DNA of 63,681 nucleotides, counting the filler, from Hausera hauseri (Eukaryota): the NCBI GenBank assembly GCA_046269625.1. It is 12 parts of 12 records of this genome, joined end to end, with 100 filler letters (N's around TTAATTAATTAA, not from the genome) between each part and the next. Parts side by side here need not be neighbours in the genome. Positions count along the whole stretch, not along the records: positions 5,493 to 10,376 come from JBJURY010403923.1; 11 more parts are not named here. One strand, written 5' to 3'. Shown here in pieces: positions 1 to 63,681 of this stretch (within the stretch, counting starts at the first letter, position 1; each line of letters opens with the position of its first letter). The notes under the pieces are model-generated. The model did not search any database and was not told where the DNA came from. It saw only the letters and a list, made by a program, of their open reading frames with translations. Both the position numbers and the translations under genes were made by a program.

Positions 1-2451
1 ACGTGATCTTATATATTTGGAATTGAATGAAACTGCAGACAGCTTGCACTAGCTAATTTGTGTGTTGAGCCACCATGTTTTCATCTGAAAATGTTTATCT
101 GTGCATGGGGCAAAAGCCTCTGATGTCTTCTGGGATAGCCAGCAGACACCATGGTGCCCTGGGCCAAAACTGGACAACTGTAAATAACTGTGAAGAATAA
201 AATAAAAACAAATCCATCACCTCCAGTCTACACGAGTTCATTTGAAGGCATCTGCTAAAAATAAAAAGCAATTATGCTTCTAAGAGCAAATGTAGTCTTT
301 AGACCCATAAGGCTTTTTGTTTGTGTTTGGGTTGTTTATAGTAATGGACGGGGGCAGAGAAAATATCAATAATCCCAGAGATTTCTGCAGAGATTATGTT
401 ACCCCTTTAACCTTTTTTGTATAAACGTTATTTTAAGTACAATTTGAGTTTTCGAATCAAAAGAAATTGTTCAGAAATAATGAAAATGAGTTGTTTTGAT
501 TATGGCCTTTTAAATAAAAATGACATAATAATTTTACAATTTAAGAGTCATAAAGTTTCATTGTTATATACATTTTGTAATGTTAGGAAAAATTATTTGA
601 AAATGTTCATACTGATGAAGTTTTGGATTTATTTATTTTTTCAAATATGCAACATTTCTGAAAATTAAAAAAAAGTGCCGGTTAATGCATTTCGTATTTA
701 CAGAAAAATTACGACTTCGCCAAAATATATCAGTGACAAAAATTGCAAGTTGATGTAGAAGTGTGTCAAATAAATATAGAAACACTTAATGAATATATAA
801 ATATGTTTAATTGGAAAGATAAATAGATCACATAATCAACAGACATTTTAAGCATTCGAGAAAAAATTGATATCACAGTGCGGTGCATACATTTTTTGGA
901 AAGAAGGATCGTCATCTTCCATTTGTTGTCGTGGATCAGGAGGACTATAATCAGCTGTCATTACATCTGAGTGAAAATAATCATTTATATCGTGGCACTT
1001 TTCTTTTTCATTATCACCGAAATCATCTTCAGTTTTGTACACAAACGCACGTGTCAGATTCTGTACATGTGCATGACAAACTGTCGGACTATTGGCTGGG
1101 TAAAATATTATCGGAATGGATTTTAAATTACCTATCTGGTCTTTCAAAATATGATTTCAATTTTCATAGTCCAATTTGTTATACAAACGTCGTGCGGGAG
1201 CTAAAATTATACCCGGAGAAATTATGTTTATGTCTCTGAATTTTAATGACTATTAACATATTTCAATAGTGAAAATTACGATTTATCAGTTTGAAGTTCA
1301 TCTTCAACTTTTTCGAATAGCTAGAAACGTATCAATTGAAGAAACAAAATTAAAGTAATTACCCTGTTGTAGTTATTAACTTTATGACGTTCTTTACAAC
1401 GATTTTTATTTTTATGCAAAAATTGTTTCCGTTTAACTGTTAAAACTTCGTGAGTTTTACTCTCCATTTTCTGCGAAAATCAAATAGTAATGATATTGAC
1501 TTTGTTTAACTTATAATGGATTTATTGCAAGATAATTCGGTTTCGTGATATTTTTCCACTGAATAATACTTATTATCCATTGATCCATTATGATAATTTA
1601 AATGACTATTGAATAAAAGAATTAATTATAATTTAACCAGTACATACGAATACCCTCTTCGCATAAGTTTCCATCGATTATAACTTTCTCGTGTCTTAAA
1701 TAATATAAATTTAACAAGTAGAAATAAAGCATCTAAAAATAAACAAAAAATCAAATAGTAAAAGAATTAAATATTTAAACAAATAATAAACACTACAAAT
1801 TAAATATTCAAACAAACATTCACAAACTAATATATTTTCCATCTAATCCGTTTATTATAAAAATTAAACGCTAAAATTGCCCGATCAATTTTTGATTCTA
1901 AATTTTTCAACAATAACTACCCAAAAGAGTTACCACCTTCTTAACTTACGTTATAAAAATGGTCAATTAAATTTTTAATAATTTAAATGGTGTGTAATTC
2001 TATTATTGCATTTTGTCAACTTTGTAAAAAAATTCTTATGTCATTAATTATCGTAAAATTTTTCTCCAATCGCACAATTCTTCAATTTAATAAAATCTAA
2101 AAAAATTAAAATCAACTATTAATTTTAATTTTTCCTTTTCAGGCGGGGGAGCCTTGTAAGGTTTCACCTTACAAAATACTTAAAAATAAAATTACGAATT
2201 TAAAAAACTTTATTTCCCGTAAAAATTTTTATCACATAACAAATCAAAAATTTAAAATCACGGGTTCGCCCAACATAAATCCAACAAAAACATACAAATA
2301 TATCAAAATAAAATATTTCATCAAACGAAAATTTCTCCCAAATTCTTATACTAAAATTAAATCACGAAATCACAAAATTACAAGTGCCGAAATAAGCAGC
2401 ACTTACTAAATAAAAAACAATCAAGATCTGTGGATTTAATACATTTGTTTG

Positions 2452-2577
2452 AATCCACAGATCAAGGATCGAACAGTAAATTTCAAAAGAGAAAAAGCTA
2501 CACGACGTCAATATGCCAGAAATTCAAAAAAGAAATCCACAGATCAAGGATCGAACAGAAATTTTCAAAGAAGAAAC
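2452..2577 (+). repeat. Direct repeat (period 82) with an upstream inverted copy of its first 12 nt
   Basis: aatccacagatcaaggatcgaacag occurs at 2452 and 2534. gatctgtggatt (2425-2436) is the reverse complement of 2452-2463. Confidence 0.85.
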
Positions 2578-3553
2578 ATCAAAACCAGTCAACAGGCCAG
2601 TACAAACAAATATCCCAAAAACGTCCAAACCGGGCGAACCGATCGCCAGAAACGATGCCAGGACCATCCCGGCCGACACATCAAAACGGTCAAACACAAC
2701 CCTCGGTGACAAACAAACCGTACCGACTTCGGGGTATCGTATCCCAAAGATACCCCGACCGATACATGCCAAGGCGGACAATAGTGCCGACAGTCGCACC
2801 ACCCAACAGGGCCAGGATCGACCGGATGAACGACGACACACCACCGAACGGAACGCCGCCTCCAGCGGGAAACGCCGGCGCGACACACACAAGCGAGCCC
2901 CGTACCGGTCCTACTCGGACTTTCTGACGGTACGGGAACTCCTGCAACGGAGTCGCTTTATACGACACTTGGTCGGGCTGGAGAGAGATGATCCATATTC
3001 TCTCCCAGCAAGCACGCTCCATCGGTTTTACCAGGATGGGGATAACCGTCGTCTCTTCGATTCGTCGGTTTTCCTACCGGTATTCCTACGACTGATGGCG
3101 GCAACCGACCGCCTGTACGAGTCGCTGGTCCCATCGGAGAGCCAGTTGATTCCCGGTCACCGAGCAATTGACATACCGCAGGCCAGGGCTCTGAGCTCTA
3201 GCCCAGACGAGGTTCCAGTACCGCGCCGTCGACGTCGGTTGGAGCCGATACTACTCGAATCAACACCGACGGACTCCAGTTCAGACGACGCTCCGACCCG
3301 TCCATGTCGTGCTGCCAGATGCGACCCGGCACTCTCATCAACGGACGATTCGTACGCCTCAGCAGGCGAAGACTCTGACCGCAATAAACGTTATGACTTT
3401 TATACTGTCTTATTTTTTCGTTTATTTGCATTCGTTTTCTTTTACTGTTTTGTGGCCACAGTGTTATGGAGTAGAGTTAGGGCTTTCATCAAGGCGACAA
3501 CCTCTAAAGATAGTTTCACCGCCTTCGTCAGATTTGAAACTTCTGCGAAATAA
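2513..3553 (+). CDS. Orphan 346-aa ORF in a GC-richer island, possibly transposon-derived
   Basis: Long ATG-initiated ORF within AT-rich DNA. Low-complexity R/T/S/D-rich with no recognisable domain. Confidence 0.3.
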   Translation: MPEIQKRNPQIKDRTEIFKEETSKPVNRPVQTNIPKTSKPGEPIARNDARTIPADTSKRSNTTLGDKQTVPTSGYRIPKIPRPIHAKADNSADSRTTQQGQDRPDERRHTTERNAASSGKRRRDTHKRAPYRSYSDFLTVRELLQRSRFIRHLVGLERDDPYSLPASTLHRFYQDGDNRRLFDSSVFLPVFLRLMAATDRLYESLVPSESQLIPGHRAIDIPQARALSSSPDEVPVPRRRRRLEPILLESTPTDSSSDDAPTRPCRAARCDPALSSTDDSYASAGEDSDRNKRYDFYTVLFFRLFAFVFFYCFVATVLWSRVRAFIKATTSKDSFTAFVRFETSAK

Positions 3554-3929
3554 GGCGGTTTTTTGGGTCTAACCTTATATTCATCGGATTCTCACTATTT
3601 TTCATTACTACAATCTGATTTTATATTAAATCTTAAATTCGGTAAAGATTATGGTACATTTCCAATAAATACAACTTATACTTATTGTTTATATTCTACA
3701 CTCTTTAATTTTTGTACTGAAGCCTCCGCAGCTTCTGTTCCTAATCCACTAGCTACTACTAAGCCAATAGCTTTTAGTGCTGCAATTACTGTGGGATTTG
3801 CAAAAATGCAAATCCTTCCCCACTTTGCTGTCCGGGTTTCGTTCCTATATATTGCGCCAAGCAGATGGAAGGGAGCGCATGGTACCAACCCCTCCCCAAA
3901 GTAAAGAGAAAAGATTTCGTTCGAGGATG

Positions 3930-4160
3930 AGTCATGGGGTAGAAAACATGACACATACATGCACGGTTAATAAGGCGGAGATTGGAGGCACACAGTCATG
4001 AAGTGGAATGACACAAGTAGGCGAACTGTATGGTTTTTTGGTGTGAAAAATTTTGAATTTGGCGCGAAAGAATTGTTTAAATTTTGGTTGTAAACAAAGG
4101 GATTTATGGCGCAGAGTGGGTTTCATTAATCCCACCCCCTTTTGTTTTAATTTTGAAAAC
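3930..4160 (+). repeat. Interspersed repeat family, copy 1
   Basis: Colinear with the reverse complement of 35890-36105, including an identical 18-mer TTTGAATTTGGCGCGAAA. Related segments occur at 5240-5340 and 53460-53900. Confidence 0.85.
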
Positions 4161-4198
4161 TTGATATAAAGACCCATGTGAAAGTGTCACTTATAAAA

Positions 4199-4492
4199 AT
4201 GTCTCAACCAGATATCTTGGCATCATTTAAATCAAAAATGACAGTTTATGCAGCAGTGATTAAGTTGAAACAAGAAGATATTCAGCGAGGATTACATGAA
4301 TTGCAGGCTTTGTTTACCATAACGGATGATTTAGCATATGTAGAAACGGAGATTCTGTTGGAGGTAATACGAAGCATATTGATTATTGTTAGTCCAATGA
4401 TTGAAAAATTAATCAGAATGACAGAAGAATTAGAAAACAGTCAGAAGGAACTGAACAATGCAATTAATGACTTTACTAAATATGGACAATGA
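4199..4492 (+). CDS. Small intronless 97-aa helical/coiled-coil protein, function unknown
   Basis: TATAAA at 4165-4170, A-rich context before the ATG at 4199, and AATAAA at 4500-4505 just after the stop. Heptad-like C-terminus (IEKLIRMTEELENSQKELNNAINDF). Confidence 0.55.
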   Translation: MSQPDILASFKSKMTVYAAVIKLKQEDIQRGLHELQALFTITDDLAYVETEILLEVIRSILIIVSPMIEKLIRMTEELENSQKELNNAINDFTKYGQ

Positions 4493-4666
4493 TATTTGTA
4501 ATAAATCTTGTAATCAGTGACTTGTTGTTTTTATTGCTATAGAAAACAAAACACATGTAAAAGTTTTATTATATATCAGTTTACTAATAAATACACTAAA
4601 CATGCAAGTCCTTTAGATTTTTCTTCGTTCCATCTCTTTTGCATCAATATGGACAGTTGTTGGTTA

Positions 4667-5115
4667 TTAGGCTTCAGGCATAATTCTATATTTGTGCAAT
4701 ATACCACTTTCAATTGTATCAGTTAATTGTTTAAGAAGATTGGTAATATCGAAATCTTTTCCATAAGTGTCAATTTCAGTACCATAGGCATTACACTGGT
4801 TAATCATTGATAGTTGATCCACATAATCATTAAACGTTCTTTTGCTCTCATCTGAATCATTTTTACACTCTTCACAATCCTATTAAAATAATTAAATAGA
4901 GTATATTGAACATAAAATTATACGCTTATCACAGGAGTTTCCTCTTCTTCAATTGTATCGTCCGTTTCATCCACAACAGTGTCATCAGCTATTTCATTAA
5001 ATTGTTCTGTGTCATCAGCTATTTCATTAAATTGTTCTGTGTCATTTGGGTTAATAATTACGACTTTACCATTGTCGTCAGTGTCAACTTGAAGACAGAT
5101 GGTTTGTATTCCATT
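4667..5115 (-). CDS. Two-exon acidic protein fragment, 5' end missing
   Basis: Exon ~5115-4924 (NGIQTICLQVDTDDNGK...EEEETPVIS, with a 30-bp tandem duplication), a 44-nt GT..AG intron at 4923-4880, and an in-frame exon 4879-4667 (DCEECKND...YRIMPEA*). Confidence 0.45.
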
Positions 5116-5392
5116 TTAGTAGGGGGAAGTGAGCGCACCGCACCAACACCCCCCAGGATCGATAATCAATATTGCATAGGAATTTTGTATGGGGAATTTT
5201 GAAAATCAATATATTGATTTTGAAAATCAATATATTGATTGGTGCAGTCGTGGTTTCACTATTCCCACCCCCGAAAAAATATTGATTGGTGCAGTCGTGG
5301 TTTCACTATTCCCACCCCACTTTTGTTTAAATTTTGCAAAGTTAATACCATTGTCACTTAATAAAATGTAACAACTAAAGAATTTACACTAA

Positions 5393-5492
5393 NNNNNNNN
5401 NNNNNNNNNNNNNNNNNNNNNNNNNNNNNNNNNNNNTTAATTAATTAANNNNNNNNNNNNNNNNNNNNNNNNNNNNNNNNNNNNNNNNNNNN
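5393..5492. other. Artificial contig-joining spacer (44 N + TTAATTAATTAA + 44 N); first of 11
   Basis: The same 100-nt six-frame-stop spacer recurs at 10377-10476, 14524-14623, 21618-21717, 26039-26138, 31341-31440, 35721-35820, 40846-40945, 49293-49392, 53980-54079 and 59472-59571. A separate 10-N gap lies at 55126-55135. Confidence 0.99.
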
Positions 5493-5496
5493 TCCT

Positions 5497-7191
5497 ATGG
5501 TACCTCCGGTTACCATCGAAGAACTTACCGAAGGAGTGAAAACTACTGACGATTTTCTTAAAAGATTAAAAGGAATCAAATTGTCTCCTAATTGCAAGAA
5601 ATTTATAAATGAAACAAGAAAAGAAGAAAACGAACCGCTAACAGATGAAAAACCTCCATTGATAATCGACGAAACTGAAGAAACAGATTTACATAGAAGA
5701 ATGAATAAAGTAAAAAGACCAGCCCGAAAACGAGCAGAGGAGAAACAACAGGCACAAAGAGTAACATATCCAGTAGAAATTGAGAGTAACACGACCTATC
5801 CAATTGAAGCAATACCGCCAATAATCAAAAGAAAACCTACTACGAGGAAGATGCGTTTATATAAACCCAGCAACATCAGAGTTGGTAAAAAGAAAGCTCA
5901 AACACCCGTCGATGTAATGCAAGAAACCCTCTGTGATACGACTGATTACAGTTTCGGAGATGACATAAACATTGCCGACTTCAACGAATATGATTTGGAT
6001 ACATTTTATCTTGATAAATTTCCAGATGATGAAATAGATGAAGGAATAGGAACTCGACCAACTTTACTTAAAAGAATGATTGCTCTACAAGAGTTTCCTG
6101 AGGAATTAGATGACTTATTAATGGCATATCTCAACAAGGATGAAAATATCCAAGAGATTTTAGAAGCTGCCGAAAAGTTAGCTAGCAAAGCGGCAGACAA
6201 ATGGAGATACAATGCTACACCACGGACATTGTTGAAATTATTAGGAAAATATTTGCTAAGTAATAAAGACTATGTAGATCAGAAAATTATAGTTCGACCT
6301 TTTGTTAATGGAACTGTTTTTCCTAACCTAGAGATGAGTCTAGACAGTCGAGTTGCATATCTTGAACAGATGATTAAATGTCAAACCAAGAGAACCATGA
6401 ATAAAATTTTAGATTCAGAAGAATTATTAATAAATGTTGGATTGATACCCACAAATATCAACGCGGTTAAAGTTACGCCAACAAAGGAATTAACTCAAGA
6501 GGAGGCTAAGCGGAAGATAATAAATGGAGAAAATATACATGAAGATGAATCTATCATGTGAGCTCAACATAAACAAGAATATCTACAAAATTTGCAGGAA
6601 ACAACAAAGGAAAACTTGAAGAAACCACTTATTGATACAAACGATGAGGAAATCGTACAGCCAATAGTAAGAAAAACATTGTTTGACCTTAACAAGCGCG
6701 GTAGATTTAACAAATTAATAACAGTTGCTAGGAACTTTGCTACTCAAATAATGGATTATGAAACCTTAAAACTGCGCAAAGAATACAAAGAGGTAAAGAA
6801 ACCAGCTAGAGAAATATATTACATAAAAGTTGGAAAAGATCCACTAACTCTTCGATCTCCAAAGTGGAAGAAACTAGTTAAAGAGCAATTAAAATTTATG
6901 GAAACCCTTAAGAAAAATTCACAAAGGAAGAACTTCACAATTGATGACGTTGTACAGCTAATCCTAAAGAAACCATCTCGTGTAAATTTTGAAAAAGCGA
7001 TGCTGTTATTAATATCCGAGACACTTAATGAACCTGAATTGAAAAATACAACATGCAAAATAATTCATGTTAGCAAATCAATAATCCCACAAATCAAAAG
7101 ATGGAGTGATTTATTTTTACAAAACGAAAACGAAAAACAATTCGAGATAGAACGATCAAATGTAAAAAAGCTTTTCAGGAAATTACTTTAA
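5497..7191 (+). pseudogene. N-terminal unknown region of a retroelement-like polyprotein (about 565 codons, one in-frame TGA)
   Basis: ORFs 5497-6561 and 6592-7191 are in the same frame, separated only by TGA 6559-6561. No recognisable gag motif. Confidence 0.5.
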
Positions 7192-7280
7192 ATGCATATC
7201 AGGCAGAAACTGTCTCCATTGTCATGGAAAAAATGACGAGCCAATTAGAAGAAGAAATCTAGAAAAGTGATGGTGTAAAG

Positions 7281-9127
7281 TCCAGTGGAATATTCTTGCA
7301 ACTAATATTACTCTTATTGGTGTTGTTTTAGAATTTCAGAAGGACTGGAACAATATTGGCCTATGATTGTGACCAAATATACGAAGGAAGCTACTACTCA
7401 TTGATGGATCTTCAATCATGCCCGGATGCCCTTCCAAAAAAATTAGAGACTCAAATAAAGAATTTATTTATTTACTATGATAAAACTATGTTACACTTAG
7501 AAGGATTAGAGTGTTCTCTACGCGTATCTCGTACTATTTCTTATTGCGGTCACCTACACAACGACTCTTACATTAAACCTACCACTATACCTAAATAGGT
7601 GTCAGTAAATCCAACATTGTAGAGATGCGGGAGAAACCCAGCAACTGAAATGGGGAGACATCTTATTGACCGCCATAAAAAGACAAGTTACTCAACAAGA
7701 AAAATGGATTGCTGGTTACAAAGATAAAAAAGGCAATAGTAAAGGAGGAAATTTTTATACCGGAAAAAGTATAGAAGCAGGTATCGTAGTGCGTGATCAG
7801 TACGAGATTGAAATTAAGGATAATACTTATATTTTCAAGACTAGTACAAATACAATGATAGACGCATCCTTTTGTAAGTTACAAACAGGATATTGTCATA
7901 CAAGAACATCTACGATAATTTGGACACCACCAACGAGTTACGATTGTACATTGGTACAAATCAGAAAGGGAGAATTTAGTGTCACTACAGGAAAACGTTA
8001 TGCCCGCCACTATGAAACTAATTTCGAGCATACTAATATCCAAGTTATTCCGGAAATAAAAACTGCTAAGTTTGTAATATCCAAGGATATCAAAGGAGGA
8101 GTCAAATTTATACAGAAGGATGCTATTACAAAGTGTGGACAACAAGTATTTAGTACAAACTACGATAACTACATTATATCAGAAAGAGAAATTAAAGGCG
8201 CAGATAATTCGCCTACCATAAGGCTTAGCTAGTGAATATTGCCGATTACATTGCAAATCGAGATGACTTTCTATTCTATCTAACTTATAAAACAATCGAA
8301 GAAATATATTCGGAGACAATTCAAAATTTTTGTAGAGTGAATTTCGAAACTCTAAGAAATCGTTTGGCCATTTATGCATCTAACTCAGAGATGATCACAA
8401 TAACCCTTCCTTTTGGCGAAGGAATTCAGGGCAAAGTCCTATGAGAAGTGTTATATACATACAAATGTAAACGATTAAACCTACCCTTGATTACTGGTAC
8501 TCCTTGCTACTTGGAGATACCCGTTAAGTATAATGAAGAAATCCGATACGTTCAACCAATTACCAGAGTACTTCTGGCAACACACACAATACCCACTGAA
8601 ATCCAAAATTGTTCGGCATTAAATAAACCATTTATCAAGTACGACAATCAGGACATTTGGGTTAGATTACCGGATAGAGAGAGTTAAAGAAAGACCTAAG
8701 AAATTAAGTATGGCTAATTTGAAGCATGCAATTGAAACCGATATGTGTATGGATGTGTCAAAATCCGCATTATATAGCAAAAAAGAAATTGGTTCATTTG
8801 TGAAGTTTTTAGTCTATCCCCGACAGAGAGCAAATAGTAAATCGCGGAATACACCGAGTCATCGACGATACAGTAGGAGATGGAAAATGGGACAGGTTAT
8901 GGACACCTGACGCCTATACTAAAATCGTTTCAAATTTGTGGTATAAAATGTGGGGTGGATTCCTGAAATTCGGCCAAGCAGCTTCAGGGTTTCTTGCCAT
9001 ATACTTCATTATACAGACCCTGAAAGTCTGTATCAATTCCGTATTAAATGCTTATGAGATTTATAATCTAATTGGACTATCGCTGAGCATAATGAGCTCT
9101 ATTTTCCCCATTTGGCAAATCTATTAA
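7281..9127 (+). pseudogene. Chuvirus-like (class III, gB-related) envelope glycoprotein, fragmented
   Basis: Signal-like GIFLQLILLLLVLF in frame with LAYDC..YSLMDLQSC. Also ECSLRVSRTISYCG, CKLQTGYC..IIWT, LYTYKC, CYLEIPV..YVQPITRVL, and the C-terminal MWGGFLKFGQAASGFLAIYFIIQTLK..AYEIYNLIGLS transmembrane block. Order and spacing match chuvirus-type glycoproteins. Several stops and frameshifts. Confidence 0.8.
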
Positions 9128-9293
9128 AGCTTATCATGCGAAACAATGGCGAGGAAAATTAGAAAAACATATTGGCTATAAATAAGAGAAACAATTTCTG
9201 GAGGACACTCCATCAAGTTCAGATGACAGAAATGCCCCTAAGTATTATCCTACAACAAGGATTCCTAAAGATACGAGGAGAAAATTAAAGGTT

Positions 9294-10376
9294 ATGAAGC
9301 CAAAGAAAAAGGATAAACAAAAATTACCTGCTGCACCATATGATAATAAAACAATGCCTATTTGTAAATTACCAAATCTAACAGATTTAACGGATCCTTA
9401 CGCAAAAAAGGAAGATTACATAAAATTATGTAACTTGCCAAAATACCCTCAGGAAGAGATACTTCAATCCATTATTATACGGAACATGGAAAGCAATCGA
9501 GTAACATTACCTGCTTTACCCAAAATGGGTACTTTACCCTCGGTACCTTATTATCAAGTAACTAGATTAATAGAAACTCAGTCAGACGGACGATTTCATT
9601 TAACTACTTCCGAACTTAACAATAAACAACAGACAACATTAAAGAATGTCAGTTGCTATCCAGACTTGACTGAACTGAAAGATAAACACAAAATATCAGA
9701 AACTGATACTCAATCACTGGATAGTTTAACGGTCATTTTATCTAATAGCACCAACCGACATTGTTTGTCTAGTTACACTTTGATGGAACCGCATATTGAC
9801 GATCACAACGATGTATTAACGTTCCTTGAACTATTACGAGACAATAAACCATATACCACAGTCCATTTTGGTACTTTTGACTTCAATGCTATGGTAGACA
9901 CAGGAGCAAACGTTGCGTTAATAGCGAACCATGCAATTCCAGAAGAATTACAATCTCAAATAAAATTGGCAACTAAAGACTCACCCGGTACTACTACGGC
10001 TTTCCAGCAATGCAGTAAACCTTATGGATATTGAAAAAGTGAACCATGGATTTGAGGACAGAGAGTCAAGATAACTTTTCATGTAATAGTTACTTTGGAT
10101 CCGCGATGCATTTTGGGTATGAACGTGTTGCGAAAGTTGGAAAGTATACACATAAACCTACAATCAGGATCAATTTGTCCGAATAATGAAGATAAACCCC
10201 GTAATTAAAATAAAATAGACATATAGTTAGGACATGTTGAAAAAATACCACCCAATTTCCCAATTGTTATACACGCTAGAACAGTCTTTCCAGACAACCA
10301 TGTCATTGGGTATGTACCAAAATTTCTTCGAAATGAGCTTATATTACAACACTATTGCGTTAATGTAATCGGAGGA
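9294..10376 (+). pseudogene. Retropepsin (aspartic protease) region of an LTR-retroelement pol, truncated at the contig end
   Basis: AMVDTGANVALI active site, then FHVI..LDPRCILGMNVL after a stop/frameshift, then a Gypsy-like post-protease linker (KIPPNFPIVIHART). Confidence 0.75.
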
Positions 10377-10499
10377 NNNNNNNNNNNNNNNNNNNNNNNN
10401 NNNNNNNNNNNNNNNNNNNNTTAATTAATTAANNNNNNNNNNNNNNNNNNNNNNNNNNNNNNNNNNNNNNNNNNNNCATTAGAATATCAAATACAATAG

Positions 10500-10889
10500 T
10501 TGCGGGCCGAAAACGCAGCCCTACATAATACAATAAACAATATCAACGATAGATTAAATGAAATCTCTATGACTCAACGAAAGTATTTCGCCTACGATCA
10601 CACATGCTGTGTACCCAGAGGTCGATCACCTTCGCCTGCGCAATCGCTGATCTGTTTTTACCATGATAGGTTTGCTCATAAAGCACAAAAATATCATCTC
10701 GGGTACGGCTTTTACACCCAAAAGTATCAAGTTAACAATACTATTTGCATTTACCATGCAAAGTTTAAGCATTACGCACATAAGTGTATCCCTGGTTGTT
10801 CCTTTAGAAGAAACACTCAACATACGAACGTCGGACGTTCTGTCTTAACTTCTAACAGCCGCTTAAGTTCACCACTTCCAAAAAACTAG
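10500..10889 (+). CDS. gag: Gag C-terminal fragment with two CHCC-type zinc motifs
   Basis: CFYHDRFAHKAQKYHLGY (degenerate) and CIYHAKFKHYAHKCIPGC; ends PKN* at a slippery site. Confidence 0.8.
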   Translation: MRAENAALHNTINNINDRLNEISMTQRKYFAYDHTCCVPRGRSPSPAQSLICFYHDRFAHKAQKYHLGYGFYTQKYQVNNTICIYHAKFKHYAHKCIPGCSFRRNTQHTNVGRSVLTSNSRLSSPLPKN

Positions 10890-10921
10890 TTCCGCCGCCA
10901 GAGCTTCCGGCGAGTCCTGGC
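10880..10921 (+). promoter_or_regulatory. -1 ribosomal frameshift signal (A AAA AAC plus pseudoknot), copy A
   Basis: In-phase heptamer 10880-10886 immediately before the gag stop, a 6-nt spacer, stem cgccg/cggcg, and loop ccag pairing with downstream ctgg. Confidence 0.75.
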
Positions 10922-12857
10922 GAAGGCCATTCTCCAATTTCTAGCAGCTGAAAACTTTCTTTCGCCGTATTTACAGTTAAAGCAGTAACAAAGTTACCAA
11001 CAACTCGCCACATAGATTTCCTAGTCGATTTAGGTGCAGCAATTACTTTACTGCCACGCATCTTTCCAACTCAACACATTTCATCCAACTATAAACTTCT
11101 ATATACAGCTTCCGGACAACCGCTACATGTTTCCGGTACTTGTAGGCTTTCTTTTACCCTTCCGAAATTCACTCCAACGTTCCACTGGACGTTTACCGTT
11201 GAAAACCTCCAGACAGCCATTTTAGATTCCGACATTCTCTTGCACTATAATTTCCTTGTCGATTGCAAAGAACGTTGCTTAACAAGTGGTTGCAATAAGG
11301 AGCGAGTCGATCACGCCGATACCATTTCGGCTGTCGTGTGGATAAATGCAACTCGAAAACTGATATTAAAAAAACCGTTGAACAAACCTTTTTTATACAA
11401 TTATGGTACCTTGTTTTATAAGTTGTTGAATAATATTACGGACGACTGGATTTTGCACGGCGATGAGCATGATTCCTTTACCACTGCCAAATCATTAGAT
11501 AAAACTACCACCTACAATACCATTTTCAATGCTACCATCCTGCATCAAATACCACTTCATTCAAAAAGACTGGTCTTTTACATCAGCCAATACCACTTTT
11601 CACCACATTGTGACAGAACATCAAAGACCTATCCGCCAAAAAGTGCGTCCATTATCTCCTCATCGTAGACAGACCGCTGAAGCCGAATTTCTAGAGCTCG
11701 AATGTTCCGGCATTGTACGTCGCTCAAATTCCCATAGTCGTCGTCATTACATGTCGTGCAAAAGAAGGAAGAAAATTTTAGACAATGTGGTGATTATCGT
11801 CAGTTGAACACTTTGACAATATTTGATGCATACTCGCTACCACTCATTAAGAATATCTTACACAGTCTTAATAACACCACAATTTATTCTACCATTAATT
11901 TCTTCAAAGCCTACCACCAAATTCCGGTATATCGACGACACATTAATTGTTTCCCTTTGGATCCAATAACAGGAGGAACTTTTACAACAGCATAAGCTGC
12001 AGATCAATTTCTCCAAATGTCACTTTTCCAGAAGCGTATAAATTTCCTTGGACACATTATTTTTTTGAAGGTCACTCGCCTCAGCTCGATCGAGTTGAAG
12101 CCCTAAAAAATGTGCAGCTACCTCGAACAAAAACAGAAATGAGGAGCTCTTGGGGAACTTTGCACTTCGCTCACAAGTATATGCCGTACTGCTCTGAACT
12201 TACGCACCATTTGCTCACCTCAGTGATGAAAAAAACACCAACCAATACAATGGACTTCTGAACTAGTAAGCAAATTCGAAAGGCTAAGAGGTTTGAAAAC
12301 AGTCGAAATATTAGCTTTCCCTAAGCATGACGCACAGCTTACACTTACTACAGACGCCTCTAGTACCGCCATAGGGTCTATACTACACCAGATTCATAAA
12401 GGCAAAAATTAGCCGTTTTAGTTCTTTTCAGGCAAACTAACACCCCCTAAAACCAAATACTCTACATTCGACCGAAAACTACTAGCGAGTGTTTTTATCT
12501 TAAAACATTTTTCACAGCTGCTTACTGCTCGGCGCTTCACCATACAAACTGACCATAAACTCTTAATAAACATCATGGGAATGAAACATCCTTCTACTCG
12601 ACAGGAACGACAGATTTCGTACTTGTCGACATTTAATTTGGAAATAAAACATCAACGGCGTTAACAACTTAGTCGCCGACTTTTCATCTCGGCCAATTAG
12701 CTCAATTAACTTTAAGCCCATTTTTACTCAAAGCCAGCTTCCCGAAAACCAACCACCCCAAGACGTCCTTAGATCTTTTAGTTCCTGCAATATCGTCCAT
12801 GGTGTAGCTTTCGATACGTCTAAACCAGTACAGTCTAAAGTAACCTTAGCTTCTGCC

Positions 12858-13874
12858 TTGCAAAAACAGGCATTCAACAGGGTACATTCTCTACATCAAC
12901 CCGGTGCTAAGGCCACCTTTCGCTTGCATCACCGACAAGTAATCTGGCCGTCTATGCGTTCTGATGTGCAATCGTGGGTTAAGGAATGTGTGTCCTGCCA
13001 AAAATTTAAAACCATCAAGCATTTGAAACTACCACTATATCATTTCCCTTGCACATCACGTTTCGAGTCCGTACATATTGATCTTGTCGGTCCTCTCCCT
13101 CCTGACAACGGTCATCAGTTCATTTTGATTATGATGGATCGTTCCTCACGTTGGCCAGAAGCCGTCCGTCTGCGAAGCACTAACACGGACACAATAGCCG
13201 ACGTTTTCATACGCACTTGGACCAGCAGGTTTGCATCCCCTAGGTTCATTATTACGGACCAAGGTACTCAGTTTGAGTCAAACTTGTTTAAATCACTGGT
13301 TAACTGATTAGGAATCAGCGATATACACACAACACCATATCATCCCCAATCAAATGATCTTCTAGAGAGATTCCACAGAACACTTAATACGTCACTGAGA
13401 ATCCTCTCTGAATCCAATAGCAGTTGGACAGCCCTTCTTCTGTTAGTTTTACTGGGTTGGTGAAACACTCCTTCCACTTCTACAGGTTGTTCACCTACGG
13501 AAGCCCTATTCGGAGAACCCGTGCGTTCATTATTTGCGTTAACTGCCTTGGAAGATACACCTACAGACGAAGCTATCCGAACTGCACAGAGCCACTTTGT
13601 CTCAGTCAGCAAAGATTCATTCTACAGAATAATACATAACAAAAAACCTTACCTACCCGATAATTTATATTCTGCAAGGTTTGTCTGGCTGAGAAATCAG
13701 ACGCTGTGCGGTTTGCAACCACGGTATCTGGAGCTCTACAAAATTGTTCAATTGAACTCTCACAATGCCATTATTTCTAAAGACGATAAGGAACTAGCGG
13801 TGCATATCAACAACGTTAAGCCTGCCTTTTTCGTAGACGATACCCCAAAATTGAATCTTCTAACTCCTTTCTGA
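12858..13874 (+). pseudogene. Gypsy integrase, interrupted
   Basis: HSLHQPG..CVSCQK, FESVHIDLVGPLP, MMDRSSRWPEA, ITDQGTQFES, YHPQSNDLLERFH, and a GPY/F-like tail; in-frame stops. Confidence 0.9.
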
Positions 13875-14255
13875 CTCTTCCGCCTTTTCCCCTTTCAGTT
13901 CCTCCACCACCTGCACCCCTTTCCATTCCCCTAACCCGAACTCCACTTCTACAAACTTTACAACCTTTACCTCCCTTTCCCTTGCATCCCCTCCTCCAAC
14001 TCCTTATTCGTTCTTAAACGACACAACACCTTACACGACGAAATCCGACATTTGTATACCTCAATCACCTCAGCAAGCAGATTCAAAAACATTAAAAATG
14101 CGCAAATCAGTCACATTTAGTACCTACAGTAAGGAGATTAACACTGCAGAGGTACAACGTCTTATTTATACAAAGACCACTTAGACAACCTACACCGTTT
14201 CTACACATTTTCCCTTTCTTACCTCTTTAGTCGTTGCTTTGTCACGGGGAGATGA

Positions 14256-14523
14256 TGTTGTGCCCAATAAGGACTTGTAAATACACTGTTATTGTTTTTT
14301 TCTTTTACTGTTATTTGTTTTTGTAATTGCAGACGAGTTAATGCACTTTTGTCATTTTATCTCGTCGTGTCAGATTTTAGCTATGTGTACGATGAGCTGC
14401 CGGTCATTTCCCGTTTGTTTCCAATAACAATTCTTCATCAGTACCCTCGACGACGTGTTCCCAAAATAAATCTTGCTTTCCCGAATTAATGTCATTCAAC
14501 TCCATGGGTCCCGATAATAGCGC
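14256..14523 (+). repeat. 3' LTR of Gypsy copy A, truncated by the gap
   Basis: Begins with TG directly after a polypurine tract downstream of the integrase; AATAAA near 14465. Confidence 0.6.
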
Positions 14524-14899
14524 NNNNNNNNNNNNNNNNNNNNNNNNNNNNNNNNNNNNNNNNNNNNTTAATTAATTAANNNNNNNNNNNNNNNNNNNNN
14601 NNNNNNNNNNNNNNNNNNNNNNNGCCTTGGTCTCAATGACCTGGAAGGGACTTCTTTTGGCTTTTCCCTTTTCAGGGTTAGCAACGTTGGTTACGTATTG
14701 TAACCCCAGATTCTATGAATGTAGGCGTAGCCCTTTAAGCCACACCTATGGGTTTATCCCTGCGCTTCGCGCCAACACTGAAAACTTCAAGTCCACGCCC
14801 ACCTGCTGTGGGCCACACCTCGGTCTACTATAAAAGTCACCCCTGACCGAGACACTGCTCCCAAAAAAATTTTCAAACCAACTACGAAGACTTCAGAAC

Positions 14900-16471
14900 A
14901 TGTTTACCAGACCGCCTTTCAGAAGATGCACGGCATGCGTCAGCGGGGTCATCCTAGCGGAGGACAAACACCCGCTCTGCGAATCATGCCTCGGAGCCGA
15001 CCACGCCCGACAGGCCATGGACCGGCCCCCCACCTGCCGAGCTTGCCAGCTCCTGTCGACGGAGGAAAAGCAGCGCCGGCTCGACCTCTTTCCACAGCCG
15101 GAAATGATGGTTCGACCGAGGGAGGACACGCCATTCTGCTTTGGTTTCGAGCAGATGATTGACTACGCGTCCTCGGGGGTAGCTAGTGCGACCGGTCCGC
15201 TTTCTCCCGAAGGTTCGGACCCGGCTTCGCCTTTCCTCCGCCCGCCGGAGATGACTAGCAGCCGTGCCCCGCCATCTCCCCAGGGAGGCGCGGGACCGGC
15301 AATACCCTCCACCGTGGGAGCAGTCGGGGCCACGGAAGTGGCCGCCATGTCCGACGCACCGGGCCCAGTTTGTCCACCTGAAGGACCAGCCCAAGCGTCC
15401 GACCGACCTTCATACGCTGCGTCGTGCAGCAGCCAAGCACCATCTCCGCAGTTCGACTTGAGTGAGCAGGACGCGCACGGCTCGCTGGACAGCGCGCTGC
15501 CGGAATTAATCAGGTGGGCAGCCAGCGCGTGGGGCATGCCGGTCCCTGAAGGCACCACGCAGCCATCCTCATCACGCCTGGCGGGAAGGTTTGCTGCTAA
15601 GGCGGGGGCCCAGACGCAGTCCATCTGGCCCTGCGCTCCTGAAATCCTCAGCCTGCTGCAAGCCGAAAACAACGACCCACTAAAGAACAAAGCTCCGGTC
15701 TTGTCGTTTGTGCGGGCGACGAAGGTCCAGGGGCTGACGGACGTGGCGTTCCCTCCGGTACCGCCGCTGGAGCCCAGCTTGTCCGCGGTGTTTGGACTCA
15801 AGCCTGCGAAACATGTGGGTAAGACTGTTTCACCACCGTCAGCGGCGGACCAGTTTTCAACAAAAATGCAGGACCGCATTCATAAATGCTCAGCGCAGGT
15901 GGGTGCTGCGGCCAACATCATAGCGCTCCTAGCGTTCAGCGTCGGGCGGGAGCCGACGCACGAGGCGGCAGGAGCAGCCCTCGACGCCATTACCAACATG
16001 TGCGAGGTGCTGGCGACTTGCTCAGCGCGGATCTCAGCATGGACTACGCTCCTCCAGAGACAAGTCTGGCTGAAGCTTTCTCACTCCATCCCAGAGGAGG
16101 TGAAAAAACAGCTGCTGGAGGGGCCGATTTCGTCGCAAGGTCTGTTCGGAGCGCACTACCAGACCGTCTTCGAGCAGCTACGCTCTTCCTCCGAAGCCCT
16201 CGAGCAGGTACGGAAGCATGCACCGTCGCCTCGGGCGGACCCACGCGCAGCGCGTGGACCGGTACGCCCACGGGAGCAGGGCAGAGCGTACCGCAGCCAA
16301 CAGAGGTTTTCTTCGCCCTCTCTGACCTTCACCACCCCGCACCCTGCTACACCGAGGAACCACCCGTCCCAGTACTCCCAGAGACCTGGGAGCTCCAGGG
16401 GGAAGAGCCGCCAGCAACCCCCGTGGGCCGGTCAGCACCAGACCACGAGAAGAGACCAGTTAAAGAAATGA
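14900..16471 (+). CDS. gag: DIRS ORF1 Gag-like protein
   Basis: N-terminal CxxC..DKHPLCESCLGADH..CRAC zinc motif and C-terminal QRQVWL..LLEGPIS..GLFG, typical of vertebrate DIRS1 gag. Confidence 0.9.
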   Translation: MFTRPPFRRCTACVSGVILAEDKHPLCESCLGADHARQAMDRPPTCRACQLLSTEEKQRRLDLFPQPEMMVRPREDTPFCFGFEQMIDYASSGVASATGPLSPEGSDPASPFLRPPEMTSSRAPPSPQGGAGPAIPSTVGAVGATEVAAMSDAPGPVCPPEGPAQASDRPSYAASCSSQAPSPQFDLSEQDAHGSLDSALPELIRWAASAWGMPVPEGTTQPSSSRLAGRFAAKAGAQTQSIWPCAPEILSLLQAENNDPLKNKAPVLSFVRATKVQGLTDVAFPPVPPLEPSLSAVFGLKPAKHVGKTVSPPSAADQFSTKMQDRIHKCSAQVGAAANIIALLAFSVGREPTHEAAGAALDAITNMCEVLATCSARISAWTTLLQRQVWLKLSHSIPEEVKKQLLEGPISSQGLFGAHYQTVFEQLRSSSEALEQVRKHAPSPRADPRAARGPVRPREQGRAYRSQQRFSSPSLTFTTPHPATPRNHPSQYSQRPGSSRGKSRQQPPWAGQHQTTRRDQLKK

Positions 16472-16498
16472 CGGTGTGCAGGGGATGCTTTCTGCAAC

Positions 16499-19400
16499 TT
16501 GTTTAATGTCGCTAATAAAGATTCTGTTACACAAAACAGTGTTTTTTATTCAGACATGATGGTTGTTTCTTCTCCGAAGTTCGTGAACGCATCTCCAAAC
16601 ACAGGTAACAAACAAACGGTTTTTTCCACTCAAGATTTCGCCCCCGCTCTCTCCGCAGCGGTGGGGGCGCGCTCACGTGACTTTCAGACACCGAGCACCA
16701 CATCTTTCAAACGAGTCAGAGAAAACGATGCATTCTTTCAAAATGTTAACTTTCATGAGCCTGGTCTGGACGCACTAATACCAGCCAGGACTTTTTCGCC
16801 TGTTTCTGTGACCAAACAAACAGTGGGTGATGTCGCTGACTCGCCTGAGGTTGAACGTTTTTCATGCCGGCACGATTCAAGTGCTTGCCAATGCTGCACC
16901 CGTGCGGCGACGTGCAGCAAACGTCCCTTTCCAGCTGGGCCTCCCTTGGGCCAATGCGGATTTCTTCCACTTGGCGGCGGTAGAGGCCAGCTTATTTTCT
17001 CTCATGCAACAGAATCCTCTGGCCACACCATTGACAAACCACAGTGCAGCGTGGTTTCAAATGTGTCCCTTGAACAGCTGGTTACGACGTCTGATTCGCA
17101 GAGGTTACACTCTGCAATTTGCAGAGACGCCTCCCAGGTTCAATGGAGTTTTGGAAACAAAACTCACATCGCCTGCACAGGGCGAGGCGCTGCGAGTGGA
17201 ACTTCTGGAACTATTGGCGAAACACGTCATTTCCGGGGTTCCCCCGGGAGAGGAAATGACCGGTTTCTACTCGAGATATTTCCTGGTTCCCAAGAAATCA
17301 GGCGGGCTCAGGCCGATTTTAGATTTATCAACGTTCAACAACTACATCATGAAACGTCCCTTTCATATGCTGACAGTGAAGCGCCTGCTCGAGCAAGTGA
17401 CACGGGGGGACTGGTTTGTGTCGATCGATCTCAGAGACGCATACTTTCATGTGCCGATCGTCACCAAACACAGGAAGTTCCTCAGGTTCGCTTTTCAGGG
17501 GACATGCTACGAGTTCAATCGCCTGCCGTTCGGATACGCGCTGGCGCCAAGGACCTTCACGAAAATCATCGAAGCAGCATTGGAACCGCTGCGCTCGAGG
17601 GGCATCAGGATCCTCTATTACATCGACGATCTATTGCTCCTGTCTCGCTCCAAAGAGGAAGCTGCTGCACAGACGGTGATTTTGGTGAGTCATTTATCCC
17701 GGTTAGGCTTTGCCATAAACTGGGAGAAAAGCTCTGTTTTCCCCACCCAGCAGATAGTTTTTCTGGGAATCAACCTCTGTTCTTTGAGCATGACGGCGGT
17801 CCTGTCGGATCAGAGGAAGGCCTCGCTAACGTCACTCCTTCAGCGTGTCCGTCCCCACAGGCTAGTCACAGCGATCACAATTATGCGGCTGTTAGGAATG
17901 ATGGCCGCCGGCCATGTGGTAGTAAAATTGGGTCTTTTACACATGCGAAGGTTACAGAGGTGGTTTATTCGCCAGAGAGTAGACCCGGTTCGTCACAAAG
18001 GACGCCGACTCATGGTTCCTCCGTCGGTGACAGAGGACTTGGTGTTCTGGGGGAACCCCAGGTCTCTGTCGAGTGGGGTTCCCCTGGGCAAAGTGACGTC
18101 ATTCAGGACGGTTTTCACAGATGCGTCTCTCACCGGATGGGGGGGCACATGTCAGTTTCAAACGGTGAGCGGGACGTGGCCGCCCGGTACGTCTCTCCAC
18201 ATAAACGTGTTGGAGCTGTTGACTGTTTTCAAGGTTCTGAAACATTTTGCTCATATGCTCCGGGACCAGGATGTTCTCGTCCACACGGACAACAGAACAG
18301 CCGCAGCTTACGTAAACCGCGAGGGCGGGGTGCGTTCAGCCCAGCTGTTGGCCACGGCCAGACAACTGCTCTGCTGGGCGCACGCTCATCTGAAATCATT
18401 GAAGGCTGTTTACATCCCAGGCGTGCAAAACAAGGGGGCCGATATCATGTCGAGGGGGGGTCCTCTGGACAGAGACTGGATGTTACACCCGGACCTCAGC
18501 TCACTTATTTGGGGCAGGTTCGGGAGGGCGGAGGTGGATTTGTTTGCCACACGGGAGAATGCACAGTGCCCCCTGTTCTTCTCCCTGAGTCCCCACGACA
18601 ATCCACCATTGGGGGTGGATGCCTTCGCCCACAGACCTTGGCCAAAGACGCTTATTTATGCCTTTCCCCCAGTCTCTCTGTTGACGGCATTGTTGGAGAG
18701 GGTGAGAGTGGAAGGAGTATCAGTGATCCTGATTGCTCCGGAGCGCGTGAACGCACCGTGGTTTCCGGTCCTGCAACGGCTGGCAGGCCGATCTTGGAAA
18801 CTTCCTTGGAGAGGCGACGCTCTTCTGCAGGCAGGGGGAGTGATAAGGAGCCATCCTGTGATAGGTCAGCACCTGTGGGCTTGGATGCTGAACGACATCG
18901 TTTAGAATACCTTGGGTTTTCCAAAGAGGTCATTAACACCATTCAAGGTTCTCGCGCATGCTCCACGACGGCTGTTTATGCTTCGAAGTGGGCTGCTTTT
19001 CAACGCTGGTGCATGGACAAACAGCTAGACCCGTGTTCATGTCATTTGGGCTCCATTTTGTCATTTTTACAGTCACTGTTGGACAGAAATTTGGCCTTCA
19101 GCACCATTAAAACATATGCTGCAGCTATTTCATCTTGTCACGAGGGGTTTAATGACAGAACAGTGTTTAGTCACCCCCTGATGAAACGGTTTTTGAAGGG
19201 TGTTCGCCGTCTCAGACCGGTTTCTCGCACCCTTGCTCCTCAGTGGGACCTAGTCACTGTGCTGAGTATGTTAATTAGAGGCCCTTTTGAGCCACTAAAT
19301 GAGGTCCCACTAAAGTTCCTGTCACTCAAAACAGCTATGTTGTTAGCTCTTACTTCAGCTAAAAGAGTGAGTGATCTTTCTGGACTGTCTGTTTCTCCTT

Positions 19401-19930
19401 CTTTCTTAAAAATTCAGGGAGATGGAAGCTCTGCTGAGCTCAGGCCTAATCCAACGTTTATACCAAAGGTCATAACGAGTTCATTCTCATCCAGAATCAT
19501 CACACTGGATGGGTTTTGCCTTCCTCCTCACGCAAAGCCGGAGGAGGAGCAGCTACATCTGCTTTGTCCAGTTCGAGCTCTCAGATGTTATGTGGATCGC
19601 ACGGCTGCGATACGTAAATCTGATAGGCTCTTTGTACATTTCAGAGGTCGTTCTCAGGGTCAGCCTTTGACTCCTCAGCGGTTGTCTCATTGGTTGTGTG
19701 AGACCATCTCACAGGCCTACAGTTCTGCTGGTCGACAGCCTCCTGAGGGCATTAAAGCTCATTCTACCCGAGGGGTAGCGACCTCTACAGCTTTGCTCAG
19801 TGGCCTCTCAGTTCAGGAGATCTGCTCTGCAGCCTCTTGGTCATCAGCGACCCCATTTATCCGTTTTTATTTGCGAGATGTTTCCAGCTCCTCTTTGACA
19901 CATTCTGTTCTCAGGGTTGCAGCGGAATAA
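16499..19930 (+). CDS. DIRS tyrosine recombinase ORF overlapping the whole RT-RH ORF in another frame
   Basis: C-terminal ~340 aa: SAM-like YASKWAAFQRWC, catalytic R (SAKRVSDL), LCPVRAL, HSTR, AASW and FIRFY. Confidence 0.92.
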   Translation: MFNVANKDSVTQNSVFYSDMMVVSSPKFVNASPNTGNKQTVFSTQDFAPALSAAVGARSRDFQTPSTTSFKRVRENDAFFQNVNFHEPGLDALIPARTFSPVSVTKQTVGDVADSPEVERFSCRHDSSACQCCTRAATCSKRPFPAGPPLGQCGFLPLGGGRGQLIFSHATESSGHTIDKPQCSVVSNVSLEQLVTTSDSQRLHSAICRDASQVQWSFGNKTHIACTGRGAASGTSGTIGETRHFRGSPGRGNDRFLLEIFPGSQEIRRAQADFRFINVQQLHHETSLSYADSEAPARASDTGGLVCVDRSQRRILSCADRHQTQEVPQVRFSGDMLRVQSPAVRIRAGAKDLHENHRSSIGTAALEGHQDPLLHRRSIAPVSLQRGSCCTDGDFGESFIPVRLCHKLGEKLCFPHPADSFSGNQPLFFEHDGGPVGSEEGLANVTPSACPSPQASHSDHNYAAVRNDGRRPCGSKIGSFTHAKVTEVVYSPESRPGSSQRTPTHGSSVGDRGLGVLGEPQVSVEWGSPGQSDVIQDGFHRCVSHRMGGHMSVSNGERDVAARYVSPHKRVGAVDCFQGSETFCSYAPGPGCSRPHGQQNSRSLRKPRGRGAFSPAVGHGQTTALLGARSSEIIEGCLHPRRAKQGGRYHVEGGSSGQRLDVTPGPQLTYLGQVREGGGGFVCHTGECTVPPVLLPESPRQSTIGGGCLRPQTLAKDAYLCLSPSLSVDGIVGEGESGRSISDPDCSGARERTVVSGPATAGRPILETSLERRRSSAGRGSDKEPSCDRSAPVGLDAERHRLEYLGFSKEVINTIQGSRACSTTAVYASKWAAFQRWCMDKQLDPCSCHLGSILSFLQSLLDRNLAFSTIKTYAAAISSCHEGFNDRTVFSHPLMKRFLKGVRRLRPVSRTLAPQWDLVTVLSMLIRGPFEPLNEVPLKFLSLKTAMLLALTSAKRVSDLSGLSVSPSFLKIQGDGSSAELRPNPTFIPKVITSSFSSRIITLDGFCLPPHAKPEEEQLHLLCPVRALRCYVDRTAAIRKSDRLFVHFRGRSQGQPLTPQRLSHWLCETISQAYSSAGRQPPEGIKAHSTRGVATSTALLSGLSVQEICSAASWSSATPFIRFYLRDVSSSSLTHSVLRVAAE
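16827..18905 (+). CDS. pol: DIRS reverse transcriptase / RNase H / methyltransferase-like protein
   Basis: FYSRYFLVPKK, LRPILDL, IDLRDAYFH, LPFG, YIDD; RNase H FTDAS, HINVLEL, HTDN, ADIMSR; MT-like VDLFA..YAFPP. True start codon uncertain. Confidence 0.95.
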   Translation: MMSLTRLRLNVFHAGTIQVLANAAPVRRRAANVPFQLGLPWANADFFHLAAVEASLFSLMQQNPLATPLTNHSAAWFQMCPLNSWLRRLIRRGYTLQFAETPPRFNGVLETKLTSPAQGEALRVELLELLAKHVISGVPPGEEMTGFYSRYFLVPKKSGGLRPILDLSTFNNYIMKRPFHMLTVKRLLEQVTRGDWFVSIDLRDAYFHVPIVTKHRKFLRFAFQGTCYEFNRLPFGYALAPRTFTKIIEAALEPLRSRGIRILYYIDDLLLLSRSKEEAAAQTVILVSHLSRLGFAINWEKSSVFPTQQIVFLGINLCSLSMTAVLSDQRKASLTSLLQRVRPHRLVTAITIMRLLGMMAAGHVVVKLGLLHMRRLQRWFIRQRVDPVRHKGRRLMVPPSVTEDLVFWGNPRSLSSGVPLGKVTSFRTVFTDASLTGWGGTCQFQTVSGTWPPGTSLHINVLELLTVFKVLKHFAHMLRDQDVLVHTDNRTAAAYVNREGGVRSAQLLATARQLLCWAHAHLKSLKAVYIPGVQNKGADIMSRGGPLDRDWMLHPDLSSLIWGRFGRAEVDLFATRENAQCPLFFSLSPHDNPPLGVDAFAHRPWPKTLIYAFPPVSLLTALLERVRVEGVSVILIAPERVNAPWFPVLQRLAGRSWKLPWRGDALLQAGGVIRSHPVIGQHLWAWMLNDIV

Positions 19931-20187
19931 GGTTTTTTCGTTTGCCATTATCAATAAAATTTTGATTAAATGGCACACTTGTTTCTTGTCCTTCTTTAAG
20001 GGGTTATTCAGGTCAGGCGTTTTTTCTTTCAGTTGAAGGTTCGCTTGGTCCTGATGCTGCAAATCTCTTGATTTACGTTCATTCAGCTTTAGCTGTTCAC
20101 CTGCTGTTTCATCTTGTGGGTCGCGGTTGTCAAGGGTTGGTTCCAGTCAGACCCAGTGAGGCATGGACCATATCTTGCTCCGCCTTT

Positions 20188-20289
20188 AACCCATAGGTGT
20201 GGCTTAAAGGGCGTAGCCTACATGAAATAGAACGTTGGTTACGTATTGTAACCCCAGATTCTATGAATGTAGGCGTAGCCCTTTAAGCC
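20188..20289. repeat. DIRS internal complementary region (ICR)
   Basis: The first half is complementary to the left terminus. Central ggttac..gtaacc hairpin. 20231-20289 is identical to 14683-14741. Confidence 0.85.
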
Positions 20290-22592
20290 CTTAGGCCTCA
20301 CTGGCTCCCTTGGCTAATTTTTTTTTACTTTTTCTCTTGGGAGCAGTACCTCGGTCTGTGGCTGTTTATATAGTAGACCGAGGTGTGGCCCACAGCAGGT
20401 GGGCGTGGACTACAAGTTTTCAGTGCTGCGCATGCACGCAGGAGATAAACCCACTAACAATAGCCTTAAAGGGTGTACCCTGTACGAAATAGAACAGAAA
20501 CTTTACCAAAGTAAACTGTTGGAAAAAGATTAATAGGTGAACTCTGTGCTTAATGCCCAAAGTCCACTGCTGTGGGCCATATATATTAGATTAGCCTTGT
20601 GATGGACTTGTAACAGGTTTATATTTCAAAGCCAGATTTTCACTATGTTATTATTACAGTAAATATTACACCATGTAGTGATTTCATATTAGGTTCCTAT
20701 TACTTATACTAACAAAGCCTTTTTAAAGTACCTTAAAGAAGAGCATGATCAATATATGTAATTTATTCTAAGTATCCAAATTGTGACCATTTTAGGCCAG
20801 CATATTCATTGAAAAGTGTGGGACAGTTATTATTTATAATTTGAGCTCCATGACAATCACAGAAATATCAGTGTTACATTAACGTCAGCTGTATACGTGA
20901 TATTGAGAATGGAGCGGGATATCCAAACGTGTCCCATTATCTACCGGCAAACTACAAGAATGTAATCCAGTGTTGGTTCTAATTTAGTGTTAGCCGAAAT
21001 ATTTACGCTTTATTTGGTAGCGGGGAACTAAGCCAAAAAAAAGTTTGAAGACCGCCGATACAAACAAAAGTGGAGAAATGCAATGAAGCCTTCTACACGC
21101 CACGATCCAATGATCATACTGGTTATTGGACCAAGGAATGGAGAAGGGAAGTAGTATTGATGAGATTTGCAATCAATGCCCCTATTTCACTAATTATATC
21201 ATCTCACCTAATTGTATTTCATTTTCCAATGTCTTCATCACTATTTCCCAACCACTGCTTTTATTTGTATTCCAATATCACATTCACTGTAGCCACTACT
21301 GACTGACAGCAATGCTCAACGAGCCAGAAAATACTTGAAAGTGACTATTACAAGGGAAACTGTGGGGCAATCGAATCCAGACAACAGAAGAAGAGATTAA
21401 AGAAAGAGGGACAGAATCGTTCGTTACTCCAGGGAATTATCTCCGTGACTAGTGCCATAGATGGCGGTACTCTATTTAATTAATTATCGCGTCAGAGTAG
21501 GTTGACCATGATGGTCCAAGGAGTCGATCATTGACTTGTGACGCAGCAGAAAATCACTTTTAATCACAGCTTTGTTTACTTACAGACTCATGTGATTTCA
21601 ATAGTGTGTACAGTACANNNNNNNNNNNNNNNNNNNNNNNNNNNNNNNNNNNNNNNNNNNNTTAATTAATTAANNNNNNNNNNNNNNNNNNNNNNNNNNN
21701 NNNNNNNNNNNNNNNNNCGATGCGTCTTCCGTACACCATCATTTCTATGTGCCACACATTACCGTGCACCACTTCCTTCTAACATCCGCATTTTGTGCAC
21801 CTCACCTGCTTCCGGAGTGCACCGTGCACCGTTCACGGTGTCTTTTTTGGAACCTACGTCACCAAATCTATCCATCCGTGCGGGTGTGCGCATCAAGCAG
21901 GCTTCGGATTGGCTGCATGGGGGGGTACCCCGTGGGGGGTGATCCAGAACCCGCATTTTTATACTACTTTGGTCCGACGCCCCAGTAATCAAATAAGAGG
22001 TACTATCGAATAAAACCTTAATAAGTAAGAACGAAGTAATCCACGGGGAACCTTACACATTACCCACAGGATAGATAGGTAGGATTTTCGTAGTCTTTAT
22101 TAGTGATTCCGAAGGAAATTATTTCCATTAACACTATTGTTCTCTTCAATAATTTGTGTAAGCACGTAAAGTATTGTCTCTCTCCCATCTCAATTATTGG
22201 AGATTGAACAAAAACACCAAGATCATACTATAATGTTTTGGCAACTTCACTAGATATTTTCAGGTAAAAATAAGAGCTCACTGACAATTACAATTTTGTA
22301 TAATATCCACGACTTTCCGAATTATTGCGTTCACAAAGTAACATCTAAATATTTACTGAGAAGGGACATTATCTTCCTGCTAGTCAGAGTTTTACAAGTT
22401 CTATAAATTTTATGCTAATTAATTAATAGTATGAAAATATTTTTGCAAACAAAGCAAAGATTATGCAACATGGGGTTCTAAATTTTACATCTGTAATGGT
22501 GTTTATTGTTATGTTGCTTTAAAATATATAAATTATTTTTGCACTTAACCAGAATTTCCTTAGCTACTAACAATAAACTAGTATTAGCAATG

Positions 22593-23680
22593 CAGTGTGT
22601 CCCTAAATTATTTTTACATTTAACATAGTATCTATTCGTCAAATATAACTACTGTTTTGCTAATATAAGTTTATTTTCAATAGCACAGGAAATTCTGAAT
22701 AAGAACAAAAATAATTTATATACCTGGTAAGTCAGGAATTCTGCATCAATAACTGATTACAAGTGCAGCACAAATAACAAGCCATTTCTTTGTGTCAGGT
22801 AATTACGTGCAAGAACATACTGTCTGTATTGCGTGTATGTGACAAAATTTATTTTGTTTCATTTATTTTGTTAGCTATGTCATCTGAGGAAAATAGCTGC
22901 TGACATTTTCCTGCACAATGCAGGTCGTGCACAATGTACAATTTTAAGACTTTTGAAATGGAATCGGTCAAAGCAAAGTTCTGTCAGTCGAATTATACAA
23001 CGATATGCAGAGACCAAGAACTTGCAAGATCGAATAAGGACAGGAGCCTTTCAAACAGCTAGGACAGGAAAACTTATTTCCAATGTTAAGCAGCTGGTTC
23101 GTCGAAATCCGCGTCGTTCACAAAGAAGAGTGGCTGCATCATTCACTGTTCCGATCTACCATCTCCAGAGTTCTACATGATGATTTAGGGATGCGAGAAT
23201 ACAAGTTGAGAAGAGCTCCGCTTTTGACTTCTACGATGAAACTTAAACGACCCCAGAGAAGCCGTTTGTTACTACGGCGCTTCACAGACATAAGCATCAA
23301 GCGCATCATCTTTACAGATGAAAACGATTTACCGTAGAAGAAGCATTCAGTGCTCAAAATCAACGTGTATATTTCGTATGTTATGCAGACATCAGCAACG
23401 AGGCAAGACACCAGCAAGGCTGGTGTGTCATTGGCAGGAACCACAAGCATCCACATCATTCCTAAAGGAACCACAATCATTGCCACATACTACCGAGATC
23501 TTATATTCTCAAAGAAATTTTATTACCTAATGCTCAACGCCTGTTTCCATATGGTGCCTGGACCCTACAACAGAATGGGGCCCCTCCTCATTCAGGAAAA
23601 ATAACTTAGTAGTGGTGTAGCCAGACTCTATCCGATTTTATAACTAAAAGCCAATGGCTTCCTGCATCCCCAGAATCACT
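22593..23680 (+). mobile_element. Degenerate Tc1/mariner-superfamily transposon (maT-like)
   Basis: HTH region (RRNPRRSQRRVAASF), IIFTDE, QQNGAPPH and WLPASP across frameshifts; possible TIR start cagtgtgtcc at 22593. Confidence 0.75.
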
Positions 23681-23799
23681 TAACAAACACAGTATCAAAC
23701 AATCATTCAGCCAAACATGCTACAATTGTTAAAGAAAGTTGGCTTTTGTCGTGAATGTAGGTATTTCGTATCTAGATTTCTTGGTTTGAATTATGGCAC

Positions 23800-25200
23800 C
23801 TTGTCAAAAACTGTGGCCGAAGACTCTCGCAGAAGTAGCCGATACGTCTTTGGCACTTATTTCAACATCGACTGAATAACACGGGTAATTTGGCAGGAGA
23901 ATTTGCTGACAACTTGGTAAGCAATAATCGCTGACATACTTAAGCAATGGATGAATAGTTATTGTAGCCCAGTCAAAAATATCCATGTAAGAGGTAGCAT
24001 TTAAACTGGTTTTTATCTGCTTTGTATCGAATGAGAGTACTTGCTGTTCATTTGCATCCTTCTTTCTTGCTCTAATAATTTGCTCACATGAAAATGTTCG
24101 TATGCTGGTTCGATAGCAGGTTTTCGGGATGACAGAAAGAGTAATTATGTTACAGGACCGGCACAATTACATTCTGGTCATCAGAATCAAGTCTGTGGTA
24201 CAAAGACAACATGAAAAAGAAATTTTTTACACAATCTTGGTATGAAGAATGAGTTCTGAAATAGGAACAAGCTGGTGCACAGAAGTTCAGCGGAAATCGT
24301 ACCAAACACTTGAGTTCCAATGGCGGACTTTTTCTGAAACATACAAGTGAAGTAGTCTATTTGCTTTTTGTAAGCTGTATTGTATAGTTTAGTGCTCCCG
24401 GTTGAGCAGTTTGCAAAAAATTTACATACTGTTCTCCAGTATGTACTCCTCGCTGAACCAACAAACATATCCGAAGCAAGTACAATAGATCAGAACTTAT
24501 ATCACTCTCAGATGTTTCAGTTACATCAGGCTAAAATGTTAACGTAGTTTATATTGGTCCATCGATAGATTTAGGACTTGTTATTCTTCCATCAACAACC
24601 TGGACTAACCTTCTCAGAGGCAATTCATTTGCATGCAGCATGTAAATAAGCCACTACAGTGATCTCTGAAGATGTAACCCAAGCCGTCGTATTATTCCGT
24701 TTTTATTTCCCGTACTAACTGTAGTTAATACGTGCAATACACAATGGCTCTAAAGGTTGGAACAAACTTTGTACTTTGCATCACGGACAAATTGTTTTGG
24801 ATACATCGTCAGATTTTCCGGATTCATTGTTATACACATCTGGAAAGGACAACAGTACATAGTGTTCTTTAACTTTTCTCTTCACTTTACCTCATGATAC
24901 CAGCGTTACCATTGAAACCAGTGCAAACTACGTCTATATTTTCAAGTAGGTGTAATTCTGCCGATTTTATCATCACTGCTTTGTCTGGTGTTGTAATTTA
25001 CTTGAATCAACAGCGTTACTAGAATCTAGAAGACCAAGGTCTTTGAAGGCTGCATTAACTATGGGGCAATCATCTTTGTTGCTGAAATTTGTTCTCTCGA
25101 GTGTTTTACACACCTCACGATATTCATTTCCAGTCTGAGGAAAGTGTTCAGTTTCTTCTTCGTCTTCATGCAATCCAGGAGTAGCTGCTTTTTCTGTTTC
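23800..25200 (-). mobile_element. Degenerate hAT-superfamily (hATm-like) transposase relic
   Basis: Minus-strand motifs MLHANELPLRRLV..DG..SP..IDGPI, PGALNY, YPCYSVDVEISAKDVS..S..VFG, and N-terminal KDLGLL..VDSSKL. Confidence 0.65.
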
Positions 25201-25339
25201 ACTTTCATCTAAACTTTATATGTAAAAAAACGTCATTTTGAATCTCTTTCTTCTTTATGTTATCTTCGTATCTCACTATTTTCTGCTGCCGTTCTTCAAA
25301 ATTTCTTTTTTCTGTTATTACCTTGTCAATGTGTCCTTA

Positions 25340-25560
25340 CATGTTCGTAAATTGATCACGTTCTCGTATTCAGAAGAAGCTAGTATTTTAATAAGTTATA
25401 TTGAAAAATTAAATACAAATCCAAACATGAATATAAGAGTAATATTCGAAACAATAAAACATATTGATTATTTAAATAAATTTCTCATGCCTAAAGAATT
25501 GCAATCAAATTTAATTTATAAATTTGAATGTCAGGAAGACAATTCTTTATACGTCAAAGA
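25340..25560 (+). mobile_element. Possible Penelope-like (GIY-YIG) fragment
   Basis: IRVIFET..LQSNLIYKFECQEDNSLYV resembles the start of a Penelope GIY-YIG domain; short and degraded. Confidence 0.4.
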
Positions 25561-26185
25561 TTTCACATCATCACTATACAATTGCCCGAAGAATCGTAAT
25601 GTTAGTAGTTGAAGGTGGGCCCTATCCAACATCCAACTATAACGATATTGAAACTCAAGTTTAAAACAATGATTATGAGCAGATAAGTCCTAACTTTCTC
25701 CTTAGGATGTTTGCACTATTTTAATTTGCGTGTACTGCGTGCGGTGCCTTGCGTAGTTTACAAACTCTCAACTTAACTATGAAGTTTAATACGATTTTAA
25801 TTCTTAGTTTAGTGCAAGTACCTCGTAAGGAGCGAAGGAAAACTGAAATTTTAGAATTACAACAATTTATTAATAATACAATAACGATACCGTTATCACT
25901 ATCGAAGATTTACAGTTCAGAAATTCGAATGTCTTTTGTTATCAATCGGATTAATCTTAAATACAAAATCGTTGAATTCTGCTTATTCGTACTGACTGAA
26001 TAAAACTACAAACTGTACACTAATCCATTGGCTTATATNNNNNNNNNNNNNNNNNNNNNNNNNNNNNNNNNNNNNNNNNNNNTTAATTAATTAANNNNNN
26101 NNNNNNNNNNNNNNNNNNNNNNNNNNNNNNNNNNNNNNAATGTTAACATAACACCAAATACAATGCCAATGTTCACCATAACGTC

Positions 26186-26338
26186 AAATGTACCATTTGT
26201 GGATATTTAATTTCTGATCGTTTTCAGTCTCAAATTTTGGGATGCAAATTTTGTCCATACTGTATCAACGAAATTATTAAATCCGACAAAACGAAATGTT
26301 GTCCAGATAACGGAAAGTTATGTTCACAAAAGATATTG
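26186..26338 (+). pseudogene. RING-finger (TRAF-like) exon fragment
   Basis: KCTICGYLISDRFQSQILGCKFCPYCINEIIKSDKTKCCPDNGKL has RING-like Cys spacing with degenerate central ligands. Confidence 0.4.
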
Positions 26339-27329
26339 TATATCAGTTAATTGTTATCTTATGCCGTTACAAACGATAAAATAATAACACCAGTTGTTCA
26401 ATCAATCCTAAAGACCGAATTAAATCATTGACCTCCAACCAATCCCATTGATGTTGTAGCCCGAAATAACGTTGTGGAATTGCAAACAGACTTCAACAAA
26501 ATGAAATTTAATTCTCGTTTACAGGAATTCCTCCAAGATTTTTCACCAATATAAAGACAACGTCAATGTTTGGTGTTCAAGGGTCCGTTTGTCCAATAAT
26601 GAAATACAAAAACAATAACCGTTTATTCATCATTGTTTGCGAATCATAAAGTTCAGATAACGCAACTGGAGATTTAAATGTGACAGCTTTTCTCCTTTGT
26701 TCCCACTTGTATAAACGATTAATAGAAGTCTCTATACCTTTATCAGATGCCAGTATTCCTAATGACCTAATGTTACTTTTCATCACTTATCTTCATTTAC
26801 ATTTTGCGTAAATGTGTATGTGTGACAAGAAACAAAATGTTATAGAAAATTGATTAGAGTTATGGAATTATTGTTTCTGTAAATTTGAATTTAAAAATAA
26901 TAAATATCTATTCATTCTTGTGTAAATTGTTTACGATTTTCGATCACCAAAAAGGATTTTCAAATAAGACAACAAAATCTACAGGAAAATATTATCGTTG
27001 TGATTAACCTTCGGTGGATTTTTATTAACCATATCGTAACTGCAACGTATTTGGAATTTTATATCCCCGTTATATGTATAAGAAAACACCACACATGCCT
27101 TAACCCAGACCTGTACATCTGTACGCATAGTTGGCTATACAACGTGGGGTTGCAGTAGACGAAATGTAACTTTCGAACCCGGATAATGAAGAAAGTGAAA
27201 GTAAGTGAAAGCTGTCTTTTGTAACTATGGAGGAAGAATGATTTTTTATTAGTCGAGTTGGAGGTGTCGTAGGCGATGCCATCGATGATCTCAACAGATT
27301 TAAAAGCTTAAACAATATCAGATAATGGC

Positions 27330-30300
27330 TGATTACTTCTCAGGATTTCGAGGAGAAAATTGGCTGAACTGTAATTGAGTTGACCGACTGCGACAAAATG
27401 TCTGCTACTAAATTTTCGGTGCTGAAATATATTTCATAGAAAAACTAAATGTCGACAGGTATGATATATGTTGTTCTTGTCTGAGTGATGGCTGTTTTAA
27501 CGTCATAATATGAAGTAGAGGTTTATTGTCGGTTTGGATGACAAATTGACGTGATAGAAGCAAATGCTTGAAATGCTTTACCGCTAGAACTATGGCCAGG
27601 AGTTCACGATCGATTGCTGAGCATCAGCTTTCTGGCTGCGTTAACTTTCGAGAATAGAATTCTAACGGCTCATCAATACCATCGTATATTTGGTGTAATA
27701 TCGCACCAGTGGCTGTGGTGGATGCATCGGTGGTCAATATTAGTTCCACGTTGGGTTTTGGAAAAGCAAGGATTTCAACGGTTTTCAGACCTTTACGAAG
27801 GTGATCAAATTGGTTTATTAGATCAGGATTCCAGTGGATTAATTATCTTTTCTTCTCGGATGAGAGGTGTGCGAAAGGTGCCGTTAGCTCGGAGCAGTGT
27901 GGTACGTATTTGTGTACGAAATTCAGTGTCCCTAGAAAACTCCTCATGTTGGTAGTAGTAGTTGGTAATGTCACAATTTTCAACTGTTGTAAGCGATCAG
28001 GCAGGAGGAATGATTATAGGGAGTAATTATGTGGCCTAAGAAGTTGATGCATTTCTGGAAGAAATTAAATTTGGAGAAATTAATCTGCAGGTTGCTTTGA
28101 TGTAATCTGCGGAAAATAATTCGGAGATGCTCATGATGTTGTTTGATGGAGGTGGAAGGGACTGGTATGTCATCTATATATGGATGAGCAAAATCAAAAC
28201 CTGAGAGTACGGTGTCAATATGGCGTTGAAAAGTCTGAGATGCTCTACGTAGGCCGAAAGGCGTGAAAATTTTTTCATAAAGGCCAAAAGATGTGATGGC
28301 AGCAGTTTTTGAAATGTCATCAGGTGCAAAAAGAAATTGATGGTAGGCCTTGTGCAGATCAATGGTAGAATAGGTATTGGTGTTATTGAGGCTATGAAGG
28401 ATATCCTTAATGAGTAGTAGTGGATAGGGAGCTGTAATGGTCAGGTTGTTTAATTGACGATAGTCGCCACATGGCCTATAGGTACCATCTTTCTTTGCCA
28501 CTACATGAAGAGGAGAAACCCCAGGTTAATTCGATCTCCGAATGATGGCAGACTTTTCCAGTTTATTAAATTCCTGTTCCACAGCTTTACGTTTGCATGG
28601 AGACAAGGATCAGACCTTTTGTTTAATAGGCCTCTGGTGCTCTATGATTATATGCTGATAAGTTGAGGATGGCGGCTTGAAGTTGATATCCCTTTTGACA
28701 TGCGTAAACAAGACGTTGTGATGTATGATTTAAGATCGGAGTCTAGAGATAAGAATTGTTGAGGCATGTCATCAAAAGAAACAGTTGAGGTAATTGACGA
28801 AAAGCAACTGGCATTGCCACTGTTAACACACAATTTGGATTTCTGTTTTAAAATAGATTTGTGATTGTTATTCATAGTTGAAGGATGCCGACTTTATCAA
28901 AAGTTTTGTCAATAGTTGACGAGGCGTTCAACATATTTACAGAAAAGTGCCATGAATTATTCTCTAGATTGTCTGTGAGAAATTTGATTGAATTTGCTAT
29001 CGAGTTCCTGCGCAGAAAACAGCCGTATTTACAATCAACCAACGGATCATGTGCGGCCAGGAAATCCGAGACGATTATTGGTGAATTTATGTTAGCGATG
29101 AGGAACTTCCAAACAAACTTGTTCGGTAAGTGATGGAAGGTAAAAGTTAGCTCTGTGGTACCAACAATGCGTAAAAGCTGCTCACTGGCTGTGAAGAGTT
29201 GAGGAGAAGAAAAATTATTGTAAGTTGGAGTGAAAGATAACGGTAGAAGGGAAAATGTGGCTCCAGAGTCAATGAGAAAGTCTATATTTGATGAATTGTC
29301 AGAGAAGATTGCAGCTTAAAACAGAAATACTGCAGAGGTGGTATAAAGAAGGCCAGAAGAACGCAATGCATTGCCTATACCAGAAGGTGCCGTTGAATCT
29401 GGCGGCGTTGTTAGTTTTTTGAAGGATTTGAAGAAGAAGAAGAAGGGGAGGAAAAAGGAAGAAATTTATTTTTGTAATATTTGCAACCAGGCACTCATAA
29501 TTTTGCCTGTGACTGGTACTTATTATGGTAGATACAAATAGGGTTGTCGTTGAAGTACTGTTGTATGATGTTGTCTATCGAAGGATCCGTGATATGGAGT
29601 ACAGCTTCACAGAGTGTTTTGTAAGGTGTCGAGTACTGGAGCAGTTTGGAGATGTTACTGATCCGCTGCTTGACATTATCAGGCAGAAGAATTAAAAGAC
29701 TATTGGCTCTCACGAAAGAGTCAGTGATGTTGATAGATTTTAGCCACTGTTGGTGGAATTGGAGCCATGGTTTACTGGAATTGTTTTCGTCAAGAAAAAA
29801 TCCACAAAACGTAGATTTATCAAAGCTCGTGATTGTTGAGAGTTTGGTAAACGATAGATATTGCATGTACTTGTAGATTTATCATTCGAGAAAGATGGAT
29901 TTGGGTCCGATTCGCCCCGAAGGCGGACGTGGAGCGTGAAATGGATGATTGGTGACATGCGAACAGTAAAAGGGAGTCGGAAGGATGTATAGTAAAAACT
30001 TGATATGTGAAGTAGAAGCCGGAAGTATTAAATAAAAAGGATAAAGAGTTGTATTAGAGCTGTGATGTGTCGTTGAGTGGAGCTCTTATGGTTTTATATG
30101 CCTGTGATTGCTAAAACAAGAAAGGGAAATTGCTGTTAGGTAATATGAGCAAAAGGTTGGTATGCGCGGGGGCTTGGGCGGTTTTCGTTTGGACAAGAGT
30201 TTTGAGCGTGCCACCCGGGGAGTTGTGGCAGAATGATCGCACACGTGAGTGCAAATCAGCAAAAAGAATCTCACCAACCTGTTTGAATATTTTTGGTGGT

Positions 30301-30570
30301 AGGACTTCTGCCGGATTTTGCCAAATTTGACATTCTCTCTCGACTGGATTATCCATATTGACGATGTCCGAGAATTCGCTGAGGTTTAGATACTCCCGTG
30401 GAGTGTATGGCAGGAGAATATTCGACGTGGACGAGTCTGAAGATTCAGTTGTTTCGGCTTTATTGACGACATCGGCAAATGCGTCTGTTAATCGGTCGGT
30501 GAGGTTGCTGAGACAATTGTGAGTGGTCAATTGCACCGAGTGGGAATAGCTGGTCATTAACTGCATGTAA
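27330..30570 (-). mobile_element. Gypsy CsRn1-like retrotransposon, degenerate copy B (gag with internal deletion, PR, RT, RH)
   Basis: gag PWLQFHQQWL, PR IDFLIDSGA, RT ORF 27980-28501 (YRPCGDYRQLN, PFGL, YIDD), RNase H TDAS/QTDNKP, and slippery A AAA AAC at 29420-29414. Confidence 0.92.
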
Positions 30571-30619
30571 TTAATCAAAACAAATATTTGACTTCCATTA
30601 ACTTAAATAACATGGATTT

Positions 30620-31340
30620 CTAAAGTTCTTTTCTTAAGTTCGAAAGAAGAGTGAATATCAAAATAGTTGACATATATTTCTTTCTTTTCGAGAAATCTCT
30701 GGTATGGTATATTCCCGAGCGTTAGTAAATAGACCATTTGGTATATAGTATATAACGGAAGTTTTATAACGCAGATGAAATATCAGTTCAGCTATATCAT
30801 CTTCATGATCCTTTTCAAGATTTCGGTGGGACCTCTTTACAAAATATTCAACATTCATTGACGAGTTGTCATTCTCCCACATTATATATAGTGAGACATA
30901 CTGTAAACAATCATCCCTCTTTATGTAAAATTTCTCAAGAGTCATGGATATTTCTATGCGTTTTACCAATCCATCAACTCTAGCGTTATCATGAAACAAT
31001 TGTCGAAAGAAATTGGGTTTCGATTTATCCCAGCTATAACCGAATTCTTTCAGGAAATTTTCATTTCATTCTTTATAAAACTCAGTTGTCGAATCCTTCT
31101 CAATTATTGTCTTGTACTGTTTGTCTTTTCGATTCGACATAAATTCATGAACTTCTTGAAGGCATTCATATTCCGTGTCATTGAAAATTTTGAGTATTGA
31201 ATAAAGTCCAGGTAAACAATAATAAGGAGAATGTTGAAACATTTGAACTTTGTTATAATTTCTGATTTTCTGAAAATTTGGAAATCTTCTTTCCAAACGT
31301 TTGTTATTAATAAACACATTCTTAACCCAAAACGTTGACA
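30620..31340 (-). pseudogene. DRC7: Dynein regulatory complex subunit 7 (CCDC135) homolog fragment, intronless, in-frame stop
   Basis: FQHSPYYCLPGL..IFNDTEY..HEFMSNRKD, FHDNARVDGLVKRIE..FYIKRDDCLQY and RSHRNLEKDHEDDIAELIF match recalled DRC7 motifs (ARVDGL.KR; F.RNP.K...ED.AER.F). Confidence 0.75.
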
Positions 31341-32474
31341 NNNNNNNNNNNNNNNNNNNNNNNNNNNNNNNNNNNNNNNNNNNNTTAATTAATTAANNNN
31401 NNNNNNNNNNNNNNNNNNNNNNNNNNNNNNNNNNNNNNNNACATATATTTGGCATATCTTTTACATATTTTACCCAAAGTACCCATATTTTTCCAGTATC
31501 ACACACATATTACCTGAATTTTCATCCATGTGACTTAAATTTTGACCAAATATCACCCATATTTCCTATAAATTGTCCATGTTTCGTACATATAACCCAT
31601 ATATTGTCCATATTTTACTTGCATTAGCCAGATATTTCCCGTATTTTATTCATATATTATCCATATTTCATACAATTTATCCATATTTTACATACATATC
31701 ACCATATTCTACTCAGAGAGTACTCATATTTACCAGTATTACTTCCAAATTATCCTTGATAAATTCAACAAAACCTAACAAAAAGTGAAATTTTACTGAA
31801 ATTCATCGTTGGATAAACTGAGTAAAACCGATAGTTTTATTAATGCAGGGGAATACTGAACAAGTGTATCTCTCGTCCAACTGACAGTGGGCTCATCGTT
31901 ACAACATAAAGGAAACGCTATTAATTGAATATTAAAAGAATATTTGTAGAAAAAGTAATAAAACTTTAGTAAGTTAAATAAATTATCGAAATTAACACCA
32001 ATAAAAGTATGTTTGTCATTGATAAATGGGTTCATATTACTATTATAAATTATAATTAAGAATGTTGTTTAAAAATTAACTTTCACTTTATAGTTACTTT
32101 TAAAATTGTCCAATTTATTTAATGCATATAGTTGATACAATATGAAAGTTTTGGATGGATAATTGAGCTCACGATAAAGGAATAGAACGACATTATCGAA
32201 AATAATGACATTATGCAAGAAAAGATTAACATAATTTAAATAAGGACACACGAGATACCGAATATTAAAATAGTAGGTATAGAAAATTCACATCCACTAA
32301 ATGAATGCATTTTGGTACATTTTTATGAAATTCCAGAAAACAAATATGTTGTATCAGTATGTTCAATATAATGTGGGGATATTACATACATGCCATTATG
32401 AAAGATTGATTAGCAAGTACAATTTGTTTAAATATTTGCCAATTGCGGGTAATACGAATTGTATAACAGTTGGA

Positions 32475-33358
32475 ATGGTGATCATTACAAATATATTTGT
32501 TGTTGGTTTTCATCACAAACGTGGTACAGAAGTAACTAAATGATAACAATTTGGAAAAATATAGTATTTATTGAATTAGGTAGAATTTGCATATCCACCA
32601 ATTGATAACGATAATAATTGTTGGTCGAATTGTTGGCGGCATTTCACGGCAATGGTAATGCCCGACGGTGCCAATAAATGTCTTTCAGATGTTTATTTTA
32701 CAATTCCATCAAATATGGATATTGACAATAGCAGTAAACAACAATTACTATTTGGTGTCAGCTGTTTCAGACAAATTTCATCTGATGTAAGTTATTATTT
32801 ACTCGAAAACTTGCAAAAGTCAGAGAAAACAAACATGTACAAGGACAAAATAATAATTCGAACACAGATACAATTTTATAATGTTGTCATGATGGAATAA
32901 TAAATAACATATTTTTGTACACACATTTGTTACATTGACAATGTCATTTTGCGGGTTACAATTAATGTGGTTTGATTTCGATTTTAGTTAAAAGTATAAT
33001 TAATTACTGTTATTTCTTAAAATACTGTATAATTTTCAAATAACTTGTATGTGTTTGTTAAATTTGATTCAGTAATTATAGAAATGTGGAAAAGTTGAAG
33101 ATGTTTCATGTATTATTTGTCATTACAGATAATAAAATACAAATCAGACGATATTACAAGGAACACAGTACAGAAATGCATTGTGATATTATCAATACAA
33201 GTAATTTTTAATTTTTATCTATTATTATAATTATTTTGTAGCCATTATTTGGTGCAATTGGCAATTTATTATTGGGTATAACAGAATCATATTTTTCAAT
33301 GGGCAATTTATCGAATTATGACGTAATTATGGAATCATATGAACAAATGAATGAATAA
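32475..33358 (+). pseudogene. AVL9: AVL9 homolog, exons 1-4 only (about 150 codons), truncated
   Basis: Exons 32475-32531 (VVGFHHKRG), 32580-32786 (VEFAYPP..MPDGA..LFGVSCFRQI), 33129-33200 (DITRNTVQK) and 33242-33358 (PLFG..ITESYF..YEQMN). GT-AG introns of 48, 342 and 41 nt, all phase 0. Confidence 0.85.
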
Positions 33359-33627
33359 ATATTACATCATTTATCAATGTCATTGTTGTGTAACAGGCAG
33401 TCAATTAAAAGAAATAGATTGTCGTATACAAGAAATCAACAGTGTCGGTAAATATTACATCATTCATCAATATCATTGTTGTGTAACAGGCAGTCAATTA
33501 AAAGAAATAGATTGTCGTATACGAGAAATCAACAGTATCGGTAAATATTACATCATTCATCAATGTCATTGTTGTGTAACAGGCAGTCAATTAAAAGAAA
33601 TAGATTGTCGTATACGAGAAATCAACA
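33357..33627 (+). repeat. Three tandem 93-bp repeats (mini-intron plus exon unit)
   Basis: Unit starts at 33357, 33450 and 33543; copies are near-identical. Confidence 0.95.
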
Positions 33628-34164
33628 GTACAGTTAACAAATTGTTGAGTGAAAAACGGAAATTATTGGAGAAAAGAAAAATGGTTGTTACATAAATCTA
33701 ATTTTACATTCATCCTATTTTATTTGGCTGTTACTTCAGATTGAGTTGTCATCAAATAAAGTGGTTGCAGTTGATAATCAGAATTACAACGTGAAACAAT
33801 GCCATGGTCAGCAACAGTGAAATCGTTTTTGAAGGACAAATATAAAATGACCGAATTTCGTTATGATCAATTGAAGACAATAAATGCAACGTTGAGTAAT
33901 CGAGATTGTATTTTGATAAAACCCACAGGTATGTTGACTTTAAACAATTCGCTTGATTTTGGTTTATTTCTAAGAAGGAGGAAAGAGTCTTTGTTATCAA
34001 TTGCTATCGTTATTATCGGGATTTACTATTGTTGTCACCTATTGTGTCGCTCATGTATGACCAAATAATCAGCAGTGAAAAATTCAGTATTTCCTTTGTG
34101 GCATTGGATGCCAGTTGTCCTGTGAAATTGCAGAATGATGTTTATAAGGCGATGCAAAATGATC
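33583..34164 (+). pseudogene. RECQL: RecQ1 helicase 5' fragment with short introns and frameshifts
   Basis: N-terminal coiled coil, then MPWSATVKSFLKDKYKMTEFRYDQLKTINATLSNRDCILIKPT, intron, GGKSLCYQL..GFTIVV/PIVSLMYDQ. Confidence 0.8.
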
Positions 34165-34478
34165 GTGAGTAAATGACTTGCATTAATTAACTAGATTTAA
34201 TTATTCATGTTTTTTCAACTCACAAAATTATACAGAAATTGCAATTTTTGACATTTTCCAATCTCAGGATAAAAATAAATTAACTGCCAAATTTTATAAA
34301 GCGGACAATTGCAAATGGCATTTGTTACTATTTTGTTATTGATTTCTTGAAATAAACTGAAGGAGTTTTGCAGAAATTGCAATTTTTGACATTTTCCAAT
34401 TTTAGGGGGTAAATATTTCATTTTTAGTAAAAGTAAAAGGTTGATTATACCACAGGTTATGCTTTAGACGCTCTCAAT

Positions 34479-35620
34479 TTGACAAGATATTGTTGCCGGA
34501 AAATGCTATTGTTTCACGTTGACCTAATTGAGAAGTTACTAAGTTATGCTCCTTTAACAAAACTGAATGCTTACTACAAACGACACGTGCGTATGGGATC
34601 AGACTCATTTAAGAAACTCGTGTACTGCATTTACGGAAATAGACTCAGACTACATCAATCAACAGCAGTTGCTGACAAGTGTCGACGATTTCTTATGCGT
34701 GCGCTTATTCCATTTGTGTCGAGCTTACGTATCATTGGATGAGCCTCCATCGCTCGGCCAATTGCAAAAGGTGATCGCCGACGAGTACGATGAATCGTAC
34801 TTCCAAGCTCAAAGTCAACCGATAATGTTCTGCAAAATTCTCATGCTTTATCAATTGTTCGAAAATGCTTTGGCATTTTTGATGAGATTTGATTCACTTC
34901 AGTGTAACGCGATTCATGCGGCAATCGCATTGTGACACGAGAGGCTGTTGCTCGTGCCGGATGATCCACAGGCTCCACTATGTGGGTTTGTTTGTTTCCA
35001 TTGGCGATGATTTGCCGTTCTGTAGTGAATACAGGTGAACAGAACGTCACACTGGTACGATTGAATGTTGAATGAGTTACCACTCTGTGTACGTGAAAAT
35101 TTCAGTCTACACATCAACGAGAGGCGTTGGACATATTTTACCTTTTACAAAGATTGCTGTGTGTGAGCGACGATGCCGATGCATTCGTAATTCTGTCCAG
35201 CAGTCTTATCGTCTAACACGACCAGGTTGATGTTTCCTTCGCCGGTGTCGATGAGTACAGCCGGCCATCAACAGCAGGGTTGTTGACGAGATACGGACGT
35301 GTAGCTGGTCCCGTCCTTCTGTGTGTGACTGCATGGCTGCGGACAATGGACCACATTGAGGATGCCTGTTGATTGTTACGCATGTCCAATAGGCACGAAG
35401 AAGCGGGCTTTGACATAGTGGAATTACTGGCGTCAACAGTCAGCTATCCGTCGCGTCTTCCGTATGGTCTTAGACTGCGCGATAAGGCCCAGTTGATGAC
35501 GACGTATTACCGTTTGTCAGCTGAACGAAATTTGATGTTGCATGCCTTGGAAGTTGCCAATTTCTGTGCACTGAGTGTCGAGAAGACTGCTAAGCGGCTT
35601 TGACTTCATTGGACGACACG
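34479..35620 (+). pseudogene. NUP93: Nucleoporin Nup93/Nic96 internal fragment, intronless, disrupted
   Basis: [29 protein letters not shown] and SLGQLQKVIADEYDESYF..QPIMFCKILMLYQLFENALAFL.RFDSLQCNAIHAAIAL match recalled NUP93; contains frameshifts and stops. Confidence 0.78.
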
Positions 35621-35889
35621 GGATTATTCCCAACGTCAGTAGTTGTATATTAGCTGGTATGGGCCAGGGTCTCAAGTTTTGAGAAAATCTTCATTCGTTC
35701 GCACCCCTCAATCATGAAAANNNNNNNNNNNNNNNNNNNNNNNNNNNNNNNNNNNNNNNNNNNNTTAATTAATTAANNNNNNNNNNNNNNNNNNNNNNNN
35801 NNNNNNNNNNNNNNNNNNNNGTGAAACCACGATCACGTCAGAAAATGACTTTGCACTGACAAAATCACCGACCAATCAGATTGCACCAA

Positions 35890-36105
35890 GTGGGGTGGGA
35901 ATAGTGAAACCCAGTCTGCCGCAGAAATGCCTTTGTTCACAACCAAAATTAAAACAAAATTTTCGCGCCAAATTCAAATTTTTACACTACCTAAAATCCA
36001 TACAGTACGCCTGCTTGTGTGTATCCACTTTCTGACTGTGTGTCTCCCATCTCCATCTTATTAAACGTGTATGTGTGTATCGTTTTTTCTACCCCATGAC
36101 TTATC
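35890..36105 (-). repeat. Interspersed repeat family, copy 2
   Basis: Reverse complement of 3930-4160. Confidence 0.85.
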
Positions 36106-36163
36106 CCGGACCATTTTCTCTCCTTCCTTCCTCGTGAGGAGGGGGGGGCTTGCGGCAGTAGAC

Positions 36164-39100
36164 TCACATGTACCTACTTATTCCATCAATGATCTCGAAG
36201 GATTTGGAAGAACTGAGGAAATTAGCAGATGGTTGATTGATCTTTAAGACTTCAGATGAGAAAATCGGCTCAACTGTGAGGGATCCAACCGACCTCGATA
36301 GAAAGTCAGCTACCAAGTTATATGTGCCCAAGATATATTCCAAAGCAAAACTGAACGTAAACAGGTATGATATATGTCTCTCTTGCCTTGGTGATGGCTT
36401 TTTTAACGACATGGTGTGCTGCAGAGGATTATGGTCAGTTTGAATGACGAATGGACCAGAGAGAAGTAAGTGTTTAAAGTGTTTTACTGCCAGAACTATG
36501 GCAAGTAACTCATGGTCAAATGTGGAGTAACGGCTGTCGGGTTTTGTAAGCTTCCGAGAGTAAAATTCTAATGGCTCGTCGACTCCATTAGAGACCTGGT
36601 GTAGTACAGCGCCAGTAGCTGTGATTGAGGCATCGGTTGTCAGAATAAGATCTGCCTTGGGTTTGGGATAAGCCAGTATTTCTACGGTTTTAAGACCCTC
36701 ACGCAAGTGATCAAACTTGGTTACCAAATCAGAAGTCCAGTGAATCAACTGCCTCTTTTTCCAGATGATAGATGTGCGAAAGGTTCTGTAAGCTCAGAGC
36801 AATGTGGTACGTATTTGTGGATGAAGTGGAGTGTGCCTAAGACACTTCTCATGTCCGTGGTAGACGTTGGTAGAGTTATGTTCTTCAATTGTTTTATTCG
36901 ATCCGGTTGTGGAGAGTGGCCGTCAGGAGTGATGACATAACCTAGGAAATTTACACGTTTTTGAAAGAAATGACACTTGGTGAAGTTGACTTGCAAATTG
37001 ATATGATGTAATCTGTGAAAAATAATACGAAGGTGTTCTTGATGTTGTTTGACAGACGTAGAGGCAACTAGTATGTCATCAATATATGGATGAGCGAAAT
37101 CTAGGCCTGAGAGTACAGTATCAATGTGCCGTTGGAAAGTTTAAGAAGCACTACGTAAACCAAATGGCATAAAGATATATTTGTAGAGGCCAAATGGAGT
37201 AATAATTCCAGTTTTTGGAATATCATGAGGTGCAACCGGAATTTGATGATATGCTTTATGCAAGTCATTTGTGGAGTAAGTGTTAGTGTTTGTAAGGCTG
37301 TGCAGGATATCATTTATGAGAGGTAAAGGATAAGCATCCATGACTGTTAGATTATTTAACTGCCGATAATCACCACATAATCTGTCACAACATGCAAAGG
37401 CGAAGCCCATGGTGATTTGGATCGTCAAATAATGCCCGCCTTTTCGAGTTCATTGAACTCTAATTCAACAGGTTTTCGCCTGCGAGGTGAAAGTTGCCTT
37501 ACCTTTTGTCTAATAGGTCTTTGGTGTTCGGTGACTATGCGGTGATATGTTGTAGAATGCGGCTTGAAATTAATGTCCTTCTTAAGAGTACGGGAACAAG
37601 AAGTTTTAATGTAGGATTTAAGGTCAGAACCCAACGATAAAAATGATGATGGCATATCATTATAAGAATCAGTTGCGGTAATCGACGTAGAATGACTAAA
37701 TGCTTTATTAACGACATTTGGTTTAGCCGAATGTTTCAAAATTGATTTGTTTCTACTTGACGAAATTGAAATATTGATGAAATGTTAAATGTGTTGTTGT
37801 CAACCGATGAACAGGATGTCACATTGGCATTTGAATGATCTGAGAAAGACAAAGTGTCCGACTGGTCGTTTGGTGCGTATTTGTTAGAATTTGCAGTGAA
37901 GTTTCTGCGCAGGAGTCATTTATGCTTGCAGTCGACTAACAAATTGCATGCAGCCAAAAAATCGGAGCCTATTATGGGCGATCTAATGTTGGCTATGTAA
38001 AAATTCCAGGAAAATTTCCCTGGTAGGTTGGAGAATGTGAATGTCAGTTTTGTAGTACCTACAATGTTCACATGTTGACCACAGGCAGTGAAAAGTGGAG
38101 GAGAGAAAACTGTATTAGATGTAGGAGCGAAAGACAAAAGAAGAAGTGAAAAGACAGCTCCTGAATCGGTAAGAAAATATATTTGTGATGTCTCCACATA
38201 ACATTTCAGCTTTCAATAGAAAGACTGCAGAAGCGGTGTTGAAACGGCTAGTAGTTTGAACGATATTGCCTGCACCAGAATGTGCCGTGGCATCTGGTGG
38301 CATTATTTGTTTTTTGAGACTTGTTGGTAGAAAGAGAAGGAATGATGAGGCCGCGGAGGCGAAGCAGATGGAGAAGAACTAAAATTCCTTTTATAATGTT
38401 TACATCCTGGCACGCATAACCTAGACTTGGACTGGTATTTTGCGTGATAGATGCAGATCGGATTGTCTACGGCATATCGTGCATCGTAGAATGTACAGCC
38501 TAAAACACATTTCCTTGCATCTCTGAAAAATTTGTTGTGATAAAAGCACGTCCTTTTACCATCTCTAGATTTAGAACGAGAAGAGTGCCTAAAAAACTGC
38601 GATTGCGAGAAATACGATTTTTGCTTCCTCGAGGCACGGGTAAGTCACTGAATTGGGCTGTGATCGCAGAAATTGCTTGTTGGAGTGGGTCGAACTGTTT
38701 CTGCATCATGTGCAGTTATTGTGCAAATAAAGTGTTATCTGGCAGTGTGTGAGCAGTTGCTGCGACTACTGGCTGCGAGTTGTTACACTGCAGAATATCA
38801 AAGCTTTTATCTGCCAACAAAGCGAGTTTTTCAAGGGCAGTAGAGTCATCTACTGCAGTAAACAAAGCTCGAATGGAGGTTGGCAAAGACGAAAGAAAAT
38901 ACCGACAAAGAAGTTCGGCATTGTTTATAGGAGTCACGCCTAAAGAGCTCAGTTGTGAGATGGCAATTTTAAGGAAATCCAATGGTTTTTTATTTCCAAT
39001 GAAGTGTTCATTAAAATACTTCTGGATTATTCTGTCGATGGAAGGGTCGGTGATATGTAGAACCGATTCATACAACATATCATACGGGCTTGAAGAAGAG

Positions 39101-39800
39101 AGTATGCCAGCCAGATTACTGATCTGCTGCTTGATGTTATCTGGAAGTAATAGCAGCAGACTGTTAGCTCGCAGAAAGGAATTTGTAACATGATTGGCTT
39201 TGAGCCATTGAAAGTGAAACTGTAGCCAAATTCGGCTCGAATTCGTTTTATCTAGGAAAAAGTCTGTACAGGGAAGGTTTGGAGATGTTGATGGTGTGGG
39301 TTCGACAGGACGACGATCAGATCTGATTTTTGTTAAAATTTCGGCAGAAGGATCAAGGTCTGATCCACCACGGACGCGAAAATGGACAGTGAGAGTGATG
39401 GAATATTTCTCGGGTGCAAAAAATTAAAGAGTCGTAAGGTTGCAAAGTTAGATTATTGTGCCTAAAATAAAAATCGTAGAAGCCGAAAAAAGGACAATTC
39501 AGTATAAATAATATGAGCTGTTTGTTTGTGCATAACCCTTAATGTGTGGACATGTTTATTATTAGAAAAGATGAGAAAAGAAGGGGACATGGCGCAACGG
39601 GGGCGGGCACGCTCGGTCTCTCAGCCAGAGAATTTATTGTATTTCGACAAGAATTATTAAAACCAAGATGACTTCTCGATGACATTTTAAATGATTCAGT
39701 GTATGAATAACTGTCACAATTACCTTGTGTTATTTCGTCGGAACTGGTCGAGCAATAAGATGTCGGAGTTGAGTACCCCGAATACTTCGTAGAGATAGGA
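36164..39800 (-). mobile_element. Gypsy CsRn1-like retrotransposon, degenerate copy C
   Basis: gag with two CHCC motifs (CFYHNKFFRDARKCVLGC; CIYHAKYQSKSRLCVPGC), A AAA AAC at 38315-38309, PR FLTDSGA, RT CGDYRQLN/MPFGL/YIDD, and RNase H ORF 36164-36748. Confidence 0.92.
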
Positions 39801-39829
39801 TGATTGTTGCATGACTTTAATGTTTCAAT

Positions 39830-40845
39830 CACTATTTCCTCTTTTCTTTTCGTGAGTTTATTAATTATTTCTTTTTGATCGTGATTTTCACTTTCCATGA
39901 TCTTTAAATGACTTTCAAGTTGTTTTTGGTCTTGCAATAGTTTTTTGCTAAAAGATTTCGTCTCTCGATCTTTTTCAGATAATCCCTTTTTTAATCGCAG
40001 AATAGTAGCCGTTTGTTCTTCAATCAAATGACATTTACTCTTTAAACCTGCTGCTTCAACTTCTAGTTGCATTTTAAGGCGTGATATTTCCGAATTCAGT
40101 GCTTCCATTTTACATTCGAGTTTTGAACGATCTTGTGTGAGATAGTCTTGTTGAGCCAATTCTTCACTCCATAATTTCCTTTCCGTTTTTAAACCTTCAA
40201 TAGTTGACTCCTGTGCAGTAAGTTTTGCTGCATCTTCTTATTTTCTTGCTGCTTTGTAAGTTTGAGTTGAATAATTTGTTTTCGTACTTCTTCTAAATGA
40301 GCTTCTAACGCAATTATTCGTTCCTTGTTTTCACGGTTTATTTCATGCTTGAATTTGCTCATTTCAGTAAGTTTGGATTTCTGATCTGTGATTACGATTG
40401 TCATTTCTGCCATTAATGATTTGGATTCATCTTCCTTCTTTTTTAGAACCTCCGTTTCGGATTTTAAAACATTGTTTTCCTTTATTGTTGTACAATACGA
40501 TTGCTTGAGCTTTTGAAAACGATTTGCTTCCATGTAAAGTGCATATCGAAATTCATCCTCCAGATTTTGATATCGTTTCGCCGAATCATTTAATCTTTTT
40601 TATACACAACGATTTTTTGTGTGCCATCTCGAGTAATATTCACTGAGGTTTCGATATATTGCTTTAATTCTGTACTATCAAGAGCGAATCTGTTTATCAA
40701 CTTCATTTGATGTTCCTTTTCTCTACGAATCAAAGTCGATTGTAAGTCATTGATTTGCTCATCTAAGTACGAACAATGTTTTTTAATGGAAATGACATCG
40801 GATTCAGCTAATTGTTGCTTCATTTTACATTCTTCCAAAAGTTTC
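39830..40845 (-). pseudogene. LRRCC1: LRRCC1 (centrosomal coiled-coil) homolog fragment, intronless, frameshifted
   Basis: LEDEFRYALYMEANRF, KEDESKSLMAEMTIVITDQKSKL, ERKLWSEELAQQ..LTQDRSKLE and KCHLIEEQTATILRLK match the recalled LRRCC1 C-terminal region. Confidence 0.78.
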
Positions 40846-41059
40846 NNNNNNNNNNNNNNNNNNNNNNNNNNNNNNNNNNNNNNNNNNNNTTAATTAATTA
40901 ANNNNNNNNNNNNNNNNNNNNNNNNNNNNNNNNNNNNNNNNNNNNAAGATAACACTTGTCACAGCATTGGCAACGGTAATTTGCTAGGGGGGAAGAGGAG
41001 GAACTGTTAATTTCTAACGACTCTATTGGCTGCGCATTACAGGTTGATGTTAAAAGTTA

Positions 41060-43330
41060 AGTTTGCGACCGGGTGGATGCATGGTAGTACTATGTCTAGT
41101 GAGGCAACCCCTTGTTTTAAACTCCAGTGAACAAATCAGACATTTGTGAATCACTTGTGGATTTACATTGTCTGTCGTTGGTTCTGCACCTGCACTGGCT
41201 TCGACTGGTTTAGGGATAATAGAGGCTAGCAGGGGACGTTTCTGCCGTATGTGCCGAGCTAACTAACCAGCGGTCTTATACTGTTTGGCACAAACTCGAT
41301 ATTTGTTCTTTGCATGCTCCTGGTCGGGTGCTAGGGCACTCTGTCCTACTACCGTTGTTTGTGAATGAAGTGAGGCCAGTGGAGCGCTCTGTCTAGGAAC
41401 ATTTTGTTCGCTGTCTGATTTTACCGCAGTATTTGCCGATGTCTCCTCATTAACGCGTTGATCATCTTTTATGGCATTCTGACGCTCCCTTCCTATATGT
41501 CTGGTGACCCCTCCGTTCGTCTTGAAACAGCGTAAACATTACGGACAATGAAGGCTATCAACCACTCTCTCCCCGTATGTGCGGGGGTGCTTTGCTACTA
41601 TAGTTGTGTGTGCGCGGCTAGCTTTGTAGCAACTTCCCTCGGACAGAGAAGAGGAACTGTTTTTGCTAAGTCAGTTGATGGTGACCGGAACAAACTCGCT
41701 TGCATCTCCTCTTGTATTTGAGCTGACACATCTGGCTCATACTGTACTCGTATCGTTTCTGGTAGGGACTGCATCTCCGCCCCCCATCATCCGGATGCTC
41801 TGGGATGATTCTCGATGGCTCCAGGGATGGTGGGGGAAGATCAGCCTGTGTGGGCACGAGTGCAATACTAGAGCTAGCATCATCCTGATTTTCAACTCTG
41901 GGTCGTTCGCCATATAGTGTGTCATCAAGAATGAGCCCAAACAGTGCATCAATATGAGATGCCGCCGAGTGCGCAGACAGGTTCAGTTCCTCGGTCGCAT
42001 AATCATCGAACTCTATGGGTAGCAACGACGGAATTATGCTATGTAGAATGGGGGTAGCCCCCCAAGTTTAATTGTTGCTGCTGAAGAAGAAACATAGCTC
42101 CACAAAGCATCAAAACAGCTCTCTTCAAGATATATCAACATACGACATATCCCGTTGTCGTCAGCATCATCCTCACCTCTCAGCACCATCATACTACGGC
42201 GCAAGGGCCTCCGTGTCACTATCATGGACGGGTCATGTTGTTGCTAAGTTTTTGGAGATGCATGTGGTGGTGTTGCCGAAGGGCTCCTCACTGTCGGCAT
42301 CATAGGACTAACCACTTCAGCAGGGATCAACGGTGTTTTCAGAGGGACACTAATTTCAACATCTACATCTCGTTCAGACTCGACTACTACTATTGGAGTT
42401 GCAGGAGCACATGATGGCTGATTAGCATGAACAGTGTCATGTTCCTTTGTATGTCTAGTCAATCAACCTTTTGACCTAAATAGATGGTGACATAATTAAA
42501 AGATATATATAGGTCGTTCAGCAGGCTCATGTTCCACAGTCCGTTCGTCCGCACTATTCCGAGAGCGTCTTTCAGGAACATGGACTGCGCATTGAATAGG
42601 TCTGCCGAGACAATCACAGGCCGTTTGTACGGTTGGGTGTACTACATTATCCAGCGACGGGACTATTGATATTGGCGAGGCTGCAAATATTTACTCCTCG
42701 CTACAGTTCTCCTCTACCACTGTGGGTACAATTGCCACCATCTCACTATCCGTGACATCATCATCGCCATTTACTACAGGACAAAAAACTACCGGGTATT
42801 GTTATCGTATGTGGTTCACCAATGACATAACTGATTGGAAGCTCTTCAAACGTTTAGGAGAGATGCGACGTCCATTAGGAATGCTGGGGCTACGGGACAT
42901 TTCTTGACAAGCTCACGCACCTCGTTGCGTGTCATTCCATGAAGACGAACAATGTGGGCTATTCTTGCATCACGGTTATTGAACACTATGTTCCGATCTG
43001 GGCACGCAATTGGGTCGCTAGCTCTACTAAGTCGACATGTCGCCAGAGCAGATATACGGGCTTGTTTGGGGTTCTTTGTATGGCACCACCTGCACTCTTT
43101 TGAGAATGACTTATCAATCACCCGTGAGAATCAGCCGAAATGACGCGACGTACCACTACGGAATTGAGATATGAGGCATTCCTCAGTTCTAGTCAACTGC
43201 GGGGCATCCTCAATGTGTTTATACGTCTGTGTCAGGGTTGTGCGCCTTATAGACTAGCGCCAATGGTGTCCACGTCCTGTCGACCGGAAACTCTAGCCTA
43301 CAGCATGAACTCTTTTCCGGCATCATGATA
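41060..43330 (-). mobile_element. Degenerate 3' part of an ingi/L1Tc-like non-LTR element (DIRE-like)
   Basis: LTRTEECLISQFRSGTSRHFG*FSRVI..ECRWC followed by several C2H2-like fingers (e.g. CLICSLEFKTRGCLTRHSTTMH; CP*CLRCFKTNGGVTRH), as in ingi C-termini. Confidence 0.65.
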
Positions 43331-43820
43331 ATCGCTTCAAGCCAAAGAAGTATTAACTATGACTGATATAACACCCAGGCCCGGGGAGTTGAATGTCCTT
43401 CCACACCCAGGAAGTATGTACGCTCCTGGGTCGATGTTGCCCACACTTTAGCACGGGAACGACGTCATCAAAGGTAGCCGTCTTTGCCGACACATGATTC
43501 CCTTTTCCCACCGTGAGTCATCAGTGAACAACCTCAAACCCGGAATATCAACAGGCGCGATTGACATAGGAACAACAGTACCAAGAACAGCAAAAACAAT
43601 AACACAGTTAGCAATAATTACTCTAAGGGTAGAGCACTAACAACAATAACACTACCAAAAAGAATAATAATCATAATAACAACAGACGCAATAAAAGGTG
43701 GAATAACCGCAATAAAAGCGAACGAAATAACACACGTGGGCAACAATACATCCCCACCAACAATAGATTTAGTGTGCTGCCCTGTCAGCAGCAGGCACTG
43801 CACCCAGCACTACCCTACGG

Positions 43821-44990
43821 GTGCCTACCACTACAGTTCCTCAACCATCTGTCCGCCCCTCAGCTAAACGAGGGTGGAGTCAACGTAGAATGTACCTCCA
43901 CATGGCAGATATCGTAGCTCTTGAGATCAAATTTCTCACATGGCATCACTCCAAAGTTAGTAAACATTTCTCCACGGCCACAAAGCCGTTAATAGTTCTT
44001 AAGCATACATCACAACCTCATCGAGAAGAACACTGTATGACTAGTAATACTGTGGCTCAGGCTGCCCCTTGCTCATCTACTGAGCAGCTTGAGACCGTGT
44101 TCACCATGGAGCAACCCATGGTTAGCATAGCACCTGATAATGGTGCTATGCAACAATTAGCATTAGCTCGGGCGGAGTGTATCCGCCTAGATGAAGAATT
44201 GGCACAGAAGCGTGCCTTTGTAGAAAGCGAAACTGCTAGGCTTTCTACTGAAATTGAAACTGCTCGTCTTGCGGCAGAAGCTGAGAGCGCTAGTTTGGCT
44301 CTCAAATTGGAGACTGAGCGTGCCTTTGCTCAGCATACCTCTGCCTGTATTGCATCTGAAGTGGATTCAATACGCCTCTCTGCCGAGGCAGAGAAAAATA
44401 GACTTATTGTAGCAGTCAACAATGATCGTGTTTCTGCCGATCAAGAAGTTGCTCGCATTGCCTCTGAGGTGGACTCTCAACGGGCTAATGCTCTCATAAT
44501 TAAAGGAAACCTAGAATTAGAGGTCTCCCAGGCCAGGGCGCAATCTCAATGTGAGATTGAAAGCCTGAGCCTTTCTTTAGTACAACAACGTCAGGCTGCT
44601 GCACAGCAGAGTGTGCAGTTTGTGTCACAACAAGGGACTGTGACACAACATAGTATCGCAGCCTGTAGGATTGAAACGGTAGTTTCTAACACTACCGTTT
44701 CAGATAGTTCGTTTGCTGCTGCCAATTCCTACACAGGACCATCACCAGCTCCTTCAATTGCTCCTGCATCTGGTATGCTCTCGGTTGTGCCTTCTATGGC
44801 ACCTAGTCCTGCCCCGAGTTGCCCTGCACCTGCTAGCAGCAACAACCCTTTTGCGCAGGCTGCGCAGGCTGCACAGGGAGCATCTAGGGATTCCGAACGC
44901 CCTTCTTTTGTTAGCATGTTTGGTAACGTCCGGAATTCTTTAAGTTGGTCCAGACCCCCACAAGCTGGCTCTCAGGGGTCAAATTTTTAG
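43821..44990 (+). CDS. ORF1 of an ingi-like LINE: long coiled coil plus A/P/S-rich tail
   Basis: 389-codon open frame (ATG candidates include 44038) with heptad-rich LARAECIRLDEELAQKR...LELEVSQAR; ends at the slippery site overlapping ORF2. Confidence 0.75.
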   Translation: MPTTTVPQPSVRPSAKRGWSQRRMYLHMADIVALEIKFLTWHHSKVSKHFSTATKPLIVLKHTSQPHREEHCMTSNTVAQAAPCSSTEQLETVFTMEQPMVSIAPDNGAMQQLALARAECIRLDEELAQKRAFVESETARLSTEIETARLAAEAESASLALKLETERAFAQHTSACIASEVDSIRLSAEAEKNRLIVAVNNDRVSADQEVARIASEVDSQRANALIIKGNLELEVSQARAQSQCEIESLSLSLVQQRQAAAQQSVQFVSQQGTVTQHSIAACRIETVVSNTTVSDSSFAAANSYTGPSPAPSIAPASGMLSVVPSMAPSPAPSCPAPASSNNPFAQAAQAAQGASRDSERPSFVSMFGNVRNSLSWSRPPQAGSQGSNF

Positions 44991-47900
44991 AGCTGCGCTT
45001 CCCAGGAGGGCGCACTATAAGCTGCTCTGGGGGCCGGCAGAGGGATAGTGAGTTGTCTCCCTCTGGGTCGCCGGCTCCCGGTAGGAGTCACTCTAACCTG
45101 GTAGTCAGTCATGCCGAGGCGGTGCCTATACCTCGGCGTCGGGTTAGAGTGTTTAAAAGGGGACCAGCACATCCCCGACTGCTTATTCTCAACTGTCAGA
45201 GCTTGTGTATGTTTAAAGCTCGATTGATCGTGAAATTAGCACGCGATCACAATATACAGTTGATAGTGTTGTCGGAGATTTGGCAGCCCACCTCGGACGT
45301 CATTGCCCATCTTAAATTAGCTGATATTGATGGGATTTGGACCAGACGTCCAGTAGGTAGAGGTGGTGGTACTGCGTTTCTAGCTGTTCGCCCTTGGACT
45401 GTACAGGGCTGTCCTTCCCCTAGTGATCTTGGCCATATTGAAGTGACACAGGTCAAGATTGTTCCACCGGGGGATATTGATAGTAACATATTTGCTGGAG
45501 CTATCTATGCGGCTCCATATCAAATCAGCCCTGAACAGTATCAGAAGGCATGCTGCACGACATCTGGTGATCCTTTGGCTTTTGTTGCTGGCGACTTCAA
45601 CGCTTCTCATAAACTCTGGTCTAATTCACAGGAAACTTTACGTGGCCAGACTTTACTTGAAGTTGCTCGCCAGTTGGGTATGGTGATTAAAACACCACAA
45701 GCGCCCACTACTACTGATGGTAGCACGATTGATTTTATTCTGCATAGCAAGGGAATTATTGTAAACAATCTCATCTCCCTTGGAACTGTCCGGGACAATA
45801 TGGTTCATTTCCCGGTCATGTGCACTGTCGGTATTGGCGCCGTCCCCAATAGAAAGGATGTGGCATCTCGGCCCCCAGTGATTGCCTGGGATAACTTGAC
45901 TGCTTCTCATTGTGAGCGTTTTACTGCTACGATTGAAAGTTATCTTAGCTCTTATGCTCACCAGGCAATGCCGGTGGACTGTAATGTACTGCACGATCGC
46001 TTAATCAATGCGATTCGTGCTGGTCTGCGTACTTTGCCACGCCGTCGTCCTAAACCTGCAGGATCAAGGCCACTAGGATGGTCGTCACCGGAGAAAGCTC
46101 TGCAACAACGGATCCGTTGTCTTTCCCCTTATGATCTTTGGGGGATATTGCAACCACGTCCTGGGATTCATCCTTGTCCTCCCGTTCGTGAACTTGCGCA
46201 AGCGTTTGCCAGTACTTCTTGTACTTCAACCCCAGTTCTTGCGCATATGGTGTCTGTGGATCCGCCTCCTCCTGTGACGATAGAAGAAGTTCGTGCAGCC
46301 ATTAAGCGATTACGTGTACGCGGTTGTGATGATATTGATGGAATACCGGTCCGGGTTTTCAATCTTTTGCCTTTGGGTGCTGTGGATGTTCTGGTACGAC
46401 TATGCTCATTGGCTAATACTGGATCTGTTCCTCGTCGTTGGCGCGACTCTGTTGTGCATCCCATCCCGAAAGCTGGGGAAAGGGACTGGTTAGATGTAAA
46501 GTCGTGGCGCCCGATAGCTATCACATCACTTGTATCGCGTATTTGGGAGCATATTGTGTTACTCCGCATGGAGCGTTCTACTTCGTCCATTAATTCGGAC
46601 GTTCAATTTGGTTTTAGGAAGAAACACTCTGCAGCTGGTCTGTTGCGTATGCTTCGCACTGACCTTACATATGCTACTGCATTCCAGGAAAAAGCTGCTG
46701 CTTCTGTTTCCAAAAATAGACCAACACTGTCTCATAGAGCGATAGTAGCTGTCTTTGACTGTACGGCAGCCTTCAACTCTGCTTCAATTGACAGTATTGT
46801 TCTTATGCTGAAGAACCTCCGTCTCCCTGAGATTGCGGGAATACAGGCCTGGCTTGGCGGTCTTACCGCCCGAAGACAATGTGTGCGTGGAGACACGGTG
46901 TGGCTAAACACTACATCTGGTGTGCCGCAAGGATCTGTTCTTGGACCTGCCCTGTGGAATATTGTCCTTGATCCCATTCTTGCAAAGGTTAGACACCCAC
47001 CTTCTGGTGTTAAGTTCCACCAACATCGGCTGTACGCCTTCGCCGATGATATACTTGCTTTTGGCTCTGGTTTGGATGTACATGCTACTGCACAGGGCAT
47101 GGATCAATGGTGTTCGCTTATCGAAACATCGTTAGCTGAGATCCATGTTACAGTTAACCGCGACAAGACTTCTTTTCACACTGTTGCCACTACTTATCGG
47201 AAGAACACGATTCCTACTGTTGAGCTCTGGAATCGGTCTGTTACAGTTTCTCCGTTCAAGTTCCTTGGTGTTTGGTTTGGTGAGCAACTCAGTCCTCTTG
47301 TCCAATTTACAGAAGTTCAGAAGCGTGTGTTACCAATGCTATCACAGCTAGAGGCCATTTCAACGTTGGTGTCTCCTGCCCAGTTACGAATCATCTATAT
47401 GTCATATATTCTACCGTTGTTTACGTATGGATGTTCGAGCTGGGTAAACATTGGATGGAATGCTCCCCCACCCCCAGTCGAGAACTCCGGGGTTAAACAT
47501 GCTGGAGGGTTCAAAGGACCAAGAATCGCTGCCAATACGTCTGCTCACTTTGGCATCGGAAACCTGGATGCTCTTGAGATCTTACACAGACGCGCTGCCC
47601 GCGCAATTGCTGGTACGGTAGCTACAGCTTCGAATAACTTATGTCTTAGGGAAGCTGGTCTTCGGTCATTAGAATGTACCCTCCAAAAAATTGCATGTAG
47701 GGAGGATGAGGTCACCTTTAGAGTTAATAGTCGCGCAGCTTTACAACCTGCTGCTGCTAATCCTGAACCTGTACTTTGCTGCTTGCCCTATCATCCCTCA
47801 TGGGCTGGTAGCTTATGTGATCGTGTCTCATTCTACTTCGACATGATCCCACACATCTCAGCATCTGCAACCGCTGAGAAACGGTATCAGGACTCTATCA

Positions 47901-48817
47901 GGCGTATGAATGCTGCTTTCGCCACCTTTAATGGCCATTGTCTACTACTGGCAACCGATGGCTCTTTAAGTTCTGAGCGTGGCGGGATTGGTGGTGCCCT
48001 CTTATACAACTTGGTCCTCCCGGGTGTTATTATTGGACAGGCGTATCGCAATGCTGGCAAACTTGCTTGCAGTTACTCTGCTGAACTGCGTGGAGCAGAA
48101 GCTGGTCTCTTTGACCTCTACGATACTATTGCTCAGTCCCCATTACGTAATCTCTGCTGGGTGACTGACAGTCGCAGCCTGGTGCAAACTTTGGCACAAG
48201 GGTGTCTATCAGTTTTGAGTTTTGCTGAGGCTGCTATTTGGCATCAGTTGCTTAAGTTGGTTGACTGTGGTTTCCACATTACTGTGGTATGGGTATTCTC
48301 ACACTGTGGAATCACAGAAAATGAGAGTGTTGATGCAGCTGTATCTGGAGTGGAGACGGCTAATTTGCCATTGGCTCCCGTGTGGTGGGTTGATGCCGCA
48401 CGGTCGCGATACCAGACTGCGTATAAGAAATACGCAGAATTATTAGAAGTAGATGCAACGGTGCCCGATAGGACGCTAGCACCGTTGAAAATGACTAGAT
48501 GGGGTCCTCCTAACTTTGCCAGGATTCTTTCCTGCCTTCGTAGTGGGGTGTGGGGTGCACTAGGTGTTCGGGATGAGCCCTGCCCTTGTCCGTTGTGTGG
48601 GACCCCTTCTAGTTTCAATAGAAGAGCGGGGATCAAACACATGTTTGTTTGCCCCTGTTCGCAGGCTTTCCGCCCCAGTGTTCGTGGGAGGCCTGTTGTA
48701 GAAAATGATTTGTGGAGTACAGAGCCCGTGGTACTGAACTCGATTGCTCGCTTCGCGCTAGACTTTAAGGGGCTGCTTAAAGGTCGAGGTGGACAATCAT
48801 CCACAATCATTTTATAG
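44945..48817 (+). CDS. pol: Non-LTR retrotransposon ORF2: AP endonuclease, RT, RNase H and CCHC (ingi/I group), intact
   Basis: APE LNCQS, LSEIW, AGDFNA, TIDF; RT WRPIAITS, QFGFR, GVPQGSVLGP, FADD, KFLG; RNase H ATDGS, AGKLACSYSAE, VTDS, WVFSHCG..NESVD; CPLC..H...C. Confidence 0.95.
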   Translation: MVQTPTSWLSGVKFLELRFPGGRTISCSGGRQRDSELSPSGSPAPGRSHSNLVVSHAEAVPIPRRRVRVFKRGPAHPRLLILNCQSLCMFKARLIVKLARDHNIQLIVLSEIWQPTSDVIAHLKLADIDGIWTRRPVGRGGGTAFLAVRPWTVQGCPSPSDLGHIEVTQVKIVPPGDIDSNIFAGAIYAAPYQISPEQYQKACCTTSGDPLAFVAGDFNASHKLWSNSQETLRGQTLLEVARQLGMVIKTPQAPTTTDGSTIDFILHSKGIIVNNLISLGTVRDNMVHFPVMCTVGIGAVPNRKDVASRPPVIAWDNLTASHCERFTATIESYLSSYAHQAMPVDCNVLHDRLINAIRAGLRTLPRRRPKPAGSRPLGWSSPEKALQQRIRCLSPYDLWGILQPRPGIHPCPPVRELAQAFASTSCTSTPVLAHMVSVDPPPPVTIEEVRAAIKRLRVRGCDDIDGIPVRVFNLLPLGAVDVLVRLCSLANTGSVPRRWRDSVVHPIPKAGERDWLDVKSWRPIAITSLVSRIWEHIVLLRMERSTSSINSDVQFGFRKKHSAAGLLRMLRTDLTYATAFQEKAAASVSKNRPTLSHRAIVAVFDCTAAFNSASIDSIVLMLKNLRLPEIAGIQAWLGGLTARRQCVRGDTVWLNTTSGVPQGSVLGPALWNIVLDPILAKVRHPPSGVKFHQHRLYAFADDILAFGSGLDVHATAQGMDQWCSLIETSLAEIHVTVNRDKTSFHTVATTYRKNTIPTVELWNRSVTVSPFKFLGVWFGEQLSPLVQFTEVQKRVLPMLSQLEAISTLVSPAQLRIIYMSYILPLFTYGCSSWVNIGWNAPPPPVENSGVKHAGGFKGPRIAANTSAHFGIGNLDALEILHRRAARAIAGTVATASNNLCLREAGLRSLECTLQKIACREDEVTFRVNSRAALQPAAANPEPVLCCLPYHPSWAGSLCDRVSFYFDMIPHISASATAEKRYQDSIRRMNAAFATFNGHCLLLATDGSLSSERGGIGGALLYNLVLPGVIIGQAYRNAGKLACSYSAELRGAEAGLFDLYDTIAQSPLRNLCWVTDSRSLVQTLAQGCLSVLSFAEAAIWHQLLKLVDCGFHITVVWVFSHCGITENESVDAAVSGVETANLPLAPVWWVDAARSRYQTAYKKYAELLEVDATVPDRTLAPLKMTRWGPPNFARILSCLRSGVWGALGVRDEPCPCPLCGTPSSFNRRAGIKHMFVCPCSQAFRPSVRGRPVVENDLWSTEPVVLNSIARFALDFKGLLKGRGGQSSTIIL
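44981..45033 (+). promoter_or_regulatory. Putative -1 frameshift signal: A AAT TTT plus H-type pseudoknot
   Basis: In-phase heptamer 44981-44987 directly before the ORF1 TAG, with ORF2 in the -1 frame. Stem 1 tgcgctt 44994-45000 / gggcgca 45008-45014; loop (c)ccagg pairs with tctgg(g) 45026-45031. Confidence 0.75.
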
Positions 48818-49019
48818 AAAAATTAGATTTTAGTGTGGTGTGGGGTAGCACCTTTTTCCTTAGATTCGTTTTCTTTCTCCCATAATGTACCCACCATTAT
48901 GGGCTCTCTCATCATTCTCGTTTACCTTTCTTCTTGTTGTTGGGTCGAAAGCAACTGTTTATTGTTGAGTTTATAGTAGAAAGAACACAAAGAGTCTAGG
49001 CTAAACCGCTATAATGCAA

Positions 49020-49292
49020 GTCATCTCCATCTCCATCTTCTTCCGCTTATCCGTAGTCGGGTCGCGGAGGCAATAGGTCCAGGAGAGAAACCCAGACCTC
49101 CCTCTCCCCGGCGACACTTTCCAGCTCATCCTGGGGGTTAGAGAGGATACATAGTCCCTCCAGCGAGTCCTGGGTCTTCCCCGGGGCCTCCTACCAGTGG
49201 GATGTGCCCGGAACACCTCTAAATGGAGGCGTAGAGGAGGCATCCTTATCAGATGCCCGAACCACCTCAACTGACTCCTTTTGATGTGGAGG
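49020..49292 (-). mobile_element. 3' end of a teleost Rex3/Expander-type RTE LINE
   Basis: RWFGHLIRMPP..EVFRAHPTGRRPRGRPRTRWRDYVS with a GATGGA-repeat tail. Confidence 0.85.
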
Positions 49293-49580
49293 NNNNNNNN
49301 NNNNNNNNNNNNNNNNNNNNNNNNNNNNNNNNNNNNTTAATTAATTAANNNNNNNNNNNNNNNNNNNNNNNNNNNNNNNNNNNNNNNNNNNNTTCCTTTA
49401 TATGAAACTCCGTACCTTTTGTTCTGTTCTTTCCTTCATTTCTTTCATACCTTGTCCATTCCTTTGAATATTTTTGGAGCCTTTAGATTTGTTTAATATA
49501 ATTCCCAGACTAGCTCCACTTCTGTCGAGGCTCTGCCTTTTGGGTTTGTCGACTCTGTAATTGATTCTTCATAGTCTTTA

Positions 49581-50321
49581 TCAATATTTGCAACGTATGC
49601 GTGCCTGTTGTTCACCCCTCTCCATATATTTTCTAACCATTAGCAACCCTTTTGAAATTGTCGGTATACGCATTTTGTCCTCTTCTTCTCTTTCCAATTT
49701 TGTATAGTACACATCTTTCCTGTGTCCTCCATTCTGACATCTATTACATTTTATGTTTATGCAGTTTTGTCTCATGTGCCCTTGCTGACTGCACCCATAG
49801 CATTTTATGGGTTTCCTTTCCGGGCAATTTCTGTTAATGTGTCCTTCTTTCGCGCAACCAAAACATTTTGGTATTTGTTGGAGGTTGCACGTCCTGGTTT
49901 TATGCCCGTCTTTTTGGCACGACCAGCATTTCATCCTATTCTTTGCCTGCCTATTGTGCAGTTTGAAATCCCTCCATTCTTGTCTTGGTTTGTCAAGTTT
50001 GTGCACCGCCACATCCCGGTAACTCCGTTGATCCTGTTTAGTGTATTCTTTGACTGCGTTCTTTTCTGTCTTTTTTGCCACTTCGTAAACTTTCTGTATT
50101 TTCTCTTTGATTTGTTCTACGTTCTTTTTGTCACTGCGGTAGATTTCCTTTCGCATCTCCGGATTGTTGCGACAGTGGATCATCAATTTCTTTGTTAGAG
50201 CTTCCATTGTTACTTTGTGGTTAAAGATTTTCTTTGCCAGCTGTTCAATTTTGTTGATGCAAGCATCCGGTTGTGACGCCACCATTCTGTAGTCCAAGAC
50301 CTCCTGCAGATTTCCAAACAA
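49581..50321 (-). CDS. gag: Gag-like protein with four CCHC zinc knuckles
   Basis: CWSCQKDGHKTRTC, CFGCAKEGHINRNC, CYGCSQQGHMRQNC and a degenerate CNRCQNGGHRKDVY. A related fragment lies at 53330-53410. Confidence 0.75.
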   Translation of the reverse strand: MFGNLQEVLDYRMVASQPDACINKIEQLAKKIFNHKVTMEALTKKLMIHCRNNPEMRKEIYRSDKKNVEQIKEKIQKVYEVAKKTEKNAVKEYTKQDQRSYRDVAVHKLDKPRQEWRDFKLHNRQAKNRMKCWSCQKDGHKTRTCNLQQIPKCFGCAKEGHINRNCPERKPIKCYGCSQQGHMRQNCINIKCNRCQNGGHRKDVYYTKLEREEEDKMRIPTISKGLLMVRKYMERGEQQARIRCKY

Positions 50322-51299
50322 ATTTGTGGGTTATGAAAAGGCACTTAGAAACCAAAGGAAATTGGAGCATTCAGATATTTTCTTGCCTTTTCCATGTCAA
50401 CGTACGCGAATTGAACCGAGCTATGTATACTGTGTTAAAAGACACTCGCTATCAAACGAAATGTGAATTGTTACTTGGAGTTAACTATTAACATAGAGTA
50501 ACCATCGAGATCTGATACAAAACTTTTGGGGGACACTTCATTTTTGCCGAGCCGCATCTGGATTTTTGACCATTTACTTCTTAGTACAGCTACTTAAAGC
50601 AGTAATTTAAGCGGACATAAATGGTTACGACATATTTACATTGACGAGATTCTCGTATAAAATTTTAACTGCGACCATAGCACCCTTTGGTACATTCCTA
50701 AAAGCCCACGACGAAAATAGATGGAAGACCGATGTAGTACGACATGTAGGCTACCATAACCAAAAACGACGGAAAAGACCAATATATAAATACGGACGAA
50801 AATTCATTAATCCTAGGACGCGAAGAAATAACTCAGATGATGACCAGCCTAAGTGAAGAGACGGCGTCTTGACAATAAATAGACATAAAGCATATACTAC
50901 TATACAACCACCATTACCTATGTTATCCGCAACGACACAAGTATATAAAGATTGTGATAAACGTTCAACTGTTTCGTTCTAAACAGAAATATATAAGAAA
51001 CCATTTAATTTTGAAGACTCTTAGGAAGTAACTAAACATTATAGTGTATTACTAAAAATGCACGAAACAAGAAAAACGTCCATTCCTTACGGACGTCAAT
51101 CAATTGATGACCATAGAATACTTATTTCTCAAGAATGCATAGAGCGCAAAAGCCAGATAGACATTCTCGAGAGGCCAAGAAATGCATACCTTCAGCGTAT
51201 CAGCGCCAGAAATCAGATTCCACGGATGTAAAGTATTAGTAACCAAACATCCTAAATTTGTACCAAATTGCTACGGTAGAGTAACAGAAATAAGGTACG

Positions 51300-52985
51300 T
51301 ATTTGAGATAGGGAAGTCTATGCACTAATTAATACAGGGTCTGAAATATCATTAATCAAATACGAGTGGATAACACAATGTTACGGCCATAATTATATCC
51401 GCCACCAGCTACAGACCCAAGAACTATTGGAACTTTTGGACAATCATCAAGATGTAAATACAGATGGAACCCCGAAACTCGTATGATAGGGCAGGCGATT
51501 CATTACAAATTCTCAATAATGGAAAAGTTAACGGACGACCTGGTATTAAGATGTGATTTATTAAGATAACTACCAAATGTGACGATAGATTTTCATACTG
51601 GAAAATTAATAGAACTCGGACAGATAAAAGAAGTGAAAACTACCAAGGACAGAAAATCCGGAAAAGTATGGAATCCGGTGGATAAGAATATTCCACCAAT
51701 GATGGACATGCAAATATATGCACAAATGACGATCAGTCATTTTGCTTGGAACCTAAAGAAACGTTAAGTCTAAGCACCATGCTTAGTAATGTATTAACGA
51801 TGGTGTCGTCAGGCCACGTGCCAGTGAGGTTAATTCATAATGCGTCAAACCCAACTAAACTTTACGCTATCACTACAATTGGTCATACTTATAAAGCATC
51901 ATCATTAACTAATGAGGAAAAACCTTATAAATGTGCTAAATTTCCACCTCGTTTTGTAACTAAATTTTCACCTGAATCATACTGTCGCTTTTATGACTGT
52001 CTTTGCCGCTATAAATCGGTTATAGAACTCTAAGATTAATAATTTTGCTTAAGAAAAAGCCTGGCTCAAACGATGAGATTGATCTCGAAGATCAAAAGAT
52101 GCCGAAATGGTATCCCCAACCACGTTTGTTGAGACCCGAAATGACAAAAGAAGTTGAACGAATACTTAATTTTGATATAATTATACCGAGCTATAGATCG
52201 TGGTATTCACCTATATTATGGTTAGAAACTAAAGCTCCATAAACCTTTGATTTTGTATCGATGATAGAATTTTGAATACTCTAATGGTGAAATACTCTTT
52301 TCCATTATTATTCATGAAAGAAGTCCTATATATACCCTTTGGAGAAAATAGTGTCCTATTTTAGACACGTGTCATTATTAAATAAAATATCCGATTGTAT
52401 GTAGCCACAAAAGCAAAAAGATCTGCGACATTGGTTAGGCCTATGCGGATATTGTGCCACTTATATGGCAGATAATTCGAAAATAAATGCACTCTTATAT
52501 CGTTTACTCAAAATGGGAATTAAATGAAAATAAACAGACGTCGAGCAGAAAGTTTTCGAAGAAATGAAGAAGTTTCTAACAAATGAGCCAGTTTAAGGTA
52601 CCCCGATTTTACTTTGCCATTTATAATTAAAACAGACGCCAGCAAAGAATGCATTTGATACGAATTAGCTCAGAAGAGACAAGATGAAGAATTAGAGAAA
52701 CCAATCGATTAAGGAGATAGATGACTAAAGAAATCCGAAAAAATTATTGGAAACAATATCTGTAAAGGAATCTCTGCAATATCTTAACGTTTATATTTAT
52801 GGGCAGAAAATTATAATTATTACTGATTATAAAGCGGTTATAACCTTGACAAAAAGCGAATAATACAACTTGTAGACTCAACAAATGTATGGAGAAAATT
52901 TCACGATATAATATCGAATTTTAGTATAAGCCTGGAAGTAAGCACGTAGACGCTGACGCATTATCCAGATTAAAAAGCTAGAACG
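51300..52985 (+). mobile_element. Highly degenerate Gypsy-type pol (PR, partial RT, RNase H)
   Basis: YALINTGSEISLI, SWYSPIL, FCIDDRILN, FIIKTDAS, IITDYKA and YKPGSKHVDADALSR, with many stops. Confidence 0.7.
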
Positions 52986-53216
52986 AGTGCAATTACTGTA
53001 ATGAAGAAAACCCAGCTTGAAGAATTAGTGGACAGACAACGAGCTCTGACGCTGCATAAAGCGATCAGCAAGCCATCAGCTGCAAAAACACTTGCAGAGA
53101 CACAGTCATAAATACTGTGTATTAGGTGACAAAGATCACAAAGAATTCATAACTACAAAACCGTGTTTCTTGTCGACGAAAACTAAACTATAATGTTAAG
53201 ATCGACCGTCGAACGT

Positions 53217-53979
53217 TAGTAGTGGGAAAATGCCGATTCGGTTACAACCCACTGGGCTGTGACCGAATCGCCACTTCCCCGATCGGGTTTGGTAAGATAT
53301 TTAAAGTAAACAAATTTTAGGAGTAAGACAGTAGCATCTTATTGCTTTTCTTTCAGGACACTGCATGCTTATGTGTCCTTCTTCTCCGCATCCAAAGCAT
53401 TTAATCAGTCTGTGTGTGGTGCTACTTGGTGGTCTACTTGGCTTCGTGTTGTTGGTGCATCCGTGCCATACAGTATGCCTGCTCCTGTGTATCACTTTAA
53501 AAAGTCAATATTTACTATATTAACCATGATTGTGTGTATCATTTTAGCTTACCCACAACCCATCTATGAACCACATCGATTTTAGTCAGTAGGGGAAAAT
53601 GCAGGCAATTGGCATTTCCCCAATCAGGTTTCGTAAGACATTTAAACTAAACAAATTTTGGGAGTGTGACGGAATTCGTATTTGCCTAACCCCCTTTTTT
53701 GGTAGGAAATTTAAATAAAGCAGTTGTCGTAAATTTTTAATTTTTAAAACACTTAAACCCTTTTGAATCCATGCAGTACGCCTGCTTTTGTGTATAACTT
53801 TAGAAAGTCAATATTTCCTATTTTCACCTATTAACTATGCATGTGTGTATCGTTTTGGCTTACCCACAACCCATCTATGAACTACATCGATTTTAGTCAG
53901 TAGTGTGAAAATGGGAAGTATGTTCCACTACACCCGGAGGGGGGATAATCGATAGAATCAATTCTGCATATGCGCCAAT
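53217..53979 (+). repeat. Diverged tandem copies related to the 3930/35890 repeat family
   Basis: agtag..gaaaatg blocks at ~53218, 53587 and 53899. ccat.cagta.gcctgct..tgtgta..tgtgtgtatc.tttt..cttacccacaacc at ~53467 and 53769 also matches 35998-36095. Confidence 0.7.
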
Positions 53980-55677
53980 NNNNNNNNNNNNNNNNNNNNN
54001 NNNNNNNNNNNNNNNNNNNNNNNTTAATTAATTAANNNNNNNNNNNNNNNNNNNNNNNNNNNNNNNNNNNNNNNNNNNNTCCTCAAAAGTGGGATTTAAT
54101 TTTGTACTTCCCCTCTTATTATAAAATTATAGGGTTTCCCCTCCTTTCAATACAGTATGTCCGGTTCAAATGATGTGATACTTACACTGGTCCAGTCTCA
54201 GTGGCTTACCTTACACTGGATATGGCTTCTCTAAAACACAGACTTTGTTGTCCTTTAAAGATTATCACTAATTCATAGGGATGCTTAAGCCCATTTTGAT
54301 TACACTTTAACATCCTGGCTGGTGAGCTGAGATATTGTTTCAATATTTCCACATAATGAAGTTTTTATCCTCCTTACAAACACCCCTACAACATGATGCT
54401 GTTATTCAGAACATCCTTCAAAATCTGTGTAATTTCTGAGTTTTGCTTCTTTTTTTCAATATATTCGACACAAAGCGTAGGTGTCTTGTGTGTGTACTGG
54501 TAATGAATTTCCTGTTTATGTTTAGTGGGCCACGTGGAGGGGGGCTGTGTTCTGTCACCATCACTGGTATTTTTTTTTAACCTTGAGGCTGTTCAGAAGA
54601 GTTTCACAGTATTTCAGATGATTTTTGCAGTCAACACAGGATCAAGTGTCAGCTGTTTTTATTTAAAGATTGAAGTTTAATGTAGAAGCTGCTGCGTTTG
54701 GCGCACAACGTGGTCGGAGCTTATGGGACCACTTCCTGCCGTCTCTGTCCTGGTGTTGAATCAGGAATCTGGGCCCCGATAAGGTACTTGTGAGTTTTGT
54801 TAAGAGATTCCTGGACGTGTCTTGGCAGAGCTGCGTGTGGTCTCAGATCAGAATCATAGTTAAAAGATGATGGGACTGTTGAACACGGAGGCCTCCACCT
54901 CTGTTCATCATTAAACAGTGAGTCAAAATCTGGTGTTAGTAGCTGGCAGTCATTCAAAACCTACATTCTGAATGCTAATAGATCACACCAGATTTCACAC
55001 TCATCTATGAGAGTGCAGATAATGTTATTTTCAAGGTTTGATTAAAACTCCATTAATCAACATAAAGCTCTGGTGGCGGGTGACCCTCACTCCTTTAAGG
55101 AATGCTCAGCCTATTACAGTCAGACNNNNNNNNNNGTTCAGGGTTACTCTCAGGTAAAAACAACCCAAAACCTGTCCTGGTACTGATGGTCCACATGACC
55201 TCTGATCTCTGGGTTCACTCAGATCTCAGAAATTATCCCCTGGGATGCGCTGTTCTCCCAATAATGTCCAATAATGAAGAGGACACAATAATAATGTGAT
55301 ATTTTGATGACATGGTGATGTAAAGCGTTCTTTTGGCTGCGTGTTTCCAGTGGCTATGCACATCACCGTGAGGTAAACGGTGGAGGCTGTTGGAACACGA
55401 TGATGCAGAGCACAGAAATACAACATTACACCCACAGCCTGCCACTGACAGGTGCCATCTCTTCTTCATTCCTCTTGGCAGCTGAGACCATTTTATACAT
55501 CCTCTTCATTTCAGTCTAAAACTCCATAAATAGTTGTAGTTTGGAAACATACTGAGCTCTAACAGGACAAGTGTAATTTACACAAATAAATACTTTGTTT
55601 TCCTGACTTGGTGCCTGTGTAGACATTGTTTAAATAAATAATAGTTTATCTTCAGCCGGCCTATTTCAGTGCAGCTG

Positions 55678-55694
55678 CAGCGCCCCCTGGTGGT
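55678..55694 (-). promoter_or_regulatory. CTCF-like motif
   Basis: The reverse complement reads ACCACCAGGGGGCGCTG, matching the CTCF core consensus. Confidence 0.55.
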
Positions 55695-55716
55695 CACAGC
55701 GCGCTCCTCCTGACCC

Positions 55717-55730
55717 GTTGTCATGGTAAC
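55717..55730 (+). promoter_or_regulatory. RFX X-box of a ciliary gene promoter
   Basis: GTTGTCATGGTAAC, a near-palindromic X-box 44 nt upstream of the cfap206 ATG. Confidence 0.7.
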
Positions 55731-55774
55731 CCAACACAAACGCTCGGCAGGTGAGCTCGCACGTCGGTGCAGAG

Positions 55775-55882
55775 ATGTCTCGGCTTCAGGCAGAAAATGT
55801 GTTCACCTCCATCATCGGTGAAACAGTGAAGCAGTGCGCGCAGAGGGGACAGGTGGTGTCGGAAACTCTGGCGGCTTTTATG
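55775..55882 (+). CDS. cfap206: Cilia- and flagella-associated protein 206, first coding exon
   Basis: MSRLQAENVFTSIIGETVKQCAQRGQVVSETLAAFM followed by a GTGAGT donor; matches the recalled CFAP206 N-terminus (QAESVI.SIIREI.QECA..G..VSETL.AFM). Confidence 0.8.
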
Positions 55883-55956
55883 GTGAGTAAAGCCGCCGAA
55901 CGGGCTCGGTTCTGACCCGGTGTCGGCTTGAGTTGAGCCTGAATCATCCATAGAGT

Positions 55957-57714
55957 TCATTCGGTTCTGTGTTCAGGTGAAAGCGTTGTACCATTTGCAG
56001 AAACCAACCTCCCCAAGAAAGAGACTTGTGTACGAACTGCTTGAAGTTTAGATTTACTAACTTTGAAACCTGCGTCATGCAGGTGAAGCAGGACAGCCTG
56101 TGTGGCTGTAAGACAGTCGTGTGCTGTTTCAGAGGCTATCAGTAAGTCATCAACATACTGTAGCAAAGTGGTGCCCCTGGGGAGTGGAAGCTGTACAAGA
56201 ATGTTCTTCAAGACTTGATTGAAAATGCCTGGTGATAGTGCAAAACCCTGTGGTAAGCGAGTGTATCTGTACTGACAACCGTTAAATGTGAATGAGAAAA
56301 TGTCACGCAGGTGTTCTGACAGGGGTAGGCAAAAGAACGCATTTGCCAAGTCAATGCAGGTGAACCACCTCTGCTGTGGTGTCAGCTGTGTTAACGCAAC
56401 ATAAGGGTTTGGTACTGGCGAAGTGGGTGTCTTAAGTATGGCATTGATTGATCTAAGATCGTGTACCATCCTATACTTCCCGGTACCTGCCTTCTCTACA
56501 GGTAGGATGGGAGTATTCCAGTCTGAGTGTGAGTGTTCGAGGACTCCTGCTCTCCATAAACCTTGGACTGTGTCGGTCAAACCTTGTTCTGCCTCGGGTT
56601 TGTGAGAGTACTGATACAACCAAATGGGATCATTGTGGTTGAGTTAAAATTGGATTGGTGAGCATTTTACAAGACCTACATCCTCAGGTCCCTGGGACCA
56701 AAGAGTGGGAGGAAGTGTGTCTAACATTGGAGGAACATCTGAATGGTCAGTTTTTTCTCTGCCATGGTCTCTGGAGATCACCTCATGATCTAGCTTACCT
56801 ACATCATGAACATTAAAGTCAATGCTGTAACAATCGGTTGATGGTGAGTAAGCAAGCTGTGGTATTTGTGTTGGGGCCCAATCTGTGGCAGAAATAGCTG
56901 CCTTCACCATTGGGCCCAAGTCTTTAGCCTGATGTGTGGGAGCTAAAGCTAGTGAGACATGTGGGGCTGCCTCTGACGACATCCTGTACCACTCTAATTG
57001 GGGTGGCGTGAGGGTGACGTGAGAAGCCACGCCTTGTGGCCCTACTATGAGCCGGTCAGATGCTAGTGGCCACTCAGTATCCTGCAAGTCCTGTGCAAAG
57101 TGCTCCTTGTAGCAATCGTCAGAGTCACGGTCATAAAAGAGAGTGACATGGAGGGGATCGAGAGGTTGGACATAGGGACGCAGAGCATCCAGCCATGGCT
57201 TCCACAACAGGTAGGCCGAGTAAAGTCCAGAGTGGTCAGGTGTTTCAGGACACAACAGCGCCCAATAGATGTCGGCTACCTCCTCCTGTATTGGTTGCAC
57301 GAGACATTGTGATGTTAGAGAGGAGGGAGAGGCAGAACAAGTCCAGGTTACACCACTTGGCAGAGTAAAACGCAAACCAGTTTGTTCATACAAAATTGTT
57401 GCCCCGAGTTTCTTTAACAAGTCTCTTCCCAACAGGTTGACAGGAACATGTGTAGACAAGACAAATGGATGTGTCAATGATTGAAGTCCCGCTGTCACCA
57501 GGAGGGGTTCTGTTAGAGACAGTTTCTGTTGTACCCCAGAGAATCCAACCACAGAGACAGTGTCTGGTGTGGCATGTTCAGAAAACCCCTGATCATTAAG
57601 GGTCGAGTAGGTGGCTCCTGTGTCCACAAGGAATGAAAGGTCTTTATTCATGACCTTCATTCTCACCATAGGGTCTGCTCCTCCCCCTACGGTGTGATTA
57701 CTCTGTGGGGTGTG
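55957..57714 (-). pseudogene. pol: Pol: protease, 2H phosphoesterase and RT; nonsense TAA at 56646-56644
   Basis: FLVDTGA..NLLGRDLL, LHVTL and PHVSL, YVDD. ORFs 56644-57669 and 55957-56619 are in the same frame as gag. Confidence 0.9.
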
Positions 57715-59460
57715 TCATTGCTGGTAGTATCCACCTGGTGTTGTACGAGGGGGATCCTGCAGTCCAGGGTTAGGTGCCTGTGGCGCCATCTGGTGGTTGG
57801 GAGCCGAGTGAGGATGTGCTCCTCCTCTTTGGGCATGAGCCTGCTTGTGGTAACAGTCACGGGCCCAATGGCCTGGCTTCTGACAGTAATGGCAGACATC
57901 TTGTGCTCTGCTTCCCTGTGTGTAACCACGACTGAAGCCCCTGCCCCGAGAACCCCCTCTTCCTCCCCACTGTCCTCTAGATCGACCCCGAGGATATGCA
58001 ACAAGAGGTGGGTATTGGTTGGTTGCAGGACACTGATAAGCAGTTTCAGCCTGCACCATCTGCTTTGGCTCTTTCTTGGACTGAACTACGTCTCTGGCCT
58101 GTTTCAACTGCAGCTTTAAGAGCTGAGTTTGCATGTCTTTTAATTCTGAGGAAGTTGTGTTCTCCTCATCTGCAGCACACTGTAAGTGGTGGATAAGGTG
58201 ACGTTCCCATTGGGTGGCGTCTGCGGTGGGCAAGTCAGGATTAATTTTCATCGCTTTACTGACAGCTGCTGGCACACCATCAAGTATTGCTTGTCTGAAA
58301 AAATACTTCTGAGTGGCTCCTTGGCCATGGCAGTGAGTTCTATCGTACCATTCCTGTTTACATAAGTCTAAGTACGCAGTGGGGTTCTGACCTGGCTTCC
58401 AGGTGAGCTTAGGGACCCCTGTACCCTCTGGGAGGGGATAAGCCTGTCTAAGGGCGACGGCAAGCCGTTGATACTGCAGCGACATGCAAGTTGAGTCGGG
58501 AGTATGGCGATCCCAACCAGCTGCTTTTTCAATCTCGTCCATCCTAGTGGAAGTTACACATCTTCCCAAAAGTGCTCTCATATCTCCAACAGCTAAGGTA
58601 ACACCCTTAGTAAGGGAGTCCACAGCGTTCAACCACTTACTTCCTCCTTCTGTAAGGGGAGGGAGTTTGTCCACTAACGCCTGTACGTCGCCCAACGCAA
58701 GAGGTTTGTAGCGTATCTGATTTCCTGTCTGCAATAGGGGATAAGAACCAGAACTGGGCAGGGCAACCAGAGAGGGGTCTACCTCTTCTGAGGGGAGGGA
58801 ACCACGATCTGAGCTCTTATCCACGTAAGTGGATTGAGGAACAGATTGTGCATGTGGTGGGAGAGTTGCCAGCATGTCGGATGTAATTCTTATCGACTCT
58901 GGCCAGAATGGATTGTGTGTGTTACGAGGGTACTGTTGTGGTGTGGCGGAAGGTGATTGTTGTGTATAGACCGCCCTGTTATCCCAGCCCTGCAGACCAG
59001 CGGGCGTGGGACTGTGCTCCACCTCCCCATGAAAACTGAGGGGAGGTGGTCCCAATGATGCAGGGCAAGGAGAAGCGGGCAGGCGATGTGGAGCAATGAT
59101 CGGTGGACATGACTGTGGAGTGGTTGGCTTGATGATATACGGCTCTATATCTGAAGACGTCAGAGATACTTCTCCATCATGTGCTACAGGGTTGTGTTGC
59201 TGAGCTGGGGCAGGAGACTCCTCCCTCTGCTGCAAGGGGGTCTCTTCCCCTACCTGTATCATGCCGTGCTTTATATGATATACTGGATACATTCCCTTAG
59301 AGGGAGGTGCTGATGGGCTGCTGTTTGAGGTGTAAGGAGGGGGAGCTGAACTAACCGCTTCCTCCACTTGCCGCTCTATCTGCAGTAAATGTAATACTCC
59401 CTGAGCAACAAAAACCAGTTTCAACCACTCCCTTCTTTCACATTCAACCGTCTCTTTCAA
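57715..59460 (-). CDS. gag: Retroviral Gag, 5' truncated
   Basis: PPPY late domain, capsid-like region, RG-rich segment and CHYCQKPGHWARDC. Confidence 0.9.
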   Translation of the reverse strand: MKETVECERREWLKLVFVAQGVLHLLQIERQVEEAVSSAPPPYTSNSSPSAPPSKGMYPVYHIKHGMIQVGEETPLQQREESPAPAQQHNPVAHDGEVSLTSSDIEPYIIKPTTPQSCPPIIAPHRLPASPCPASLGPPPLSFHGEVEHSPTPAGLQGWDNRAVYTQQSPSATPQQYPRNTHNPFWPESIRITSDMLATLPPHAQSVPQSTYVDKSSDRGSLPSEEVDPSLVALPSSGSYPLLQTGNQIRYKPLALGDVQALVDKLPPLTEGGSKWLNAVDSLTKGVTLAVGDMRALLGRCVTSTRMDEIEKAAGWDRHTPDSTCMSLQYQRLAVALRQAYPLPEGTGVPKLTWKPGQNPTAYLDLCKQEWYDRTHCHGQGATQKYFFRQAILDGVPAAVSKAMKINPDLPTADATQWERHLIHHLQCAADEENTTSSELKDMQTQLLKLQLKQARDVVQSKKEPKQMVQAETAYQCPATNQYPPLVAYPRGRSRGQWGGRGGSRGRGFSRGYTQGSRAQDVCHYCQKPGHWARDCYHKQAHAQRGGAHPHSAPNHQMAPQAPNPGLQDPPRTTPGGYYQQ

Positions 59461-59914
59461 CTTCCTGTACTNNNNNNNNNNNNNNNNNNNNNNNNNNNNN
59501 NNNNNNNNNNNNNNNTTAATTAATTAANNNNNNNNNNNNNNNNNNNNNNNNNNNNNNNNNNNNNNNNNNNNGACAAAATTCTGTTACAAAAGATTTAAAA
59601 GTGGTGGTAACTGCAGCGGTAGAGTGTGAGTGGTATTAGTAGCGTTTGTTTCTATCGAACGCTGTGGTGAGTAGTAGGGTATGCAGATACTGAAGCGGAT
59701 TTCAGGATGTAGTATGCGGCGTTTAGCAAAATATTCAGGGGGAGGTGGCGTGATGCCTGTCAGGTACCCTGGTAGGCAAGGTGAGACAATTTTTGTATTT
59801 TTTTTTGTTCTTGTTAAATAATAGTGCTTTTGTATAATTTTATGCTTTGATAGGTAATTGTACTTGTATTTTGTGTATTATTTTATGTATGTAGGTTATC
59901 CGGATAGGTGGTGG

Positions 59915-60650
59915 GGTAGGTAAGGGGAGATAATTTTGTTAAATATTTATGTAATGTCAGCAAATTATTGTCCTTGGGTGTTTCGTAATGCATATTATTT
60001 GGCAGGAGGCTTGAAGGAGTGAAGAATTAATTCAGGTGAGCTAGAAGTGGTAACTCTGTCAAGTATCGGGTAGGTAAGGGGTCGAAAATTTTTAAAAAAT
60101 TATATGTGTATGTAATGTCAGCAAATTCTTGTCTATAAGTGGCTACCGTTTTCTTTATGTTGTACGTCTTAATAATGGTGAGTGTCGTCAGCAGAGTCGG
60201 GCGAGGTGGATACCGGGATAGTAGGGAAGATAGTTTTGCAACTTTTTAAGGGGTGGGTTGGTGGTTATGTAATATTGTGTTTTTTTTTAGCTTACTTTGT
60301 CCTAGATTGGTATAGCAGTCATTAATATACGATAAAAAGCTCAGAAATGTGTAATGGTGGTGTCGACTTGTCCTATCCGTGGCTGTTGGGGACGTATCCA
60401 TGGTGGTTGAGGTCTTTGTGGTCATCATCACCACATGACTAACATTTCCCAAGGACTGCGTCTTGTCTCTGGTATTTGAGGTCTTCAGGACTAGGTATTT
60501 GGAGTGTCTGTTGTCTGTTGTGGTGATAAAGGTATTAGTCATCACAATCAGGTGGCCTGTTGTAAAAGGAAAAGGGACGTTATCAGTGTTGTTAGGTTAG
60601 TTACCATCATCAGATTTCCTGATGTTAATGGTATTAGGCAGCAACATGCA
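59915..60650 (-). repeat. Left arm of a ~735-bp diverged inverted repeat
   Basis: Colinear reverse complement of 62408-63141 (e.g. ccatggtggttgaggtctt / aagacctcaaccaccatgg). Confidence 0.9.
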
Positions 60651-61180
60651 CACGAGAGCTGGGTGACGGGCCGCAACCCCAGGAAATGGACGGCAATCGT
60701 GGTAGTCAATTATGGCTGAGGGCAATGACCCCAGGAAACTGGTGGCATGCATGGCCGTCAAGCATGTCTTCGAAAGGCGACCCCCGAAAACGAACGGCGT
60801 TCACTGCCGTCAAGCACGTCTTTGGAATTCGACCCTGGAGAAGCTAATGCATTGTGTGTGGTATGACGTTGGCGTCTTGGCAGCGCTTAACGTAAGTGTA
60901 TCTTTTTACACTTTACATCCAAAATGTATAAAACAAAGCGCATTTGTGTTAAATGTTTCAGTTTTTTCAGTTAAATAATGGGTGACTCAGAATGGAACGT
61001 CACAAGACCCTGATGATGGCAGATACATCAAAATGTTGTGATGAAATTTGAACCATAAATGATAATTCTCAAGGCCATATGGAGAAAGTATATCAACGAG
61101 TTTACATTTCACGTCCTGCAAATGGCATATTTGAAGAACCTCTAGATAATAGTACAACTGGCACTGTTGACTTAGCTCCA

Positions 61181-61380
61181 CAGGTTTAAGAAGTTTAAAG
61201 TTGGTTGTTTGGATGAATACAGCGTTTCACCCCGGGACCTGGCAAAAGACGGCTTTATTCAAGCTGGACCGTGAGATGTAGAAACGTGTGTATTTTGCTA
61301 GAAGACCCTAAGAAATTGGTAACTTTAAGATTCCGCGGAGAGAGAAAATTGGAGGCATTATCCGGATTGTCCCTTTGTTC
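61181..61380 (+). pseudogene. BIR (inhibitor-of-apoptosis) domain relic
   Basis: VSPRDLAKDGFIQAGP*DVETCVFC*KTLRNW*L*DSAERENWRHYPDCPFV follows the BIR consensus with four in-frame stops. Confidence 0.8.
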
Positions 61381-62070
61381 GAAAGCAGTGTGAACATTTG
61401 AGTATTCCATGCGATCAAAATATCGCCAATAATTTTGGGTCAGAATAATATTTCTGTGACCTTCTTTGTTGTCTTATTACTTGGTAGGGTCGGTTCGTCT
61501 TTCTAAGGGACAGCTTTTTTCTACCCGGTTTTTACTTGTCGGTGTAATTTTTCCCGCCATTTAACTGCCTTTCGTGGGAAAACTTGTTCATCCATGTTAG
61601 CATGGGGTTTTTTTCTGCTGGCCGATTTCAAAGTAATAATTAAGATCGCACATCCACCTGGTGATGATAAAGATGCTAAGCCATTACGATAGATGGAGAG
61701 CCCACTCAGAGGTAACGGCAACACCTCCAACCTTGCCAGCAAGCTCACGAACTTCATCATCACAGTATTCAGATACCGTCATATCCCCAAGTGACTATGA
61801 CATTATAATAACGGATAAAGAAGCCAGGGGAAGGTGCCGACGGCAACGATGACGAGGAACCGCCAACTAAGACATGTCGGGTGCATAAAAGGTAAAAAAT
61901 TTTAAAATGTTAGAAATGTGACCGCCTCTGTCTGTGTATGTGTGTATGTGTGTGTTACACTACGCACACCAGTCTTATCGTCACCTCTGCTGAAAACTCA
62001 TATAGACACTACCTTGGCCAAGGCCCACATCTCACCTCTGTTAAGAAAAAACTTGTCGTTATATAAACAT

Positions 62071-62300
62071 TGCCGACCTGAAAAGCCGACTTGGAATAAT
62101 GGCCAACATGAAGGTCCGACTTGAAAGGCCGACCTGCCTATGACTGTGTTGTATGAATAAAATTAATATTTAAAATTCTATGTGAATGAAGCAGGAAATA
62201 TGCCCGACCTGAAAGGCCGACATGAAAAGATGGCCAACCTGAAAGGAAGATCTAACCTGGAAAGGTGGCTGACTTGGAAAAATGGCCGACATGAAATGCT
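62071..62300 (+). repeat. Degenerate short repeat array (ggccgac-c/t/a-tgaaa)
   Basis: About ten imperfect copies in two clusters. Confidence 0.7.
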
Positions 62301-62407
62301 GATGATGGTAACACCAGATGGCTAACACCTAACACCGCTTCTATCTCCCCCTTCCTTATACGATCCAGTAAGTGATGGCGGCTAATATCCCTATACAACC
62401 AACCGGG

Positions 62408-63141
62408 TACATGTTGCTGCCTAATAACACTAATATCAGGAATCCTGATGATGATGACTAACCTAACAACGCTGATAACTTCCTCCCTTCCTTTTATAAA
62501 AGCTCACCTGATTGTGCTAACTAATACCCTTATCAGACAACACACACTCCCAATATATAGTCCCGCAGACCTCAACCACCAGAGACAAGACCCAATCCTT
62601 GGGAAATATTAGTCATCTGGTGACGATGACCACGAAGACCTCAACCACCATGGATCCACTCTCAACAGCCAGGGACAAGACAAGACGACAGCCCCATTAC
62701 ATAGACCTGAAGCCCTTTATCAGATACTAAAGACTATTGTAACACTCTTGGACAAGACAAGCTTAGAAGAAACACTATATTACATAACCACCAACCCACC
62801 CCTTACAAAGTCACAAAATTACCTCCTGCTGCTACCTCGGTATCCACCTAGTCCAACTCTGCTGTCGACACCCACCATTATTAAAACTGACAACATGAAG
62901 AAAACGGTAACCACTTATGGACAAGAATTTGCTGACATTACACAAATATATACAATTTAACAAAATTATCAACCCTTTACTACCCTGTAATTGACAGGCG
63001 TTATCACTCCTGTCTCACTCGAATTAATTATTCACCCTCTTTAAGCTCCTACCAATTTATATGGATTACCAACCACCCAATGACAAGAATTTGCTGACAT
63101 TACATAAATATTGTAAAAAATTATCTCCCCTTATGTACCCC
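62408..63141 (+). repeat. Right arm of the diverged inverted repeat
   Basis: Reverse complement of 59915-60650. Confidence 0.9.
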
Positions 63142-63172
63142 GCTAACTGTCTGTTGCAAAAAACAATGGACC

Positions 63173-63348
63173 TGTCCTGGATAAGATTTGGACAGGTTTT
63201 GTTAGAAACCATAGATTTGTTCTGGATAAGATTTGGACACGTTTTGTAAGAAACCATAGATTTGTTCTGGATACGATTTGGACAGGTTTTGTAAGAAACC
63301 ATAGATTTGTTCTGGATAAGATTTGGACAGGTTTTGTAAGAAACCATA
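63173..63348 (+). repeat. 45-bp tandem repeat, about 4 copies
   Basis: ctggata.gatttggaca.gttttgt.agaaaccatag at 63177, 63222, 63267 and 63312. Confidence 0.95.
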
Positions 63349-63429
63349 GTATGGTCAAATAGTAACAACTGATGACCAGAAAGGAAAGGCCTTTTTTGTC
63401 AGGTACCTTCAGCAGACCAATCAAGATGA

Positions 63430-63681
63430 CATAGCTCAACGCATGACAATAGTGGCAACATTAACAACAACTATAGGAACAATACATGAAACAGAAGATC
63501 TAGTAGACATTGAGGATGTTAAATATGCCATCCGCCGGGCATCTGAAGGCGCACCAGGGCCTGATGGAATAAGATATAGTTTACTAAAAGACAATGAAGA
63601 TGATCTGGTAATCAAGATTACAGAAGACTTCAATAAGAGTCTGAAGACAGGTAGTATACCAGAGGAATGGCTACACAGCTA
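63430..63681 (+). mobile_element. Start of a LINE reverse-transcriptase region, running off the window
   Basis: DVKYAIRRASEGAPGPDGIRYSLLK..FNKSLKTGSIPEEWLHS is the pre-RT domain-0 motif. Confidence 0.8.

Follow-up and report, generated by a model that had tools for sequence, protein, structure and literature searches.

Does one contig of Hausera hauseri carry a retroelement whose envelope glycoprotein (env) lies ahead of its protease, and, if so, is that arrangement new? The window analysed here is a stretch of 63,681 nucleotides, filler included, made of contigs joined end to end, and the element lies on a 4,884-bp contig at 5493-10376. In our assessment (probability roughly 0.8), it is a dead copy of a retroelement with a class III fusogen upstream of the protease, likely of the Ty3/gypsy Burro/planarian GAG-ENV-POL kind, the live form of which would be made as one polyprotein. 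The layout is genuine, yet not new, and the element is likely a distant relative of planarian Burro. Since the contig reaches neither RT and integrase nor gag and the LTRs, this placement rests on env and the layout.

Layout and state of the copy

The initial annotation described, on one strand of 5493-10376, an upstream protein of about 565 codons, a signal stretch at 7287-7328, a glycoprotein, a transmembrane (TM) block, a linker and a DTG retropepsin, and all of these were seen in that order:

5494..6558, plus strand: upstream polyprotein part, between gag (off-contig) and env; open frame, 355 aa
6562..7188, plus strand: second upstream piece, helical/basic; 209 aa, same frame beyond one stop
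7287..7328, plus strand: internal signal-peptide-like hydrophobic stretch; Kyte-Doolittle peak 2.7
7332..8935, plus strand: class III (chuvirus/gB-type) fusion glycoprotein ectodomain, in several frames; PF24664, colinear tblastn to P0002
7332..7595, plus strand: PF24664 piece, profile 21-88, E 1.3e-4
8229..8441, plus strand: PF24664 piece, profile 306-368, E 0.033
8445..8684, plus strand: PF24664 piece, profile 376-444, E 8.8e-9
8813..9124, plus strand: PF24664 piece, profile 498-592, E 1.9e-16
8936..9127, plus strand: membrane-proximal and transmembrane block of env; PF24664 match, hydropathy peaks
9128..9839, plus strand: env-protease linker; protease frame, open from 9186
9840..10205, plus strand: retropepsin, second half decayed; PF00077 and the relatives' protease profile
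10227..10376, plus strand: start of post-protease segment, at the position of Burro's dUTPase-like domain; ends with the contig

Stops and frameshifts interrupt all parts of the element, with in-frame stops near 6560, 7260, 7330, 7597, 8443, 9184 and 10033; the reading frame also shifts near 7190, 7610, 8230, 8690, 8830 and 9125. This is a dead genomic copy, as had been noted at the outset, and it no longer codes for any element function. Compared by tblastn with its relative P0002, all five pieces are colinear (combined E 1.7e-71), and env is found upstream of the protease within one element. Neither a Pfam scan nor tblastn with P0002 found RT on the contig, in keeping with its earlier placement beyond the contig end, and the contig holds no direct repeat longer than 34 nt.

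Elsewhere in the window, a second relic at 50476-52972 has env-TM, protease, spacer and RT in that order. At 44927-48814, the Atlas matches were to generic LINE clusters only.

The glycoprotein and its relatives

Four of the six glycoprotein pieces scanned match PF24664 (Monjiviricetes_fusion), in profile order. The Pfam scan gave no match for the pieces 7609-8229 and 8623-8907, which are matched by the glycoproteins of relatives (E 2e-20 and E 3e-7, respectively). Motifs lie at 7359 (AYDC), 7542 (YCG), 8412 (FGEG), 8505 (CY..IPV) and 8969 (FGQAASG), and the motif C...V..TNY, which marks the end of env domain II, lies at 8134 and is present in 11 of 19 relatives. The predicted structure of P0012 (mean pLDDT 68) matched the G of Tacheng tick virus 4 at E 4e-40 and HSV-1 gB at E 3e-12, the gB-like fold being found in this way on an intact relative and not on the window copy. 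A sequence search of solved structures with the env profile returned no match, and a word-based search for homologs of 8229-8684 in longer proteins gave 0 of 126 candidates. The profile matches, with fold support from the P0012 model, mark the window glycoprotein as a chuvirus-like class III fusogen, the class first assigned to it.

Beyond the ectodomain, the window copy has two hydropathy peaks (~8990-9034 and ~9068-9112), in contrast to a single hydrophobic peak in nine of ten relatives; two membrane crossings at this point would leave the protease in the lumen. A signal-in, TM-out topology would fit the hydropathy. A hydrophobic stretch just ahead of A(Y/F)DC also occurs in P0002, P0004, P0005, P0012, P0014, P0015 and P0018.

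Relatives were collected by phmmer with 7609-8229 against 1.84 billion representatives (17 matches at E<=1e-3) and by a profile search that added two, for a total of 19, and 14 of these were domain-scanned. PF24664 is present in all 14. A retropepsin follows it in the same unbroken ORF in eight, five of which have RT-RNase H further downstream, and the other six stop short of a protease. RT ahead of env was seen in none of the 14, and a zinc knuckle lies upstream of env in the same ORF in five relatives. The intact relatives have zinc knuckle, signal, env, TM, protease, RT, RNase H and integrase in a single ORF; P0002, for instance, is 2,627 aa long with CCHC, env, PR, RT, RH and IN, and the nearest match to its Pol among solved structures is Ty3 (E 5e-119). 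On these ORFs, the env-before-protease order is a family trait and not a product of nesting. The initial claim of a glycoprotein upstream of a Ty3/gypsy-type protease in one element is borne out by the same order in the eight ORFs, and the suggestion of one polyprotein holds for these eight, the window copy itself being broken.

The window env shares only 29-38% identity with its nearest relatives, and its branches are long (3.72 and 2.29). Of two trees, one groups it with P0002, P0007, P0008, P0012, P0013 and P0015 at 95/97. Both were made without P0006 (a repeat protein with a spurious match), P0017 or other short rows, and have no viral outgroup. The post-integrase tails of P0002, P0014 and P0015 showed no detectable homology (97 and 923 of 1000 shuffles). 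Among shorter proteins, a query with P0012's Bcl-2-like region gave 0 of 10, and an Atlas search with P0004 600-770 gave no usable match. DNA loci of the relatives were found in neither viral contigs, genome contigs nor metagenome contigs; the relatives' alignments are too diverged to serve as DNA search queries.

The sister copies that the initial annotation suggested seeking were found both as the relatives with env and then protease and as many divergent copies of the whole element stretch in sequencing run X1, which may be the source sample. From this run, 4,061 contigs aligned to the stretch and covered 30 of 30 bins, with the linker at 9128-9839 covered like other parts and depth higher around the TM block. 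Of these contigs, 3,060 are less than 95% alike, and a fraction of 0.03 continue into unlike sequence. The env-to-protease span in one piece is absent among the contigs listed, the longest of which is 355 bp.

Regions flanking the glycoprotein

Pfam gave no match below E 0.2 for the upstream pieces at 5494-6558 and 6562-7188. Residues 199-327 of the former (~6088-6474) resemble the pre-env region of P0002, P0013 and P0004; this region was picked after a by-eye match. With a profile of these three relatives, the 5494-6558 piece ranked top of 573 window stretches (E 1.5e-4, equalled by 0 of 1000 shuffles), an earlier run having given E 8.3e-4. The region is possibly a helical plus ubiquitin-like unit, where the ubiquitin label leans on the P0004 match (E 0.031) and a P0002/P0013 profile fails to recover the ubiquitin stretch of P0004. 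The next piece, 6562-7188, occupies the position where relatives have a Bcl-2-like domain. A three-sequence profile of that domain, a weak test, found no match in the window (578 of 1000 shuffles as high), leaving the Bcl-2-like label for this piece unsupported. By Pfam, the domain is also missing in several relatives, e.g., P0005, P0013, P0014 and P0018.

On the other side of env, the linker and the start of the protease share one open frame of 282 codons (9186-10031), and Pfam found no family match in the 245-codon linker. The retropepsin was recognised by PF00077 at ~9840-9974 (E 3.6e-5, above cut-off) and has DTG at 9897; the relatives' protease profile matched at E 1.9e-4 and, for the second half at 10056-10205, at E 4.4e-5. 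For the final 50 codons (10227-10376), the relatives' PR-RT spacer profile gave no match, its score being equalled by 705 of 1000 shuffles, and the best pairwise comparison was reached by 32 of 1000 shuffles. A dUTPase-like label for this piece was not supported.

Placement among known elements and rival readings

The idea of an independent env capture, and with it a candidate new lineage, is not supported, for a gag-env-pol order is already described in PMC6431247 and PMC13524379. The former, from 2019, presents the giant planarian Burro/GYPSM1 Ty3/gypsy elements, in which an env akin to mononegavirus fusion glycoproteins lies in frame between gag and pol, as gag-env-protease, with the order ubiquitin-like, Bcl-2-like, env (its section 7). 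Compared by description, the window copy shares an accessory region ahead of env, and the relatives P0004 (zinc knuckle, ubiquitin-like at E 0.031, Bcl-2-like at E 0.055, env) and P0012 (Bcl-2 at E 9.6e-4, then env) fit Burro's domain order. The window copy differs in being dead and in giving no Bcl-2-like match; size, MATH/BIR/ankyrin extras, gag and LTRs fall outside the view of a 4.9-kb contig.

The latter paper, from 2026, catalogues GAG-ENV-POL Ty3/gypsy elements from Nematoda, Bryozoa and Platyhelminthes whose env is gB-type; GAG-ENV-POL elements are reported there as non-monophyletic. Its Schmidtea mediterranea errantiviruses (Platyhelminthes_C1a, HSV/gB-type env) share gene order and class III fold with the window element, and by eye their env is of the same family, judging from how the cysteines are spaced and from the motif that closes domain II. 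In its supplement 2, TNY stands at the domain II end position in six of six Schmidtea rows and elsewhere in the other rows examined, again by eye. The C1a elements are intact, with 1 to 215 copies each, whereas the window copy is diverged and broken. Nematode NERVs (Sacco et al. 2022, as cited in PMC13524379) and bryozoan GAG-ENV-POL elements are likewise Ty3/gypsy with env before pol, though by eye their env rows look like another gB-type sub-family. A chuvirus-related glycoprotein in an LTR retroelement is also found in mosquito Anakin (PMC7642597), whose backbone is BEL/Pao, in contrast to the Ty3/gypsy-type RT, RNase H and integrase of the relatives here; no BEL/Pao family occurs among the Pol domains of those scanned. 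Chuvirus/Jingchuvirales G and herpesvirus gB share the PF24664 family and fold with the element glycoproteins, which differ in sitting inside a retroelement polyprotein, with <=22% identity among the viral matches listed. NERVs reportedly carry a continuous gag-env-pro-pol ORF. Troyka (PMC12440569) was set aside as unrelated, as it is described with no env.

The long branches and low identity to every relative, the missing Bcl-2-like match and the reported non-monophyly of GAG-ENV-POL elements (PMC13524379) would suit a separate env-before-pol lineage, with a Burro-like layout in another animal group through old horizontal transfer or independent rearrangement. Decay by itself lengthens a branch, however, and the pre-env region is common to P0002, P0013 and P0004, the env sub-family motif is held in common with Schmidtea and not with those rows of PMC13524379 examined for nematodes, bryozoans or insects, and there is the 95/97 grouping in one tree; we regard such a separate origin as distinctly unlikely. 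A somewhat less unlikely, if still doubtful, proposition is that of a deeply diverged env-before-pol polyprotein lineage that multiplied in an animal belonging to none of the flatworms, nematodes or bryozoans and reached many copies there.

It is very improbable that env and pol were separate ORFs, with a frameshift or stop between them, instead of one membrane-spanning polyprotein. Frame changes near 7190 and 9125 and stops flanking the signal stretch would allow it, and the term polyprotein is absent from PMC13524379, which refers to three ORFs, but env and protease share one ORF in eight relatives, with a zinc knuckle upstream in five, and Burro's env is described as in-frame (PMC6431247). 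We read the breaks in the window copy as decay because env itself holds equally many. Hardly credible, and largely refuted, is a chance insertion of a chuvirus glycoprotein upstream of a Gypsy protease, for which the unmatched 245-codon linker and the raised X1 depth around the TM block might speak. Against such nesting, the contig has no LTR-like repeat, including at 9127-9850 where a boundary had been envisaged, the linker shares an open frame with the protease, P0007 has a ~300-aa linker at the same place, every bin is covered in run X1, and the order recurs in eight relatives and in the second window contig (50476-52972).

If the element was indeed a Burro-type polyprotein, Gag and accessory domains would be made by the ribosome in the cytosol, and the internal signal would thread env into the ER, with signal peptidase likely cleaving just ahead of A(Y/F)DC. 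The TM helix would anchor env and bring the chain back to the cytosol, where retropepsin would free protease, RT-RNase H and integrase. One chain would yield as much Gag as Env and Pol, Gag being tethered to Env's membrane, and particles might bud with a gB-like fusogen for entry into neighbouring or germ-line cells. Being dead and partial, the window copy cannot itself test chain cleavage or infectious-particle formation. Nevertheless, it adds a diverged member, and public assemblies add eight compact relatives, to the little-studied retroelements in which a gB-like fusogen sits within the Gag-Pol chain. The relatives show varying cargo between gag and env, and a version of the design of ~2,600 aa, half of Burro's stated size. 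A diverged lineage outside flatworms, nematodes and bryozoans, if true, would extend the Burro-type strategy of one chain through the ER to a new host group.

Anatomy of the env-bearing contig

The env-before-protease feature occupies the whole of one contig (5493-10376) in the chain of joined contigs that forms the window. On the + strand, two open pieces lead into a hydrophobic stretch and a Cys-patterned glycoprotein, after which come a membrane block, a linker with an open frame and, last, a retropepsin.

355 + 209 codons, same frame, +: stop-free upstream pieces (open-frame scan)
7287-7328, +: hydrophobic stretch (hydropathy)
about 9840-9974, +: retropepsin (PF00077, E 3.6e-5)

A Pfam scan matched four of the six glycoprotein pieces, ordered as in the profile, to the Monjiviricetes fusion glycoprotein family PF24664 (E 0.033 to 1.9e-16). 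Motif search located the motifs named by the initial annotation at 7359, 7542, 8412, 8505, 8969 and 9897. Stops and frame changes occur all along this copy, which is dead. The anatomy first read from the sequence, with env upstream of the protease on one strand in a dead copy, is borne out. The RT, gag and LTRs of the element lie beyond the contig ends, and no flanking loci were found that would extend it.

The window consists mostly of retroelement contigs. The stretches 44927-48814 (+), 54080-59471 (-), 26139-31340 (-), 35821-40845 (-) and 10477-14523 (+) hold an open LINE frame of 1,296 codons along with several Ty3/gypsy fragments of the ordinary type. Long frames of 545 and 1,152 codons at 14834-19927 (+), overlapped by a 697-codon frame (16812-18902), have no Pfam match; tblastn places an RT-like piece at 17283-17582. 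A neighbouring contig has unassigned open frames of 357, 111 and 65 codons at 2480-3550 (+) and 4157-5115, with no Pfam match for the two longer ones, which were those scanned.

Relatives and the fusogen fold

The open piece 7609-8229, searched with phmmer against 1.84 billion representatives (E<=1e-3), returned 17 proteins, and a profile search added two, giving 19. P0006, a repeat protein, was rejected as a spurious match. PF24664 was present in all 14 relatives scanned against Pfam, none of which has RT ahead of env. In eight (P0002, P0005, P0007, P0009, P0013, P0014, P0015 and P0019), env is followed by a retropepsin in the same ORF, which extends to RT and RNase H in five (P0002, P0009, P0014, P0015 and P0019) and to integrase in four of those five; the other six stop short of a protease. 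Five relatives have a CCHC knuckle ahead of env within one ORF. P0002 carries all parts in one chain of 2,627 aa, and the nearest solved structure to its Pol is Ty3 (E 5e-119). This complete animal-type retroelement polyprotein is filed as a Flavobacteriaceae MAG protein (HBK71150.1), most likely because host DNA contaminated the bin. Two to four retropepsin-like repeats per polyprotein were seen in P0007, P0013 and P0015.

An AlphaFold2 model of P0012, an intact relative, was built from an 18-sequence alignment (mean pLDDT 68, pTM 0.48). In BFVD it matched chu-like G proteins, among them the glycoprotein of Tacheng tick virus 4 (E 4e-40), and in the PDB it matched HSV-1 gB (E 3e-12). The window's glycoprotein pieces align to P0012 with E values from 3e-17 to 6e-4. 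The proposed class III fusogen therefore finds its chuvirus G and gB matches, on the model of this relative rather than on the window copy.

One element or nested pieces

Separate, nested elements are a very unlikely source of the glycoprotein and protease. The env pieces are colinear with P0002 (tblastn, combined E 1.7e-71), and no LTR-like repeat was found within the contig. One public sequencing run, possibly the source sample, contains the stretch: 4,061 of its contigs map onto it, covering 30 of 30 bins; 3,060 are <95% alike, and a fraction of 0.03 continue into unlike sequence, though no single listed piece spans env and protease. This coverage, divergence and rare run-on point to an old, multi-copy family that covers every part. 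A second, more decayed env-before-pol relic (50476-52972, +, within the contig 49393-53979) has the same order:

50476-50688, +: env TM (E 3e-11)
51307-51483, +: protease (E 1.3e-3)
51686-52030, +: PR-RT spacer (E 7e-6)
52378-52972, +: RT/RNase H (E 7e-9)

The contig's parts belong to one element rather than to nested pieces. On either side of the second relic, in the opposite orientation, lie gag-like CCHC pieces (49584-50330 and about 53301-53504) that are 76% alike across 71 nt.

Upstream of env, a region picked after a by-eye likeness was tested with a profile built from the pre-env parts of P0002, P0013 and P0004, which ranked residues 199-327 of 5494-6558 top of 573 window stretches (E 1.5e-4; runner-up E 1.2). 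None of 1000 shuffles reached this score, and repeat profile tests were similar; the pairwise comparison, one among nine, was weak (5 of 500 shuffles as high). In P0004, the pre-env region has a weak ubiquitin match (E 0.031), a label that did not carry over by profile. In three relatives, weak Pfam matches put a Bcl-2-like domain immediately upstream of the signal of env:

P0004, 651-748: E 0.055, following the ubiquitin match
P0007, 52-113: E 0.2
P0012, 9-70: E 9.6e-4

The Bcl-2-like profile had no match in the window. The corresponding slot of P0014 (about residues 115-295), which has no Pfam match, holds by eye a putative DEDD-type exonuclease-like stretch. The planarian element Burro is likewise described with a Bcl-2-like domain just ahead of its env signal.

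Working of the polyprotein and its place among known elements

Flavivirus and alphavirus polyproteins provide a model for a membrane-threaded chain. By hydropathy, a hydrophobic peak precedes A(Y/F)DC in seven relatives, and nine of ten have a single peak past the ectodomain; the window and P0009 have a second one. An internal signal would direct env into the ER, signal peptidase would release its N-terminus, and the TM helix would bring the chain back to the cytosol, where retropepsin would free Pol. Gag would remain tethered to the membrane that carries env, with every product made in one-to-one amounts. For this scheme to hold, the second peak of the window and P0009 must stay out of the membrane; particle formation and infectivity are putative. 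Past integrase, P0002 (2257-2566), P0015 (2484-2738) and P0014 (after 2779) show a second signal-plus-TM unit by hydropathy, with no detectable homology among these tails. It is possibly a second membrane protein within the same chain, and could be a candidate attachment partner for the gB-like fusogen.

The initial annotation had also proposed a candidate new lineage, and here the literature decides otherwise. Chary and Hayashi 2026 (PMC13524379) catalogue Ty3/gypsy elements of GAG-ENV-POL order whose env is of the gB type: in Nematoda (credited to Sacco et al. 2022), Bryozoa (10) and Platyhelminthes (nine, including six from Schmidtea, at up to 215 copies). The same paper describes chuvirus-like env adjoining gypsy pol in arthropods and states the entry mechanism of gB-type elements as unknown. 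By eye, its six Schmidtea env rows form one sub-family with P0004, P0007, P0012, P0013, P0015 and the window. A domain II closing motif, found by motif search in the window and 11 of the 19 relatives, stands at the same place in all six Schmidtea rows, and not in the nematode, bryozoan and insect rows compared by eye within part of that paper's sequences. Anakin (PMC7642597) is BEL/Pao and not the closest case. Identity between the window env and its nearest relatives is 29-38%, and its branches are long. Of two trees, one places it with P0002, P0007, P0008, P0012, P0013 and P0015 (support 95/97), and the other does not resolve its position. That the element stands for a diverged lineage from a new group of hosts seems unlikely. 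The window element is a dead member of an already described kind of retroelement.

Follow-up and report, generated by a model that had tools for sequence, protein, structure and literature searches.

Here, we describe a full-length, seemingly intact non-LTR retrotransposon, apparently of the Ingi/L1Tc kind, whose two reading frames are best explained, in our judgement with good probability, by programmed -1 frameshifting to an ORF1-ORF2 fusion. The element lies in contig JBJURY010677662.1 within the window (the whole 63,681-nucleotide stretch of Hausera hauseri DNA that was analysed). It spans 5,043 bp (43780-48822) with the domain order APE-RT-RNase H-CCHC, ends in a short A tail and is flanked by an imperfect target-site duplication; its limits lie further out than those originally predicted (43821-48817).

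43762..43779, + strand, left imperfect copy of the target-site duplication (or a shared target motif), best local match to the 30 nt past the A tail
43780..43889, + strand, presumed 5' UTR of 110 nt, with no upstream AUG
48818..48822, + strand, A5 tail directly 3' of the ORF2 stop (sequence)
48821..48840, + strand, right copy of the imperfect duplication (sequence comparison of flanks)

The duplication copies are 18 and 20 nt long and differ by two T indels and one mismatch; their score is equalled by 1/2,000 shuffles of 43300-44036 and by 51/2,000 of the whole upstream contig. The element begins with CCCTG, which may resemble the start of Pr77. No HDV-like ribozyme was found in the element by Rfam or by a home-made descriptor (0 matches, run with no positive control), and Rfam against the contig gave a single match, to snoU13 (E 1.9), attributable to chance. 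As a candidate RT recognition signal, a 3' hairpin at 48879-48903 was rejected: it falls beyond the element's end if the duplication has been read correctly. No second copy is present in the window.

The ORF2 enzyme and its relatives

44927..48817, + strand, ORF2, -1 frame, 1296 codons stop-to-stop and 1,276 codons from the shift site
45176..45815, + strand, APE endonuclease domain (Pfam Exo_endo_phos, E 4.7e-10), its first motif 5' of the first AUG
46274..47275, + strand, reverse transcriptase with FADD (Pfam RVT_1, E 2.1e-26)
47945..48340, + strand, RNase H domain with four acidic residues present (alignment columns D, E, D, D nearly invariant)
48587..48652, + strand, C-terminal zinc knuckle C-x2-C-x12-H-x3-C (motif search, alignment)

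ORF2 itself has no match to Pfam RNase H at E<=0.01, and the assignment comes from aligned relatives (P0008 and P0023 match Pfam RNase_H) and from the best Atlas hit, an RNase_H cluster (0.96); the RNase H and C-terminal motifs are common to ORF2 and those of the relatives listed next that were aligned. A word search with ORF2 only gave 5 distant matches, and a PDB sequence search also gave 5, of which two are RTs with generic names and three are named as R2 retrotransposon proteins. Relatives with 34-42% identity are P0156 (EukProt record GILI01008089.1), P0006, P0007, P0008, P0013, P0009 and P0011, and ORF2 forms a 7-row RT clade (99/99) with the first six of these. In RT trees that contain no named trypanosomatid sequence, ORF2 nests among elements bearing RNase H and 2A (65-row clade, 99; 27-row clade, 98/95). 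An L1Tc-type RT insertion, which in ORF2 precedes the first catalytic Asp, occurs in 49/58 measurable clade rows and 22/142 outside. A scan of a genome collection gave 80 LINE-like MAG loci, distant (22-30% identity) and with 0 matching RNase H or ORF1.

The relatives each consist of one ORF, 1,450-1,750 aa long, and their extensions vary. P0009, the closest full-length relative (34%), has one continuous ORF in which a 2A motif lies ~100 aa ahead of the endonuclease, and P0011 has a different in-frame extension of 274 aa; for the other relatives, the 5' ends are absent from the protein records. An endonuclease match is present in 43 proteins of the clade; 16 of these have an in-frame N-terminal extension of at least 100 aa, and 12 start at least 15 residues inside the endonuclease, for which truncated contigs could be an equally good explanation.

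The ORF1-ORF2 junction

44981..44987, + strand, slippery heptamer A_AAU_UUU in the ORF1 frame, fitting X_XXY_YYZ (PMC3542737)
44988..44990, + strand, ORF1 stop TAG, abutting the heptamer (sequence)
44994..45031, + strand, predicted H-type pseudoknot, stem 1 44994-44999/45009-45014, stem 2 45001-45006/45026-45031
44964..44977, + strand, upstream strand of a potential 14-bp helix (partner 45025-45038), which would compete with stem 2 of the pseudoknot
45029..45079, + strand, long hairpin just 3' of the pseudoknot, about -32 kcal/mol, with 3 nt common to stem 2

ORF2 lies in the -1 frame relative to ORF1. The junction reads TCA AAT TTT TAG, and a -1 slip on A AAT TTT gives AAA TTT TTA GAG in the ORF2 frame, as the original prediction stated. 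It had also placed the first ORF2 ATG after the first endonuclease motif, and this holds: the first in-frame ATG is at 45209, downstream of LNCQS at 45188, and the only other ATG within 44927-45215 (45111) is out of frame. An ordinary AUG start at 45209 was rejected, as the first endonuclease motif would be missing; the Asn of this motif probably corresponds to N17 of Zorro3, where the endonuclease mutation N17A leaves retrotransposition at <5% (PMC1965478). MuLV-type stop readthrough was also rejected: nine codons past the UAG the zero frame meets another stop, and ORF2 is never reached.

In a different route, which we rate as improbable, both ORFs would be real but ORF2 would be translated separately, a non-AUG codon serving for re-initiation or internal initiation and RNA structure aiding the coupling as in SART1. 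Ten near-cognate codons stand in the ORF2 frame ahead of the first motif, with CUG 44993 (two bases past the stop) and CUG 45098 as candidate starts, and SART1 couples its ORFs by a stop-start and a downstream structure (PMC3894237). However, the SART1 AUG overlaps the stop and there is no such AUG at this junction, and non-AUG initiation leaves the exact frame and spacing of a canonical heptamer unexplained.

A -1 frameshift signal consists of an X_XXY_YYZ heptamer, a 5-9-nt spacer and a downstream pseudoknot (PMC3542737), and the junction has a zero-frame X_XXY_YYZ followed by a 6-nt spacer and a predicted 3' structure. The originally proposed H-type pseudoknot and 6-nt spacer between heptamer and stem 1 were recovered; stem 1 has 6 bp rather than 7, with a 1-nt loop 1 when all six stem-2 pairs are formed (loops 1, 2 and 11 nt). 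Scored by a home-made stacking sum with loop limits chosen after the site was seen, this pseudoknot is the best of 4,850 element positions (0/4,829 others equal it). Its score is reached by 23/2,000 dinucleotide shuffles of 50 nt and 30/2,000 of 75 nt, and by 4/600 (narrow loop limits) or 10/300 (wide) GC-matched window positions, that is, 0.7-3%. Among the 489 heptamers of the window, the site comes 2nd or 6th according to the loop limits chosen, with 1 to 5 of the 488 others having an equal or better pseudoknot. Ordinary, non-pseudoknot folding of 57 nt gives unremarkable stability (z -0.18), and nested folding favours other pairings: the 14-bp helix (14/14 standard pairs, stacking -28.6 kcal/mol) is present in the MFE fold of 44960-45060. 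In favour of a frameshift signal, the stablest 50-nt stretch of the element (n=2,490) starts at 45030, so that its most stable hairpin stands just behind the junction. The predicted pseudoknot may form in the RNA, and the two helices flanking it may tune the shift rate.

The element has six canonical heptamers, with 0 in the ORF2 coding frame; a second one in the ORF1 frame (44846) has no pseudoknot. The main rival to frameshifting, raised by the single ORF with 2A in the closest full-length relative, is that the element has one ORF, being of the Ingi/L1Tc type with a long N-terminal extension. On this view, one base of the T run was lost in the copy or the assembly, and it is by coincidence that a heptamer and a pseudoknot stand there. 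We regard this as unlikely, if the least unlikely of the rivals. Ingi-clade elements are described without an ORF1 (PMC3894237; PMC3708506), the fusion (at least 1,593 aa) would fall within the length range of the single-ORF relatives, and with extensions as frequent as they are in the clade a continuous ORF this long would seem normal. An intact T run would also rank among the element's two longest homopolymers, and the end duplication likewise has T indels. Against this, a broken ORF needs a chance heptamer: simulated one-base deletions in ORF2 gave a canonical heptamer in the overlap in 10/3,500 cases and one abutting the stop in 1/3,500, and deletions in homopolymer runs of at least 4 gave one in 0/35. 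It further needs a chance best-of-element pseudoknot (about 1-3% under the least favourable nulls) and a break at a domain boundary, the junction being the exact boundary between the disordered ORF1 tail and the endonuclease. The 4.9 kb contain no further frame break, the remaining 11 homopolymers of at least 5 having broken no frame, and a 2A-like motif is absent from all six frames of the contig. A continuous ORF would, moreover, keep the heptamer before the pseudoknot, where a shift would lead into a dead frame.

Fusion at the RNA level is the least probable reading, and a very improbable one: some transcripts would gain one base through polymerase slippage in the A/T run, which at the junction is A3T5. 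The shortness of this run is unfavourable to slippage, however, which has no need for a 3' pseudoknot at ribosome spacing and leaves that structure superfluous.

Under programmed frameshifting, proposed from the observed frames, heptamer, spacer, stop, lack of an AUG, intact domains and base-pairing potential, ribosomes would begin at the ORF1 AUG and mostly terminate at UAG 44988, yielding an excess of free, helical ORF1 protein. A minority would stall at the pseudoknot 6 nt downstream with Asn and Phe tRNAs on A_AAU_UUU, slip one base back and continue in the ORF2 frame; the heptamer is thus the putative shift site. The product would be an ORF1-APE-RT-RNase H-zinc-knuckle fusion of 1,590-1,640 residues (1,593 aa from 44037). 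A non-AUG start aside, frameshifting would be the sole route to an endonuclease with its first motif, and its rate would fix the ratio of ORF1 to enzyme, the role proposed for 2A in the single-ORF relatives.

The ORF1 protein

43890..44990, + strand, ORF1, family not recognised, 366 aa from the first AUG
44139..44630, + strand, Ala/Glu/Gln-rich long helix of 164 residues (single-sequence AlphaFold2)
44631..44980, + strand, Ser/Pro/Ala-rich disordered tail (pLDDT about 40-50, practically without secondary structure)

ORF1 extends stop-to-stop over 43773-44990 (405 codons), with alternative starts at 43902 (362 aa) and 44037 (317 aa). Its T-ending codon bias (0.47, n=171) is shared with ORF2 (0.43, n=655), against 0.18-0.29 in the off-frames, and was counted for the explanation by two ORFs and frameshifting. 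Single-sequence AlphaFold2 gives the helix a pLDDT of 93-97 over most of its length. The predicted coiled coil of ORF1 was not borne out beyond this one long predicted helix: hydrophobic periodicity, heptad or hendecad, is absent (180/300 shuffles equally strong), leaving 'coiled coil' unconfirmed, and there is no fold match. A trimer prediction for the helix (3 copies, residues 30-202; score 0.00) points neither way. The structure search that had been proposed for ORF1 (Foldseek against PDB) returned one match, at E 10.

The expectation that ORF1 lacks RRM and CCHC motifs was upheld, with CCHC spacing absent and no Pfam family at E<=0.01 (one match up to E 10, at E 2.5). Neither a word search nor Atlas gave homologues, the best E against 155 proteins was 0.026, and there was no resemblance to 16 N-terminal extensions of relatives. 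Set against the known LINE types (RRM, CCHC, PHD, esterase, L1 coiled coil), ORF1 shows no recognised RNA-binding or trimerisation domain. ORF1 may coat RNA or oligomerise, and its disordered tail is likely a linker in the fusion.

Comparison with known systems

The translation of LINE ORF2 has been called an open question, and it has been suggested that in the Ingi clade 2A peptides took the place of ORF1 in restraining ORF2 (PMC3894237). An ORF1 with a textbook frameshift cassette (120 nt) in a close relative of 2A elements fits this idea from the opposite side. The element probably represents an Ingi/L1Tc-type lineage, known from one copy, that uses frameshifting where its relatives use 2A. 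We also find it likely, a little less so than frameshifting itself, that a small L1Tc-like clade switched between two virus-style recoding devices, with 2A in a single ORF in some members (P0009) and, here, a new helical ORF1 linked to the enzyme by heptamer-pseudoknot -1 frameshifting. If true, this would be a LINE with an uncleaved Gag-Pol-like fusion and would offer a direct test of whether LINEs must throttle ORF2. It would also be a warning that, where a LINE ORF2 is annotated from an internal AUG, its true start may have been missed, as the clade proteins starting inside the endonuclease might, if not simply truncated.

The Dictyostelium TRE elements and R1B belong to other clades, L1 and R1. 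Like the present element, TRE5-A, TRE3-A and R1B have two ORFs, the second of them in the -1 frame: a review gives a -1 frameshift as required for ORF2 of TRE5-A and TRE3-A (PMC5911963), and in Drosophila R1B the two ORFs share a -1-frame overlap of 14-59 bp (PMC2718515). Neither a slippery site or pseudoknot nor a measurement is given in the cited passages; the prior statements of -1 frameshifting and -1 overlaps make the novelty here narrower.

Elements of the Ingi clade (L1Tc, ingi, Tcoingi, Tvingi) have the APE-RT-RNase H order and a length of about 5 kb (PMC12278014; PMC4035085), and the single polyprotein of the present element likewise combines APE, RT and RNase H. In contrast to their single ORF with no ORF1, it has two ORFs with a separate ORF1; it also differs from L1Tc and ingi in having no 2A motif, an A tail of only five, an imperfect duplication and no detected counterpart of their Pr77/HDV-like ribozyme in the searches above. 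The stretch that runs from the Q-x-G/A-F/Y motif up to the first catalytic Asp measures 51 residues here, 55 in L1Tc and 35 in Tcoingi, as counted by eye in the supplement of PMC3708506. The original description as an ingi-like LINE thus stands for the intact two ORFs and the kinship with 2A- and RNase H-bearing Ingi-type elements; judged by its sequence, the RT, with its insertion, is more like that of L1Tc than that of ingi. With the gag-pol signals of retroviruses and LTR elements, the junction shares the X_XXY_YYZ heptamer, a spacer within 5-9 nt and the downstream pseudoknot. Here, however, the downstream ORF encodes a LINE polyprotein that lacks a protease, and the ORF1 portion would therefore remain joined to the enzyme; this viral-style signal suggests an unusual means of rationing reverse transcriptase.

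Organization and coding content of the element

The element, a non-LTR retrotransposon (LINE) on the plus strand, lies on the contig at 40946-49292 of the window, which strings several contigs together with N-spacers. Neither blastn nor tblastn found a second copy in it, and the remaining contigs are largely retroelement pieces. As the original prediction held, there are two open reading frames, overlapping by 64 nt:

43773-44990, plus strand: ORF1, open
44927-48817, plus strand: ORF2, open in the -1 frame relative to ORF1

Pfam detected RVT_1 (E 2.1e-26) and Exo_endo_phos (E 4.7e-10) in ORF2. RNase H was not directly detected by Pfam; the region aligns with relatives that are, keeps four acidic columns, and has an RNase H cluster as its best Atlas look-alike (0.96). 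The protein ends in a C-terminal CCHC knuckle. A five-A tail directly follows the ORF2 stop, and the 20 nt past it repeat 43762-43779, from which they differ by two T indels and a single mismatch; this end repeat places the element at 43780-48822 (5,043 bp). The repeat score was reached by 1 of 2,000 shuffles of 43300-44036, by 51 of 2,000 of the whole upstream contig, and by 8 and 22 of 1,021 other 30-mers. Since a repeat of ~19 nt with three differences fits poorly with intact ORFs, it may alternatively represent a favoured target motif, the contig being repeat-collapsed. A perfect 9-bp hairpin (48879-48903) lies 60 nt past the ORF2 stop, beyond the inferred 3' end, and immediately upstream of the element an AAC-rich stretch (43565-43770) has two open plus frames for Asn-rich peptides, with no family match.

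ORF1 is a genuine coding sequence, as its T fraction at fourfold third positions (0.47; 171 codons from 44037) is near that of ORF2 (0.43) and above the off-frames (0.18-0.29). The first AUG downstream of the 5' end is at 43890, and up to 44037 the bias is weaker (0.32) on few codons (n=19), so several start candidates remain. Pfam, the Atlas, word search, PDB fold search and the N-terminal extensions of relatives yielded no homologue or known domain for ORF1. AlphaFold2 without alignment models one 164-residue helix flanked by disordered ends. A coiled coil had been proposed, a name we do not retain because hydrophobic periodicity at 3.4-3.8 was equally strong in 180 of 300 shuffles.

The ORF1-ORF2 junction

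The slippery heptamer expected ahead of the ORF1 stop is present as A_AAU_UUU (44981-44987), in the ORF1 frame with UAG immediately next. Six nt past it, where a pseudoknot had been proposed, a stacking-energy scan predicts an H-type pseudoknot (stem 1, 6 bp; 1-nt loop; stem 2, 6 bp; further loops of 2 nt and 11 nt; stacking sum -24.4 kcal/mol). The junction conforms to the heptamer definition and 5-9-nt spacing in the accessible text of PMC3542737. By a home-made score, with limits chosen after the site was seen, 0 of 4,829 other element positions equal this pseudoknot, 23 and 30 of 2,000 dinucleotide shuffles reach it, as do 4/600 (narrow loop limits) and 10/300 (wide) GC-matched window positions, and, of the 489 heptamers counted over both strands, the junction ranks 2nd or 6th, depending on loop limits. 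When the 57 nt are folded by themselves without pseudoknots, their stability is unexceptional (z -0.18) and different pairings are favoured. A competing hairpin occupies 45029-45079, and the most stable of 2,490 windows of 50 nt starts within it; a competing 14-bp helix (44964-44977 with 45025-45038) would be open once a ribosome sits on the heptamer.

The heptamer, the pairing potential for the predicted pseudoknot and the -1 frame are real features, and programmed -1 frameshifting is the probable function of the junction. The majority of ribosomes would finish ORF1p and stop at UAG, and a minority would shift -1, yielding an ORF1-ORF2 fusion of 1,593 aa, counted from 44037. ORF2 has no AUG until past its first endonuclease motif, again as predicted; non-AUG re-initiation for ORF2 is improbable in our estimation, and a fusion made by transcriptional slippage more improbable still. 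UAG readthrough was rejected, as the next stop is nine codons on.

An unlikely alternative, a single ORF broken by loss of one base, is kept alive by the single-ORF relatives and by the one copy known here. Against it, simulated one-base deletions of ORF2 created an overlap containing a canonical heptamer in 10 of 3,500 cases and a heptamer abutting the stop in 1 of 3,500, and no heptamer arose from deletions in 35 homopolymer runs at least 4 long. These simulations, the pseudoknot odds and the position of the junction at a domain boundary make chance unlikely, and the frame is unbroken at 11 other runs of 5 or more in the element, which argues against systematic homopolymer error.

Other retroelement sequences in the window

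On the minus strand, 42879-43262 and 41479-41589 are decayed remains, with stops, of the C-terminal region of a further Ingi-type element (tblastn with proteins P0043, E 9e-9, and P0109, E 3e-8; zinc-finger piece against P0048, E 0.008). Another minus-strand piece (49001-49292) is C-terminal coding sequence closing in a (CATCTC)n repeat (49022-49038), which looks like the 3' end of an RTE element of teleosts (Rex3/Expander-type); if so, either the contig is fish DNA in which an L1Tc-like element sits, or it was joined chimerically. The stretch 14834-19930, presumably DIRS-type, has a gag-like ORF, an ORF for RT/RNase H (16812-18905) and, overlapping, a long ORF with an end resembling a tyrosine recombinase. 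Under narrow limits, the window's top score for heptamer plus pseudoknot (GGGUUUU, 19511) also falls here, probably by chance. Minus-strand 55957-59523 has endogenous-retrovirus-like gag (CCHC), protease and RT frames with in-frame stops between, and AT-rich broken LTR-element pieces (protease, RT, RNase H, integrase, CCHC gag) lie on other contigs at 9186-13307, 27980-28525, 36164-39423 and 49581-50330.

Relatives and comparison with known systems

Searching ORF2 against 50%-identity representatives, we found the best long matches to be 34-42% identical among the best 150 of 19,049, and a profile of ten of these matches plus ORF2 added the EukProt record P0156 (40% over 99% of the query). An RT tree of the 213 of 244 proteins with enough RT places ORF2 within a clade of 65 rows (support 99), most of them elements with an RNase H. 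A hand-picked 42-row IQ-TREE subset, its outgroup not monophyletic and its root unsure, groups ORF2 with P0009, P0156, P0007, P0008, P0006 and P0013 (7 rows, 99/99); both trees are without a named Ingi-clade reference. An endonuclease match is present in 43 of 65 clade proteins. Of these 43, 16 are extended in frame by at least 100 aa, 6 contain a sequence fitting the 2A-like pattern, and 12 start within the endonuclease, at least 15 residues in; P0009 consists of one ORF, which includes a 2A motif. An in-frame module at the N terminus is common to the single-ORF relatives P0018, P0021 and P0022, and more weakly to P0011 and P0060 (pairwise E 7e-9 to 3e-5); it consists of a C2H2-like finger and, after it, an N-I-G-x-S/T-C motif. 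The module has no Pfam match, and its motif resembles the Cys box of USP/C19 peptidases; it is possibly a LINE-carried protease or deubiquitinase.

The RT has an insertion ahead of its first catalytic Asp (distance 51), and distances of 45 or more occur in 49 of 58 measurable clade rows versus 22 of 142 outside; a by-eye count in the available part of the PMC3708506 supplement gives L1Tc 55 and Tcoingi 35.

Frameshifting in non-LTR elements is not a new claim in itself. In the accessible portions of the sources, TRE5-A and TRE3-A are said to need a -1 frameshift (PMC5911963), R1B has overlapping ORFs offset by -1 (PMC2718515), HeT-A needs a frameshift for gag (PMC5009743), and +1 shifting, re-initiation or readthrough is suggested for Paramecium elements (PMC5405496); those of PMC7175516, PMC5443660 and PMC5006619 hold nothing on the subject beyond HeT-A. 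The literature covered, largely open-access papers, contained no non-LTR element with heptamer plus pseudoknot and no two-ORF Ingi element; subscription papers, the primary TRE papers and the PMC5601477 supplementary note on Perkinsela ingi-type elements may affect novelty.

Ingi-clade elements are described, in the parts available, as lacking ORF1 and having 2A (PMC3894237; PMC3708506), and with Pr77, poly(A) and duplications (PMC12278014; PMC4035085). Of the ingi-like label, the relationship to Ingi/L1Tc stands; the element has two ORFs where theirs is single and is without 2A, so we do not count it among the ingi family. Its ORF1-ORF2 junction would operate like a retroviral gag-pol junction.
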